IMG/VR virus record: IMGVR_UViG_3300027798_000013
Source: a virus
Taxonomy: Duplodnaviria > Heunggongvirae > Uroviricota > Caudoviricetes
Reading direction: 5' to 3' (one strand)
Length of the DNA: 64,000 nt
In this document: in pieces, positions 1 to 64,000 of the stretch
How the letters are laid out: every line of letters starts with the position of its first letter
How positions within the stretch are numbered: the first letter of the stretch is position 1
Made by a program: the position numbers and the translations under genes
Notes under the pieces: generated by a model
Database searches by the model: none
What the model was told of the DNA's origin: nothing
The model's input: the letters and a program-made list of their open reading frames with translations, nothing else

Positions 1-27
1 GGATATGATTTAACCACGCCCGCTGGG

Positions 28-444
28 TTGAATAAATTTAAATCGTTACTACCTGACTACGATATATTCATCAATCATAGCCAATTACAAGGCAACTTAC
101 AAAGCCAACTACTCACATTGGTTAGCAAAGCATGGACACACGGACATGTTGTTAATATAGGTAGTGTTTTAGAATTTAAAAAATGGGAATTCATTGAGCC
201 TACAGCGGCCGAAGAAAAACGTAAATTGCGTAATCTTAGTTTAGAGTTAAGTAGTGAGCATTTTAAAACTACACATCTTATTGTAGGCGGTTTACAAAGT
301 TACAATAACGATCCATTACGTATACATACAGATTGTGTTGCTGAAACAATTAAATGGATATTAGAAAATAGAAACCACATACCGCTACTGTATGTGGATC
401 GTGTAAGTGACGAACTAATTAAACAGTATATTAAACAACCGTAA
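28..444 (+). CDS. hypothetical protein. The track start is a TTG, and the frame is open back to position 1, so it may be 5' partial.
   Basis: ORF track; no stop codon upstream in frame to the window edge; no recognisable motif. Confidence 0.4.
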   Translation: MNKFKSLLPDYDIFINHSQLQGNLQSQLLTLVSKAWTHGHVVNIGSVLEFKKWEFIEPTAAEEKRKLRNLSLELSSEHFKTTHLIVGGLQSYNNDPLRIHTDCVAETIKWILENRNHIPLLYVDRVSDELIKQYIKQP

Positions 445-1375
445 TAAAATCTTCAGTCAAGTGTACGCAAGCAGGCATTATTTTATCATGTTCTGCTACC
501 CAGTTGTAAGGTTTGCTCGAATCTAATGCATTGCCAATACATATGAATGGTCGAGGTATTAAATTTCCAACAGTGTACTCACCATACTTTAATTGCAATA
601 CATCTTCTATGCTTGCTACTTTCTCATCGAAGTAGTTAAAAGAATTACAAAATGCCAATTGATATCCGCGATCCAATGCAGTAAGACCTATCTTGGAATA
701 CAAACGCCCCATACGGAAATAATATGTAAGATCAAATTCTTTGGGTGGCAAGGTAATTAATAAAGGTGCATTCATTTGCGGAATATGTATATTTCCTGGT
801 TTGCCTTCGCCTTCCCAATAGATTGCCAACGAGTATATAATATCACGTACTTTGGGATCTGTGACTATTATTTTGTATCCATCGTTTTCTCTTGTAAACT
901 CATCAATCATGTTAGAAATAATTTCAACAGTTTGTGCATCTACAGGAGTATTGACATCAAACGACCGATGTGCGTGGCGCAAAGTTTCGTACTTGTCCAA
1001 GTTACTATCAGCATCTGTATTAGATACAGTGATCTGTATGCTCGTAACTGATTCTTGAACAACATAATTAATACTGTTTTCTTCAAGAAAATATGCTATA
1101 CTACCAACAGCCATGCCAGTGTGCTGCCATTCTTCAAAGCGATTAACATGGGTTGGCATGGATGTTTCATTGTCGCGTCTAGGATCAGTTATTACAAATT
1201 CATCAGTTGGAGTAAAAGTAGCTGTCACAGTGTTATCAGTCTCCGATAGCGCACAACTATAAAAAGTGCGTCCGCATCTTACTGGAGCAATATAAATGAG
1301 TTTTTTGATGACATCGATTAGTTTCATGAAGATATTTAGCGAGTAAACTTGACGATAAGTACAAGTATGAAACAT
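431..1375 (-). CDS. hypothetical protein (314 aa)
   Basis: Long ORF that converges on and abuts the neighbouring genes; the internal + strand ORFs are shadow ORFs. Confidence 0.5.
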   Translation of the reverse strand: MFHTCTYRQVYSLNIFMKLIDVIKKLIYIAPVRCGRTFYSCALSETDNTVTATFTPTDEFVITDPRRDNETSMPTHVNRFEEWQHTGMAVGSIAYFLEENSINYVVQESVTSIQITVSNTDADSNLDKYETLRHAHRSFDVNTPVDAQTVEIISNMIDEFTRENDGYKIIVTDPKVRDIIYSLAIYWEGEGKPGNIHIPQMNAPLLITLPPKEFDLTYYFRMGRLYSKIGLTALDRGYQLAFCNSFNYFDEKVASIEDVLQLKYGEYTVGNLIPRPFICIGNALDSSKPYNWVAEHDKIMPACVHLTEDFITVV

Positions 1376-2002
1376 TATTTTGTATCAGATGCTAAGTTTT
1401 TAAAACTTGCTATTCCGTTAGCTCATGAAACTATGCTTAAAGAAGCGCAGGCCCTAAAGCATAGGTTTACTAGTCATAGGGGTAGCGAAAATCATACTGG
1501 TTGGAAAAGCCTAGCACTGTATGGTCTGGGTGAAGATAAACATGAAAGCTGGCAAGATTATGATTATGAAAATGCCGAACAAGCGGCTAAAGATTTTGTG
1601 TGGACCAAGGCCGCAGAAGACTGCCCCACTATTACCAACTGGCTTAAGACCAAATTTCCATGTAGTCGTTTTGGACGGGTGCGTCTAATGCTCATAGAAG
1701 CAGGCGGCCACATAGGTCCGCATACAGATACTAAGCACAGGATACTTGAAAATATAAACATTCCATTAAGCAATCCTAGGGAGTGTATTTGGCGATGGGG
1801 AGACGGTGAAGAATTGTTTATGGAGCCCGGTGGTGTGTATGCTATGAATATTAGTTATGAACATAGCGTGTACAATAACAGTACCGAAGACAGATATCAT
1901 TTAATTGTTGCTAGGCACGATTCTACCAATGAATGGAAAGCACTAATGGAGGCGGCCGCTACAGAACCCTTTCATTACATACTACACGAAATTGCCACTT
2001 AA
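1349..2002 (+). CDS. cupin-fold putative Fe(II)/2OG oxygenase (Asp/Asn beta-hydroxylase-like)
   Basis: GGHIGPHTD (HxD) followed by a distal His (YEHSVY), in a beta-rich context. One of five related cupin ORFs in this window. Confidence 0.45.
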   Translation: MTISTSMKHYFVSDAKFLKLAIPLAHETMLKEAQALKHRFTSHRGSENHTGWKSLALYGLGEDKHESWQDYDYENAEQAAKDFVWTKAAEDCPTITNWLKTKFPCSRFGRVRLMLIEAGGHIGPHTDTKHRILENINIPLSNPRECIWRWGDGEELFMEPGGVYAMNISYEHSVYNNSTEDRYHLIVARHDSTNEWKALMEAAATEPFHYILHEIAT

Positions 2003-3420
2003 CCTAACAGCCGTGGACTAGTCCAATCTAACTCGTGCCACGGAGTTTTTGTTAGTAGATTAATATCAGTCAAATCAAAATATTTTACAGGACCATTAAA
2101 AGTTTGTGGTATAGGATAATACCCGTCTGCACTTCGACTAGTCATTATGATATTGATATTAGGGTCAACATTTTTTAATTTATTAATTAGGGCATTTTCA
2201 CACCTAACTCTATATTTCAAACTCTGGGTGGCAATATAAGGACTATGCGTAAACACATCACTTAAATTTAATAGTGTACGTAGGCCAGGCTGAATCCAAT
2301 CGAGATCATATGAGCTCATATAATCAATTAACACATAGTCAAAATTTAATTTCTTAATTTTATCCCATATCGCTGGCCAGTCCGGATGCTTGCTTAAAAA
2401 ATTATTCCATTCCACGGTTGTATATTCTATGTATTGATCGATGTCTCGGTAGATGCCATTAGGAATTATGGGCAAATGTTTCTTATAAAAGGCCGGGTAA
2501 TCTATGCCGTCCCATTCTTCGACCATTGCTCGCATAAACTGTAATGTGTTATGATTTATATCAGTAAAGATTACTTTGGTGCTATCAGTAGTACCTAATC
2601 TATGTAAGTACATGATCCAGTATACACCTATGCCAACGGTGATGTACTGCTCAACTGGGCCTTTGAACGGAATTGCTTCGTTAAACTGGTCACTATTCCA
2701 ACTAGCAAAAAAATTATTACAAAAGAACTGATTGTGATATATGCCGGCCATCATCGTAAGAAAAACATGATCATATTCATAATACAAATATTTTTTACTG
2801 TTTCTTATAGGATCGCCCAGATCTCTTATAATTTTATCATGCTCTAGTGCAGTTGATATGATGTTCCAACCGTGGCATTTCATATCATATTGTTTTTTAT
2901 TCTTTCCGGGCTTTATCCATTTTGCTACTTCGTGGTCTTCGTACAGACACTCTGTGCTTCTTAATGGTTCTGTTTGTTCATGCGTGATTGATTCTGGAGC
3001 TCCTACAAATGGGCTTCCTATAGACTTATAGTCAGATAAGTTTACAATATAAAATTGATGATGTAATTCATAATAGCCATTTCGCCATTGGCTATTTTCG
3101 TTTCTATCTAAAATATGCCCTGCTAGGAAAAACTCCTCTGCACACAGTTTTTCAATAGCTGGAAATAAATTATCATTTAGTCCCAGACTCATTCCACTAG
3201 CAATGAGCACTGCATGTTGATATCCATCAGCAGCCTTTAACAACGCATCTTCATCTTTATCTATGAATACATCGTATCCGTTGGCAATGAATCGATGTAT
3301 AAGAAAATCTGTAATATTGATAGCGACCTCTCGGGCCCAACCACTAGAATAATTGTCCGTATTATCAACAATACAACACACAATAGGATTTTTATTTTGT
3401 ACGCAGAATTTGTTTACCAT
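1999..3420 (-). CDS. hypothetical protein (473 aa), possibly with a Rossmann-like segment
   Basis: Long ORF whose stop overlaps the neighbour in ATGA style. TVGIGVYW...KVIFTDIN weakly resembles a nucleotide-binding fold. Confidence 0.45.
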   Translation of the reverse strand: MVNKFCVQNKNPIVCCIVDNTDNYSSGWAREVAINITDFLIHRFIANGYDVFIDKDEDALLKAADGYQHAVLIASGMSLGLNDNLFPAIEKLCAEEFFLAGHILDRNENSQWRNGYYELHHQFYIVNLSDYKSIGSPFVGAPESITHEQTEPLRSTECLYEDHEVAKWIKPGKNKKQYDMKCHGWNIISTALEHDKIIRDLGDPIRNSKKYLYYEYDHVFLTMMAGIYHNQFFCNNFFASWNSDQFNEAIPFKGPVEQYITVGIGVYWIMYLHRLGTTDSTKVIFTDINHNTLQFMRAMVEEWDGIDYPAFYKKHLPIIPNGIYRDIDQYIEYTTVEWNNFLSKHPDWPAIWDKIKKLNFDYVLIDYMSSYDLDWIQPGLRTLLNLSDVFTHSPYIATQSLKYRVRCENALINKLKNVDPNINIIMTSRSADGYYPIPQTFNGPVKYFDLTDINLLTKTPWHELDWTSPRLLG

Positions 3421-3962
3421 CTTGTGTATCTTTCCAAATCTTGTAAGAACTTCTCAGGGTAGATTTGCCACACTGTTTGAGCATGTCCTCTATAGTCCAA
3501 TAAACACTTGAATTTAATCAGTCCTAATTTTTCTAATGTGGGAAAATAGTGCTCATGCACAAGCCGTTGACTAGCAACTTTGCTTGTATTGCTGGTGGCA
3601 TAAACATCGCCTTTTGTCCACTCTAAACAAACTGGTAATAAAAACTGGCTTGTTAAGTTTTGATGTTGGGCTATGGCAGTAGTGCGGGTCATCAATCCAC
3701 CATTACTTCTAGCACCTTCTAACACACAAGTTCGTGCCAACACCCTATAGCTGTTAACTCCCATCTCGAGAAAACTGTGTGCGGCCGCACTACCGATAGC
3801 TTTATCATCTTTGTATAATATCCATGCTGATTTTTCTTTTTCGTTATCAAAACAATCAATCATAGATTTTTGACTAGCATTGTTAACAAAGCCCTTAGCT
3901 TCCGCAGTTGTGTAAAACTCAGTTAACTCTAACTCAGGTGTCCACGGAATTACTTTATACAT
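3414..3962 (-). CDS. hypothetical protein
   Basis: ORF track; overlaps its neighbours by a few nucleotides. Confidence 0.45.
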   Translation of the reverse strand: MYKVIPWTPELELTEFYTTAEAKGFVNNASQKSMIDCFDNEKEKSAWILYKDDKAIGSAAAHSFLEMGVNSYRVLARTCVLEGARSNGGLMTRTTAIAQHQNLTSQFLLPVCLEWTKGDVYATSNTSKVASQRLVHEHYFPTLEKLGLIKFKCLLDYRGHAQTVWQIYPEKFLQDLERYTRW

Positions 3963-4651
3963 TTGGCCTTCTCTATAAAATCCCTTGGGTACATGTTGCT
4001 AAAACTTTGCCAGCACAATTCATTTAACAATTCAAAGGGCTGTGGCTTATCCCATTCAATACCCAACGATGTGATATGTTTTTTTAATTCGTCCTGTCTA
4101 GTTGAATAAATGTGGCTTTCAACATCTTTAATGCTTATGTTGTTTTCGTTGTCTCGATAGGTAAAGAAATAATTAATACTTTTTAATTTGCCACCCACAA
4201 TGAAATAACTGCTAGGATGCATACTGTACTTCCACAATCCTAAACTCCTATGTGCTTTGATAATGTTAAGCATTTGTTCCTGCCAATCCGGAAGTACTTC
4301 GTCAAATGTGCAGTTACCATCTAAACTTTGTTGCCAAAAATCAGGGCCGTCAATTTCTAAATATAACTTGCGAGATGCTAGATCTATGTTTATAATGGTA
4401 GGAACCAAATCAGGATACACATTACGCATTTGTGTAATATAGTTTACTTCTCTTAACCACTTCTCTTCCATTTTAGCAGGATCGACTACTTGATTTTTGC
4501 CTGCATGATATTCGCTGTCATTATGATACCATTGTACGAATGTTTTTTTATCATCGCTTATAAGACTAGTGTAGATTAAATTATTACGCCAAGGTTCTTG
4601 GCCAGGAATTTGGTTAAAGTAATAATTTAGTGCCATGCTATAATTTATCAT
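3950..4651 (-). CDS. hypothetical protein, paralog family A (member 1 of 2)
   Basis: Shares a block with ORF 10560..11237 (PDWQEQMLNI vs PTWQEQIYQM, followed by a hydrophobic Y/F-rich segment). Confidence 0.5.
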   Translation of the reverse strand: MINYSMALNYYFNQIPGQEPWRNNLIYTSLISDDKKTFVQWYHNDSEYHAGKNQVVDPAKMEEKWLREVNYITQMRNVYPDLVPTIINIDLASRKLYLEIDGPDFWQQSLDGNCTFDEVLPDWQEQMLNIIKAHRSLGLWKYSMHPSSYFIVGGKLKSINYFFTYRDNENNISIKDVESHIYSTRQDELKKHITSLGIEWDKPQPFELLNELCWQSFSNMYPRDFIEKAKCIK

Positions 4652-4656
4652 AAATA

Positions 4657-5706
4657 TTGCCTATGCAGAAAATAACTGATACTATGTCATTATGCGAGCA
4701 TTGTTATAGACACGTGCCTGCTGTTAAGTTTGAAAAAGATGGGGCAATTTGGCTAGGCAAGACTTGCCCTAAACACGGATACTTGGAACACTTGGTAGAG
4801 CCAGATGCAGACTTTTATCTAGATTACAATTATCCAAAACACCCATTAACGTCTTATTTCATCGAAGTCACCAATCGTTGTAATTTAACGTGTCCACACT
4901 GTTATCAGTTACCAGACAACAAAAGTGTAGATTTACCAATTGATTATATTGTACAACAAGTGTCCAGCTGGCCAGACGATGGCTATTGTGTATCGTTAGC
5001 TGGAGCTGAACCTACTGTACGAAAAGACTTGGATCAGTTAATTCGAGCAATCAAAGCTATTCCCGGCAAGCCAAGAAGTATTATTGTGTTGACAAATGGT
5101 GTTAATTTGTCTAAAATAGAGTATGCAGAAAAGTTTAAAGACATTGAAGATTTGCATTGGACTATAGGATTGAATCATCCGGATTATCAAGGGCATACTG
5201 TTCGTGCTAAACAGATTCAGGGAATAGAAAATTGTGTCAAGCTAGGATTTAGCATTAAGAATATCAGTTACACGCTAGAAGATTTAGAGCAACTAGAATA
5301 CTGCTTGGACGAAATACACAAATTTTATCCAGATACTTGCAAGCAATTCAGGATCCGAGTTGGCGTTGATATTGGGCGTAATCCAGAAGGCCCGCCTGTA
5401 TACCTCAGTCAGTTGGTCGATGCTACAAAAGATATAGCATTGAAACGCAACTGGACATACAGGGAAAATCAGGACACTGGGATTCGAGCACATTTTCCGA
5501 TATATATTAATAACATATATCTTAAATTAATACAGTGGCCCGATGCTACTACTATTGATATGGATGAGATGCAAACAGAAACCTGGGCTGATTTATTGCC
5601 AGGCAAACCAATTAGTCCTTTAATACACCAAGTTATGTTACGGGATGCAAGTGTCAACAACGGTATGATGTTATACGATGTTGTACCTGAAAGATATAGG
5701 AGATAA
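4657..5706 (+). CDS. radical SAM enzyme with an N-terminal CxxC...CxxH ribbon-like segment
   Basis: CNLTCPHCYQ (CxxxCxxC) about 80 aa in. Upstream are CEHCYRH...CPKHGY, downstream GAEPT and TNG-like motifs. Confidence 0.75.
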   Translation: MPMQKITDTMSLCEHCYRHVPAVKFEKDGAIWLGKTCPKHGYLEHLVEPDADFYLDYNYPKHPLTSYFIEVTNRCNLTCPHCYQLPDNKSVDLPIDYIVQQVSSWPDDGYCVSLAGAEPTVRKDLDQLIRAIKAIPGKPRSIIVLTNGVNLSKIEYAEKFKDIEDLHWTIGLNHPDYQGHTVRAKQIQGIENCVKLGFSIKNISYTLEDLEQLEYCLDEIHKFYPDTCKQFRIRVGVDIGRNPEGPPVYLSQLVDATKDIALKRNWTYRENQDTGIRAHFPIYINNIYLKLIQWPDATTIDMDEMQTETWADLLPGKPISPLIHQVMLRDASVNNGMMLYDVVPERYRR

Positions 5707-5707
5707 A

Positions 5708-6775
5708 ATGAAAATTAGCAAAATACCAGGACTGGGAAGATTTGGAATCTTTATCGATGATGTAGATTTTACCACCATTACCGACGAGGAGTGGATGGAG
5801 ATTGGAAAACTACATTTACAAAATTTAGTCACGATCATACGTGACTGTAAATTAACTTGGGACAAGCAAACTGATTTTTGCACACAGTTTGGCGATACTA
5901 GATACGGTGTTAGATACCTAATACTTAAGAAATATCCAGGCAAAACATTTACACAGATAGCAAGGTTAGCCATGCAAGATGATCCCAGTGTGGATGAGAT
6001 TGATCGTATTAGATTAAAAAGCATATTCAATATGCAAGAACTTACAGCTGACGGAAAACACGTTATGCGAGTCACTGGCAAGAAGGACGAAAACGGTAAC
6101 GCTTTAGGCATGTTTGCAGAAGGTGAGTTATTGTGGCACAGCAACGAAAGCGGCACATTAACATTTACACCGGGCGTAGCATTGTTAGGAGCTGAGAATA
6201 TGATTGGTTCCAGCACTGGATTTTTGACTACACCGGACTACTATGAAAACGTGAGTAATGCGTTTCGTAGTGAGTTGGATGAGATGATCCTAGTACATAG
6301 ATTTACTCCTGGACGTATTAATCCAGGATTGCGTGTGGAGCAAGACGAAGTAATGCATGCCAACATGTGTCCCGAAGATGATATGGAAATACCTATGGTT
6401 ATTACTAGTCCGGGCGGTATTAAAGGTCTACACTATAGTACCAACACAATACACAATATCAAAGGACTTAGTAAAGAAGCCAGCGATGAGATCTTTAAAG
6501 TTATCAATTCAGAATTGTTTGTGGAAAAATACACATATGATCACTGGTACAAAAGCAATAACGATTTTTGTCTTTTTGACAACAGTATTACACTGCACCG
6601 CAGACTAGGCGACATTAAAGACAGACTGTGCTATCGTGTACAACATGATTATAGTAATTTGCAGGACGGATTTTGGCAACCATATTTGCACGAACCAACT
6701 GCTAAAAGATACGAAGAAGAAATCAAATATTATGTTGATCTAGCAAACATTAAGGACTTTAAGTTACCAGCATGA
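5708..6775 (+). CDS. TauD/TfdA-like putative Fe(II)/2OG dioxygenase
   Basis: N-terminal LGRFGIFIDDVDFTTITDEEWMEIGKLHLQNLVTIIRDC...FGD pattern typical of TauD-family N-termini, then WHSNESG. AGGAG sits 7 nt before the ATG at 5708. The track's upstream start overlaps the previous gene. Confidence 0.5.
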   Translation: MKISKIPGLGRFGIFIDDVDFTTITDEEWMEIGKLHLQNLVTIIRDCKLTWDKQTDFCTQFGDTRYGVRYLILKKYPGKTFTQIARLAMQDDPSVDEIDRIRLKSIFNMQELTADGKHVMRVTGKKDENGNALGMFAEGELLWHSNESGTLTFTPGVALLGAENMIGSSTGFLTTPDYYENVSNAFRSELDEMILVHRFTPGRINPGLRVEQDEVMHANMCPEDDMEIPMVITSPGGIKGLHYSTNTIHNIKGLSKEASDEIFKVINSELFVEKYTYDHWYKSNNDFCLFDNSITLHRRLGDIKDRLCYRVQHDYSNLQDGFWQPYLHEPTAKRYEEEIKYYVDLANIKDFKLPA

Positions 6776-7560
6776 GATCCTTTATTACATCAATAATGTT
6801 ACTTGGCGGAGTGATAGCACTATTCAATATCGAATGGTACTGGCTAGTGTTGGCATTGGTTTATACAACAGTGCTTAACGATGTGTTTTGCCATCGCATT
6901 TGCAGTCACGGCATGTTTGAAATTGATACCAAATCAATCACATATAAGATTATGACTTTTCTTGCAAGTGCTGACATGGGTTACGGGCCAGTCAAATGGA
7001 TTGTGATGTCACACAGTTTGCATCATATACACAGCGACAATGGTCCTGAGGACGTTATGAACTGGCGCTACCATTGGTACAGCACCACTATCGTTAGCCC
7101 GTGGCCTCGTAAGGATGTAAAGCCTGCTGACTACGATGACTATTCTAAAAAACAATGGAAGAAGCATGAAGAAATAATGAGAGACCCATGGACTACTTGG
7201 TGCTGTGATAACCAAGTTGCTATTTCTATTGGAACGTTTTTAATTTTAGCCATAGTTTTTCCGTTAGTATTGCTTAATGTAATATTTGTAGGTAGAGTTT
7301 TGCTGAGCGTCATGACTGGGCTTGCAGGATTTGTTGGGCATATTAAAAATGTTCCGGCAAGCTATAGAAATTTTAACACCAACGATACAACATCAAACAA
7401 TATTTTATTACATTATTTGTTCCTAGGAATGTTTGCTGGAATGTTACAAAACAATCATCACGGCCAGCCTAGGTCAGTTCGTCCCAATGCCAAATGGTGG
7501 GAGTTAGATACAAGTTTGCCTTTTGTATTAACATTAAAATATGCCATGGAAAAGAAATGA
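6772..7560 (+). CDS. membrane di-iron desaturase/hydroxylase-like protein
   Basis: Multiple hydrophobic segments. His boxes HRICSHG, HSLHHIHSD and NHHGQP, as in fatty-acid desaturase/hydroxylase family enzymes. Confidence 0.55.
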   Translation: MRSFITSIMLLGGVIALFNIEWYWLVLALVYTTVLNDVFCHRICSHGMFEIDTKSITYKIMTFLASADMGYGPVKWIVMSHSLHHIHSDNGPEDVMNWRYHWYSTTIVSPWPRKDVKPADYDDYSKKQWKKHEEIMRDPWTTWCCDNQVAISIGTFLILAIVFPLVLLNVIFVGRVLLSVMTGLAGFVGHIKNVPASYRNFNTNDTTSNNILLHYLFLGMFAGMLQNNHHGQPRSVRPNAKWWELDTSLPFVLTLKYAMEKK

Positions 7561-8360
7561 TCAAAGGTATCAACAATCTTCCATACTTGGACATGTCTCC
7601 TTATTTGGATATGGATCAGTTTGATAAACTACAGCCTGAGATATTAACAGGTTTTGCACTAGCACGTGAGTATGCTAAAGAAGGTACTTGGATGAAACCA
7701 GGTTTTACTTTTGATGATATGAGTTACCGACTTAGTTGGAAACCTATCTATCAGGCGATGGATGAGTTCATGCAACTGCCAAAAGATGAACCTATATATC
7801 AAGCTGGCATAAAATTAATGCCAACAGATTTTAAAAACTTTCAACAACGCAATAAATTTACACGATTCCTAAAAATGGCTATGAATGCTTACGATCCTTA
7901 CATTTATTATTACCTGTGGGAAGAAGGGTCGTGGGACGATAGAACAGCACCACGTACACTTACTCCTGAAGCAGAATACTTTCCTCATACAGTTAAATGG
8001 GTTGAGAGTTTAGTAGGCACTGTGTTCCAAGATATCGGCCGTGTTATATTCTTTCACTGTGAAGCAGATGGTATTCCTTTTGAACATAGAGATTTAGATG
8101 CTGAGAATGGTGTCAACGTTGTTAAACCACACCGCAACGAGTTTATACACATACGCCCCAACACTAAAAAAGCAATGTATTTGTGGGATCCGGAAACAAA
8201 GGACAAAACATACTTAAATACTAGAGCGGCTTGGTGGAATGATCAAGACTGGCACGGCGGAGAACGTATTATGGAACAAAGTTATAGCTTGCGTGTTGAC
8301 GGCAAGTTTACAGACGAGTTTCGTAAAACTTTAGGTATCGACCATTTGGAGAGTTACTAA
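7557..8360 (+). CDS. hypothetical protein
   Basis: ORF track. The start is moved to the ATG that overlaps the upstream stop (ATGA). Confidence 0.45.
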   Translation: MIKGINNLPYLDMSPYLDMDQFDKLQPEILTGFALAREYAKEGTWMKPGFTFDDMSYRLSWKPIYQAMDEFMQLPKDEPIYQAGIKLMPTDFKNFQQRNKFTRFLKMAMNAYDPYIYYYLWEEGSWDDRTAPRTLTPEAEYFPHTVKWVESLVGTVFQDIGRVIFFHCEADGIPFEHRDLDAENGVNVVKPHRNEFIHIRPNTKKAMYLWDPETKDKTYLNTRAAWWNDQDWHGGERIMEQSYSLRVDGKFTDEFRKTLGIDHLESY

Positions 8361-8914
8361 TGAAACTACTAGGAAATTATGCACACTGGATCAAACAAGA
8401 GTGGATTGATCACATATTAACCAACGATGGATGGGGATTACCAAGAGCATGGGGCAATGATCAAAAAAGTCGTGTTGAGGGTATGATTAGATTATGTGGC
8501 ATGAACGCTTGCGAACGAGCATTGGCCGCAGGATATGATTTCAGCCAAGTCAAGTATCACGTGTATAACAAATCAACTTCCCCATTCGATTTAAAATTTA
8601 CAGATGACGAAGATGACGTCGAATGGAGATTTGTTAAATTAAAACCTGGGGATGTTATGCCTATGCATTTAGACAGCGATATTCCCAATTACACTTGTAG
8701 GAAATATTGGATGCCGTTACAGGATTCTGATATAGGCCATGTGTTTATATGGAAAGACACTGCTATGCTAAATTGGAAGAAAGGAGACCTATTTCAATTT
8801 GATGATGCTAACGAATGGCACGGTGCAACTAATATCGGTTTTACTCCTAGGATTATACTCAACATAAATGTATGGAATCCTGATTTGGATATAATTGAAA
8901 ATGGAATTAATTAA
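8360..8914 (+). CDS. cupin-fold putative oxygenase, paralog
   Basis: MPMHLDSD...EWHGATN. The whole length is similar to the next ORF. Confidence 0.5.
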   Translation: MKLLGNYAHWIKQEWIDHILTNDGWGLPRAWGNDQKSRVEGMIRLCGMNACERALAAGYDFSQVKYHVYNKSTSPFDLKFTDDEDDVEWRFVKLKPGDVMPMHLDSDIPNYTCRKYWMPLQDSDIGHVFIWKDTAMLNWKKGDLFQFDDANEWHGATNIGFTPRIILNINVWNPDLDIIENGIN

Positions 8915-9422
8915 AAATTACGCAAGTTGGATAACTCCTGAGTTTTTAGAGTTTATACATACACACAATGGCGACACAGTACCAGTATGGCAACCTGACA
9001 AGTGGAAGGGACACCCTATGTTAGACGAAGCTAGGGAAAAAACTCGTACAGGATACGCACATCGTAATCATGACTTCCAACAATTTAATCCGTCGACTAA
9101 AGATATGAAACATTATGATCTTCAGATACCTATCATTCCCGAGGACGACAGAGCGCAACTGTGGTGGATTATTAAATTATTCCCAGGGCAAATGCAACCC
9201 ATGCATTTTGATCCGCATTTGTTAGGATGCGTTAATCCAAAACGCTATACTATGTTTTTGCAAGATTGGCAACCGGGACATGTCTTTACCTGGAATGACC
9301 AATACATATCTAATTATAAAGCCGGAGATTTATTCCAATGGTACGACCCTATGATGTATCACGGTGTTGTAAATATCGGCCACGAGATTAGATATACTTT
9401 ACAGATTACAACACACGATTAA
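8901..9422 (+). CDS. cupin-fold putative oxygenase, paralog
   Basis: QPMHFDPH...MYHGVVN. Its N-terminus MELIKNYASWITPEF parallels MKLLGNYAHWIKQEW of the preceding ORF. The true ATG is at 8901; the track began at a TTG. Confidence 0.5.
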   Translation: MELIKNYASWITPEFLEFIHTHNGDTVPVWQPDKWKGHPMLDEAREKTRTGYAHRNHDFQQFNPSTKDMKHYDLQIPIIPEDDRAQLWWIIKLFPGQMQPMHFDPHLLGCVNPKRYTMFLQDWQPGHVFTWNDQYISNYKAGDLFQWYDPMMYHGVVNIGHEIRYTLQITTHD

Positions 9423-9423
9423 C

Positions 9424-10017
9424 ATGTCTGCTTACATAACCGGCGAACATAATTTAACATTCCTCCACATACCCAAAACAGCAGGTACTAGTATACTTGA
9501 TTGGTTGCGTACTAATAAAGGCGATAGTAATATCGTCGAATGGGAAACCCATCCTAAACATTCAGAATTACCGCAGGGAAACACTTCTTTTGCTATTGTA
9601 AGGAATCCGTGGGATAGAATGGTCAGTGCTTATCATTATTTAAAAAACATATCACTACCAGAAGGTAGCAGTTGGCTTGCACTTAATAATATTTCGCAGG
9701 ATAATTTTCCTAACTTTGATGAATGGATTAATAATCTAGCAAACTATAAAAATCCAGATGTATATTGGTTTAGGCCTGAAACACAGCAAATAGAATGGCT
9801 GGATCGGCCAGTAGATATAATTTTAAGATTTGAAAATTTAGCAGAGGAGTTCAGACGGATACAACATCATTATGGATGTTTCGATCCGTTGCCATTATTA
9901 TACGCTACCAAACACGAATCCTATAAAAATTACTACACAGAAAAAACTAAATCGATTGTTGCAAAATTTTCGCAACGTGACATAGATACTTTCAAATATA
10001 GTTTTAATATCCAATAA
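9424..10017 (+). CDS. PAPS-dependent sulfotransferase family protein
   Basis: FLHIPKTAGTSILDWL (5'-PSB-like) and RNPWDRMVSAYHY (3'-PB-like) motifs. Confidence 0.65.
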   Translation: MSAYITGEHNLTFLHIPKTAGTSILDWLRTNKGDSNIVEWETHPKHSELPQGNTSFAIVRNPWDRMVSAYHYLKNISLPEGSSWLALNNISQDNFPNFDEWINNLANYKNPDVYWFRPETQQIEWLDRPVDIILRFENLAEEFRRIQHHYGCFDPLPLLYATKHESYKNYYTEKTKSIVAKFSQRDIDTFKYSFNIQ

Positions 10018-10597
10018 GATGAAACTGATATTTAGGAGTTAGTCCGGCATTGATGCCCGAGTGCCACTCTCTAAAATAATTCCATTCAAATAGTGTGCCT
10101 TGCGGGCTGGCAATAAAATAATCTTGTTCTTCTTTTCCTAAGTAAAAAATATGGCCATGTGTAGGCTTAGATATTGTACAAACAAATCGTCTCGGAGTAC
10201 CTTTCTCGAGCCATTTTCCTACCTTGTCTTCACCATCAAAGTGCCAAGGTGCCATAGTGCCGGGGTCCAGTCTACTAATCCATGATCTATGTACTCCGTT
10301 GAGTCCAAGATAAGTTGCAAGTTTACTAGTTAGTTCTCCTGAAAAACCAGTGCCCGGATAATAATTGCACCAGTTAATGGCGCCCATATTGAAATTAGCA
10401 TCTCTCCAGTTTTTAAATACGACAGACATTTCATTGCCGTCAGCTTCCATGGCTTCCCACTGTGGCCAATCGGTGGTTCCCGGTTGATGTATTTGTTCAG
10501 GTGCTCCAAGGGACTCAATTAATGAATTCCAATCTATATCGTTGTACGGTGCTAACAATTTACAATTTTTCATATAGCTTCCTATAAAAATTATCAA
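10004..10597 (-). CDS. cupin-fold putative oxygenase-like protein
   Basis: APWHFDGED...EWHSGIN pattern, similar to the other cupin ORFs. Confidence 0.4.
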   Translation of the reverse strand: MIIFIGSYMKNCKLLAPYNDIDWNSLIESLGAPEQIHQPGTTDWPQWEAMEADGNEMSVVFKNWRDANFNMGAINWCNYYPGTGFSGELTSKLATYLGLNGVHRSWISRLDPGTMAPWHFDGEDKVGKWLEKGTPRRFVCTISKPTHGHIFYLGKEEQDYFIASPQGTLFEWNYFREWHSGINAGLTPKYQFHLIGY

Positions 10598-11237
10598 ATG
10601 GACTGTTGGGCCATGTTGTATTTAGGTGATGCAACATAGTATTTTTAAAAAATATTCTAGAATCGAGATTTCCATCAGGAGTAGTAGCTTGTTTAAATCG
10701 TTCTGTAGAGTCACCGCCCATCATTTCTTTTATGTTCTCTAGTTTTATAAAGGGATCATACATGCTTGCACACGAATAGAAATCTATTGTTTTTATATTG
10801 TTGTTCCTATCTAAGAAGAAACAATGAGGATATAGTGCCATTTTATAACAATTGATATTTTTTAAATCACATAGCATTTGATAAATTTGTTCCTGCCAGG
10901 TAGGACATTCTTGGTCTAGATTTCGACCTCCAAATATAATATGATTTAGACTTTCCTGATGCCATTCTATAAAAATTTTATTGTCTTCTATTTCCAATAG
11001 CGTTGGGGCCCAACTATACCCTTGCATTTTTGTTAGGAATTCTACTTCGCGTTGAAAAAAGAAATCGATTAATTCTTTTGATAATTTTATGTCTGCTTGG
11101 TAAGGGCTGTTGTGATCCCATAACATACACATAATAGTTTGATCAGGATTTATTAATGGAGTGTACATTAGGTTTGTGGTACATGTTGAAACTCCGTTTA
11201 CTATTTTATACAAATATGTCCAGTTATCAATGTTCAT
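10560..11237 (-). CDS. hypothetical protein, paralog family A (member 2 of 2)
   Basis: Similar to ORF 3950..4651. Confidence 0.5.
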   Translation of the reverse strand: MNIDNWTYLYKIVNGVSTCTTNLMYTPLINPDQTIMCMLWDHNSPYQADIKLSKELIDFFFQREVEFLTKMQGYSWAPTLLEIEDNKIFIEWHQESLNHIIFGGRNLDQECPTWQEQIYQMLCDLKNINCYKMALYPHCFFLDRNNNIKTIDFYSCASMYDPFIKLENIKEMMGGDSTERFKQATTPDGNLDSRIFFKNTMLHHLNTTWPNSPFDNFYRKLYEKL

Positions 11238-11905
11238 ATAATTCTAAACTCCGCTGGCAACATATATTTCAAGATATCTAGTTTATCTTGCTCGATATTA
11301 AATTGTATTGTTAAATCACCTTGTGTAAAATTGTTTATGAATCCTGCTTTGTTTGCTTCATTCAACCAAGCACTCATTGTATTGTCAAACACATACCTGG
11401 CATGGTCGGGACTAAAGGAAGTGAATTGTCCAATGGCAACATCTACTGAATTTTTTAGTTTGTTATTTTTTAATAATTTTCTAACTACCAACTGTGTTCT
11501 AGGAGTACGTCCAAAGTTAGCGGCAGTGTGTAGAAATCCAGCATCCATATCATACCATATGCCATCTTGCAACATTGGATGCATTGTTTCTCTTACTAGG
11601 TCAATTAGATAGCTGTTGTCGCCGCGTATGTTCAAATGATAGCGATCGTCTATATCTGCATGAATTTGGTAACATTGATTGGATCCCAAATTTATTATCC
11701 TAGCTTGTCCCTTAGTTACTGGCAACGAATTGTAAATAGTTTCCCAAACTGTGCCCCTGTATTCATCCTTCAATGTCCACGGATCATAAAAGAAATCGCC
11801 TGTGGGTTGGTTAATGACTGTGGTTCTCATTTCGGTTATAGGCAATTGGTTACACGCCTCTTGCAATAAAACTGTATCGACTGTATAATTAGTTGGAGCT
11901 AGCAT
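11234..11905 (-). CDS. cupin-like hypothetical protein
   Basis: QIHADIDDRYHL motif (HxD...H). Confidence 0.4.
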   Translation of the reverse strand: MLAPTNYTVDTVLLQEACNQLPITEMRTTVINQPTGDFFYDPWTLKDEYRGTVWETIYNSLPVTKGQARIINLGSNQCYQIHADIDDRYHLNIRGDNSYLIDLVRETMHPMLQDGIWYDMDAGFLHTAANFGRTPRTQLVVRKLLKNNKLKNSVDVAIGQFTSFSPDHARYVFDNTMSAWLNEANKAGFINNFTQGDLTIQFNIEQDKLDILKYMLPAEFRII

Positions 11906-11945
11906 AGGAATATTTATGCGCTAGTATAACTCAGTTAAATACTTT

Positions 11946-13208
11946 ATGAATATAAATACTCCCACATTTTGTATGCATCCTTTTACAGGATTAGCTACCA
12001 GAGAAGATGGCGCTATACAAGTATGTTGTCGTAGTCATCCAATTGGTAACATACAAGATAACACTTTGGAAGAAATATGGAACGGGGATAACATGAAGCG
12101 TATTCGTAAGCAAGTGCTTACAGGTTGTAGACCATCAGAATGCGAGCCTTGTTTTAGATTAGAAGATCAAGGTGTAGAGAGTTTGAGACAGCGACACATC
12201 TCGGGTAAGATTCCCGAAGCCCGTATTAATCTATATCCAACGGCTGTTCAATCTATGAATAGTGATTATACCATGCCGTTTGAGATTCCTACCATGGAAC
12301 TTAAACTAAACAACTTGTGTAATCTTAAATGCCGTATGTGCCATCCGGGAGACAGTACCGCGTGGAATGATTGGGCGGAAGTTAAAGAGTTTTACAAAGG
12401 TGAAGGGCAAGTTATATTTGATATTGTTGAAGCACACAATTTAGAAAAGAAACCGTTACTGGATAAGTTTGAAGATAATCCCAATTGGTGGGCAAGTTTA
12501 GAAAAGAACTTGCCATACTTCCGCCGTGTTGAGTTTGCAGGGGGCGAACCCCTAATGGACCCACAGCACTATCGTATATTAGATATGCTTGCACCTTACA
12601 GTGATCAAATTGAAATCAAATATGCCACTAACTTAACTACGCTGGGCAAGAGTAATCGCACCGTGTGGCAATACTGGCCCAAGTTTAAAAGTGTTGCTGT
12701 TAATGTAAGTATTGACGGAATTGGCGCTAGTTACGAATATGTACGAGGTAATGCTAGTTGGTCAGAAGTAGTGAACAATATTAAACAAATACAAACTATA
12801 CCTAATGTAAGCCGCATAGTAGGTGCGGTAGCTGTGCAGGTTAGCAATGTACTCATATTAGATAAAATGATTGAACTGTTCCTCAACGATTTGGGAATTG
12901 TATTCTACACTAATATGGTACAGTATCCCAATGTGCTATCTGCACAGGTTATTCCTAACGAATTAAAATCGCTTGCTGTTATTAAATTAAAAGCGGTTAG
13001 AGAATTAGTTCCGACTTTTAAATTAGTAAAAGAACATCCAATGTTAGAAGCATTAACTTACAAACAGATTGACGGCATAATTAATTTTATACTAGCGAAG
13101 GATAACACACACTTATGGGATGATTGCATAGAGTATAATCGACGCTTAGATGTTACAAGACAACAGAGTTTCTTTGACGTGACTCCGGAATTTGCTTCTT
13201 ACGTATGA
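11946..13208 (+). CDS. radical SAM enzyme, large type with an N-terminal Cys-rich domain
   Basis: CNLKCRMCHP core. N-terminus reads FCMHPF...VCCRSHP...GCRPSECEPC. Paralog of ORFs 16744..18129 and 43940..45136. Confidence 0.8.
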   Translation: MNINTPTFCMHPFTGLATREDGAIQVCCRSHPIGNIQDNTLEEIWNGDNMKRIRKQVLTGCRPSECEPCFRLEDQGVESLRQRHISGKIPEARINLYPTAVQSMNSDYTMPFEIPTMELKLNNLCNLKCRMCHPGDSTAWNDWAEVKEFYKGEGQVIFDIVEAHNLEKKPLLDKFEDNPNWWASLEKNLPYFRRVEFAGGEPLMDPQHYRILDMLAPYSDQIEIKYATNLTTLGKSNRTVWQYWPKFKSVAVNVSIDGIGASYEYVRGNASWSEVVNNIKQIQTIPNVSRIVGAVAVQVSNVLILDKMIELFLNDLGIVFYTNMVQYPNVLSAQVIPNELKSLAVIKLKAVRELVPTFKLVKEHPMLEALTYKQIDGIINFILAKDNTHLWDDCIEYNRRLDVTRQQSFFDVTPEFASYV

Positions 13209-14032
13209 AAATAACAAATCTCGATCCTAAAAAATACAAACGATTTTTTGCATTTGGATGCAGTTTTACCAATTATCAATGGTTGACATGGGCTGATATT
13301 ATAGGACATGATATAGAGTATTATGAAAATTGGGGCAAGCCTGGCGCCGGCAATCATTTTATCTTTAACAGTGTAATAGAGGCCGATGCAAAGTATGGCT
13401 TTGGCAAGGACGATTTGATTATTATCTTTTGGAGCACAAAGGAAAGAGAAGATAGATATCACAACAATGCATGGTTGCGCGATACTCTTCAAACTCAAGA
13501 AAAAACATACGGCAAAGAATGGGCTAAAAAGTTCAGTACAGATACTAGAGGATTTTTAATAAGAGATTTAGCATACATGAAAGCCATTCAAACTATACTG
13601 GAAAATAAAGAATGCGATTGGGCTAATTTTGCATGGTATGAATTTTTTAACAGTGAACAATTAAGAAAATCATTTGAGAATTCTAAAAATAAAGAACCTC
13701 TATTAAAAATTTGGAAAGAGAAAAGCCAAGAAGTTTACAATGGAAAAGATATTGCTGATTTTTTTGATGATCGCGATGCTATTAAACTGTATCAGGATGT
13801 CTTTATCAAAATAGATGCCACTTATAAATGGTTCAATGATGGACGTATTAATTCTAGAGTTGTGCCTGATAACGATGTTCACCCTACGCCAGAAGAAGCA
13901 CTACAATTTTTAGACTGGGTATGGCCAAATAATACAATAAGCAATAACGCTAGGGAACTAGCAAAACAATGGCAACTAAAAATATTTGATACGTTTGATA
14001 CGTTTGATCGTAAACAAGCAAGTAGACTATGA
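13205..14032 (+). CDS. SGNH/GDSL-like hydrolase family protein
   Basis: FAFGCSFTNY (block I), GAGNHF (block III), DNDVHPTP (block V-like). Paralog of 14906..15751. Confidence 0.55.
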   Translation: MKITNLDPKKYKRFFAFGCSFTNYQWLTWADIIGHDIEYYENWGKPGAGNHFIFNSVIEADAKYGFGKDDLIIIFWSTKEREDRYHNNAWLRDTLQTQEKTYGKEWAKKFSTDTRGFLIRDLAYMKAIQTILENKECDWANFAWYEFFNSEQLRKSFENSKNKEPLLKIWKEKSQEVYNGKDIADFFDDRDAIKLYQDVFIKIDATYKWFNDGRINSRVVPDNDVHPTPEEALQFLDWVWPNNTISNNARELAKQWQLKIFDTFDTFDRKQASRL

Positions 14033-14925
14033 TTAAAGTAACCAGTCGTTGGCCGCATCAGGACAGCATCAAGATAGAATGGAATCTTGGTAAACGATGT
14101 AACTACGACTGTAGTTATTGCCCAGCAAGTATACATGATAACTCAAGCCCGCACACTGACATAGAGATTCTTAAATCCACTGTGGACAGACTAATGACAC
14201 TAGGCAAACCCATACGTCTTAGTTTTACTGGAGGCGAGCCGTGTGTTCATCCTAAGTTTAGTGAGCTAGTAAAATACTGTAAACATGTTGGCATTAGTTG
14301 GATCAGTGTGACAACTAACGGAACATTGCCTTATGAATTTTATTCAGTATTGGAAGCGGATCAAATTGTGTTCAGTATACATTTAGAGTTTGACTGGAGG
14401 CGTGTTTTTAATACTGTAGAAAGTGTAGTAGATTTAACCAACAAAAAAGTCATAGCACAAATAATGGCGCATCACGATTATATGGATGCTGTATTACAAT
14501 TACGTGCTAGATGCTTGTTAGCCCATATTCCTAATACTGTAAGACGTATACGATGGACTGAAGGCGACCACGATTTATTTGATGATATGCGTTATAACAC
14601 AAATGATTTAAACTGGCTCAATGAACAAGAAGCCACTGTGGACGGTAATTGTGTAATAGACGGTGAGCAAATAATACACGCTAACGATGTTATTAAATTG
14701 CACCTAAACAAATACAAAGATTGGACTTGCAACGCAGGTATAGAAAGTCTAATGATAAATTGGAACGGGGATGTACACAGAGCGACTTGTAGAGTCGGTG
14801 GTAGTCTTGGCAACATATATGAAGGCAACTTCGTTGCTCCTAGCGAACCTGTAACTTGTGACCGTAATTTCTGTACCTGCGCGGCTGACATTCCACTTAC
14901 AAAATATGCACATACAAACACTTAA
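14029..14925 (+). CDS. radical SAM enzyme, short type with a C-terminal Cys cluster (SPASM/twitch-like)
   Basis: CNYDCSYCP near the N-terminus. C-terminal CNAGIES...CRVGG...CDRNFCTC. Confidence 0.8.
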   Translation: MIKVTSRWPHQDSIKIEWNLGKRCNYDCSYCPASIHDNSSPHTDIEILKSTVDRLMTLGKPIRLSFTGGEPCVHPKFSELVKYCKHVGISWISVTTNGTLPYEFYSVLEADQIVFSIHLEFDWRRVFNTVESVVDLTNKKVIAQIMAHHDYMDAVLQLRARCLLAHIPNTVRRIRWTEGDHDLFDDMRYNTNDLNWLNEQEATVDGNCVIDGEQIIHANDVIKLHLNKYKDWTCNAGIESLMINWNGDVHRATCRVGGSLGNIYEGNFVAPSEPVTCDRNFCTCAADIPLTKYAHTNT

Positions 14926-15751
14926 CCCTTCCAAATACAAAAGACTATTTACTTTTGGATGCAGTTTTACACGATACCTTTGGCCAACTTGGGCAGACAT
15001 TCTTGCAGAAGATATACCATACTATGAAAACTGGGGTTGTGGTGGCGCGGGCAATCTTTATATTTCTAATGCTATTATGGAAGCCCACAATAGGCATACA
15101 TTTACTGAAGATGATTTGATTGTAGTCATGTGGAGTAACAAAAATAGAGAAGATCGATATGTGGATAACAAATGGATGTTAACTCCTGGAGCAATGCTAG
15201 AAGAACGTTACGGGGCTAAATGGATTAAAAAGTTTTACGATGATCGCGGATGCATGATTAGAGATCTAGCCTTGATTCAATCAACGCAACTTTTCTTGGA
15301 TACACTAGACAGTGATTGGATTAACATGTCTATCAATACGTTTGCCAACGGTGATATCGATAAAATAAAAAAAATCGCTCCTGCATACTTGGAAGGTAAT
15401 GCAGATTACCATCAAGAAATTATTGTTCCATTACATCAGGGTGTTATTTCAGACCTGTTTATAGATCGAGATGTTATTGACTGCTATAAAAATGTATTTT
15501 TAAAGTTACAGCCGTCTGTGCTTAATATGTTACAAGATACTAGTGAATACAAATTGCGAGGCCGTCCTAACAAAAGTGATGGACATCCTACTCCTGCTGA
15601 AATTTTAAAATATTTAGATTTAGTATTTCCGGGCAATACCATTAGTTCCAAAGCTAGAGCTTATGCAGAATCATTTGAAGAACAGATATGGTCCCAAAGA
15701 ACTACTACAGAGATTTTTGAATCTAGATCGCAAACAATCATTAGATTATAA
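14906..15751 (+). CDS. SGNH/GDSL-like hydrolase family protein
   Basis: LFTFGCSFTRY, GAGNLY, SDGHPTP. The homologous N-terminus places the start at the ATG at 14906. Confidence 0.55.
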   Translation: MHIQTLNPSKYKRLFTFGCSFTRYLWPTWADILAEDIPYYENWGCGGAGNLYISNAIMEAHNRHTFTEDDLIVVMWSNKNREDRYVDNKWMLTPGAMLEERYGAKWIKKFYDDRGCMIRDLALIQSTQLFLDTLDSDWINMSINTFANGDIDKIKKIAPAYLEGNADYHQEIIVPLHQGVISDLFIDRDVIDCYKNVFLKLQPSVLNMLQDTSEYKLRGRPNKSDGHPTPAEILKYLDLVFPGNTISSKARAYAESFEEQIWSQRTTTEIFESRSQTIIRL

Positions 15752-16747
15752 GTTTGTTAATTCAGGAAATTTTGTCTTAGTTAAATGTGTTTCTGGAATA
15801 CAGGTACAACACTCCATCTGGCACTTTGATTGTTTAAATTCCGGATTGAATATATCGATAAAGTTATTGTCTAAAATATTATATCTTTGATCAAATAGTG
15901 GCTGTCCACACGATCCTTGTATTACTCCGTCCCAGCTTACATAGATAGAATCCAAACCAATATTACAGTCCCAACCTTTAAAATTAGTCCATCCGCGGTT
16001 AACATACGTATTGGGTGTGGCCAGCACTGGAAGAAATTTATCTTCTAACCAGACAATACTTTCAAATATTTTCATAGACCCGTCAAAAATTAAATTATAA
16101 TTTTTTAAAAACCATGCTGGGTTTGGTAATCTTTTTAATTCCTTGGACATATAAGTCTTTTGTACTGTAGTATATGGAAGATATCCCACAACTTCTTTAG
16201 CTAGTATAAACCAAGGATATTTGCTGTGTGCTTTCATATACTCGATAGCATCAACACACGAGTCCCATATAGTTGGATCCATTAATACTAATATTGTTAC
16301 TTTTTTATTTAAAGAATACAGTATATCAGCAACGTCAATCATGTGGTCGATATCACCTTCTTTGACATGATGTGACAATGTTGCATTATCAATTAAGTGA
16401 CCATTTTCTTTCCACCAACGCAAAGTTCTTGATCCGTTTGATGTAACACTTACGTAGACATCGTTTGATTTTTTTATTTCTAAAATAACTTTATCTAAGT
16501 CTTTCCATAATGTTGGCTCTCCGCCGCCTATATCTAGATGAAATTTAGTTTTTCCTAATTTAGTATACTGATTAAACAAATGTCGAAAATTAGAAATTAC
16601 CATACTGGTATCAGTTGGTACTTTAAAGTTGCCTTCATTTGATCCAGGAAAACAATAATCACACTTGAAATTGCATACGTTACTGGGACTCCATCTTATG
16701 TTTAAAATATTAGTCTTGGCAAGAGATTTTATTTTAATCGGGTTCAT
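15746..16747 (-). CDS. radical SAM enzyme, short SPASM/twitch-like type
   Basis: CNFKCDYCFP. C-terminal CNIGLDS...CGQP...CQMECCTC. Confidence 0.8.
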   Translation of the reverse strand: MNPIKIKSLAKTNILNIRWSPSNVCNFKCDYCFPGSNEGNFKVPTDTSMVISNFRHLFNQYTKLGKTKFHLDIGGGEPTLWKDLDKVILEIKKSNDVYVSVTSNGSRTLRWWKENGHLIDNATLSHHVKEGDIDHMIDVADILYSLNKKVTILVLMDPTIWDSCVDAIEYMKAHSKYPWFILAKEVVGYLPYTTVQKTYMSKELKRLPNPAWFLKNYNLIFDGSMKIFESIVWLEDKFLPVLATPNTYVNRGWTNFKGWDCNIGLDSIYVSWDGVIQGSCGQPLFDQRYNILDNNFIDIFNPEFKQSKCQMECCTCIPETHLTKTKFPELTNL

Positions 16748-18129
16748 AGCAAGTGTTCTAATTCAGGAAATACTTCCCTAGCATCTACATTGCGAATAGC
16801 ATCCAAGTTAACAACATACTCTTTAAAGTCTGGCAACAAATGTGTATGATCTTCTGCTTGGATAAATTTTAAGATGCCCTCCCAACGTTTCCAACCGTAT
16901 GGATTATCTTTCCAAAAATTATCATCTTGCCTATAGTTTTCCCACAACCAGTTTTTAAAGTCAGAAAATTGTTGTACAATTTCTTCCTTGTCTGCTTGGG
17001 GTAAAATCCTAGCACTTAAAAATGTTGGTATGTATAACAAGTGTAAGTTGATGATGCCGCCACCAGTTTGGTATTCGTCAAGTGAAAATTTATTAATCTT
17101 TTTAAATCCTTGAGTCAGTTTCCATTTGGCAAAATCGATAATATGCTTAATGTTAAACACTTGCACCGCGCAGGCTATTGCACAATGTACATTATCCGGT
17201 GCGTTATCCATTAACCACAAGCTACGTTCTATATCAGCCCAGTCAGTTGGGTAGCGAATGTAATTGTTACGTTCCATAACAGCATCTATACTAAATGCAT
17301 ATCGAACTTGTTTGAATTGACTCCAAACACTGATAATATCCTCGTTGACAAATATGCCGTTACTGTTATAACGCAAACTGATATTCTTAGCATAGCCACG
17401 ACGAATGATTTCATCTAAAAAGCGTCTATGCTCTTTGATCATTAATGGCTCGCCACCTGCAAAGTACAATTGAGTTATGTTAGGAATCTGTTCAAACACA
17501 TCATCCCAAAACTCTGGTTTTTCATACCATGTGTTATTGAATGATGCTTTATCAAAGCCCACTTGGTGCAACACAATAGTGCTTTTTGTTTTGGCTACTA
17601 GCTTGTCATAGTCTTGTAACCAGCGACTACTGTCATGCGGACTGCACATAACGCATTTTAGGTTACAAGTATGTCCAAGTCTTAAATCCAAGTATCGTAT
17701 AACAGGAGGAACAGCACCAGTATTATCAGTGTCACTGATAAGTTTATTAAAATCAAGACCGTCACGATTCCACTCATACATTTCCCATAAGCGTTTGCTT
17801 ACGACTCCATTGGATTCTTCTTCGAAACATTTTGTACAGCTGGCAGGAACATTACCTGCCAGCATGGTTAATCTCACGCTACGCATATACTGATTGTTAA
17901 ATGCTTCCAAAGGAGTTTCACGACCAAAGTTCGCAGGAGACCCATCTTCTTTTTTGACTAGCCCCACAGTATGATCTCCTGTAGCCGCGCCGCTAGCATT
18001 AGTGACACAACACAATCTAGCATCACCGTTAGGGCGTGTGGCCAAATGAATCCAGGGCAGAGCGCAGAAAGTCTTGCTTCCTGTCTTTTCTTCGATTAAT
18101 TTTACATAACCTTGTATCTTATCCTGCAT
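16744..18129 (-). CDS. radical SAM enzyme, large type with an N-terminal Cys-rich domain
   Basis: CNLKCVMCSP. N-terminus FCALPW...LCCVT...SCTKCFEEE. Confidence 0.8.
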   Translation of the reverse strand: MQDKIQGYVKLIEEKTGSKTFCALPWIHLATRPNGDARLCCVTNASGAATGDHTVGLVKKEDGSPANFGRETPLEAFNNQYMRSVRLTMLAGNVPASCTKCFEEESNGVVSKRLWEMYEWNRDGLDFNKLISDTDNTGAVPPVIRYLDLRLGHTCNLKCVMCSPHDSSRWLQDYDKLVAKTKSTIVLHQVGFDKASFNNTWYEKPEFWDDVFEQIPNITQLYFAGGEPLMIKEHRRFLDEIIRRGYAKNISLRYNSNGIFVNEDIISVWSQFKQVRYAFSIDAVMERNNYIRYPTDWADIERSLWLMDNAPDNVHCAIACAVQVFNIKHIIDFAKWKLTQGFKKINKFSLDEYQTGGGIINLHLLYIPTFLSARILPQADKEEIVQQFSDFKNWLWENYRQDDNFWKDNPYGWKRWEGILKFIQAEDHTHLLPDFKEYVVNLDAIRNVDAREVFPELEHLL

Positions 18130-18967
18130 TTTCTAAATACCTCAATAAAGGGCTTACACCAACTGGACAATTATCTCGCATAGCAATATGTATAGCCGGA
18201 GTAGGAGTCAAGTTGAAATCCTGGCATATCTTAAAATAGTTATCCCCGTGTGTGTTCCACAAGTAATCTGATTTGAAATTTGATAAGAAATGATTTGCTA
18301 TCATGACCGGTGCTCGAAGTAACATGTGAAAATCATTCATTATGCTAATGCTGTCTGGCTGTGTGTGTTTTGTCCATCGTAGCCCTACACGATTCCATCC
18401 TAGGCCCAGTCCTTTACTCAAGCTAATACCTACACTGCGGATTGATGGATGAGATAAATCAAAGTTGATTCCGCGACAGCAAGTAAGCCAAGCGCCATCC
18501 ACATGTACACCGATTCCCTTGTCTTGCGCTTCATCTAATACTTCCTCCATATTGATATGTACTGCGCCAGTGCTAGGAAACGGCATGGCAATTACTAGTG
18601 GTATATTTTCTCGTAACAGTCCTGGTCTAGTTCCCTGGTTACCTAGCCTATCGTGATATCTGTAATCATCAACAAGCACTTGTGGCTGGCATTGCATATA
18701 GATATTGTCAATGTATTGCGTACATCCTTGCATAATATCTATTCTGTCAAAAGTATCCAGTCCGGCTATATTATTAAGTGTACTGTTCTCTAACCAGTTA
18801 GACATGATTTCTTTAAAATCAACATAGACATTGTCCGATATATCTTTGTCCAGGGTTCCATCCAGCACTTCTTGTATAGTTTCTTCTATCAAGTTGTCAC
18901 TAAGAGGTTGCGGGCGTTCAGTTTCTAACCAGCGATCGGAATAGTTGGTTGCTATTTTAATTCTCAT
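18119..18967 (-). CDS. putative PLP-dependent (fold-type I aminotransferase-like) enzyme
   Basis: GVHVDGAW...SLSKGLG resembles the Asp/Lys PLP-binding region. Weak call. Confidence 0.4.
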   Translation of the reverse strand: MRIKIATNYSDRWLETERPQPLSDNLIEETIQEVLDGTLDKDISDNVYVDFKEIMSNWLENSTLNNIAGLDTFDRIDIMQGCTQYIDNIYMQCQPQVLVDDYRYHDRLGNQGTRPGLLRENIPLVIAMPFPSTGAVHINMEEVLDEAQDKGIGVHVDGAWLTCCRGINFDLSHPSIRSVGISLSKGLGLGWNRVGLRWTKHTQPDSISIMNDFHMLLRAPVMIANHFLSNFKSDYLWNTHGDNYFKICQDFNLTPTPAIHIAMRDNCPVGVSPLLRYLENAG

Positions 18968-20033
18968 GTACTACCTGATCTCTTGATTTTCCAAAATCAT
19001 TTATTGGTGCGCGACCACACATCCTGGCACAGGTTATTAAACTGCGTTTGTCCCAGTACTCGTACCACAAGTGTTGATAGCTATCGGACTCTATGATATC
19101 TTTTACGCCAAGTGCTACAGCGTTCAAATTGCCAATGCCGCCAAACGCTTCAACTATATCATGATATTGTGATAACATTTCATATCGCACTTCAGCGGCA
19201 TCATTTTTATCTATAAAGGTATACGGCGCACTTGCTATCCAACAACATGGAAATACATTCTTAAATGCATCTATATATACTGCTCGCTGATTTAGTGCTT
19301 GACAATCAATAACCGATTCGGATACTATTTGCTTGTAAGCATTAATAGCATTCTTGTCGATAAACTTTAAGGGAGTATCGGATGCTGGCTCGATTATATG
19401 TGTGACATTTCCATTCTTATCTAATACATCTACTTTAGGCTCGAGTAGGAAACGAGAACTGTTTTTCATAACAAAACTGGCAAAACCTAGATCCTTGCTC
19501 ATCTGCCTAGCTTTTTCTACTTGATCTTGGTTGTGTTTGAATCTGATAAAACACCATTCAGCAGTTCCGCCGGCGGCAATAAATGCCTTGGCATTTTCTA
19601 TTATATTTTCAAAACTTGTTCCAATACGGTAGACGTTGTGTGTATCACTAAGTCCATCTAACGCAAATACTACTGTGTGGATTTTTGGTAATGCTTTGGC
19701 CAAGTCACTCCACCAGCTGGTAGTTCTAGCACTGCCGTTAGTGTGTATACGCACATTGAGATTGGGATTGGTTTCTGTAGAATATCTACACATGTCGATC
19801 AGTTGTTTGTTCAATATAGGATCTCCAAAATTCCCACAAAAGAAAAAACCGTTTATTTGATTAAGTACTTCGGGAGTCATAATAGTTTTGAAATCTTCCA
19901 AAGACCAATCATTTAATTTTATTAAAGGATTCTCCAAGCCGCCACTACGATTGCGCGAACACATGGGACAACTGGCTTGGCAGTTGTTGGTAATCTCTAA
20001 ATGTACATCTAATAACTCGTTAAAGTGAAACAT
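18957..20033 (-). CDS. radical SAM enzyme
   Basis: CQASCPMCSR at the N-terminus, IHTNGS, FALDGLSDTHNVYR. C-terminal Cys-rich segment. Confidence 0.75.
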   Translation of the reverse strand: MFHFNELLDVHLEITNNCQASCPMCSRNRSGGLENPLIKLNDWSLEDFKTIMTPEVLNQINGFFFCGNFGDPILNKQLIDMCRYSTETNPNLNVRIHTNGSARTTSWWSDLAKALPKIHTVVFALDGLSDTHNVYRIGTSFENIIENAKAFIAAGGTAEWCFIRFKHNQDQVEKARQMSKDLGFASFVMKNSSRFLLEPKVDVLDKNGNVTHIIEPASDTPLKFIDKNAINAYKQIVSESVIDCQALNQRAVYIDAFKNVFPCCWIASAPYTFIDKNDAAEVRYEMLSQYHDIVEAFGGIGNLNAVALGVKDIIESDSYQHLWYEYWDKRSLITCARMCGRAPINDFGKSRDQVVHEN

Positions 20034-29009: not shown

Positions 29010-29431
29010 AAATCGGACTAAGTTATAGCCGTTGCATTTTGGACATTGTTGAAGGTCGTGTGGACATTGACGATGTACTAGTGCTGATCACTCGTACAGA
29101 TTTTGATCCTCGAGATGATGCTCAATGGTCGGGTATTTGGGAAGGCTATTGCCTAGGAGGCATGAGTAATCCAGAGTGGGGTCGCTACGACTTCCACAGT
29201 AAAGACGACGAGGACAAGTTCCGTAGCGTGAGCAGTATGCTATATGAAGATGGCAAAATGCATCAACCTCGACAATTCGGCGCTAATCCAAGACGCAGAC
29301 CAGAAATTTGGTTGGAAGCAGTTTTGCCAAATACAGAGCTTGCCAAAAATCCAGCCGCCCAAATGGCTTGGGACAAGTTTCAAACCATTGCTGGTTTGAC
29401 TAATGTGGAATTAGACGACAAGTACCGTTGA
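29006..29431 (+). CDS. hypothetical protein
   Basis: ORF track; ATGA coupling. Confidence 0.5.
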   Translation: MKIGLSYSRCILDIVEGRVDIDDVLVLITRTDFDPRDDAQWSGIWEGYCLGGMSNPEWGRYDFHSKDDEDKFRSVSSMLYEDGKMHQPRQFGANPRRRPEIWLEAVLPNTELAKNPAAQMAWDKFQTIAGLTNVELDDKYR

Positions 29432-29462
29432 CACGCGGCACCTTTGGTGCTATACTAACAAC

Positions 29463-29735
29463 ATGAAACATTTGCTTATCCTATCTGCGTTGGTACTTAC
29501 TGGCTGTAACAATGCGGCCAGTGGTCCCGCTCCTGTAAAAATGTTGACCTACCAAGAGTTAGTTGACTTTGAACCCAAGTGCGAACTGGCAAGTACACAA
29601 CAACCCATGTTGAAGAAGATTTTGGAAAGAAAGAATTTCGATCCAGAACCAGATAATCTCAAAGAAGAAGATAGGATTTACAATAGTCGTTTGAAAGCAA
29701 CACTTTGGTGGTATGAATATAGGTGCAAACAATGA
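29463..29735 (+). CDS. small lipoprotein
   Basis: MKHLLILSALVLTGC lipobox signal peptide. Confidence 0.5.
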   Translation: MKHLLILSALVLTGCNNAASGPAPVKMLTYQELVDFEPKCELASTQQPMLKKILERKNFDPEPDNLKEEDRIYNSRLKATLWWYEYRCKQ

Positions 29736-30085
29736 AAATATATATTTTGATTTTGGCATTGATAAGTGGTTCAGCTTGGGCTGGTTGCCAAAGCCGTGTG
29801 AGTACTGCTGTCAAAGGCGACGAAGTTGTCAGCACCAACACACTTACTGTTTGTGGTGAAGGACTTGGCGTACTGGAAAAGAAAGTTCGAATTGGACAAG
29901 TTATTTTGGAAACAGAAGTAGAAGATGTTCCCGAACTCAATATTACTTACTTCAAACACAGTCATTCCAAATGCCGTATGTTTAGAGAACGCTATGTATT
30001 CAATAATATCCTACAGGTCAATCACGGAGTGATTTGTCAAAAGGATGCCAAATTGGACATGTGGACAGTGGTGGACAAATGGTAA
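29732..30085 (+). CDS. secreted protein or lipoprotein
   Basis: MKIYILILALISGSAWAGC signal; ATGA coupling. Confidence 0.5.
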   Translation: MKIYILILALISGSAWAGCQSRVSTAVKGDEVVSTNTLTVCGEGLGVLEKKVRIGQVILETEVEDVPELNITYFKHSHSKCRMFRERYVFNNILQVNHGVICQKDAKLDMWTVVDKW

Positions 30086-30158
30086 AATCAATTGTTGACA
30101 ACGCACTACTAGTACGCTATAATACTAACATGCACAACACACACAGAAAGGCATTTAT

Positions 30159-30287
30159 ATGAAGGCATTCATCGCAGGCACAGTTTTTGGACTAGTTCTA
30201 GCCACTGTCGGATTCTCCGGCATTGCTCGAATGTTGGACAAAGGTGTAGACACAGTTAAAACACAAAGCACGGAGTTGGCAAAATGA
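30159..30287 (+). CDS. small single-TM peptide (42 aa), not in the ORF track
   Basis: MKAFIAGTVFGLVLATVGFSGIARML... Confidence 0.35.
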   Translation: MKAFIAGTVFGLVLATVGFSGIARMLDKGVDTVKTQSTELAK

Positions 30288-30409
30288 AAATTATCCTAGC
30301 ACTTATTTTGGTTATTAACTTAGCCGCATGTTCAACTGTATCAGGAATCGGCAAAGACATTTCGTCTGGTGCTGAATGGTCCAAAGAAAAAATAGGAAAA
30401 GCACTATGA
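30284..30409 (+). CDS. entericidin-like small lipoprotein (41 aa), not in the ORF track
   Basis: MKIILALILVINLAACSTVSGIGKDISSGAEW resembles entericidin A/B (lipobox followed by G-x-G-x-D-I). ATGA coupled on both sides. Confidence 0.55.
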   Translation: MKIILALILVINLAACSTVSGIGKDISSGAEWSKEKIGKAL

Positions 30410-30981
30410 AAAAAACTCTATTGTTAATCCCCGTGGTTGCCATGTTGGCGGCTTGTGGCACAACTGATGTGTATCAACGCCGTGCTGACAATGAACGTCA
30501 ATATCAAGAAGAAGCCATTGACAGGGCACTCAAGAAGCGTCCAGAGTGGATGACCAAATTGCCCGTTAGTAACAGTGCAATTTTTGCCGCCGCTGAAGGT
30601 TCAGCTGACAGCTATAACATGGCTATCCATATGGCACGTACCAATGCTCTGACAGACCTGTGCTACAGTGCAGATGGCAGAGTCAGTAGCCAAACTAAAC
30701 AGTTTGAAACAGGTAGCTCAAAGTCCAGCAGTATTGAAAAAGTAACACGTACAAATTGTAACAGTGTTGACGTGACTGGCTATGAAACTTATGGTGCCAA
30801 AGACGTGGGTGAGAATCCTTTGGTAATTCGCACTGGTAGCAAGTTCACTGCCTATGTATTGGTGGCATTGCCTACTGGCGATGCCAATGTGCAACGCAAA
30901 TACAAAGACGGACTCAAGCGTGATGAACGTGAACAAGTTCGTGCTACTGAAGCGTTCAAAGAACTACCTAAGGTGCAATAA
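30406..30981 (+). CDS. lipoprotein
   Basis: MKKTLLLIPVVAMLAACG lipobox. The start is moved to the ATG that overlaps the entericidin-like stop. Confidence 0.55.
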   Translation: MKKTLLLIPVVAMLAACGTTDVYQRRADNERQYQEEAIDRALKKRPEWMTKLPVSNSAIFAAAEGSADSYNMAIHMARTNALTDLCYSADGRVSSQTKQFETGSSKSSSIEKVTRTNCNSVDVTGYETYGAKDVGENPLVIRTGSKFTAYVLVALPTGDANVQRKYKDGLKRDEREQVRATEAFKELPKVQ

Positions 30982-31424
30982 TGATTAAAGAATTTATGAA
31001 TATTATAGAATCAATGGAAGGCATCACTGATGCTTGGTTTAAAAATGGTAGCTTTGAAACTTATAAAAAGCCTGCCAAAGAACGTTATGAAATTGCGGAT
31101 GAACCAGGTACCATTGAAACACTAGAAGGCCCAGTTAAGTATCCTGCTGGATACTATATCATGACTGGACCAAAAGGTGAACAGTATCCAATTACTCCGG
31201 AAAAGTTTCGTGATCTCAAAGACGATTTAGGTGACGGAGTTTGTACGCCTAAAAAAATCATGAAGATTGCTAAACTTGCAGATCATTCTGGATCAGTTGA
31301 CACAAGCTGGGGTGAGAAGCTACATTACAATCCTAGCGAAGATGTTATTGTTCGTCACGGTGAAAATGATTATGGTGTTGTAAAGAAAGACATCTTTGCT
31401 CAAACTTACGAGATGCCAAAATGA
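30981..31424 (+). CDS. hypothetical protein
   Basis: ORF track. Confidence 0.5.
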   Translation: MIKEFMNIIESMEGITDAWFKNGSFETYKKPAKERYEIADEPGTIETLEGPVKYPAGYYIMTGPKGEQYPITPEKFRDLKDDLGDGVCTPKKIMKIAKLADHSGSVDTSWGEKLHYNPSEDVIVRHGENDYGVVKKDIFAQTYEMPK

Positions 31425-31597
31425 TCCGTCTTTGGTTAGCATTTGCCATACTTGCTGTCTTGATACATTTGGGCATTACTGCCTGGAGAAAGATAGAAAG
31501 AAAGGAGCGATGGTCATTGACTAAGTCCGTTGCGTATAGTATACTTGTCTCGTTGCTGGCTGTTCTAGCAATGACAGTAATTGTAATTTTATTCTAA
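31421..31597 (+). CDS. small two-TM membrane protein (58 aa), not in the ORF track
   Basis: MIRLWLAFAILAVLIHLGITAW...SILVSLLAVLAMTVIVILF; ATGA coupling. Confidence 0.4.
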   Translation: MIRLWLAFAILAVLIHLGITAWRKIERKERWSLTKSVAYSILVSLLAVLAMTVIVILF

Positions 31598-31606
31598 GGA
31601 AACATA

Positions 31607-32407
31607 ATGAAACGTATTTTGACTCTTTCTGTTCTTGCCGCGGCTGTGCTGGCAACAGGTTGTACTCGTATCGAAACTGGTGAAGTTGGTGTGCGAGTTG
31701 GTTTTGATAAACAGGTGCAAAGTGGTGAACTACTTCCCGGTTCTTTTAATCAAAGTATTATTGGTGAAGTACTCACATTCCCTATCAAGGATGTGAACGT
31801 GGTACTGGAGAATATGACCCCAGTGGCCAAAGACAACTCAACCATGAAAGACTTTGATGCTGTGGTTGTCTACAACATCAACCCTGGCCAGGTATCTGAA
31901 CTGTATGCAACCAAGAACAGGAGCTTCCATGCTGAGTTCAAAGGTGATACCTATGTGATGTACAACTACATTGTGCAGAATGCTCGTAACGCTATCTACA
32001 AGGCCGCTCGCAAGTACGAGGCCCTGGACATGGCAGATGCTCGTAGCGACATGGAAACCTTTATCAAGGAAGAAATTGTTCGCAATCTTGCCGAGGAAAA
32101 GTTGGACGGTAGTATCACTATTAGTCAAGTGCTAATCCGTAATATTGTACCAGCTGACTCAGTGGTAGCAAGTGCTAACGAATTGGTCAAGGCCAAGAAC
32201 GAGTTCAAGACTGAAGAAGTCAAAGTGGCCACTGCTCGCAAGCGTAATGAATCGATGCAAGCCAACCCAATGGCAATTCCTTTGTTGCGAGCTGAAGCTG
32301 AAGCTGAAGCTATGCGCAAGTTGCCAGATGCTATTGCCAACTTCAAAGGTCAGACCTTGGTCATTAACGGAGTAGTAACACCTACTGTACAAACTAACGG
32401 AAAATAA
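31607..32407 (+). CDS. SPFH/band-7 domain lipoprotein (prohibitin/HflK-like)
   Basis: Lipobox LATGC followed by IETGEVGVRVGF..., the SPFH N-terminal signature. Confidence 0.65.
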   Translation: MKRILTLSVLAAAVLATGCTRIETGEVGVRVGFDKQVQSGELLPGSFNQSIIGEVLTFPIKDVNVVLENMTPVAKDNSTMKDFDAVVVYNINPGQVSELYATKNRSFHAEFKGDTYVMYNYIVQNARNAIYKAARKYEALDMADARSDMETFIKEEIVRNLAEEKLDGSITISQVLIRNIVPADSVVASANELVKAKNEFKTEEVKVATARKRNESMQANPMAIPLLRAEAEAEAMRKLPDAIANFKGQTLVINGVVTPTVQTNGK

Positions 32408-32417
32408 GGAGAAGATT

Positions 32418-33113
32418 ATGTTTGGTGCAAATTATACAAATGGCGGTATTTTAAATTATCGCTCAGCAGAAGAAATTAATTCGGCCATGGGTCGAGTTTA
32501 CGGACACATGAGTCTGGCAGTTGTTGTATCCATGCTGATCAGTTACTTTGTGGGCACTAGCCCAGAGTTGATACAATTCTTTTTTACAGGTGTACTAAAG
32601 TGGATTGTGATCTTTGCTCCACTGGCGGCCATTTTTGGTGTCAGCTACGTGCTAGGCAACAATCCCAGCAAAGGTGTAGCTCAGTTATGTTTGCATGGTT
32701 TTGCGGCACTTATGGGCTTGAGCTTTAGCATGATATTTGCTGTGTTCAACATGGGTAGTATTGTGTCAGCATTTATGGGTGCGGCAATCCTGTTTGGTGT
32801 AATGAGTGGCTACGGTTACTTTACCAAAAAGGATCTAAGTGGCATGGGACAAATGATGTTTGTGGGATTGATTGCTATTGTGATTGCCAGCATTGTTAAT
32901 ATCTTTATTGGCTCAACTGTCATGCAAATGGTTATCTCGGCATTGGCTATCATTATCTTTTTGGGACTCACTGCTTATGACACACAACGAATCCGTGAAG
33001 AAGTCAGTGTTGACACTAGCCCAGCCGTGGAAGTAACAGGTGCATTATCTTTGTACATGAACTTTATCAACTTGTTCCTAAACTTGTTACAACTGTTTGG
33101 CGAAAGAAAATAA
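32418..33113 (+). CDS. BI-1/YccA family multi-TM membrane protein
   Basis: About seven hydrophobic segments with the YccA-like layout; N-terminus YRSAEEINSAMGRVYGHMSLAV. Confidence 0.65.
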   Translation: MFGANYTNGGILNYRSAEEINSAMGRVYGHMSLAVVVSMLISYFVGTSPELIQFFFTGVLKWIVIFAPLAAIFGVSYVLGNNPSKGVAQLCLHGFAALMGLSFSMIFAVFNMGSIVSAFMGAAILFGVMSGYGYFTKKDLSGMGQMMFVGLIAIVIASIVNIFIGSTVMQMVISALAIIIFLGLTAYDTQRIREEVSVDTSPAVEVTGALSLYMNFINLFLNLLQLFGERK

Positions 33114-33114
33114 A

Positions 33115-33255
33115 ATGGAAGATCAACGCTGTTGCGGTGGCGGCAATTGTATCATCAACGATGAAGGCGAGTGTTGGTGCGGACAGCGTTGGGATGGTAC
33201 AAAGATGTGCTTTCCCGTTTTAGAAACTGAAAAGAAAGAGGACGATGATGTTTGA
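33115..33255 (+). CDS. small Cys-rich peptide (46 aa), not in the ORF track
   Basis: MEDQRCCGGGNCIINDEGECWCGQRWDGTKMCFPVLE... with 6 Cys. Coding status uncertain. Confidence 0.25.
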   Translation: MEDQRCCGGGNCIINDEGECWCGQRWDGTKMCFPVLETEKKEDDDV

Positions 33256-33505
33256 TTGGTTCAAAAAAGCCGGCTACAAGAATGTAGTACCAATGTTTCC
33301 TGATCAGGTCCCGTTTGATGACGAACCTACAGTACCAAAGAAAGAGTCCAAGACTTATTACACGTTTGGTGTTACAGATGACAATCGTTTGGCATTCACA
33401 ATGGGTTACACCACACTCACCATGAATCGTCCAGGCATACAGAATTTGATTGACCAACTTGAGCTTTTTAAGAATCAACTGCATGAGGAAGATAAAGATG
33501 TTTAG
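33245..33505 (+). CDS. hypothetical protein
   Basis: ORF track. Confidence 0.4.
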   Translation: MMFDWFKKAGYKNVVPMFPDQVPFDDEPTVPKKESKTYYTFGVTDDNRLAFTMGYTTLTMNRPGIQNLIDQLELFKNQLHEEDKDV

Positions 33506-33878
33506 TGTACTCAAATTCATTTGGCTGATAAGCCGTTCCTCGTGGGACATCATGAACCCCAATCTAAATCCCTTACGCCATGCACCTGTGTATGTCAAAT
33601 ACTTTCTCAGCATCCTGCTGGGATGTTTTTGGAGTCTGGCATTTGGTCTTTACATCGGCGAATTGCTCACTATTGGTTACAACATGTTGGGTCATATTGC
33701 CATCATCAGCATGGTGTTTGCCACCTGGGGTGTGTTTCGTTCAGTGGAAAACACCTATAAGCCACGCACAGGTGTGAACTGGTTACGAGCTCCAGATCAC
33801 TCCAGTCGTTGTGATGAGTTGACTGAAGATCAGCGGCTGGCCGGTGTGACTCGCGCTGATCAAATGCTGAGCCGTTGA
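33498..33878 (+). CDS. membrane protein
   Basis: Hydrophobic segments. The start is moved to the ATG that overlaps the previous stop. Confidence 0.4.
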   Translation: MFSVLKFIWLISRSSWDIMNPNLNPLRHAPVYVKYFLSILLGCFWSLAFGLYIGELLTIGYNMLGHIAIISMVFATWGVFRSVENTYKPRTGVNWLRAPDHSSRCDELTEDQRLAGVTRADQMLSR

Positions 33879-33973
33879 AGAATGAATTTCTTTTGGGGAT
33901 TCTTATTAGGATATATTGTGGGTGTGCTATACATGGCATATCGTTCTAACATAGATTCAAGGACAACTACAGA

Positions 33974-34396
33974 ATGAAATTCTTCGAACCTTTGCGTGAT
34001 GACCTAATGGTACAGCAACAGATCGCCAATAGTTGGGAACACATGGTAGGAGTCATCATGCTGAACCAAACCAGTCGCAAGCCGGTCAAGCTGACCTTGC
34101 CCGAATTCCTTTATTGGTTTCCTACTCCACATGCACTGATAGATGCTGAAGAAGATTTTGTCAAAAGCATATTAGCTCCTTTGGGTATGGCCAATGTCAG
34201 ATACAATCGATTGATCGGTATGAGTAAAGACTACTTGACCTGGAACGGCGAAGATGCTACAATACTATATGGTATTGGAAAATATGGTAGCGACAGTTAC
34301 GAAATATTTTTCAAACAGAATTATTCTGTAGAACCTACAGACAAAGAATTAAAACGATATTTAGAAGAGGAAATATATGACACAACTAGTACCTAA
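33974..34396 (+). CDS. HhH-GPD-like (endonuclease III superfamily) base-excision repair protein, short
   Basis: MLNQTSRKPV...LFE..PTP..L..AEE...I..LG followed by LYGIGKYGSDSYEIF, which parallels the EndoIII helix-hairpin-helix. Confidence 0.4.
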   Translation: MKFFEPLRDDLMVQQQIANSWEHMVGVIMLNQTSRKPVKLTLPEFLYWFPTPHALIDAEEDFVKSILAPLGMANVRYNRLIGMSKDYLTWNGEDATILYGIGKYGSDSYEIFFKQNYSVEPTDKELKRYLEEEIYDTTST

Positions 34397-34904
34397 TGTA
34401 ACATTCGCATTTCGCGAAGGCGACGAATCACCAGAGGGTGGTGGTTGCCCAATCGGTGGCAAATTTGTTTTCAAAACAACAGATGATTTGTTTGCCAACA
34501 AGCGAGTGGTAGTATTCAGCTTGCCCGGCGCATTTACACCCACATGCTCAACATATCAACTGCCAGATTTTGAAGAACAATACGAAGACTTTAGAGCACA
34601 AGGTATCGATGACATTTATTGTGTCAGCGTAAATGATGCTTTTGTAATGAACGAGTGGGCACGTAGTTTGAACATTCAAAATGTACATCCAATTCCCGAC
34701 GGTGGTTTCAATTTTACACGAGGCATGGGCATGTTGGTTGATATGAGTCACATTGGCTTTGGATGGCGCAGTCGTCGCTATGCGGCTGTAATTGATAATG
34801 GACAAGTACAACACATGTTCATCGAACCAGAAGCCAGCGACACTGATCCAGATCCGTATGGTGTATCGAGCCCAGAAAATGTTATGAAATACCTTAAAGG
34901 ATAA
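34377..34904 (+). CDS. peroxiredoxin (Prx5/redoxin-like)
   Basis: [15 protein letters not shown] peroxidatic-Cys motif in a redoxin context. Confidence 0.75.
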
Positions 34905-34906
34905 AA

Positions 34907-35527
34907 ATGCCTAATCTAGTACCAATGGTAATTGAAAGTGAGCCGAAAGGCGAAAGAGCTTATGACATTTACAGTCGTTTGCTCAAGGACCGTGTGATCA
35001 TGTTGGACACGGATGTCAACGAGCATACGTCCAGTTTGTTAGTGGCACAGTTGCTCTTTTTAGAGAGTCAAGGAAACGAAGACATTAACCTGTTTATCAA
35101 TAGCCCTGGTGGGTCCGTTACTGCTGGCCTTGCTATTTACGATACCATGCAGTTTATCCGACCAGACGTCGCCACTTACGTTATGGGACAAGCCTGTAGT
35201 ATGGGCTCATTCCTTGCTCAAGCCGGCGCACCTGGAAAGCGGTTTGTTCTGCCCGAAGCCCGTACAATGATCCATCGTGTGAGTTCTGGTACTCCTGGAA
35301 CCCGTGGTACAGTACACGTACAGGAATTGGAATTTGAGGACGCAAAACGTAGTTTTGAAGAATCTAAGCGTATTAACGAACGCCTAACTGAACTGTATGT
35401 CAAGCACAATACCGCTGGAAAAACGTATAGTCAGCTGTACGAAGCTATGAAGTTTGACACGTTTTTGAGTGCCAAAGAAGCAGTGGAATACGGGTTGGCT
35501 GACAAAGTCATTGAAAAGCGTCCGTAA
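34907..35527 (+). CDS. clpP: ATP-dependent Clp protease proteolytic subunit ClpP
   Basis: Similar along the full length to ClpP: [35 protein letters not shown] (active-site Ser), MIHRVSSG. Confidence 0.85.
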
Positions 35528-35555
35528 TTATTAGTTCGGGGTCACTGACTCCAAA

Positions 35556-36467
35556 CTATTTTATTTCAACAACCCCTTTGAGTTCAACACTGTCTACTAG
35601 ACTCATAAGGGCGTTGAGTCCGCCGCTTTGCCACGATTCGACAGGTCCACAAAACACAGCTTTAAGATAATGCATGCCTGGGGTGCCAGTGGGTTGTTTG
35701 AATGCTACCAACTGCGTGGTTTCGGCGACTAGTATGTTAGAACTAAACATGCTACCTTTGTATTTTTCCGCATTGCCTATACAATTCCCAAACTTGTTAC
35801 TTGAATCAAATCTTTTTGATCCTAGGAATTTGTAACCCAACGGTTCCCAATCTTCTCGAGTATCACCCCTGCCTCCCAACGATGAAGTATCAACCCAGTG
35901 TTTTAGCGGTGCATCATATTCATTTATAGAAAGAGTAGCACCGTTGTAATCGTAAGTGTTGAGTACACTTATTCGTTGTCCAAGGAATTTGGATCTTATT
36001 GACATGGCTTTCTCAATTTGTGCGGAATATTTTCCGCCAGGAGAAAGATTAGAATTTACAGAAAATATAGAGGAAGCATAAGGTTTATAGCCGCCGTCAA
36101 TGACTCCTTTTTCATCGTTATCTTCCGCACCTCGTTGTGGTTGGACTTTCATACCTCCCGGCGGAGGCACTATAGCTTGCCCTGATTTGGTAACATATCC
36201 TGTAGAGTTGTCTGAATCTTGTTCAGATGATTTATCCGAGCCAGGCTCATCAAAAATATCACCTATATTACTGCCTATTTGTCCCAAGCGATCGCCTGCA
36301 CGTTTGCCAAAAATTCCGCCAATAGTTGATCCAATTTTGCGGCCAATCTCGCCTTCTATCATAGGATTACTAACCACACGACCAGTGCGGAGATCCAGTC
36401 CTCGAATCAGCTGGCCGCCACGGTCAATATGTTCTAAATGGTCTATCAGTTTTCTTAAATCATTCAT
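35556..36467 (-). CDS. hypothetical protein with a Gly-rich N-terminal repeat region
   Basis: GEIGRKIGSTIGGIFGKRAGDRLGQIGSNIGDIF repeats. The only minus-strand gene in this block. Confidence 0.5.
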   Translation of the reverse strand: MNDLRKLIDHLEHIDRGGQLIRGLDLRTGRVVSNPMIEGEIGRKIGSTIGGIFGKRAGDRLGQIGSNIGDIFDEPGSDKSSEQDSDNSTGYVTKSGQAIVPPPGGMKVQPQRGAEDNDEKGVIDGGYKPYASSIFSVNSNLSPGGKYSAQIEKAMSIRSKFLGQRISVLNTYDYNGATLSINEYDAPLKHWVDTSSLGGRGDTREDWEPLGYKFLGSKRFDSSNKFGNCIGNAEKYKGSMFSSNILVAETTQLVAFKQPTGTPGMHYLKAVFCGPVESWQSGGLNALMSLVDSVELKGVVEIK

Positions 36468-36568
36468 TTTAAGTCCTAGGAAGGTTGTTCAGTATTTATT
36501 CGGGTGGCAGGAATTGCTGTTAAAAAAATGTCCGTAAAACACGGGTTTTTTAGAAATTCATAGTACAC

Positions 36569-36576
36569 TATAAATA
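36569..36576 (+). promoter_or_regulatory. TATAAATA motif (T4-type late-promoter-like) upstream of gene 36596
   Basis: Exact TATAAATA about 20 nt before the ATG, followed by an AGGAG RBS. Confidence 0.3.
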
Positions 36577-36595
36577 CACATGTTAGGAGTGTGCT

Positions 36596-37324
36596 ATGTC
36601 CCGTTCAGCGTTCAATTGGTCCGAGTTGGATCGAAATACCCTGTATTCCATGCTTTATCAGCTGAAATCAGAAATAGTTGATAAACGGCTAACCATAGGT
36701 GAAATTACCAGCACAATAAGTAAGCATATCAAAGCCCAACTTCCTGTCAAAATAACCAGCAGTAGACACAAGCCCGTTAAGCCAGGCGAAGTTTGGATAG
36801 GTGGTGCTTATTACGCCGATCTCGACAGCGCAGGAAATAAACGATTTATTGAAGTAGAACTGGTATTTCCAACCACTGCTGACACTATGAAAACCAGCGC
36901 ATATCGGTGGGAGCGTATGTGTTGCTTATTTGCCGATACAGTACTACACGAAATCATACACACACGCCAATATCGTGCTAGACGCTTCAAAGATATTCCA
37001 GGTTACGAAAGTACCGCCTATTATGCCAAGGATCGAAGAGAACAAGAGTACTATGGGCATCGTGATGAAATGGGCGCACACAGTTTCAATCTAGCACAAG
37101 ACATGATTGATAAGTTTGGTTTTGATACTCGAGCTATCAAAGAATACTTGGACAGTCCAGTACCAAAACGTGTTCGTTCAAATGGCTGGGGACGTTTTAT
37201 GAAAGCATTTGAGTACAATCATAGTCATCCAAAAGTCATACAGATGAAGCATAAAATTATGACTCAATTGGAAAATGCCTACGCAGGCAAGCCATTTAAG
37301 ACCACAAACCACTTGACATACTGA
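36596..37324 (+). CDS. HExxH-motif protein (SprT-like or zinc-metallopeptidase-like)
   Basis: DTVLHEIIHTRQY. Confidence 0.35.
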   Translation: MSRSAFNWSELDRNTLYSMLYQLKSEIVDKRLTIGEITSTISKHIKAQLPVKITSSRHKPVKPGEVWIGGAYYADLDSAGNKRFIEVELVFPTTADTMKTSAYRWERMCCLFADTVLHEIIHTRQYRARRFKDIPGYESTAYYAKDRREQEYYGHRDEMGAHSFNLAQDMIDKFGFDTRAIKEYLDSPVPKRVRSNGWGRFMKAFEYNHSHPKVIQMKHKIMTQLENAYAGKPFKTTNHLTY

Positions 37325-37373
37325 TAATTACACTGTATAATAAACACTTATACAGTTAACTATCGGAGTAAAC

Positions 37374-38699
37374 ATGAGCGTTTGTGCTAGTCATATTTGG
37401 GATTTGGAAAGTCATCCTTCCCGTCTAAACAAAGAAGCAATCATTGAATCCATTGCCCAATCAGGCAATAAGGAATTTTTTGAAGGTTGTCGCCTTGCAT
37501 TGGATCCCATGATTACTTTTGGTATTAAACAAGTTCCGGAGAAAACAGATGAAGATGGTGCTGGCTTACCTTGGGATAGTTTTACTCTCGCTCTTACTGG
37601 CTTTGTCACACGTCAAGTTACCGGTAACACAGCTAGGGATATGATCCAAGCAATGATGAAATCCGCCACCAAGAAAGAGTGGAATGGATGGTATCGACGT
37701 ATCCTTATCAAGGACTTGCGTTGCGGTACAAGTGAAAAAACAATTAACAAAGTAGTGGAAAAGAAATATGCTGACTATGCTATTCCTGTATTCGGTTGTC
37801 AGCTTGCTCATGACAGTGCTAATCATGAGTCGAAGGTATCAGGCAAAAAACTTATCGAAGTTAAACTCGACGGAGTTAGAGTGCTTACTATTGTACGTAG
37901 TGATGGTCGGGTGGATATGTTCAGTCGCAATGGTAAAGAACTGGTTAATTTTCCGCACATTGTAGAACAACTTAGTGCAGTGGTCAAGACACATGGCACT
38001 GACAAAAATATAGATGTTGTACTCGACGGCGAGATAATGAGTAGCAGTTTTCAAGACTTAATGAAACAAGTACACCGCAAGGACAATGTGGAAGCAGGTG
38101 ATGCTGTTCTCAACTTGTTCGATGTGATTCCATTAGAAGATTTTGAAAAAGGTGTTTGGGACAAAGATCAATCTGCTCGCAGTGACATGGTTTACTATTG
38201 GCACAAAACTTACAAAGACATGTTGCCTAACGTATCCGTTGTTGGTCATGAACTTGTTGATTTGGATACCGAAGAAGGTCAAGTTCGTTATAAAGAAATC
38301 AATGCCAAAGCCATTGAGGGTGGATATGAAGGCATCATGCTTAAAGATCCAGCGGCTGGATACGAATGTAAACGCAGTGTGGCTTGGTTAAAACTCAAAC
38401 CGTTTATTGAAGTGTCGCTTGCTGTAGTTGATACAGAAGAAGGTACTGGTAAGAATGTGGGTAAGCTGGGTGCGCTGGTTTGCGAAGGTGTCGACGACGG
38501 CAAGTCTATTCGTGTCAATGTTGGCAGTGGACTTACCGATGAGCAACGTGATGGCTTTTGGCAGTTTAAAGATGATTGCGTTGGCATGGTGGCAGAAGTA
38601 CGTGCTGATGCAGTAACACAAAATCAAGACGGCACATACAGTTTGCGCTTTCCACGTTTTAAAGGTTTTAGAGGATTTGCCCCAGGAGAAAAAATATAA
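37374..38699 (+). CDS. ATP-dependent DNA ligase
   Basis: KLDGVR (KxDG adenylation motif I). Downstream motifs EG.MLK and the OB domain follow in order. Confidence 0.8.
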   Translation: MSVCASHIWDLESHPSRLNKEAIIESIAQSGNKEFFEGCRLALDPMITFGIKQVPEKTDEDGAGLPWDSFTLALTGFVTRQVTGNTARDMIQAMMKSATKKEWNGWYRRILIKDLRCGTSEKTINKVVEKKYADYAIPVFGCQLAHDSANHESKVSGKKLIEVKLDGVRVLTIVRSDGRVDMFSRNGKELVNFPHIVEQLSAVVKTHGTDKNIDVVLDGEIMSSSFQDLMKQVHRKDNVEAGDAVLNLFDVIPLEDFEKGVWDKDQSARSDMVYYWHKTYKDMLPNVSVVGHELVDLDTEEGQVRYKEINAKAIEGGYEGIMLKDPAAGYECKRSVAWLKLKPFIEVSLAVVDTEEGTGKNVGKLGALVCEGVDDGKSIRVNVGSGLTDEQRDGFWQFKDDCVGMVAEVRADAVTQNQDGTYSLRFPRFKGFRGFAPGEKI

Positions 38700-39061
38700 T
38701 GACTAATCCGTTTCGTGATCAAGAAAAATTTATGCGGGCTTGCGACCAAACAGTTGGGGGCGAGTTTGATGAAGATCAATTTAATTTGTATGTTACATTG
38801 ATTGAAGAAGAATGCAATGAACTTGCTGATGCTATTCAAGCGCATGATCAAGTAGAAACACTGGATGCTCTTATTGACATTTTGGTTGTTACCATTGGTG
38901 CTATTCATAGCATGGGCAGTGATGCTGAAGGTGCATGGAAAGAAGTAATGAGTACAAACTTTGCTAAAATTGGTGAAGATGGCAAAGTACGTAAGCGTGA
39001 AGATGGCAAAGTATTGAAGCCGATTGGTTGGGTTCCGCCTGATCTAAAATCGTTTGTATAA
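38699..39061 (+). CDS. MazG-like nucleoside triphosphate pyrophosphohydrolase
   Basis: EECNELADAI...DALIDILVV, an EExxE...D helical pair typical of the MazG/HisE all-alpha NTP-PPase fold. Confidence 0.65.
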   Translation: MTNPFRDQEKFMRACDQTVGGEFDEDQFNLYVTLIEEECNELADAIQAHDQVETLDALIDILVVTIGAIHSMGSDAEGAWKEVMSTNFAKIGEDGKVRKREDGKVLKPIGWVPPDLKSFV

Positions 39062-39071
39062 GGAATAAAAA

Positions 39072-39908
39072 ATGAGATCGCATTATTGGACTATTGGAAA
39101 ATTTTCAGACTGGCTTCGCGGCACACCCAAGCTCAAGTGTGGCACTAGCGAAGAATGGGATGCCTGGTATAAGACTGCTGAAAAAGCACATCCTATCCGT
39201 TACTGGATTGCCGAAGAAGGTCTAGACCACCTTCAAAAATTTGTTTACTACATACCGGACAAGCTAAATGACATACGCTATTATATTAACAATCGCTGGG
39301 TTACTCACAGCCATGCTCTTACCGCCCATCCTCGAGACATACAGCCGGGCAACTGGAGTGATGTGGGCAATCGCTTTCTTCCTTGTCTTTTCAATGAGCT
39401 TGTTAATTTTGTTGAAATAGAACAAGCGTGGCATCACTGCTTGTGGAGTGATGAAGCCAAGACCCAATTCAATGTGCCTTGGTACCGCACTGGTTGGCTA
39501 CGACTACGTACATGGCGCAGTCCAGAAGCCGGCATGGAATATTTGAAATGGGCCAGTGAACTCACTGTTGGCGAGGACATGGGTGCTGAACCTGGTAGCG
39601 AAGGATTTGGGGAACCGACCTGGCAAGCCAAAAGTGCTAAGGAAATTATTGAGCTTTACACTTGGTGGACTGTGACCTATCGCGCTCGTCCAGACCCGCA
39701 TAACGCCAGTGGCTGGAGTGCGTACTGTGAAGCAAGCCGTATTGCCAACGGCGGCAAACTAAGTTGGAGTAGTGACAAGAGCCCTGAACTCAAAGCCATG
39801 AGCGATGCCGCACACAAAAAGCTACAAGAAATCGAAGTGGCTTACGAAGCAGAAGATGAAGCCATGATGATTCGTCTTATCAAAATACGTCAAAGTCTTT
39901 GGACCTAA
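39072..39908 (+). CDS. hypothetical protein
   Basis: ORF track. Confidence 0.5.
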   Translation: MRSHYWTIGKFSDWLRGTPKLKCGTSEEWDAWYKTAEKAHPIRYWIAEEGLDHLQKFVYYIPDKLNDIRYYINNRWVTHSHALTAHPRDIQPGNWSDVGNRFLPCLFNELVNFVEIEQAWHHCLWSDEAKTQFNVPWYRTGWLRLRTWRSPEAGMEYLKWASELTVGEDMGAEPGSEGFGEPTWQAKSAKEIIELYTWWTVTYRARPDPHNASGWSAYCEASRIANGGKLSWSSDKSPELKAMSDAAHKKLQEIEVAYEAEDEAMMIRLIKIRQSLWT

Positions 39909-41308
39909 TGAAGGGCGATGAAGTAACTAACGTAAACGGCCGCTTTGAATCACATTACTTAAATGATTCGGAGTCGGTCTTTTCTGCCCTTAACAAAGTC
40001 AGCCCTAGTTTCTGTCTTGCCAAGTGGTACAATGTCAGCATACACATACCCACAGGTCGCACACACAGTTGTTATCATCCGCCCACACATCAAATTCCTC
40101 TGAAGGAAATTGCTATTGATGTATCAGCACTACACAATACCAAATATAAAAAGAATCAGCGTAAACTCATGCTGAAAGGTGAGCGGCCGATCGAGTGCGG
40201 ATTTTGCTGGCAAATTGAAGACAGCGGCACACAACTAAGTGACAGAGCTTATCGTAGCAAGGATGTGTATGAGCCTGGCTTGATAGAAGAAGCGCAGTTG
40301 GTAGAGAATCCTAATCCACGTTATGTGGAAGTAAACTTTAATCAAGCCTGTAACTTGAAATGTAGTTATTGCTCTCCGCACCTAAGCACAGAGTGGAACA
40401 AGGAAATAGACCGACACGGGCCTTACTTGTTAGCAGACAATAAAACACACAACGACACACAATGGATGCGGAATCAAAACATGGTTCCCAACAACAGTTT
40501 AGACAATCCATACTTGTTAGCTTTTTGGGAATGGTTACCACAGATATATCCCACACTACACACCTTCCGCATGACTGGCGGCGAACCTTTGATGGACAAG
40601 AATACATTCCGTATGTTTGATTACGTTAAAGAACACCCAAGCGAGCGGTTACATCTAAGCATCACATCAAACTGTTGTCCACCTAAAGGACAATGGACTA
40701 AGTTCATGACCAGCTTGAAAGAGATTACAGATACGGATGCTGTTAATCACTTTATGTTGTTCTGTAGTTTAGACTCGTGGGGTGCTCAAGCAGAGTATAT
40801 TCGTAATGGTTTAGACTTCTGTACCCTATATACTAACATAACTGACTACTTGAAGAACAGTAGCAAACACAGTCTTACCTTTATTATCACATTCAATGCC
40901 CTGAGCTATACTGGCTTTGTTAAGTACATTGAGAACATACATAAATTAAGACAAGAATACAACACAGATAGACAGCTGATCTGGTTTGACATTCCTATGC
41001 TGAATGACCCTATGTGGATGAATCCCAAACTGCTACCTAACATGGTGTCTGAATTAGAACGTGCTATAGATTTTATGAAGGCAAATGAAGAAGGCGAACA
41101 CAATCGCTTTAAGGGTTTTAAAGATTTTGAAATCAGCAAAGTACAACGCCTGATTGACTGGGTAAAGAGTGACAGCAAGTTTGACAGAGCCACAGCAATG
41201 AAGAACTTTTATCTATTCTTTAGCCAGCATGATGAACGCAGGGGAACAAGTTTTTTAAATACATTCCCCGAACTAACAGACTTTTGGAACACTTGTGAAA
41301 AGACCTAA
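39899..41308 (+). CDS. radical SAM enzyme, tandem paralog 1 of 4
   Basis: CNLKCSYCSP core. N-terminus SPSFCLAKWYN...SCYHPPTH...ECGFCWQIED. Confidence 0.8.
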   Translation: MDLMKGDEVTNVNGRFESHYLNDSESVFSALNKVSPSFCLAKWYNVSIHIPTGRTHSCYHPPTHQIPLKEIAIDVSALHNTKYKKNQRKLMLKGERPIECGFCWQIEDSGTQLSDRAYRSKDVYEPGLIEEAQLVENPNPRYVEVNFNQACNLKCSYCSPHLSTEWNKEIDRHGPYLLADNKTHNDTQWMRNQNMVPNNSLDNPYLLAFWEWLPQIYPTLHTFRMTGGEPLMDKNTFRMFDYVKEHPSERLHLSITSNCCPPKGQWTKFMTSLKEITDTDAVNHFMLFCSLDSWGAQAEYIRNGLDFCTLYTNITDYLKNSSKHSLTFIITFNALSYTGFVKYIENIHKLRQEYNTDRQLIWFDIPMLNDPMWMNPKLLPNMVSELERAIDFMKANEEGEHNRFKGFKDFEISKVQRLIDWVKSDSKFDRATAMKNFYLFFSQHDERRGTSFLNTFPELTDFWNTCEKT

Positions 41309-42644
41309 CGAAACCGATTTAGAATATAAAAAACGTGTACTGGATGCTATTAGCCCCAGCTTCTGCGGAGCCAAGTGGTACAATGCCACTATCTGGCTTG
41401 GATCAGGGCAAACAACAAGTTGTCATCATCCGCCTGCACATAAAGCAGACATACAAATAGTTAAATTTAATCCCAAGGCAATTCATAACACTCCCCAGAA
41501 GAAAGAAGATCGCCGTAAGATGTTGGCTGGAGAACGTCCTTCAGGGTGTGAGTACTGCTGGAAGATTGAAGATATGGGTGTGGACGCTGTAAGTGACAGA
41601 CCTTACAAGAGTATGACATACACCGAAGAAGCATTGCTGGAAGCAACAAGAACTCCAGTGGACCAGGATGTGGATTTGCAAACACTTGAAATAGCATTTG
41701 ACCGTACTTGTCAGTTTGCTTGTAGTTATTGTAACCCAGCGTTCAGTACAACATGGGTTAAAGATATTAAGAAGAACGGTCCTTATGTTAATCTAGTCAC
41801 AGATGGTCGTGGACATTTTACTCATGTACACGAAAACGATCAGTTGTTTGACTTTCATGAAGAGAATCCGTATATTGAAGCATTTTTTAAATGGTGGGAA
41901 AGTGACCTACACCGCACACTGAAAGAGTTACGCATCACAGGTGGCGAGCCCTTGATGAGTGGGCACACTTGGAAGTTGTTTGATTGGTTTAAAGCAAACA
42001 AAAATAAGAGTACATGTCAGCTAGCCATTAATAGTAATTTGGGATTCGGGCAAGATGTAGTACAACGTATGCTAGACAGTACTGACGGTGTTAAGATGAT
42101 GCTGTATACCAGCAATGAAAGTGTAGGGCCACATGCTGAATACATTCGTGACGGATTGGAATGGAGTCAATGGATCAGTAATATGGAATTCTTGCTTAAA
42201 GCAGAACGTATGCGTCTAAGTGTTATGATGACTATTAACGCATTATGCTTGGAAAGTTTGCCTGAGATGTTGGATCAAGTAATGGCTTGGAAGAAGACGT
42301 ATGGACAATGGCACATTAACTTTAGTCTTAACATACTGCGTTTTCCAAGTTTCCAAAGTGCATTAACTTTGCCGGATCACGTTAGACAAGAATATAATAA
42401 ACGTCTTGCTGAGTGGTATGAACTTAATCGTGGCAATCCGGATTTGAATAACTTTGAAAAGAGTAATATTGAACGTTTGATAGATTACTTAGACATTGTT
42501 AAAACTCCACACGGTGAGGGTTATGTACAAGCCACAGCACAAAAAGATTTCAAACAATTTTACGAACAATATGATGTTCGTAGAGGAAAAGATTTCCGTA
42601 AAACATTTAGCCCCATGCTTGTAGAATGGTATGAATCTATTTAA
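41295..42644 (+). CDS. radical SAM enzyme, tandem paralog 2 of 4
   Basis: CQFACSYCNP. N-terminus SPSFCGAKWYN...SCHHPPAH...CEYCWKIED. Confidence 0.8.
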   Translation: MKRPNETDLEYKKRVLDAISPSFCGAKWYNATIWLGSGQTTSCHHPPAHKADIQIVKFNPKAIHNTPQKKEDRRKMLAGERPSGCEYCWKIEDMGVDAVSDRPYKSMTYTEEALLEATRTPVDQDVDLQTLEIAFDRTCQFACSYCNPAFSTTWVKDIKKNGPYVNLVTDGRGHFTHVHENDQLFDFHEENPYIEAFFKWWESDLHRTLKELRITGGEPLMSGHTWKLFDWFKANKNKSTCQLAINSNLGFGQDVVQRMLDSTDGVKMMLYTSNESVGPHAEYIRDGLEWSQWISNMEFLLKAERMRLSVMMTINALCLESLPEMLDQVMAWKKTYGQWHINFSLNILRFPSFQSALTLPDHVRQEYNKRLAEWYELNRGNPDLNNFEKSNIERLIDYLDIVKTPHGEGYVQATAQKDFKQFYEQYDVRRGKDFRKTFSPMLVEWYESI

Positions 42645-43950
42645 TTGGTTTAAACCCAAGGATCCTGCAAAGAAATATTTTTACTTTAAAGAAGAAAAAA
42701 TGGATCCTGTTAGCCCTACATTTTGTGGGGCTAAATGGTTTGAAAGTACTATATGGCTGTATCAGGGAACTACTGCCAGTTGTCATCATAACCCGTTCCA
42801 TAAGATACAGTTGGATCAAAACGATCCTGGCTCTTTACATAACACTCCTGTCAAATTAAAAGAACGTATAGACATGTTGGCAGGCGGCAAGCCAACCAAT
42901 TGTAGTTATTGCTGGAATGCGGAAGCTAATGGAACACTGAGTGATCGTGTGATAAAAACTAACAGCGTACCTACAAAAATATTTAAACGTTGGTTTCAAA
43001 GTAAACCGCTGGTTGTTACTCCTACACTTTTAGAAATTGCTTTTGAACGTACTTGTAATTTGGCCTGTGCATATTGTGGGCCAAGTTTTAGTAGCAAATG
43101 GGCAAGTGATATAAAGAAGCGCGGTCCGTATGTAAACTTGATAACAGACAGTCGTTACAACACCGACTCTGGTAATGATGTTATAGATAACGATCATAAT
43201 CCATACACTGAATCATTTTTTAAATGGTGGCCTCTCATAGAACGTGATTTGAACTGTTTACGCATCACAGGTGGTGAGCCGTTAATGAGTCCAAATTTTT
43301 GGCGCTGTTTGGATATGTTTAAAAAATTCAAAGGCACATTAATAGTCAACACTAATTTGATTTGCTACAAGGATGAACTTCAGTCTCTACTGAACAAAAC
43401 CCGTAAGGTAGAATTACGCATACACACCAGTATGGAAAGCAATCTAGACCAAGCTGAATATGTTAGGGATGGTTTTGATAAAACAGTATGGTTAGCCAAC
43501 GTACATTTTATATTACATCATAGACGTGTTATGCTAAATGTCACCACTGCCATTAATAATATGGCTGTTTGGAGTTTTATCGATTATCTGAAACTCATGC
43601 GTGAGTTAAAGACTAAGTACGGAAAGAAGCGTGTGGAGATCAATTGTAACTTTGTACATTACCCTGCGTTTATGCGTGTACAAATGATTCCCGCCGCACA
43701 GCGTAGGATACTAGCCGATGAAGTCAATAATTGGTTCGTGTTGAATAAAAAACTGCTTAACGATAAAGAACAACAGCACATATTGCGATTCATAAGTACT
43801 ATGGATGCAGGCTGGATTGATCAAGATTACGAAATTAAAGATGCGTACAATGATTTGAAGAACTTCATTGTGCAATATGACACCCGTAGAGGAAAGAATT
43901 TTAGACATGCCTTGGATAAAAGATTTGTTGAGTGGTACGATGGACTCTAA
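42631..43950 (+). CDS. radical SAM enzyme, tandem paralog 3 of 4
   Basis: CNLACAYCGP. N-terminus SPTFCGAKWFE...SCHHNPFH...CSYCWNAEA. The start may instead be the ATG at 42700. Confidence 0.8.
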   Translation: MNLFNWFKPKDPAKKYFYFKEEKMDPVSPTFCGAKWFESTIWLYQGTTASCHHNPFHKIQLDQNDPGSLHNTPVKLKERIDMLAGGKPTNCSYCWNAEANGTLSDRVIKTNSVPTKIFKRWFQSKPLVVTPTLLEIAFERTCNLACAYCGPSFSSKWASDIKKRGPYVNLITDSRYNTDSGNDVIDNDHNPYTESFFKWWPLIERDLNCLRITGGEPLMSPNFWRCLDMFKKFKGTLIVNTNLICYKDELQSLLNKTRKVELRIHTSMESNLDQAEYVRDGFDKTVWLANVHFILHHRRVMLNVTTAINNMAVWSFIDYLKLMRELKTKYGKKRVEINCNFVHYPAFMRVQMIPAAQRRILADEVNNWFVLNKKLLNDKEQQHILRFISTMDAGWIDQDYEIKDAYNDLKNFIVQYDTRRGKNFRHALDKRFVEWYDGL

Positions 43951-45136
43951 CTGGTACTGTAAATTACCCTGGACTGGATTCAGTAATGACCCAGACGGCA
44001 AAGCACGGCCCTGTTGCCTGTACAAGGATCACATCAAAGACGATGCTGGTCAGATAATGTATGTGCAAACCAGCTCAGTCAAGGAGATATTCTCCAGCAA
44101 ATACATGAAGGATTTACGACAGCAGTTTCGTGACGGTGCCAAACCCAGTGCTTGCGAAACTTGTATTGTTGACGAACAGAACAACTACACAAGCAAGCGT
44201 CAACGTCACATTGAAGGTGATTTTTATTTTTTACCGGACTATACTAAAGAGCCAGAATTCCCAGTAGAGTATCAAATGATACTGAGCAATGCCTGTAACT
44301 TGAAATGTCGTAGCTGTACGCCGAGTCATAGCAGTTTGTGGCAAGCTGAACACAAAGTTATCTGGGGTAATACTGGTTACAAAATGCCCGAAGGACAGAG
44401 TGGCGAAAACGACAGCGTGTTATGGAACAAGCGTAGTGAGTGGATGCCCAGTGTTGCTAGATTAGAAATTGTAGGCGGTGAGCCTTTTTACATTAATCGT
44501 TGGAAGATACTGTGGCAGGAGTTTATTGAACAAGACTTGGCTAAGAATATCAACATGGATATTAGTACTAACTGCACTATCTATGCTGGAGATACAGTTG
44601 CAGATCTAGTAGAGAATTTTAGACACATTGGGCTCGGGCTTAGTGTTGACGGCATGGGCAAAGTATACAATTACTTAAGACATCCTGGCGAATGGGAAGA
44701 AGTCAAGGCCAATATGTTTGCCTATAACGACATGATTAAAACTATCAATCGCAGAAAAATAGGACCAAGCGTTAGCCATACTATTGGTTGGATCAATGCT
44801 TGGGAGTTACCAGAATTTCATACGTTTGTCAAAGATGAACTAGATGAATTTAAAATATGGAATAACATTATTCACTATCCGCCGCATATGGCAGTGTATA
44901 TGATTCCTGCCACACTTAAAGATCGTATTAAGGCCAAGTGGGCTACCTACGATTGGGGCAGATATAAAAACGACATCGCAGGCATTGTTAGTTTGATGTA
45001 TAGTCAACAGCCCAGTGATGATGAAATCAAACAAGCCTACAAAACATTCAAACAACACGATACTGTGCGTAATGAAAACTTGTTGGATATTTTGCCGGAA
45101 GAGATTGTGGAAGAGATCAGACCTTACTATGAATAG
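43940..45136 (+). CDS. radical SAM enzyme, tandem paralog 4 of 4 (large type)
   Basis: CNLKCRSCTP. N-terminus YCKLPW...PCCLY...ACETCIVDE. The track start lies 72 nt upstream inside the previous gene. Confidence 0.8.
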   Translation: MDSNWYCKLPWTGFSNDPDGKARPCCLYKDHIKDDAGQIMYVQTSSVKEIFSSKYMKDLRQQFRDGAKPSACETCIVDEQNNYTSKRQRHIEGDFYFLPDYTKEPEFPVEYQMILSNACNLKCRSCTPSHSSLWQAEHKVIWGNTGYKMPEGQSGENDSVLWNKRSEWMPSVARLEIVGGEPFYINRWKILWQEFIEQDLAKNINMDISTNCTIYAGDTVADLVENFRHIGLGLSVDGMGKVYNYLRHPGEWEEVKANMFAYNDMIKTINRRKIGPSVSHTIGWINAWELPEFHTFVKDELDEFKIWNNIIHYPPHMAVYMIPATLKDRIKAKWATYDWGRYKNDIAGIVSLMYSQQPSDDEIKQAYKTFKQHDTVRNENLLDILPEEIVEEIRPYYE

Positions 45137-45650
45137 AATTTGGATATTTGGAGATAGTTTTGCGTCAAGCTCTGATAGCAAATCATGGAGCAAGATGCTT
45201 GGTCCCAATGTTATTAATCTTGCCAGCAATGGTAGTAGCGAATATAGAATATGGAAAACATATCAACAGCACAAGATAAACATCAATCCCAGCGACCGTG
45301 TAATTTTTTGTCACACCAGTTTTAGCAGAGTATATCTAAAAAATACAGAGACTATATGGAGTAGATTACTACCAAGTCATCCATTGTGCGATTTAATCTT
45401 AGCAGATATACACGATAAAAAAGAAGATAAATTTATTAGTATTTTAAAACAAATATGGGATGAAATTTATTTCAAAGATACATACGAACTAATGTACAAG
45501 GATCTAACATCTGTACCTAACAGCATACATTTAAATTTTTTTGATAGCAGTTGCTACTACGATATATGGACCAGTAACCCTGGCAATATAAACCATATGG
45601 ACGATGCTGGTAATTGTATGGTATTAGAAAATATCTTAGAAGAATTATGA
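45129..45650 (+). CDS. SGNH/GDSL-like hydrolase, short form
   Basis: MNRIWIFGDSFASS (GDS block I), ASNGSS (block III). The ATG overlaps the upstream stop. Confidence 0.55.
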   Translation: MNRIWIFGDSFASSSDSKSWSKMLGPNVINLASNGSSEYRIWKTYQQHKININPSDRVIFCHTSFSRVYLKNTETIWSRLLPSHPLCDLILADIHDKKEDKFISILKQIWDEIYFKDTYELMYKDLTSVPNSIHLNFFDSSCYYDIWTSNPGNINHMDDAGNCMVLENILEEL

Positions 45651-46360
45651 GAATAATAGCATTTGGCAGTAGTCATACTACTGGATATAATTTGCAGGAT
45701 ATCAAAGGAGATACTGATGCTATTAGTAAATTTGCATATCCTCAGGTTGTTGCCAACGACTTAAAGTGTGAATGTATTAATCTAGCACGTACAGGAAATG
45801 GCTTAGATCAGATCTATACAGATGTATACGGATTTTTGCCTAGCAGTTTGCCCGATGACATACTACTTGTTCATTTACCAACAAACACAAGTTGGTTTAA
45901 ATTGATTACTTCTGAAAATGAAGCAATTAGTATAATTAAACCTGATAGCTTAGATCCTAAGGGTCGACAATTTAAGACAGCCTTAAATCAGTACTATGGT
46001 ATACTTACCGGCGACAATCATTTTAATCGATTATGGTATATAAATTTTTACAGTTTAATAAATTTATTACATTTTCATAAAAAGAAATTCATTTGGTTTA
46101 CCGATTCGTATTTGGATGTGTATGAAAAATTTGAGTATTACATGGACAATATGCCCAAGTGTACAGCTACAGAAATTGAGAAGATGAAATTGGCAACTCC
46201 TGATCCTAGTCAAAATCATTTGAAGGAAACATTTTCAGATTATTTAATTCGAAATTTTCCAGCAACTCAGATGTCTTGCGGCCACTATAACATTGACGGG
46301 CACGACATTTGGGCAAGAACTATTTTGGTTCCCTACATAAAAGAGCGGTTGACATCATGA
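45647..46360 (+). CDS. SGNH-like hydrolase family protein
   Basis: MRIIAFGSSHTTGY, RTGNGLDQ, DGHDIW (blocks I, III and V-like). ATGA coupling. Confidence 0.45.
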   Translation: MRIIAFGSSHTTGYNLQDIKGDTDAISKFAYPQVVANDLKCECINLARTGNGLDQIYTDVYGFLPSSLPDDILLVHLPTNTSWFKLITSENEAISIIKPDSLDPKGRQFKTALNQYYGILTGDNHFNRLWYINFYSLINLLHFHKKKFIWFTDSYLDVYEKFEYYMDNMPKCTATEIEKMKLATPDPSQNHLKETFSDYLIRNFPATQMSCGHYNIDGHDIWARTILVPYIKERLTS

Positions 46361-46384
46361 CCCAGAGACGCTATAATACATACA

Positions 46385-47614
46385 TTGTTAAACAAACAGG
46401 AGCAGAAATTGGCTACTAAAGCACCAGTAAAAAAGTCACGCATTACTAAGAAACAAGTAACCGCACATCGTACTCGTGCTGTCAAAGACTATAGCCCAGT
46501 TTGGGAAGGTTGCGAAACTTGGGACGCAGACACATTCCATCGTCATTTCAAACGCTCGATGGATTTCTATCGTTTAGAAAGTGACATTAAGAGTTACAAG
46601 CCTGCTGTTGCCAAGTGGATGGAAACTGTTGGTTGCGTCAAATCTGACATTACAGCGTTCAAAAAAGTAAAAGATTCGCGTGTTGGTACCACAATGGGTG
46701 CAGTGGCCTGCTGTTTGAATCGCGGTATGACTCCACACCGCGCTGACTTTAATCAAGGACGCGACACGGCCGCTTGGTTGCGAGCTGAGATTGTCAAAGT
46801 TATTGCTGAAGGCAAAAATGATGTTGACCCGGACGAAGTCAAAGCGGCTGAAGCGGCCAAACCATCGGTGTATGTTCCAACCATCCAAGAGCGGGTTAAA
46901 GAATCTGCCTACAGAATGACTGAAGAAATTGAAGATGCCATCGAAGGCTTCCAAACTGATCCAGAATCTTTTGATCCCAAAGCATTTAAGATGCTTAACT
47001 TGCTCAAAGGCAAAGAAGTCAAAGCCGCTCACGCAAGGATCATTAAAGGGTTCTACAGCAAGGATTTAGCTGAGCTGGAGGAGTTGGCATCCGGCGGTGC
47101 AGACGAACAGCTACGTGAGGGCTACAGCCACCGTACGAAGAAGCAAATCAAGAACTTGATTGCATTCTATCAAGAGATTATGAGTGCATGTGATATGCTG
47201 GCACAAGAAGCCAAAGTTAATCGTGCGCCACGTGCTAAGAAAGCAGTTCCAGCAGAAAAGATTGTTGCCAAACTCAAGTACATGAAGACCAACGAGCCTC
47301 TAAAACTTGTGAGTATTAACCCAGCTGACATTATTGGCACTAGCGAACTGTGGATCTTCAACACTAAAACACGCAAGTTGGGCAAGTATGTTGCTAAAGA
47401 GTTTAATGTGCTAGGTGTTAAAGGCACCACAATCACTGGATTTAATGAGAATACCAGTGTACAAAAGACTGTTCGCAAGCCTGAGGACAAGCTCAAGGAA
47501 TTCAAAGCCGCTGGCAAGGTACAGTTGCGTAAGTTCTTGGAAGATATCAACGCCACAGACACTCGAATGAACGGACGCATTAACGAAGATACTATCCTAC
47601 TCAAAGTAGCATAA
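46385..47614 (+). CDS. hypothetical protein with a basic N-terminus; start codon uncertain (TTG)
   Basis: Long ORF followed by a strong terminator. No ATG sits near the AGGAG site. Confidence 0.5.
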   Translation: MLNKQEQKLATKAPVKKSRITKKQVTAHRTRAVKDYSPVWEGCETWDADTFHRHFKRSMDFYRLESDIKSYKPAVAKWMETVGCVKSDITAFKKVKDSRVGTTMGAVACCLNRGMTPHRADFNQGRDTAAWLRAEIVKVIAEGKNDVDPDEVKAAEAAKPSVYVPTIQERVKESAYRMTEEIEDAIEGFQTDPESFDPKAFKMLNLLKGKEVKAAHARIIKGFYSKDLAELEELASGGADEQLREGYSHRTKKQIKNLIAFYQEIMSACDMLAQEAKVNRAPRAKKAVPAEKIVAKLKYMKTNEPLKLVSINPADIIGTSELWIFNTKTRKLGKYVAKEFNVLGVKGTTITGFNENTSVQKTVRKPEDKLKEFKAAGKVQLRKFLEDINATDTRMNGRINEDTILLKVA

Positions 47615-47618
47615 TTAG

Positions 47619-47653
47619 AAAGCCCAGGACTCCTGGGCTTTCTTTTGGCTTTT
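47619..47653 (+). terminator. rho-independent terminator
   Basis: AAAGCCCAG-GACTC-CTGGGCTTT hairpin followed by CTTTTGGCTTTT. Confidence 0.7.
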
Positions 47654-47670
47654 ATGTTTGTGTCTTTTGG

Positions 47671-47678
47671 TATAAATA
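47671..47678 (+). promoter_or_regulatory. TATAAATA motif (T4-type late-promoter-like) upstream of structural gene 47697
   Basis: Exact TATAAATA 19 nt before the ATG, between a terminator and an AAGGA RBS. Confidence 0.35.
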
Positions 47679-47696
47679 TACAAAAGGACTGCCTAC

Positions 47697-49193
47697 ATGA
47701 GCCAACTATTCACTATACTAGACGATAAAATTGTAATTAACAAGGCCCTGCTACGTTATGTAGAAGGTCCTACTTCCCTTACTGGGTCACTTGAAATCTT
47801 GGGCGGCGCTAGTGTACAAGATAATTTGATTGTGAAAGGCAGAATTGTTGCCGATGTTATCGAAGCTAACCAAATTATTAATAAGGGACTTGGCGGCGGC
47901 AGTGGAGACACTACTAATTTTAGAGCTGAATCCGAAGAGTCATTAAACGGACAAGGTGTTACTTGGAACGTTGGCGATACAGAAAGCACACTCGTATACC
48001 GTCCAGGCAACAGACTATACACCAACTTACATTTGGATTTGGAGCGTGGCCGTGCTTACAAGATAGATAATATCGAAGTACTGACTGGTAATACGTTAGG
48101 TAGTAGCGTTAGCCGTTCAAGTTTGCGTCAATTAGGTCCATTAAACAACTTAATTGTTAATGGTAATGTTGAGATTGGACAGTTTGTTTATGTAGATAGC
48201 GATACTGGACGAGTTGGTTTTGGTACTGAAAGTCCTAACGGTTCATTTAGTATTGTTGACAACGGTGCAGAATTTGTTATTGGCAGTCCAAGTACAGGCA
48301 CAGTAAACATCGGTACTTACAGCAATCACGATGTTGCTATTACTACAGACAATATTGCCCGTGTTACAGTTAAAACAGGCGGTGATGTACATGTTGGAAA
48401 TGTCACAAGTCGTGGCGCTAAGTTCTTTGTACATGGTACAATACATGCAGAAAACATTGTTACTGAAACTAAAATTGAACGTACTGACAGCGTTAAATTT
48501 CTAGCAACCGACGGCACAGTTTTCGGTATTGGTTTGCAGTGGGTGGGTTCTGGAAGTCCTAAGCAACTTATCCTACGCCCTGATCCAGATAGACTATGGT
48601 CAAGTGAACATATTGAACTTGCGGCGCATCGCAGTTTAATGATTAATAATAATAGAGTATTGGACGAAACCACACTAGGTGTATCTGTTACAGATTCTAG
48701 TTTGACTAGCGTGGGTAATCTCACGTCATTAACTGTAAATGGGGCGTCGGTTCTTAGCGATACTACTGCACAAAAGATACAAGCAACAGAAATTAATTTT
48801 GGTGAAGGTAGTCAACTGGTTAAAGTTAATGATAGAGGCGTTACTAGTAGCCTAAGTTTCAATCTAACAGTGGGTGAACAAAACATCATCTATGCTGACA
48901 GCGGAAGTATTACAATTGGTTCTTCAGAAAATACCCGTAGACAAATTCGAGCGTTTGGTACACTAAGCGTTAACGTAAATAATCCAGATCCAGAGCTACA
49001 GTTTGCAGTGGCTGGTAATATTGGGTTCGCTGGCCGAAAATTCATTACTGGTGCGAGTGCGCCTGAACAAGGTAATTACAATGTTGGCGACATTTGTTGG
49101 AGCGATGTTCCACAGATTGGCGGTAATGTTGGTTGGATCTGTTGCGTTGCAGGTGCTCCGGGCATGTGGTTTAAATTTGGTATGATTGGTTAA
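47697..49193 (+). CDS. putative virion structural protein (beta-helix or fibre-like repeats)
   Basis: Gly/Thr/Val/Asn-rich with repeated xGxVxIGT-like strands. Flanked by a terminator and a late-type promoter motif. Confidence 0.45.
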   Translation: MSQLFTILDDKIVINKALLRYVEGPTSLTGSLEILGGASVQDNLIVKGRIVADVIEANQIINKGLGGGSGDTTNFRAESEESLNGQGVTWNVGDTESTLVYRPGNRLYTNLHLDLERGRAYKIDNIEVLTGNTLGSSVSRSSLRQLGPLNNLIVNGNVEIGQFVYVDSDTGRVGFGTESPNGSFSIVDNGAEFVIGSPSTGTVNIGTYSNHDVAITTDNIARVTVKTGGDVHVGNVTSRGAKFFVHGTIHAENIVTETKIERTDSVKFLATDGTVFGIGLQWVGSGSPKQLILRPDPDRLWSSEHIELAAHRSLMINNNRVLDETTLGVSVTDSSLTSVGNLTSLTVNGASVLSDTTAQKIQATEINFGEGSQLVKVNDRGVTSSLSFNLTVGEQNIIYADSGSITIGSSENTRRQIRAFGTLSVNVNNPDPELQFAVAGNIGFAGRKFITGASAPEQGNYNVGDICWSDVPQIGGNVGWICCVAGAPGMWFKFGMIG

Positions 49194-49202
49194 CCAATAC
49201 CA

Positions 49203-49230
49203 TTGACCTTTACGCATAAAAGCGTATAAT
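49203..49230 (+). promoter_or_regulatory. sigma70-like promoter: TTGACC, 16-nt spacer, TATAAT
   Basis: -35 at 49203-49208 and -10 at 49225-49230, about 70 nt upstream of gene 49304. Confidence 0.35.
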
Positions 49231-49303
49231 TACTACATGCGGACTAAGACGCTCATCCCGCAATATAAACTCTGCGTGTCATTGCTTATTCAAGGAGAAT
49301 ACA

Positions 49304-49819
49304 ATGGCAAAATTTTACTCAACAAAAACTTACGGTAACGACAGAGGCTTATCCTGCTGTTTTAGACAATGGCGTGCCACACACAGCCATTGCTCAACAA
49401 TACATGGTTATTCAATTGGTATCAAATTAATATTTGAATGTGATACTCTAGATGACAAAAACTGGTGCATGGACTTTGGTGGCTTAAAAGAATTTAAGGC
49501 CTGGGCCGATTCTATGTTCGATCACACACTAGTGGTTGCTGAAGACGATCCTATGCTGGAATTTTTCAAACATATGAATGAGATGGTGGATATTGAAAGT
49601 AAAGATCATCTAAGCAAACTGCCACACGAGCGCGGCGCACTGTGCGATCTAAGAATTGTTCCAGGTGTAGGCTGTGAAATGTTTGCCAAAATGGCATATG
49701 ACAAAATGGCTGAGCTTTTAGCTAGTGGCGATATGCATTACCCAATCAATCCAACAGTCAGGATCAAATCAGTTGAGGTATTTGAACACGGTGCTAATTC
49801 GGCTACGTACGAAGGTTAA
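49304..49819 (+). CDS. 6-pyruvoyl-tetrahydropterin synthase / QueD-like protein
   Basis: Fits the PTPS fold pattern: CCFRQWRATHSHCSTIHGYSIG (a Cx3HGY variant of the CxxxHGH zinc motif) followed by DFGGLKEF. Confidence 0.55.
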   Translation: MAKFYSTKTYGNDRGLSCCFRQWRATHSHCSTIHGYSIGIKLIFECDTLDDKNWCMDFGGLKEFKAWADSMFDHTLVVAEDDPMLEFFKHMNEMVDIESKDHLSKLPHERGALCDLRIVPGVGCEMFAKMAYDKMAELLASGDMHYPINPTVRIKSVEVFEHGANSATYEG

Positions 49820-49981
49820 GCATTACTGGAGACTGTGGGCAAAAGCTCTGGGTGAAAAATCGGGCAGTTCGGACGTGGAAGCGGACCGAATTGCTTGCAT
49901 TAGAACTGCGATTGTGTTAATATATGTACTTACAAACTTTTTTATAATCTTAGGTGTCGTACGACACTGGTAAAGGCACAC

Positions 49982-51004
49982 ATGAAACGTATAGGCTATG
50001 CTTGCAAATGGTTAGACGATGCTAGTGAAGTGAGAGGCATGAAAGTAAATGCCGCTAATAGAGTAATGAATGGTCGCAGTACCACCATGCGATGGTTGCG
50101 TGAACATCCGCTTGAAGCTGAACAACGTCAATATGACTTGATGAATCACAACACAAGTGCCGCGGTTAAAATGATTGAAAAAGTTGCTACTCTGCCACCC
50201 GAGCGCAGAATGATGCGTATTGGATCTGAAATGCTGAGTGGCTACACTGAAAAAGATTGGATTACTTGGTGGCAACATCCAGATCAACAACAGCATTGCG
50301 AACGTATCTTTGCTCCAGTAGGTGAAGCCGCTCGCAAACATGATGTGCGTATTAGTTTCCATCCAGGACAGTTCTGTGTGCTGGCCAGTGAGAATCCCGG
50401 CATCGTAGAACGTAGCATTGAAGAATTTGAATATCATGCGGACATGGCTAGATGGATGGGCTTTGGTAAGACATTCCAAGACATGAAGATCAATGTGCAT
50501 ATTTCAGGCAAGCGTGGTCCTGAAGGCATCAAAGAAACGCTGAAGAAGTTGAGCCCCGAAGCCCGTAACTGCATCACTATTGAGAATGATGAGAACTGCT
50601 GGGGTGTGGATAGCAGTATTGAACTGGTGGATCACTGTGCGCTGGTATTGGACATTCACCATCATTGGATTCGCACCGGCGAGTACATTCAGCCTGCAGA
50701 TGATAGAGTCAAACGTATCATTGATTCTTGGCGTGGTGTACGGCCAGTATGCCATTACAGTGTGAGTAGAGAAGATGTGTTGGTGGATCACCCAGTGAAT
50801 GTGTTGCCAGATCATACTGAACTGTTAGCACAAGGCTACAAGAAACAAAAGATGCGGGCACACAGTGATTGGTACTGGAATCAGCCAGTGACTGATTGGG
50901 CGTTGGGCTTCTGGGAAAACTTTGACATCATGTGTGAAAGCAAAGGTAAAAACTTGAGCAGTGAGCAAGTGTACAATAGGGCAGTAGAACTAAAATTAGT
51001 ATAG
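49982..51004 (+). CDS. uvdE: UV damage endonuclease UvdE
   Basis: RISFHPGQF...INVHISG...ITIENDE...LDIHHH matches the conserved UvdE TIM-barrel metal-ligand blocks in order. Confidence 0.75.
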   Translation: MKRIGYACKWLDDASEVRGMKVNAANRVMNGRSTTMRWLREHPLEAEQRQYDLMNHNTSAAVKMIEKVATLPPERRMMRIGSEMLSGYTEKDWITWWQHPDQQQHCERIFAPVGEAARKHDVRISFHPGQFCVLASENPGIVERSIEEFEYHADMARWMGFGKTFQDMKINVHISGKRGPEGIKETLKKLSPEARNCITIENDENCWGVDSSIELVDHCALVLDIHHHWIRTGEYIQPADDRVKRIIDSWRGVRPVCHYSVSREDVLVDHPVNVLPDHTELLAQGYKKQKMRAHSDWYWNQPVTDWALGFWENFDIMCESKGKNLSSEQVYNRAVELKLV

Positions 51005-51022
51005 GAATTATGAAACAAATAG

Positions 51023-51250
51023 ATGGGAAATAACACTAGTAAAAAAGGTCAGCGCACCACACAACGACAAGCGCCTCGGCAATATGGCGCTACAAAATCA
51101 AGCCCAAAGCTATCTCGAGATCAACTGATACACAGGTTGGAAACTCTCCGAGAAGAGCTGGAAGAAAATCCCAATTTGAATGAACAGCGCAAGGCCAGGA
51201 TTCAAGAGGATATGGCTCGATACTCTGAGCAATTAGACAAGTTAATATAA
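51023..51250 (+). CDS. small basic protein with a coiled-coil C-terminus
   Basis: ORF track; Lys/Arg/Gln-rich. Confidence 0.45.
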   Translation: MGNNTSKKGQRTTQRQAPRQYGATKSSPKLSRDQLIHRLETLREELEENPNLNEQRKARIQEDMARYSEQLDKLI

Positions 51251-51278
51251 GGGCACAAGACCCTTATATTATTTTGCC
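51248..51278. terminator. candidate bidirectional terminator between convergent genes
   Basis: AAGGG-CACAAGA-CCCTT hairpin followed by an ATATTATTTT tract. Confidence 0.35.
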
Positions 51279-51529
51279 GCTTTTGGAGTACGTGGCTTTT
51301 TAGCCGCTGGTGCTTTCTTAGCTGTAGTTTTCTTAGCCGCTGGCTTTTTAGCTGGAGCCATTGATTCAACAACTGCTTGAGTAGCCTGGTCAGCAACTGG
51401 AATTGGACGTTGGGCAAGAGCAATATCTGATGTATCTTCCCATGATTTTGCTTCTACTTTATACGGTACTTCGGCAACTGGTGCTTCCTTAGGTGTAATT
51501 CCAAACAAACTTTTAATATAATGTAACAT
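51269..51529 (-). CDS. histone H1-like / AKKP-repeat basic protein, putative DNA-binding
   Basis: C-terminal PAKKPAAKKTTAKKAPAAKKPRTPKAAK. Confidence 0.5.
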   Translation of the reverse strand: MLHYIKSLFGITPKEAPVAEVPYKVEAKSWEDTSDIALAQRPIPVADQATQAVVESMAPAKKPAAKKTTAKKAPAAKKPRTPKAAK

Positions 51530-51558
51530 GGTTAATCTCCTGTTGAGTATTTATATAG

Positions 51559-51846
51559 CTATAATTGGCCTATAGTTTTTAAGCTACTAGCCGGTATATC
51601 CCAAATCTTACGTGCTTCTACACCTTTGAGTTGTGCAAACTTTTTTGGGTCACAGTCAGCACACACATGGTAAAAATTATTGTTTATGCGTTTGGGATCC
51701 ATACTTCCTTTATCTCGATAAATTACTTCGCTACATGCATCACATTGTAGCACAACCACAGTTTTTTTACGCTTGTAGGTATGAGTAATGCCCCTATTGC
51801 TGGTGCGTACATGATGTGATTCTCTAAACTCAGTGCGTATGAACAT
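51559..51846 (-). CDS. zinc-ribbon (CxxC...CxxC) basic protein
   Basis: CDAC...CADC. Confidence 0.45.
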
Positions 51847-51904
51847 ATACTATTTACATTCGGATTATAAAATTGGTTTGATAAATATCATATCGAGGGC
51901 AATC

Positions 51905-52228
51905 ATGATCACTATATCCGAGTCAGCAAAAACAAAAATCAAGGACCTACTCCTTGAAGAAAACAATCCCCAATTATCATTACGCACTTTTGTACAAGGT
52001 GGAGGCTGTAGTGGCTTTAGCTACGGTTTTACTTTTGACGATGTAATGAATGAGGATGATTTTGAAGTTCCTCTAGATGAATTTAAGTTACTTGTAGATG
52101 CAATGAGTATGCAATATCTGCAGGGTGCAGAAATAGACTATAAAGAAGAGCTTGCAGGCAGTTCTTTCACAATCACAAATCCCAACGCAAAATCAACATG
52201 CGGTTGCGGTTCTAGCTTCGGAGTTTAA
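51905..52228 (+). CDS. IscA/HesB/ErpA-type Fe-S cluster A-type carrier
   Basis: [16 protein letters not shown], then C-terminal CGCGSSF, the canonical three-Cys signature. The start is moved to the ATG at 51905. Confidence 0.75.
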
Positions 52229-52233
52229 TAAAA

Positions 52234-55200
52234 ATGGCAAAACAAGAAATTGATATTGGTATACAAGGTAATGACGGCACAGGCGACAGTATTCGTGACT
52301 CGTTCCGCAAGGTAAATGATAACTTTACAGAAGTATATGCAATTTTTGGCCTGGGCGGCACGATTAAATTCACTGCTCTAGGGGATACTCCGGATAGCTA
52401 TACTGCTGATCAGGTGTTTATTACTAACGGTGCAGGCACATCAATACTTGCTAAAACACTAACTGCCACTGGAGGTGTTAGTATTGATAACAGCCGTGCT
52501 GGCGAATTACGTTTGGTTGGTACCACATCCGATTTGAGAAACGACATTGCTCCTCGTTTAGGTGGACCATTAAACATTAATAATTTAGCAGTTGGTAACA
52601 TTCCTGATCCAAGCTCAGCATTGGTCAATGCGTTCAATGCCACGTATGCAAGTCTTGGTATTTCAACAACTATTGATAAATTGGCAATTAGCAAGGGTTA
52701 TGCTGACACTCACTATGTTGGCAAAGGCGACGGCAACGTGGTTGTAGGAGCATTGCGTTTACGTGATGAACCGCTGACTCCAGATTTAACTGACATAACT
52801 TATGATTCAACGTTAACTAGCAACTATCTATCAAACGAAGCATTGCCACGTAAAAATACAGTGTATCGTGGCGGTGACACAATGATTGGCAAGTTGACTC
52901 TCAGCGATCATCCTGCTCCAGTAGCTGGCTTTGGCACTCCAAACAGTGCAGATGACAAGCAGGCCGCTACAAAATTTTATGTTGATAATGAAGTATTTGT
53001 CAGCTCAACCAACTTGTATGTACGCACAGACGGCGATGACACACAATTAAAAACTCCTCCCGGACGCGAAGGCCGGAACTGGGCACATGCTTATAAAACT
53101 ATTGGTGCGGCCGCACTTCAAGCTGAAACACTACAAAGTCTGGCCAGCTTGGAACCTGGGCCATATCGTCAAAAGATCAGCTTTACAATTAGTCCCAATC
53201 AGTTTAACTCAACAATACAATCTGTCACACGCAGTGGCGGAAATACAGGTGTTGCTGGTTATGAAGATGCCGCGGCATTGCTCACTGCAAACAAAGCATT
53301 CATTCAAGCAGAAACTATTGCATACATCAATAACAAATATGTAAACACATTCACTTACGACCAAGTTAGATATCAAAGTGACATAGCATCAATTTTAACA
53401 GCAGTTGGCACTGACCTTGTGATTGGTTCTAATTACAATAGTCTGCAATTTGCCACTTCTTACTTTGCAAAGCAAAATTCCGCAATTATTAGTAATCAAT
53501 TGATTCAGACTGTTGATGCTATTAACTATGCCAGAGATGAAGTGTTGGCTTTTGCCTATAACTCTGCTTCGCTTACTACCTATCTTAATTCTGTGATCGA
53601 TGCTGTTAATTATGACATGGTGTTGAATTCCAACTATCAGAGTATCGTTTCTGCTAGATATTATCCAGATGCGGCTACCGGATTAACAGTTGAAGAAATA
53701 GTTGGAGCACTCGGCCAGTTAAAACTAGAATTAAATAATTTAGCACAAATTGGTGGTAACCCAGTAACGGTTGCTCGGGATAGAATTACCAGTTGCATCA
53801 ATGCCATGATTGTGGTGGTTCAGGGCGGTATTGAACCAGCATTGATCATGACTGCAACCAGCAGTTCAAGCATAGCAAAACAAAGCGCAAGAACTTTGTT
53901 ATTGAACAACATAGCATTTGCACAGGCTGAAATTATTGCTTGGATAGCGGCCAATTATCCAAAATTAGCATATAGTCAAACTACTTGTAAACGAGATGTT
54001 GCTTACATTATGGAAGCCATTGCATATGATCAGTTGTATGGTGGTAACAGCAGAACTGTTTATGCAGGACAAAGATATTGGGAAAATGCCGTTAGACAGA
54101 TTGCTAGTAGCGAACTTGCGGCGACCAAGGGTGCCATTGCATATATCAATACGCTGGCGCAAGCAATTATTAATAATGTTGGACCAGCACAAGTTTATCA
54201 AAACAGTGTTAATCAGTATCAGAATCAAACATACACTGGCGGCGCGGCACAAGGCCCAACTATTTCAAATTTAGTTGCACTTATTTCAGGCACTACATTT
54301 ACAATTACTGCTACTAATAGCATTAGTGGAATTACAACTGCTAGCACAACAAATATGACTGCTGGTATGTTGTTAACTTTTGACCTAGCATCTGCTATAA
54401 CTGTTACTGGTTTCCAAAGTAAGTCAGGCTCAGGCCCATACTTGGTAACGTTTGCAGTACCAGCATGGACTGTGCAACCTTTAGCTAACACATCATTTAC
54501 CATGGCCGGCAATGCCAACACCAGTTACAACGGTAATTTTGCTGTTAACAGTTCTACACCTACAACAGTTACCCTTAGCTATCCTAATGATCCTGGTGTT
54601 TATGGAGGTGGTGCAACAACTATTACTTCTTACTTTGGCGGCATTACTGGCGGCACAGCTTACTATGTAATTGAAATTACAGATGCCACACGTTTCAAAA
54701 TTTCATCATCGTCGGGCGGCTCGGCAATTACATTAACAAATACACAAGTTACAACAACAGCAACATGGGCAGGGTTGATATCAGCTAACAATGCGCCTGC
54801 TGTTACGCCGCCAAATTATGCCGCAGGTGCCGCAACACTGGTAACAGTTTATGGAAATATTAATTCTGCAAAAACTTCAGCAATTACCAATACCATAACG
54901 TTTGTTAACAACACATATCCATATATTAATAATGCAACTGCTATCACGCAGATTACCGCGTTGTTCAATACAATTACTAATACACTGTTGTTCAGCTTGG
55001 CAAATAGAACAAGTGTATCATTAGTTGCGCCTTCTTCATTAGGGTCTCCATTTAATAGTGCATCTCAATTATTATTGGCCAACGTTGGATTTATATCAGC
55101 AGAAGTTACTGGTTGGATCAAACAAAATTACGCATCACTAAATTATGTTGATGCTGACGGCCAAATACAATGGCAGAAAGATGTGCAATTGCTTGTGGAA

Positions 55201-58200
55201 GCAGTGGCCTATGATTTGACTTACGGCGGGCTAAGTGGCTCAACTACTGCGGCCAATCAATTTTGGACCAGTGCAGTAGTAAATGCGCTAACAGTATATA
55301 CCAGTGCTATTGATCCAACTGAAAAAGCAGCCAAGGTAGCCAGTCTTAGTTATCTGCAAACAATATCTGCTTCTATCATCGGTAACAATCCACCAAGTGC
55401 GCTGTATCAAAGTATTTTACCCAAGACAGCGACATTTATATCCAAGGCCGGATCGGGCCCTTATCTAGTTAGACTATCTACACCTACTCGAATTATACCA
55501 ATCCCAGTTGGTGAAAAAATTACAGTGGCCGGCAACTCAAATACTGGTTACAACGGGACATTCGTAGTAACTGCCAGTACATCAACCAGTACAACAATTT
55601 CTTACCCAAGTGATCCTGGTACATGGAGTATTGCAACCACCACTACATTTGAATTGGCTCAAACAACCAGCGGAACTTATACAGATGGAGCTGGTGCTGT
55701 TACCGCTATGAATACCAAGTGGGATAGAATTATTAATGTAATAGATCTTAATCCTCCCAACTTGGTTACAGCAACACCAGATTTAACCAATAGTTCATAT
55801 GCTAGTACAGGTTATGTTGCAGTGCGTTCTACAATTTTAGCCAATGCATTAACAGTTGCACAGTCAACCACAACTTACTTAAATGAAAAATACAAAGGCG
55901 GCTTCAACTATAACGAAGCCCTTTGTCGCAGAGACGTGGGATATATTGTTGATGCCATGAGCATTGATCTGTTAAGTGGTGGCACATATCAAAGTATCAA
56001 TGCTGGTAAGAGTTATTACAAAAGTGCCAGTGCTAGGCTAGCTATTACAACACAGTTGACAGAAACTCTCGATGGTATTCAATATGCTAGAACTTTAGGA
56101 TTGCAAGTTTTAAATCAAACAGTTGCAAGTCGTTATCAAGTGTTGGTAACGCAGGCCGTGGACGGTAGTAAAGATGCAAATCGAGGATACACTGCATCTG
56201 CTACATATTCAACATCATCCAGCACTACATTGAATGTTACCAGCATAAGTGGAACTGTCAAAGTTGGTATGACCGTATCGGGCACTGGATATACTGCTGG
56301 ACAAGTTGTTACTGCGGTGAATGGAAATCAACTTACATTAAGTGCGGCCGCTAATGGTACACCAAGCGGCGCATTAACTTTTACCATTACAGCTATTACC
56401 ACATTTACCAACAACTATGCTATTATGTTAAGCATTGTAGTTAATGGTGTAGGTGTTGCACCTACACCAGACTTTGGAACAGGTATCTATACCATTACAT
56501 TTACCAACGGCGGCAACGGCTATGTTGACCAATGCCCTCCTGGTGATTTTAATATTTTGCCAGGAAAAATTTTACGAGGTGGTTCTTCTGGTGCCACAGC
56601 AAATATATTAAGCTATAGTCCTGGATCATTAACTGGTGCATCAAATGACACAATCACTTGCCAGTTACTACAACCTGGATTCTTTGACCAAGCAAATAAT
56701 GAAGAATTAGAATTTGCTGAAAGTGTCGGTGCATTGCAAATTGTTATATTTGTTGAAGCTGGTATTTACAACGAAGATTACCCAATACGATTAACCGCCA
56801 ACGTTTCAATCAAAGGTGATGAATTCCGTAGAACAATTATTCGACCATTGGATCGAGTTAGTCAAAGTCCATGGCGTAAACTATTCTTCTACCGCGATTC
56901 AGTCATTGACGGTATGCAGATTGGTCCTATTGATAACAGTGTTGACTATGTTCCATCTACAAACCTCATTAGTTTTGTAAGCAAGACCAGTGTTGGTAGT
57001 GGTGCATACGATGTTGTGTTTAATATACCTACGCAAACATTTACCCCCAGCACCTTATTAACATATACGGTTGCTGGCAATACAAACTTGTCTTATAATG
57101 GAACATTCACTTGTGTTGCAAGTTCTACTACACAAATTACATTGCGTTATGCAAGTGATCCAGGAACATATGGCACAAGTACTGTTTCAACTATCGGACC
57201 ATTAGTTACAGCGACTATCAGCGGAACTGTTGGCAAAATTATTATTACATTGAGTAGTAACACACAGGTCAGTGTCAGTTATCTAGGCTATGTATTCCAA
57301 TCGGATGTATTAGACAGCAACGGCAAGCCTGGTCGTGCAGTAGTTGACAGTGTATCTGGTAACTTCATGAATGCCACAGTGATGTATCCGTTTACACAAA
57401 CAGCGGTAGCAACAATTAACTATACAAATGCTTTTACATTTGCAGTAGGCGAAACAATTGCACAAAGCGGAACAACATCCAGTGCTACTGGCGTTGTTAT
57501 TTCAGCAACAGCAACACAGTTAACTTATAAAGTTACTTCGGGCATCATGTCAAACACCAACGGTGCTATTATTGGAGCGACCAGCGGGGCGCAGGCCAGT
57601 GTGAGTTCTATATCGTTTGGTGTTCTTGCACCTACTTCATGGCATCTCTATGAAACTAAAAACTACGGACGTCATTATTTGACTGACCCGGCGGATATAA
57701 ACAGTACTCCAAAGAACAATAGAGACATTGACGTATTTTTATGCGGTAATGCTGTACGTATGAACAACATGACCGGTGAAGGTCATGGCGGATTTATGAT
57801 GGTGCTGGATCCAGAAGGCCAAATCAAATCTAAATCACCGTATGGACAGGTTGCTACCAGTTTTAGCCGAAGCCAAAACAAACAAGTTTTTGCCGGTGGA
57901 CAATTTGTAGATGGATTTGCCGGACGTTTGTTTGGACAAATAACATTCGCAAGTGTTGACGGATTTACATTAATTGTAACAGGCGGTGTTAATAGTGGAT
58001 TAGACATACGTGCTCCCCAAACTCCTAGTGCATTCTTTGTGCGTGGCGGCCGTTATCAGATTAATACTGTAAGCAATTATGCACAAACATTTGATGTGAA
58101 TGGAAATGTTATTGGCGGAACTGTTCAATTAAATCTTGGTGCTCAAACACCATGGCTTGGGGGCGCTGGACAAAAAATTAATATTGAAATGGCTGGTAAT

Positions 58201-64000: not shown

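What the first reader, a model, noticed from the sequence alone, without database searches (positions are those of the whole stretch)
52234..64000. Unannotated giant ORF (at least 3,922 codons, still open at the window end) with a fibre-type N-terminus
The largest feature in the window is missing from the supplied ORF track. Frame 1 runs from the ATG at 52234 to position 64000 with no stop, and the minus-strand ORFs across this span are all short and Pro/Val-rich, which is what antisense of Thr/Gly codons looks like. The N-terminal IQGNDGTGDSIRDSF.KVNDNF motif is characteristic of phage tail-fibre and host-recognition proteins, and the tail end carries FYVTTDQNGIFRVGRFFTVDQGTGTVTF beta-strand repeats. 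A single fibre or adhesin polypeptide longer than 3.9k aa is exceptional. It lies directly downstream of an IscA-like gene and, further upstream, the large enzyme islands, so those enzymes might modify it or its receptor.
Basis: seen in the sequence. Interest (0 to 1): 0.85.

Follow-up and report, generated by a model that had tools for sequence, protein, structure and literature searches.

The report
Giant phage baseplate fibre with phycobiliprotein-like modules
The open frame is a real 4,607-residue virion fibre gene of an uncultured large tailed phage. Its size is not unique among phages, but it carries four domains that look like the pigment-binding proteins of cyanobacterial light antennae, which I could not find reported for phage structural proteins.

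Summary
Frame 1 is open from 52234 to the window end. Exact-overlap contigs extend it by 685 codons to a stop, giving 4,607 aa (473 kDa). Gene callers on at least five independent assemblies report the same 4,607-aa product. Codon usage matches the neighbouring genes.

It is "unannotated" only because the ORF lister skips ORFs that run off the window. It is not unique in size. Cyanomyoviruses encode annotated virion proteins of 3,779-4,759 aa, and IMG/VR holds dozens of collinear orthologues of 2,077-4,000+ aa in the same gene order.

Anatomy:
- The N-terminus is a T4 gp9/gp10-type baseplate adaptor.
- The centre is long and rich in Thr, Ser, Gly and Ala, built from recurring modules.
- A single-copy domain is shared with cyanophage and pelagiphage fibres.
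- The C-terminal double beta-barrel resembles phi29 gp8.5/gp12 trimerisation domains.

Best reading: a baseplate-anchored trimeric fibre used in host recognition.

The parts
52234..64000 (+). In-window part (aa 1-3,922) of a 4,607-aa ORF. The remaining 685 codons and the stop lie on L001 8034->5977 (minus strand of that locus).
   Evidence: No stop in frame 1 and RSCU r=0.895. Exact-overlap extension. Independent 4,607-aa gene calls.
52220..52223 (+). GGAG Shine-Dalgarno-like motif 10 nt upstream of the ATG. The gene starts 5 nt after the IscA-like stop, so the two are probably co-transcribed.
   Evidence: Sequence read directly. Co-transcription is inferred.
52240..52407 (+). aa 3-58: T4 gp9/gp10-type N-terminal baseplate-adaptor segment (contains IQGNDGTGDSIRDSFRKVNDNF).
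   Evidence: PF07880 at 29.4 bits, above the GA of 25. phrog_677 'baseplate wedge tail fiber connector', E 4e-12. Profile A1 hits T4 gp10 residues 2-45 (E 7e-6) and gp9 (E 3e-3).
52873..52986 (+). aa 214-251: invariant 'GDTMTG.L.L.DHP...ATKFYVDN' segment. It resembles joint motifs of phage fibres (that resemblance is from memory).
   Evidence: Invariant columns in A1 and A3. Low pLDDT as a monomer.
53206..53685 (+). aa 325-484: phycobiliprotein-like globin module, copy 1. The triad is degenerate (YQSD at aa 380).
   Evidence: Internal repeats, motif scan, all-alpha model.
53821..54300 (+). aa 530-689: phycobiliprotein-like globin module, copy 2. The Cys-x-Arg-Asp triad is intact (CKRD at aa 585-588).
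55006..55485 (+). aa 925-1084: phycobiliprotein-like module, copy 3, degenerate (WQKD at aa 980).
55759..56238 (+). aa 1176-1335: phycobiliprotein-like module, copy 4, intact triad (CRRD at aa 1231-1234).
   Evidence: tblastn hits only cyanophage structural proteins.
56371..56973 (+). aa 1380-1580: strongly conserved central domain (60% mean column identity, 41 invariant columns; '...GIYNEDYPIRL..NVSIKGDEFRRTIIRP...'). Fold unknown; a beta-helix start is only a guess.
   Evidence: Alignment A7. No PDB or Pfam match.
57619..58665 (+). aa 1796-2144: second conserved central domain, 55-67% identical across orthologues. Fold unknown.
   Evidence: No PDB match.
60931..63303 (+). aa about 2900-3690: the most variable stretch. 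It is Thr/Ser/Gly/Ala-rich (50-60%) and only 3-11 of 32 orthologues align. It carries recurring roughly 80-aa modules and is a candidate specificity region.
   Evidence: Coverage profile, composition, repeats.
63325..64000 (+). aa 3698-3922, continuing to about 3945 beyond the window: single-copy conserved domain holding FYVTTDQNGIFRVGRFF. It is shared with fibres of cyanomyoviruses and pelagimyophage Mosig.
   Evidence: phrog_9851, E 1e-32. tblastn to P-SSM2, S-CAM1, S-CAM3 and Mosig fibres at 33-47% identity. 58-64% identical in orthologues.
51833..52228 (+). Context: IscA-like Fe-S carrier gene immediately upstream. It is syntenic with the giant gene in 66 of 80 related loci.
   Evidence: phrog_17776, PF01521, synteny.

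Best explanation
The ORF encodes a 4,607-aa (473.5 kDa) virion structural protein of an uncultured large T4-superfamily-like myovirus. It most likely forms a homotrimeric fibre plugged into the baseplate wedge.

Shown:
- It is a real, conserved coding gene.
- Its first roughly 58 residues are the gp9/gp10-type N-terminal segment that in T4 anchors gp9 and gp10 trimers to the wedge.
- It sits at the head of a block of further gp9/10_N-type and Ig-domain proteins.
- It has collinear orthologues in at least 80 viral contigs, with conserved ends and a variable distal third.
- Its last roughly 130 residues fold as a double small beta-barrel, like the trimer-forming bases of phi29 gp8.5 and gpD-type decoration proteins and the C-terminal auto-chaperone of phi29 gp12.

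Inferred:
- The N-terminus inserts into the baseplate.
- The C-terminal domain nucleates trimerisation from the C-terminal end. It may then be cut off near the invariant ...ATY-ADLAEYY... motif.
- The variable Thr/Ser/Gly/Ala-rich modules and the conserved FYVTTDQNG domain make up the host-contacting part.
- The four phycobiliprotein-like globin modules near the baseplate end form a helical proximal section of unknown role.
For: Coding and complete.

N-terminal adaptor: PF07880 above GA, phrog_677/958/6942, profile match to T4 gp10 and gp9 N-termini in the PDB.

Context: the ORFs downstream on L001 are an 82-aa gp9/10_N protein (PF07880, 31.4 bits), a 284-aa gp9/10_N-like protein and an 837-aa He_PIG Ig-domain protein. 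A 498-aa fibre-like protein lies upstream. The gene order is conserved.

Orthologues: 27 or more complete ORFs of 2,077-4,000 aa, and others still open past 4,000 aa at the locus end. Conserved anchors are aa 1-685, 1140-1580, 1800-2140, 2600-2900, 3698-3945 and 4225-4607. The regions aa 2400-2600 and 2900-3690 are variable.

Fibre relatives: phrog_4527, phrog_5342 and phrog_9851. tblastn to annotated tail-fibre proteins of cyanophages and pelagiphage Mosig.

C-terminal domain: it is shared with PA5oct gp359, a virion protein seen by mass spectrometry according to the record's annotation, and with Atu_ph07, Phosso and CP220-type phages. 2,953 database proteins match, and some are short proteins combining gp9/10_N with this C-terminus. 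Foldseek gives E 8e-5 to phi29 gp8.5 N-base and E 6e-3 (prob 1.0) to phi29 gp12 C-terminal fragment 3gqh/3suc. Peptidase_G2 matches weakly in 11 of 24 orthologues.
Against: - There is no proteomic or structural evidence for this protein itself.
- Similarity to gp10 and gp9 stops after about 45-60 residues, so the mode of attachment is inferred from a short segment.
- AF2 monomer models are only moderately confident (pLDDT 69 and 73).
- About 60% of the protein, including two strongly conserved central domains, matches nothing known.
- The Peptidase_G2 match is below Pfam's cut-off (17 bits against 25). The best fold matches of the C-terminal domain are capsid decoration proteins, so self-cleavage is speculative.
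- The host is unknown.
- A largely helical proximal kilobase is atypical for a classical beta-structured fibre. The protein may be part scaffold rather than a pure fibre.
Confidence: 0.75

Rival explanations
1. The phycobiliprotein-like modules are working bilin-binding sites. On this reading the fibre is a chromoprotein, charged with a host- or phage-made bilin during assembly, that makes the baseplate or fibre respond to light (for example light-gated adsorption) or uses the pigment for another purpose. This adds to the fibre reading rather than replacing it.

For: Sequence: PF00502 is above GA in 4 homologues, and is the top family in 4 of 29 orthologue segments at sub-threshold level (best E 4e-5). 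Profile A8 retrieves only phycobiliproteins from 177,635 PDB sequences, 37 of 37 hits. hhalign gives P 3e-6 against a shuffled maximum score of 14.

The aligned residues are the attachment Cys84 and the chromophore-contacting Arg86 and Asp87. The triad is all-or-none: 81 of 115 copies have C..RD, and only 5 of 34 Cys-less copies keep both R and D.

Among 50,697 phage records the module occurs only in cyanophages: 396 records, 885 places.

A cpeT-like bilin-lyase gene lies 0.3-1.8 kb upstream of the module-bearing giant gene in 5 of 5 cyanomyovirus genera checked.

[quoted passage not shown] Both phages carry the module.
Against: - No chromophore has been shown.
- The window protein itself does not reach Pfam's cut-off.
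- Individual PDB E-values are marginal (0.016 at best).
- Two of the four copies here have lost the triad.
- No heme oxygenase, bilin reductase or CpeT gene was found in the window or in the related loci held.
- The cpeT adjacency may simply reflect conserved gene order in Kyanoviridae.
- Conserved Cys, Arg and Asp could serve folding or subunit contacts instead.
Confidence: 0.15
2. The protein is mainly a baseplate scaffold, a gp7/gp10-like wedge extension or tail-associated net, and is not the receptor-binding fibre. Host recognition would then be done by the smaller fibre proteins nearby (the 498-aa protein upstream, and the 284-, 432- and 837-aa proteins downstream).
For: - The helical module also occurs in proteins annotated gp7 baseplate wedge subunit or 'baseplate wedge initiator' in cyanophages.
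- Long stretches are conserved at 55-67% identity across orthologues.
- Several smaller fibre-like genes flank the giant gene.
Against: - The distal third is hypervariable, as expected of a specificity determinant.
- The FYVTTDQNG domain and the C-terminal domain are shared with annotated tail fibres.
- The N-terminus is of the gp9/gp10 adaptor type that carries fibres in T4.
Confidence: 0.2
3. The long frame is non-coding, a chimera or an assembly artefact, for example several genes fused by sequencing errors.
For: None found. It was considered only because of the length and the low-complexity Thr/Ser/Gly composition.
Against: - Codon usage is specific to frame 1.
- The same 4,607-aa call appears in at least five assemblies from different samples, with no indels.
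- Collinear orthologues at 44-77% identity keep the frame open over 2-4 kaa.
Confidence: 0.01

Closest known systems
Giant 'short tail fiber'/structural proteins of cyanomyoviruses (T4-like gene cluster 734, phrog_4527): S-PM2 p218 3,779 aa, Syn1_032 4,017 aa, S-RIM32 4,021 aa, S-CAM4 4,057 aa, S-WAM2 4,759 aa
   Same: - Single polypeptides of 3.8-4.8 kaa encoded next to baseplate or short-fibre genes.
- They share the phycobiliprotein-like helical module with KCxRD, 2-6 copies each.
- phrog_4527 matches the window protein at E 3e-35.
   Different: - They are not orthologous end to end. BLAST similarity is limited to modules of about 60-200 aa.
- The cyanophage proteins start MPLTRLDNLYSSK... 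without a gp9/10_N segment, and they end differently.
- cpeT lies upstream there and an IscA-like gene lies upstream here (against 45).
Bacteriophage T4 gp10 and gp9 (baseplate wedge proteins that attach the short and long tail fibres)
   Same: The N-terminal roughly 45-58 residues match (PF07880 above GA; PDB profile hits to gp10 residues 2-45 and gp9 residues 7-54). Several gp9/10_N-type genes are clustered.
   Different: T4 gp10 has 602 aa and gp9 has 288 aa. Neither carries its own fibre, and nothing beyond the N-terminal segment matches. Here the adaptor and a giant fibre are one polypeptide.
phi29 gp12 pre-neck appendage C-terminal auto-chaperone (Peptidase_G2), phi29 gp8.5 head-fibre base and gpD-type decoration proteins
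   Same: The C-terminal roughly 130 aa fold as small beta-barrels that match 6qyy (E 8e-5) and 3gqh/3suc (E 6e-3, prob 1.0). Peptidase_G2 sequence signals are weak. The position at the extreme C-terminus of a fibre is the same as in gp12.
   Different: The match is below Pfam's cut-off, and cleavage and ATP dependence are untested. The domain family is very large (2,953 hits) and is also found in PA5oct gp359, Atu_ph07 and CP220-type phages.
Phycobiliproteins (PF00502), ApcE bilin-binding domain, bilin biosynthesis-associated globins (BBAGs; PMC10151467) and photocobilins
   Different: The modules are embedded as 2-6 tandem or dispersed copies inside virion structural proteins. The alignment covers phycobiliprotein positions about 38-146 only. 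No chromophore is known, and some copies have lost the triad.
Pseudomonas jumbo phage PA5oct (gp355, 3,857-aa virion protein; gp359)
   Same: It is another large myovirus with a virion protein of about 3.9 kaa in the baseplate region. gp359 shares the C-terminal domain (44% identity over 133 aa). phrog_11903 neighbours are shared.
   Different: gp355 itself shows no BLAST similarity to the window protein.

Membership tests
T4 gp9/gp10-like proteins (Pfam PF07880 T4_gp9_10_N) | N-terminal domain scoring above Pfam's gathering threshold | tested here: met
   29.4 bits against GA 25, aa 3-58. Family profile to T4 gp10 residues 2-45, E 7e-6.
T4 gp9/gp10-like proteins (Pfam PF07880 T4_gp9_10_N) | Homology to the rest of gp10 or gp9 (the middle and C-terminal domains that bind gp11/gp12 or gp34) | tested here: not met
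   The Pfam match covers profile positions 1-60 of 175 only. PDB profile alignments end at gp10 residue 45 and gp9 residue 54.
T4 gp9/gp10-like proteins (Pfam PF07880 T4_gp9_10_N) | Homotrimer seated on the baseplate wedge | not testable with these tools
   Only a monomer AF2 model was available. Neighbouring genes fit a baseplate or fibre module.
Cyanomyovirus giant structural protein (T4-like GC 734 / phrog_4527) | End-to-end collinear homology with the 3.7-4.8 kaa cyanophage proteins | tested here: not met
   The phrog_4527 match covers profile positions 1161-1508 of 3730 only. BLASTP against Syn1_032 gives seven short HSPs of at most 198 aa.
Cyanomyovirus giant structural protein (T4-like GC 734 / phrog_4527) | Presence of the KCxRD helical module | tested here: met
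   Four copies, two of them intact. hhalign of the module profile against Syn1_032: prob 98%, 1.6e-14.
Peptidase_G2 / phi29 gp12-type C-terminal intramolecular chaperone | Pfam PF11962 above the gathering threshold | tested here: not met
   17.0 bits against GA 25. 11 of 24 orthologues match weakly, best E 3.5e-4.
Peptidase_G2 / phi29 gp12-type C-terminal intramolecular chaperone | Fold similarity to the gp12 C-terminal fragment | tested here: inconclusive
   Foldseek to 3gqh_A and 3suc gives E 6.4e-3, prob 1.0, TM(target) 0.53. Better matches go to gp8.5 N-base and to decoration proteins. The model is of P0085, which is 92% identical to the window phage's C-terminus.
Peptidase_G2 / phi29 gp12-type C-terminal intramolecular chaperone | Autocatalytic release of the C-terminal domain after trimerisation | not testable with these tools
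   An invariant D-L-A-E-x-Y motif lies at the domain boundary. Its catalytic role is a recollection-based guess.
Phycobiliproteins (Pfam PF00502 Phycobilisome protein) | Sequence match above Pfam's gathering threshold | tested here: not met
   There is no PF00502 hit for the window protein's modules at E<=1. Four homologues pass GA 22.2 at 25.2-29.2 bits. In 4 of 29 orthologue segments PF00502 is the top family but below threshold, best E 4e-5.
Phycobiliproteins (Pfam PF00502 Phycobilisome protein) | Phycobiliprotein-type globin fold | tested here: met
Phycobiliproteins (Pfam PF00502 Phycobilisome protein) | Conserved chromophore-site Cys84, Arg86 and Asp87 | tested here: met
   CKRD at aa 585 and CRRD at aa 1231 align on Cys84-x-Arg86-Asp87. 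Copies at aa 380 and 980 are degenerate.
Phycobiliproteins (Pfam PF00502 Phycobilisome protein) | Covalently bound bilin, and alpha/beta heterodimer assembly through the N-terminal X-Y helices | not testable with these tools
   The hhalign alignment covers phycobiliprotein positions 38-146 only. Chromophore binding needs an experiment.
Cyanophage/pelagiphage tail-fibre domain (phrog_9851) | HMM match to the family's conserved C-proximal domain | tested here: met
   E 1.1e-32, matching the last 150 of 1,092 profile positions. 33-47% identity to the P-SSM2, S-CAM1, S-CAM3 and Mosig fibres.

The most novel reading that the evidence does not exclude
Phage virion fibre and baseplate proteins, both this uncultured family and the giant proteins and gp7 of marine cyanomyoviruses, carry genuine bilin-binding phycobiliprotein-derived domains. 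These would be chromophorylated during assembly, in cyanophages by the adjacent phage CpeT-like lyase using phage or host bilins, giving the particle a built-in photoreceptor or pigment. That would supply a molecular candidate for the unexplained light-dependent adsorption of S-PM2 and P-HM2. It would also supply a phage-encoded acceptor for phage bilin genes and for CpeT. As a by-product it predicts that the window's phage infects a cyanobacterium.
Probability: 0.15. Interest if true: 0.9.

Novelty: new variant of a known kind. Interest (0 to 1): 0.6.

Why it matters
As a giant fibre gene alone the finding is modest. It adds a widespread, uncultured, syntenic family of 2-4.6 kaa baseplate-anchored fibres in which the gp9/gp10 adaptor, the shaft and the tip form one chain. 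That is useful for annotating viral dark matter and for host-range prediction.

The more interesting part is the phycobiliprotein-like module. Among cultured phages it is confined to cyanophage structural proteins. It keeps the exact bilin-attachment triad in an all-or-none fashion. In cyanomyoviruses the giant gene sits just downstream of a bilin-lyase homologue.

If the modules bind bilin, three open questions become directly testable:
- Why adsorption of some cyanophages needs light (PMC6628666).
- What phage CpeT acts on.
- What the bilin-synthesis genes of phages are for (PMC11480375, section 14).

If they do not bind bilin, they are still an example of a host antenna-protein fold recruited into a virion.

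Tried and rejected
- A whole-protein search of the 5.8-billion-protein database timed out. Tiles were used instead.
- Megablast of the ORF and of 25 kb upstream against 50,697 phage records found nothing, so the phage has no close cultured relative.
- Pfam on the whole 3,922 aa gave nothing, and the N-terminal hit appeared only on tiles.
- phmmer of the whole protein and of the C-terminal 685 aa against PDB sequences gave nothing meaningful.
- Profiles of the two conserved central domains (aa 1380-1580 and 1796-2144) gave no PDB hit. My impression of a beta-helix start there is therefore unsupported.
- The broad profile A5 (aa 331-700) did not retrieve phycobiliproteins. Only the module-centred profile A8 did.
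- PA5oct gp355 (3,857 aa) was tested as a possible orthologue and rejected.
- Syn1_032 was tested as an orthologue and rejected, because the similarity is at module level only.
- Heme oxygenase, bilin reductase, ferrochelatase (Mosig queries) and CpeT (S-PM2, Syn1 and S-CAM4 queries) were sought in the window and in all related loci. None was found.
- The 'Far-T4' literature was checked for this lineage and was not informative.
- No tRNA gene is in the window.
- The window's fatty-acid desaturase has no tblastn match in cultured phages, so it gives no support for a cyanophage origin.
- One control script timed out. A later one printed stale output because hhalign failed on an .hhm input. It was discarded and redone.
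- A profile search of the large protein database with A8 returned only 7 proteins, and at least two of them (P0207, P0208) are N-terminal fragments of cyanophage giants.
- The exhaustive representative-library search was not run, because the E-values expected for true phycobiliproteins would not be significant at that database size.
Full report

Yes. From the ATG at 52234, frame 1 runs 3,922 codons to the last base of the window without a stop. The other five frames hold 160-385 stops, and from base composition the chance of no stop is about 3e-107. Relative synonymous codon usage in frame 1 correlates at r=0.895 with 26 neighbouring genes. Every other frame gives r<=0.48.

A GGAG lies 10 nt before the ATG, and the upstream IscA-like ORF ends 5 nt before it.

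The ORF is absent from the ORF list only because the lister drops ORFs that run off an end of the source (tool description).

**2. Where does the ORF end?**

An exact 70-nt pattern from the window end found two IMG/VR contigs. L001 overlaps the last 579 nt with no mismatch and continues the frame for 685 codons to a stop. The protein is therefore 4,607 aa, 473.5 kDa, pI 5.2.

A look-up of the neighbouring UvdE protein returned six further assemblies (JGI and ENA, including one labelled a crustacean metagenome). Gene callers report a 4,607-aa product at this place in five of them. The sixth contig ends inside the gene. The DNA differs from the window by 1-8 substitutions per 8,771 nt, with no indels.

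The same look-up shows that the phage occurs in 37 blocks of the collection, once on a contig of 0.2-1 Mb. The genome is probably larger than 200 kb.

**3. What genome is this?**

No cultured phage is close; megablast finds nothing. The window also encodes:
- an ATP-dependent DNA ligase, QueD and a UvdE endonuclease;
- an IscA-like protein and an SPFH protein;
- TauD-like and fatty-acid-desaturase-like enzymes and an APS-kinase-like protein;
- about ten radical-SAM ORFs.

A conserved 409-aa protein has its best cultured relatives in PA5oct-type jumbo phages and in phiM12, Cr30 and DLP6-type T4-superfamily phages. A DNA polymerase III alpha fragment lies downstream.

The octamer TATAAATA, the T4 late-promoter consensus as I recall it, occurs four times. 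That is not more than the roughly 8 expected by my arithmetic from 30% A and 30% T. However, three of the four sit 26-27 nt upstream of an ATG.

I read this as an uncultured, large, T4-superfamily-like myovirus. The host is unknown.

**4. The giant gene belongs to a large orthologous family.**

The N-terminal 700 aa recovered 80 viral loci. In them the homologous ORF is complete at 2,077-4,000 aa in 27 or more cases, and it is still open past 4,000 aa at the locus end in several others. One such case is at least 4,380 aa on a 259-kb contig. The roughly 1,000-aa database 'homologues' are mostly fragments from short contigs.

Orthologues are collinear.
- Conserved anchors lie at aa 1-685, 1140-1580, 1800-2140, 2600-2900, 3698-3945 and 4225-4607.
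- Weak or no alignment is found at aa 2400-2600, 2900-3690 and 3950-4225.
- The closest relatives are 72-77% identical over more than 4,000 aa.

Gene order is conserved across dozens of contigs: phrog_11903 protein, 498-aa fibre-like protein, QueD, UvdE, three small ORFs, IscA-like, GIANT, 82-aa gp9/10_N protein, 284-aa gp9/10_N-like protein.

**5. Anatomy.**

(a) aa 3-58 pass Pfam's cut-off for T4_gp9_10_N (29.4 bits against 25) and match phrog_677 'baseplate wedge tail fiber connector'. A profile of 29 orthologues aligns to T4 gp10 residues 2-45 (E 7e-6) and to gp9 (E 3e-3) among PDB sequences, and to nothing further along those proteins. More distant relatives have Mtd_N at the same place.

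(b) aa 214-251 are nearly invariant ('GDTMTG.L.L.DHP...ATKFYVDN').

(c) aa about 325-1335 contain four copies of an alpha-helical module (see section 6).

(d) aa about 1300-3690 are 43-60% Thr+Ser+Gly+Ala. They hold several recurring module types of 40-150 aa at 30-60% identity and are not recent tandem repeats. Two strongly conserved islands of unknown fold interrupt this region (A7 and A6).

(e) aa 3698-3945 are a single-copy domain (phrog_9851, E 1e-32). It is shared at 33-47% identity with annotated fibres of P-SSM2, S-CAM1, S-CAM3 and pelagiphage Mosig.

(f) aa about 4225-4480 hold 'GTLK..TLTTGA...GTI.G.W' hairpin-like repeats.

(g) The last roughly 130 aa are highly conserved.
- They recur in 2,953 database proteins, including short proteins that combine gp9/10_N with this C-terminus.
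- They occur in PA5oct gp359, which the record annotates as detected in virions by mass spectrometry, and in Atu_ph07, Phosso and CP220-type phages.
- An AF2 model of a 92%-identical fragment (pLDDT 90 or more over the domain) matches the trimer-forming base of phi29 head fibre gp8.5 (E 8e-5), gpD-type decoration proteins and the phi29 gp12 C-terminal auto-chaperone (E 6e-3).
- Peptidase_G2 matches weakly in 11 of 24 orthologues, always below the cut-off.

**6. The unexpected part: phycobiliprotein-like modules.**

The AF2 model of aa 1-690 is all-alpha from aa 340 to 690, with pLDDT 85-93 over the second module. Several independent lines point the same way.
- Foldseek's top 50 PDB hits are nearly all phycoerythrins and phycocyanins (prob 1.0, TM on target 0.5-0.69, but E 0.03-0.5).
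- Pfam's Phycobilisome family (PF00502) passes its cut-off in four homologues (25-29 bits against 22.2). It is also the top family among orthologue segments, below threshold (4 of 29, best E 4e-5). It does not match the window protein itself.
- A module-only profile (A8, 36 copies) retrieves 37 PDB sequences at E<=10, and all 37 are phycobiliproteins. The best E is 0.016.
Controls: reversed alignment 11.2; 25 column shuffles at most 14.2, against a real score of 45.5; myoglobin, haemoglobin and T4 lysozyme give nothing.

Every alignment puts the module's invariant Cys-x-Arg-Asp on Cys84-x-Arg86-Asp87. From general knowledge of phycobiliproteins, that is the thioether attachment cysteine and the two residues that hold the chromophore. 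The local resemblance is plain:
- window copy 4: CRRDVGYIVDAMSIDLLSGGTY
- S-PM2: KCERDIGYFVDAVVNDLRLGGNI
- phycocyanin alpha: [23 protein letters not shown]

In the window protein, the copies at aa 585 (CKRD) and 1231 (CRRD) are intact. Those at aa 380 (YQSD) and 980 (WQKD) are degenerate. Across 115 copies the triad is all-or-none: 81 have C..RD, and only 5 of the 34 Cys-less copies keep both Arg and Asp. One caveat applies. The copies were collected with a pattern that allowed only R/K/S/T/Q and D/N at those positions.

**7. Distribution of the module.**

With window copy 4 as query, tblastn finds 54 of 50,697 phage records. With an S-PM2 copy it finds 396 records and 885 places. In both searches every record is a Synechococcus or Prochlorococcus phage, apart from one marine single-cell-associated virus.

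The hits lie in giant 'short tail fiber' proteins, in gp7 baseplate wedge proteins (P-HM2 gp7, 4,454 aa), in 'baseplate wedge initiator' proteins and in other structural proteins. The cyanophage giants carry 2-6 KCxRD copies each.

In all five cyanomyovirus genera I inspected, a CpeT-like bilin-lyase gene lies 0.3-1.8 kb upstream of the giant gene on the same strand. Only tRNA genes and small ORFs (hypothetical, 2OG-Fe(II) oxygenase or HNH) lie between. The five are:
- Syn1 (Vellamovirus)
- S-PM2 (Nodensvirus)
- S-RIM32 (Bristolvirus)
- S-CAM4 (Potamoivirus)
- S-WAM2 (Cymopoleiavirus)

No CpeT, heme oxygenase or bilin reductase was found in the window or in the family loci held. Those loci cover only a small part of these genomes.

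I found no report of a phycobiliprotein-like domain in phage structural proteins in the held library. That is not proof of novelty. S-PM2's 3,779-aa protein was still described as hypothetical in 2023 (PMC9910659).

**8. How it most likely works.**

Shown:
- a conserved, expressed-looking gene;
- a gp9/gp10-type N-terminus;
- a fibre-type distal domain;
- a trimer-base-type C-terminus;
- a hypervariable distal third.

Inferred:
- three chains associate from the C-terminal beta-barrel domain, as in phi29 gp12 and other fibres with C-terminal chaperone domains;
- the N-termini plug into the baseplate wedge, as gp9 and gp10 do in T4;
- the variable distal modules contact the host surface;
- the C-terminal domain may be released at the invariant ATY-ADLAEYY boundary.

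By crude scaling from T4 gp34 (1,289 aa for roughly 70 nm, from memory), a fully extended chain would reach the order of 200 nm or more. The globular helical modules make this an upper bound.

I put 0.75 on 'baseplate-anchored trimeric virion fibre/structural protein' and somewhat less on its being the primary receptor-binding protein.

**9. Rivals.**

- A scaffold role rather than receptor binding (0.2). It is favoured by the module's presence in gp7-type proteins and by the long conserved stretches. The variable distal third and the fibre-type domains argue against it.
- A bilin-binding, light-responsive fibre (0.15; an addition to the fibre reading, not an alternative to it). See section 6 and the literature context. 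Adsorption of S-PM2 and P-HM2 needs light, independently of host photosynthesis, and the authors suggest light-sensitive receptors or tail fibres (PMC6628666). The purpose of phage bilin genes outside light harvesting is called open (PMC11480375, section 14). Bilin-binding globins exist outside cyanobacteria (PMC10151467).
- An artefact or non-coding frame (0.01), refuted in sections 1 and 2.

**10.

The IscA-like neighbour is indeed conserved next to the giant gene (66 of 80 loci). An A-type Fe-S carrier is more simply explained by the roughly ten radical-SAM Fe-S enzymes in the window. I found no evidence that those enzymes modify the fibre or its receptor, and the idea remains untested.

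**11. Novelty and verdict.**

As a giant fibre gene this is a new family within a known kind. Giant virion proteins of 3.8-4.8 kaa are annotated in cyanomyoviruses and in PA5oct, so the size is not exceptional.

Two things are new. The first is the one-chain architecture, with a gp9/10_N adaptor at one end and a gp8.5/gp12-like C-terminal domain at the other, spanning 4.6 kaa in a widespread uncultured lineage. The second is the recognition that its proximal kilobase, and that of the cyanophage giants, is built from phycobiliprotein-like globin modules with a conserved bilin-site triad.

I rate it 'new variant of a known kind' with interest 0.6. If the bilin-binding reading were confirmed it would deserve about 0.9.

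Noticed in passing
window 11946-21783 and 39899-45136: There are two islands with about ten radical-SAM ORFs. Six lie in the first island, one with an N-terminal SPASM domain. The second holds four tandem paralogues of 420-470 aa that share an N-terminal 'SPSFCxAKW(Y/F)...C(H/Y)HPP.H' motif. Such density in a phage is unusual. The substrates are unknown.
   Followed up: partly
window 5678-8360, 20033-20824, 31607-32407: A TauD-family dioxygenase, a fatty-acid desaturase, an APS-kinase-like P-loop protein and an SPFH/Band-7 protein are present. The desaturase has no tblastn match in 50,697 phage records.
   Followed up: partly
window 36569, 47671 (+ strand) and 51555 (- strand); also 11951: TATAAATA, the T4 late-promoter consensus from memory, occurs 4 times, which is not enriched (about 8 expected). 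Three of the four lie 26-27 nt upstream of an ATG: ORFs 36596-37324, 47697-49193 and 51529-51269. This hints at T4-type late transcription. None lies directly before the giant gene.
   Followed up: no
window 51559-51846 (- strand): A 95-aa Cys-rich protein (CDAC...CADC, zinc-ribbon-like) diverges from the IscA-like gene. It matches 77 of 80 related loci, at 46-97% identity in those inspected. Function unknown.
   Followed up: no
window 47697-49193: A 498-aa fibre-like protein (phrog_6002, phrog_23059) is syntenic with the giant gene in 40 loci. It is preceded by a TATAAATA. It is probably a second fibre of the same baseplate.
   Followed up: partly
L001 5729-5977, 4908-5762, 2369-4882, 1032-2330 (all - strand; downstream of the giant gene): Directly downstream lie an 82-aa protein that is little more than a gp9/10_N segment (PF07880, 31.4 bits), a 284-aa gp9/10_N-like protein, an 837-aa He_PIG Ig-domain protein and a 432-aa Thr/Gly-rich protein. 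Together they look like a set of alternative baseplate-attached appendages.
   Followed up: partly
L001 288-797 (- strand): A 169-aa ORF matches only part of the DNA polymerase III alpha NTPase domain (PF07733; phrog_11127). It is a split or fragmentary DnaE-type polymerase, which classical T4-like phages do not have.
   Followed up: no
L003, L093, L095, L096, L097 (Syn1, S-PM2, S-RIM32, S-CAM4, S-WAM2): A cpeT-like lyase gene lies 0.3-1.8 kb upstream of the giant KCxRD-module gene in 5 of 5 cyanomyovirus genera checked. In three of the five a 2OG-Fe(II) oxygenase gene lies between them.
   Followed up: partly
L093 (S-PM2 NC_006820.1 165928-177267): The RefSeq record lists 16 tRNA features inside the 3,779-aa CDS, all under the locus tag S-PM2t009. 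The CDS translates without stops, so the tRNA coordinates look misplaced in that record.
   Followed up: no
L087-L092 (JGI 3300061646, 3300027679; ENA ERZ27247899, ERZ27315795, ERZ922606, ERZ27247898): Virtually the same phage (1-8 differences per 8.8 kb) turns up in at least six assemblies from different projects, one labelled a crustacean metagenome. It looks like a widespread, genetically very uniform population.
   Followed up: no
giant protein aa 2807-2905 (window 60652-60948) and L001 1032-2330: A 'G.(I/V)TG.GIP.GTT(I/V)' motif resembles one in a phage decoration protein (8eci; E 0.11, not significant). It recurs in the downstream 432-aa protein.
   Followed up: no
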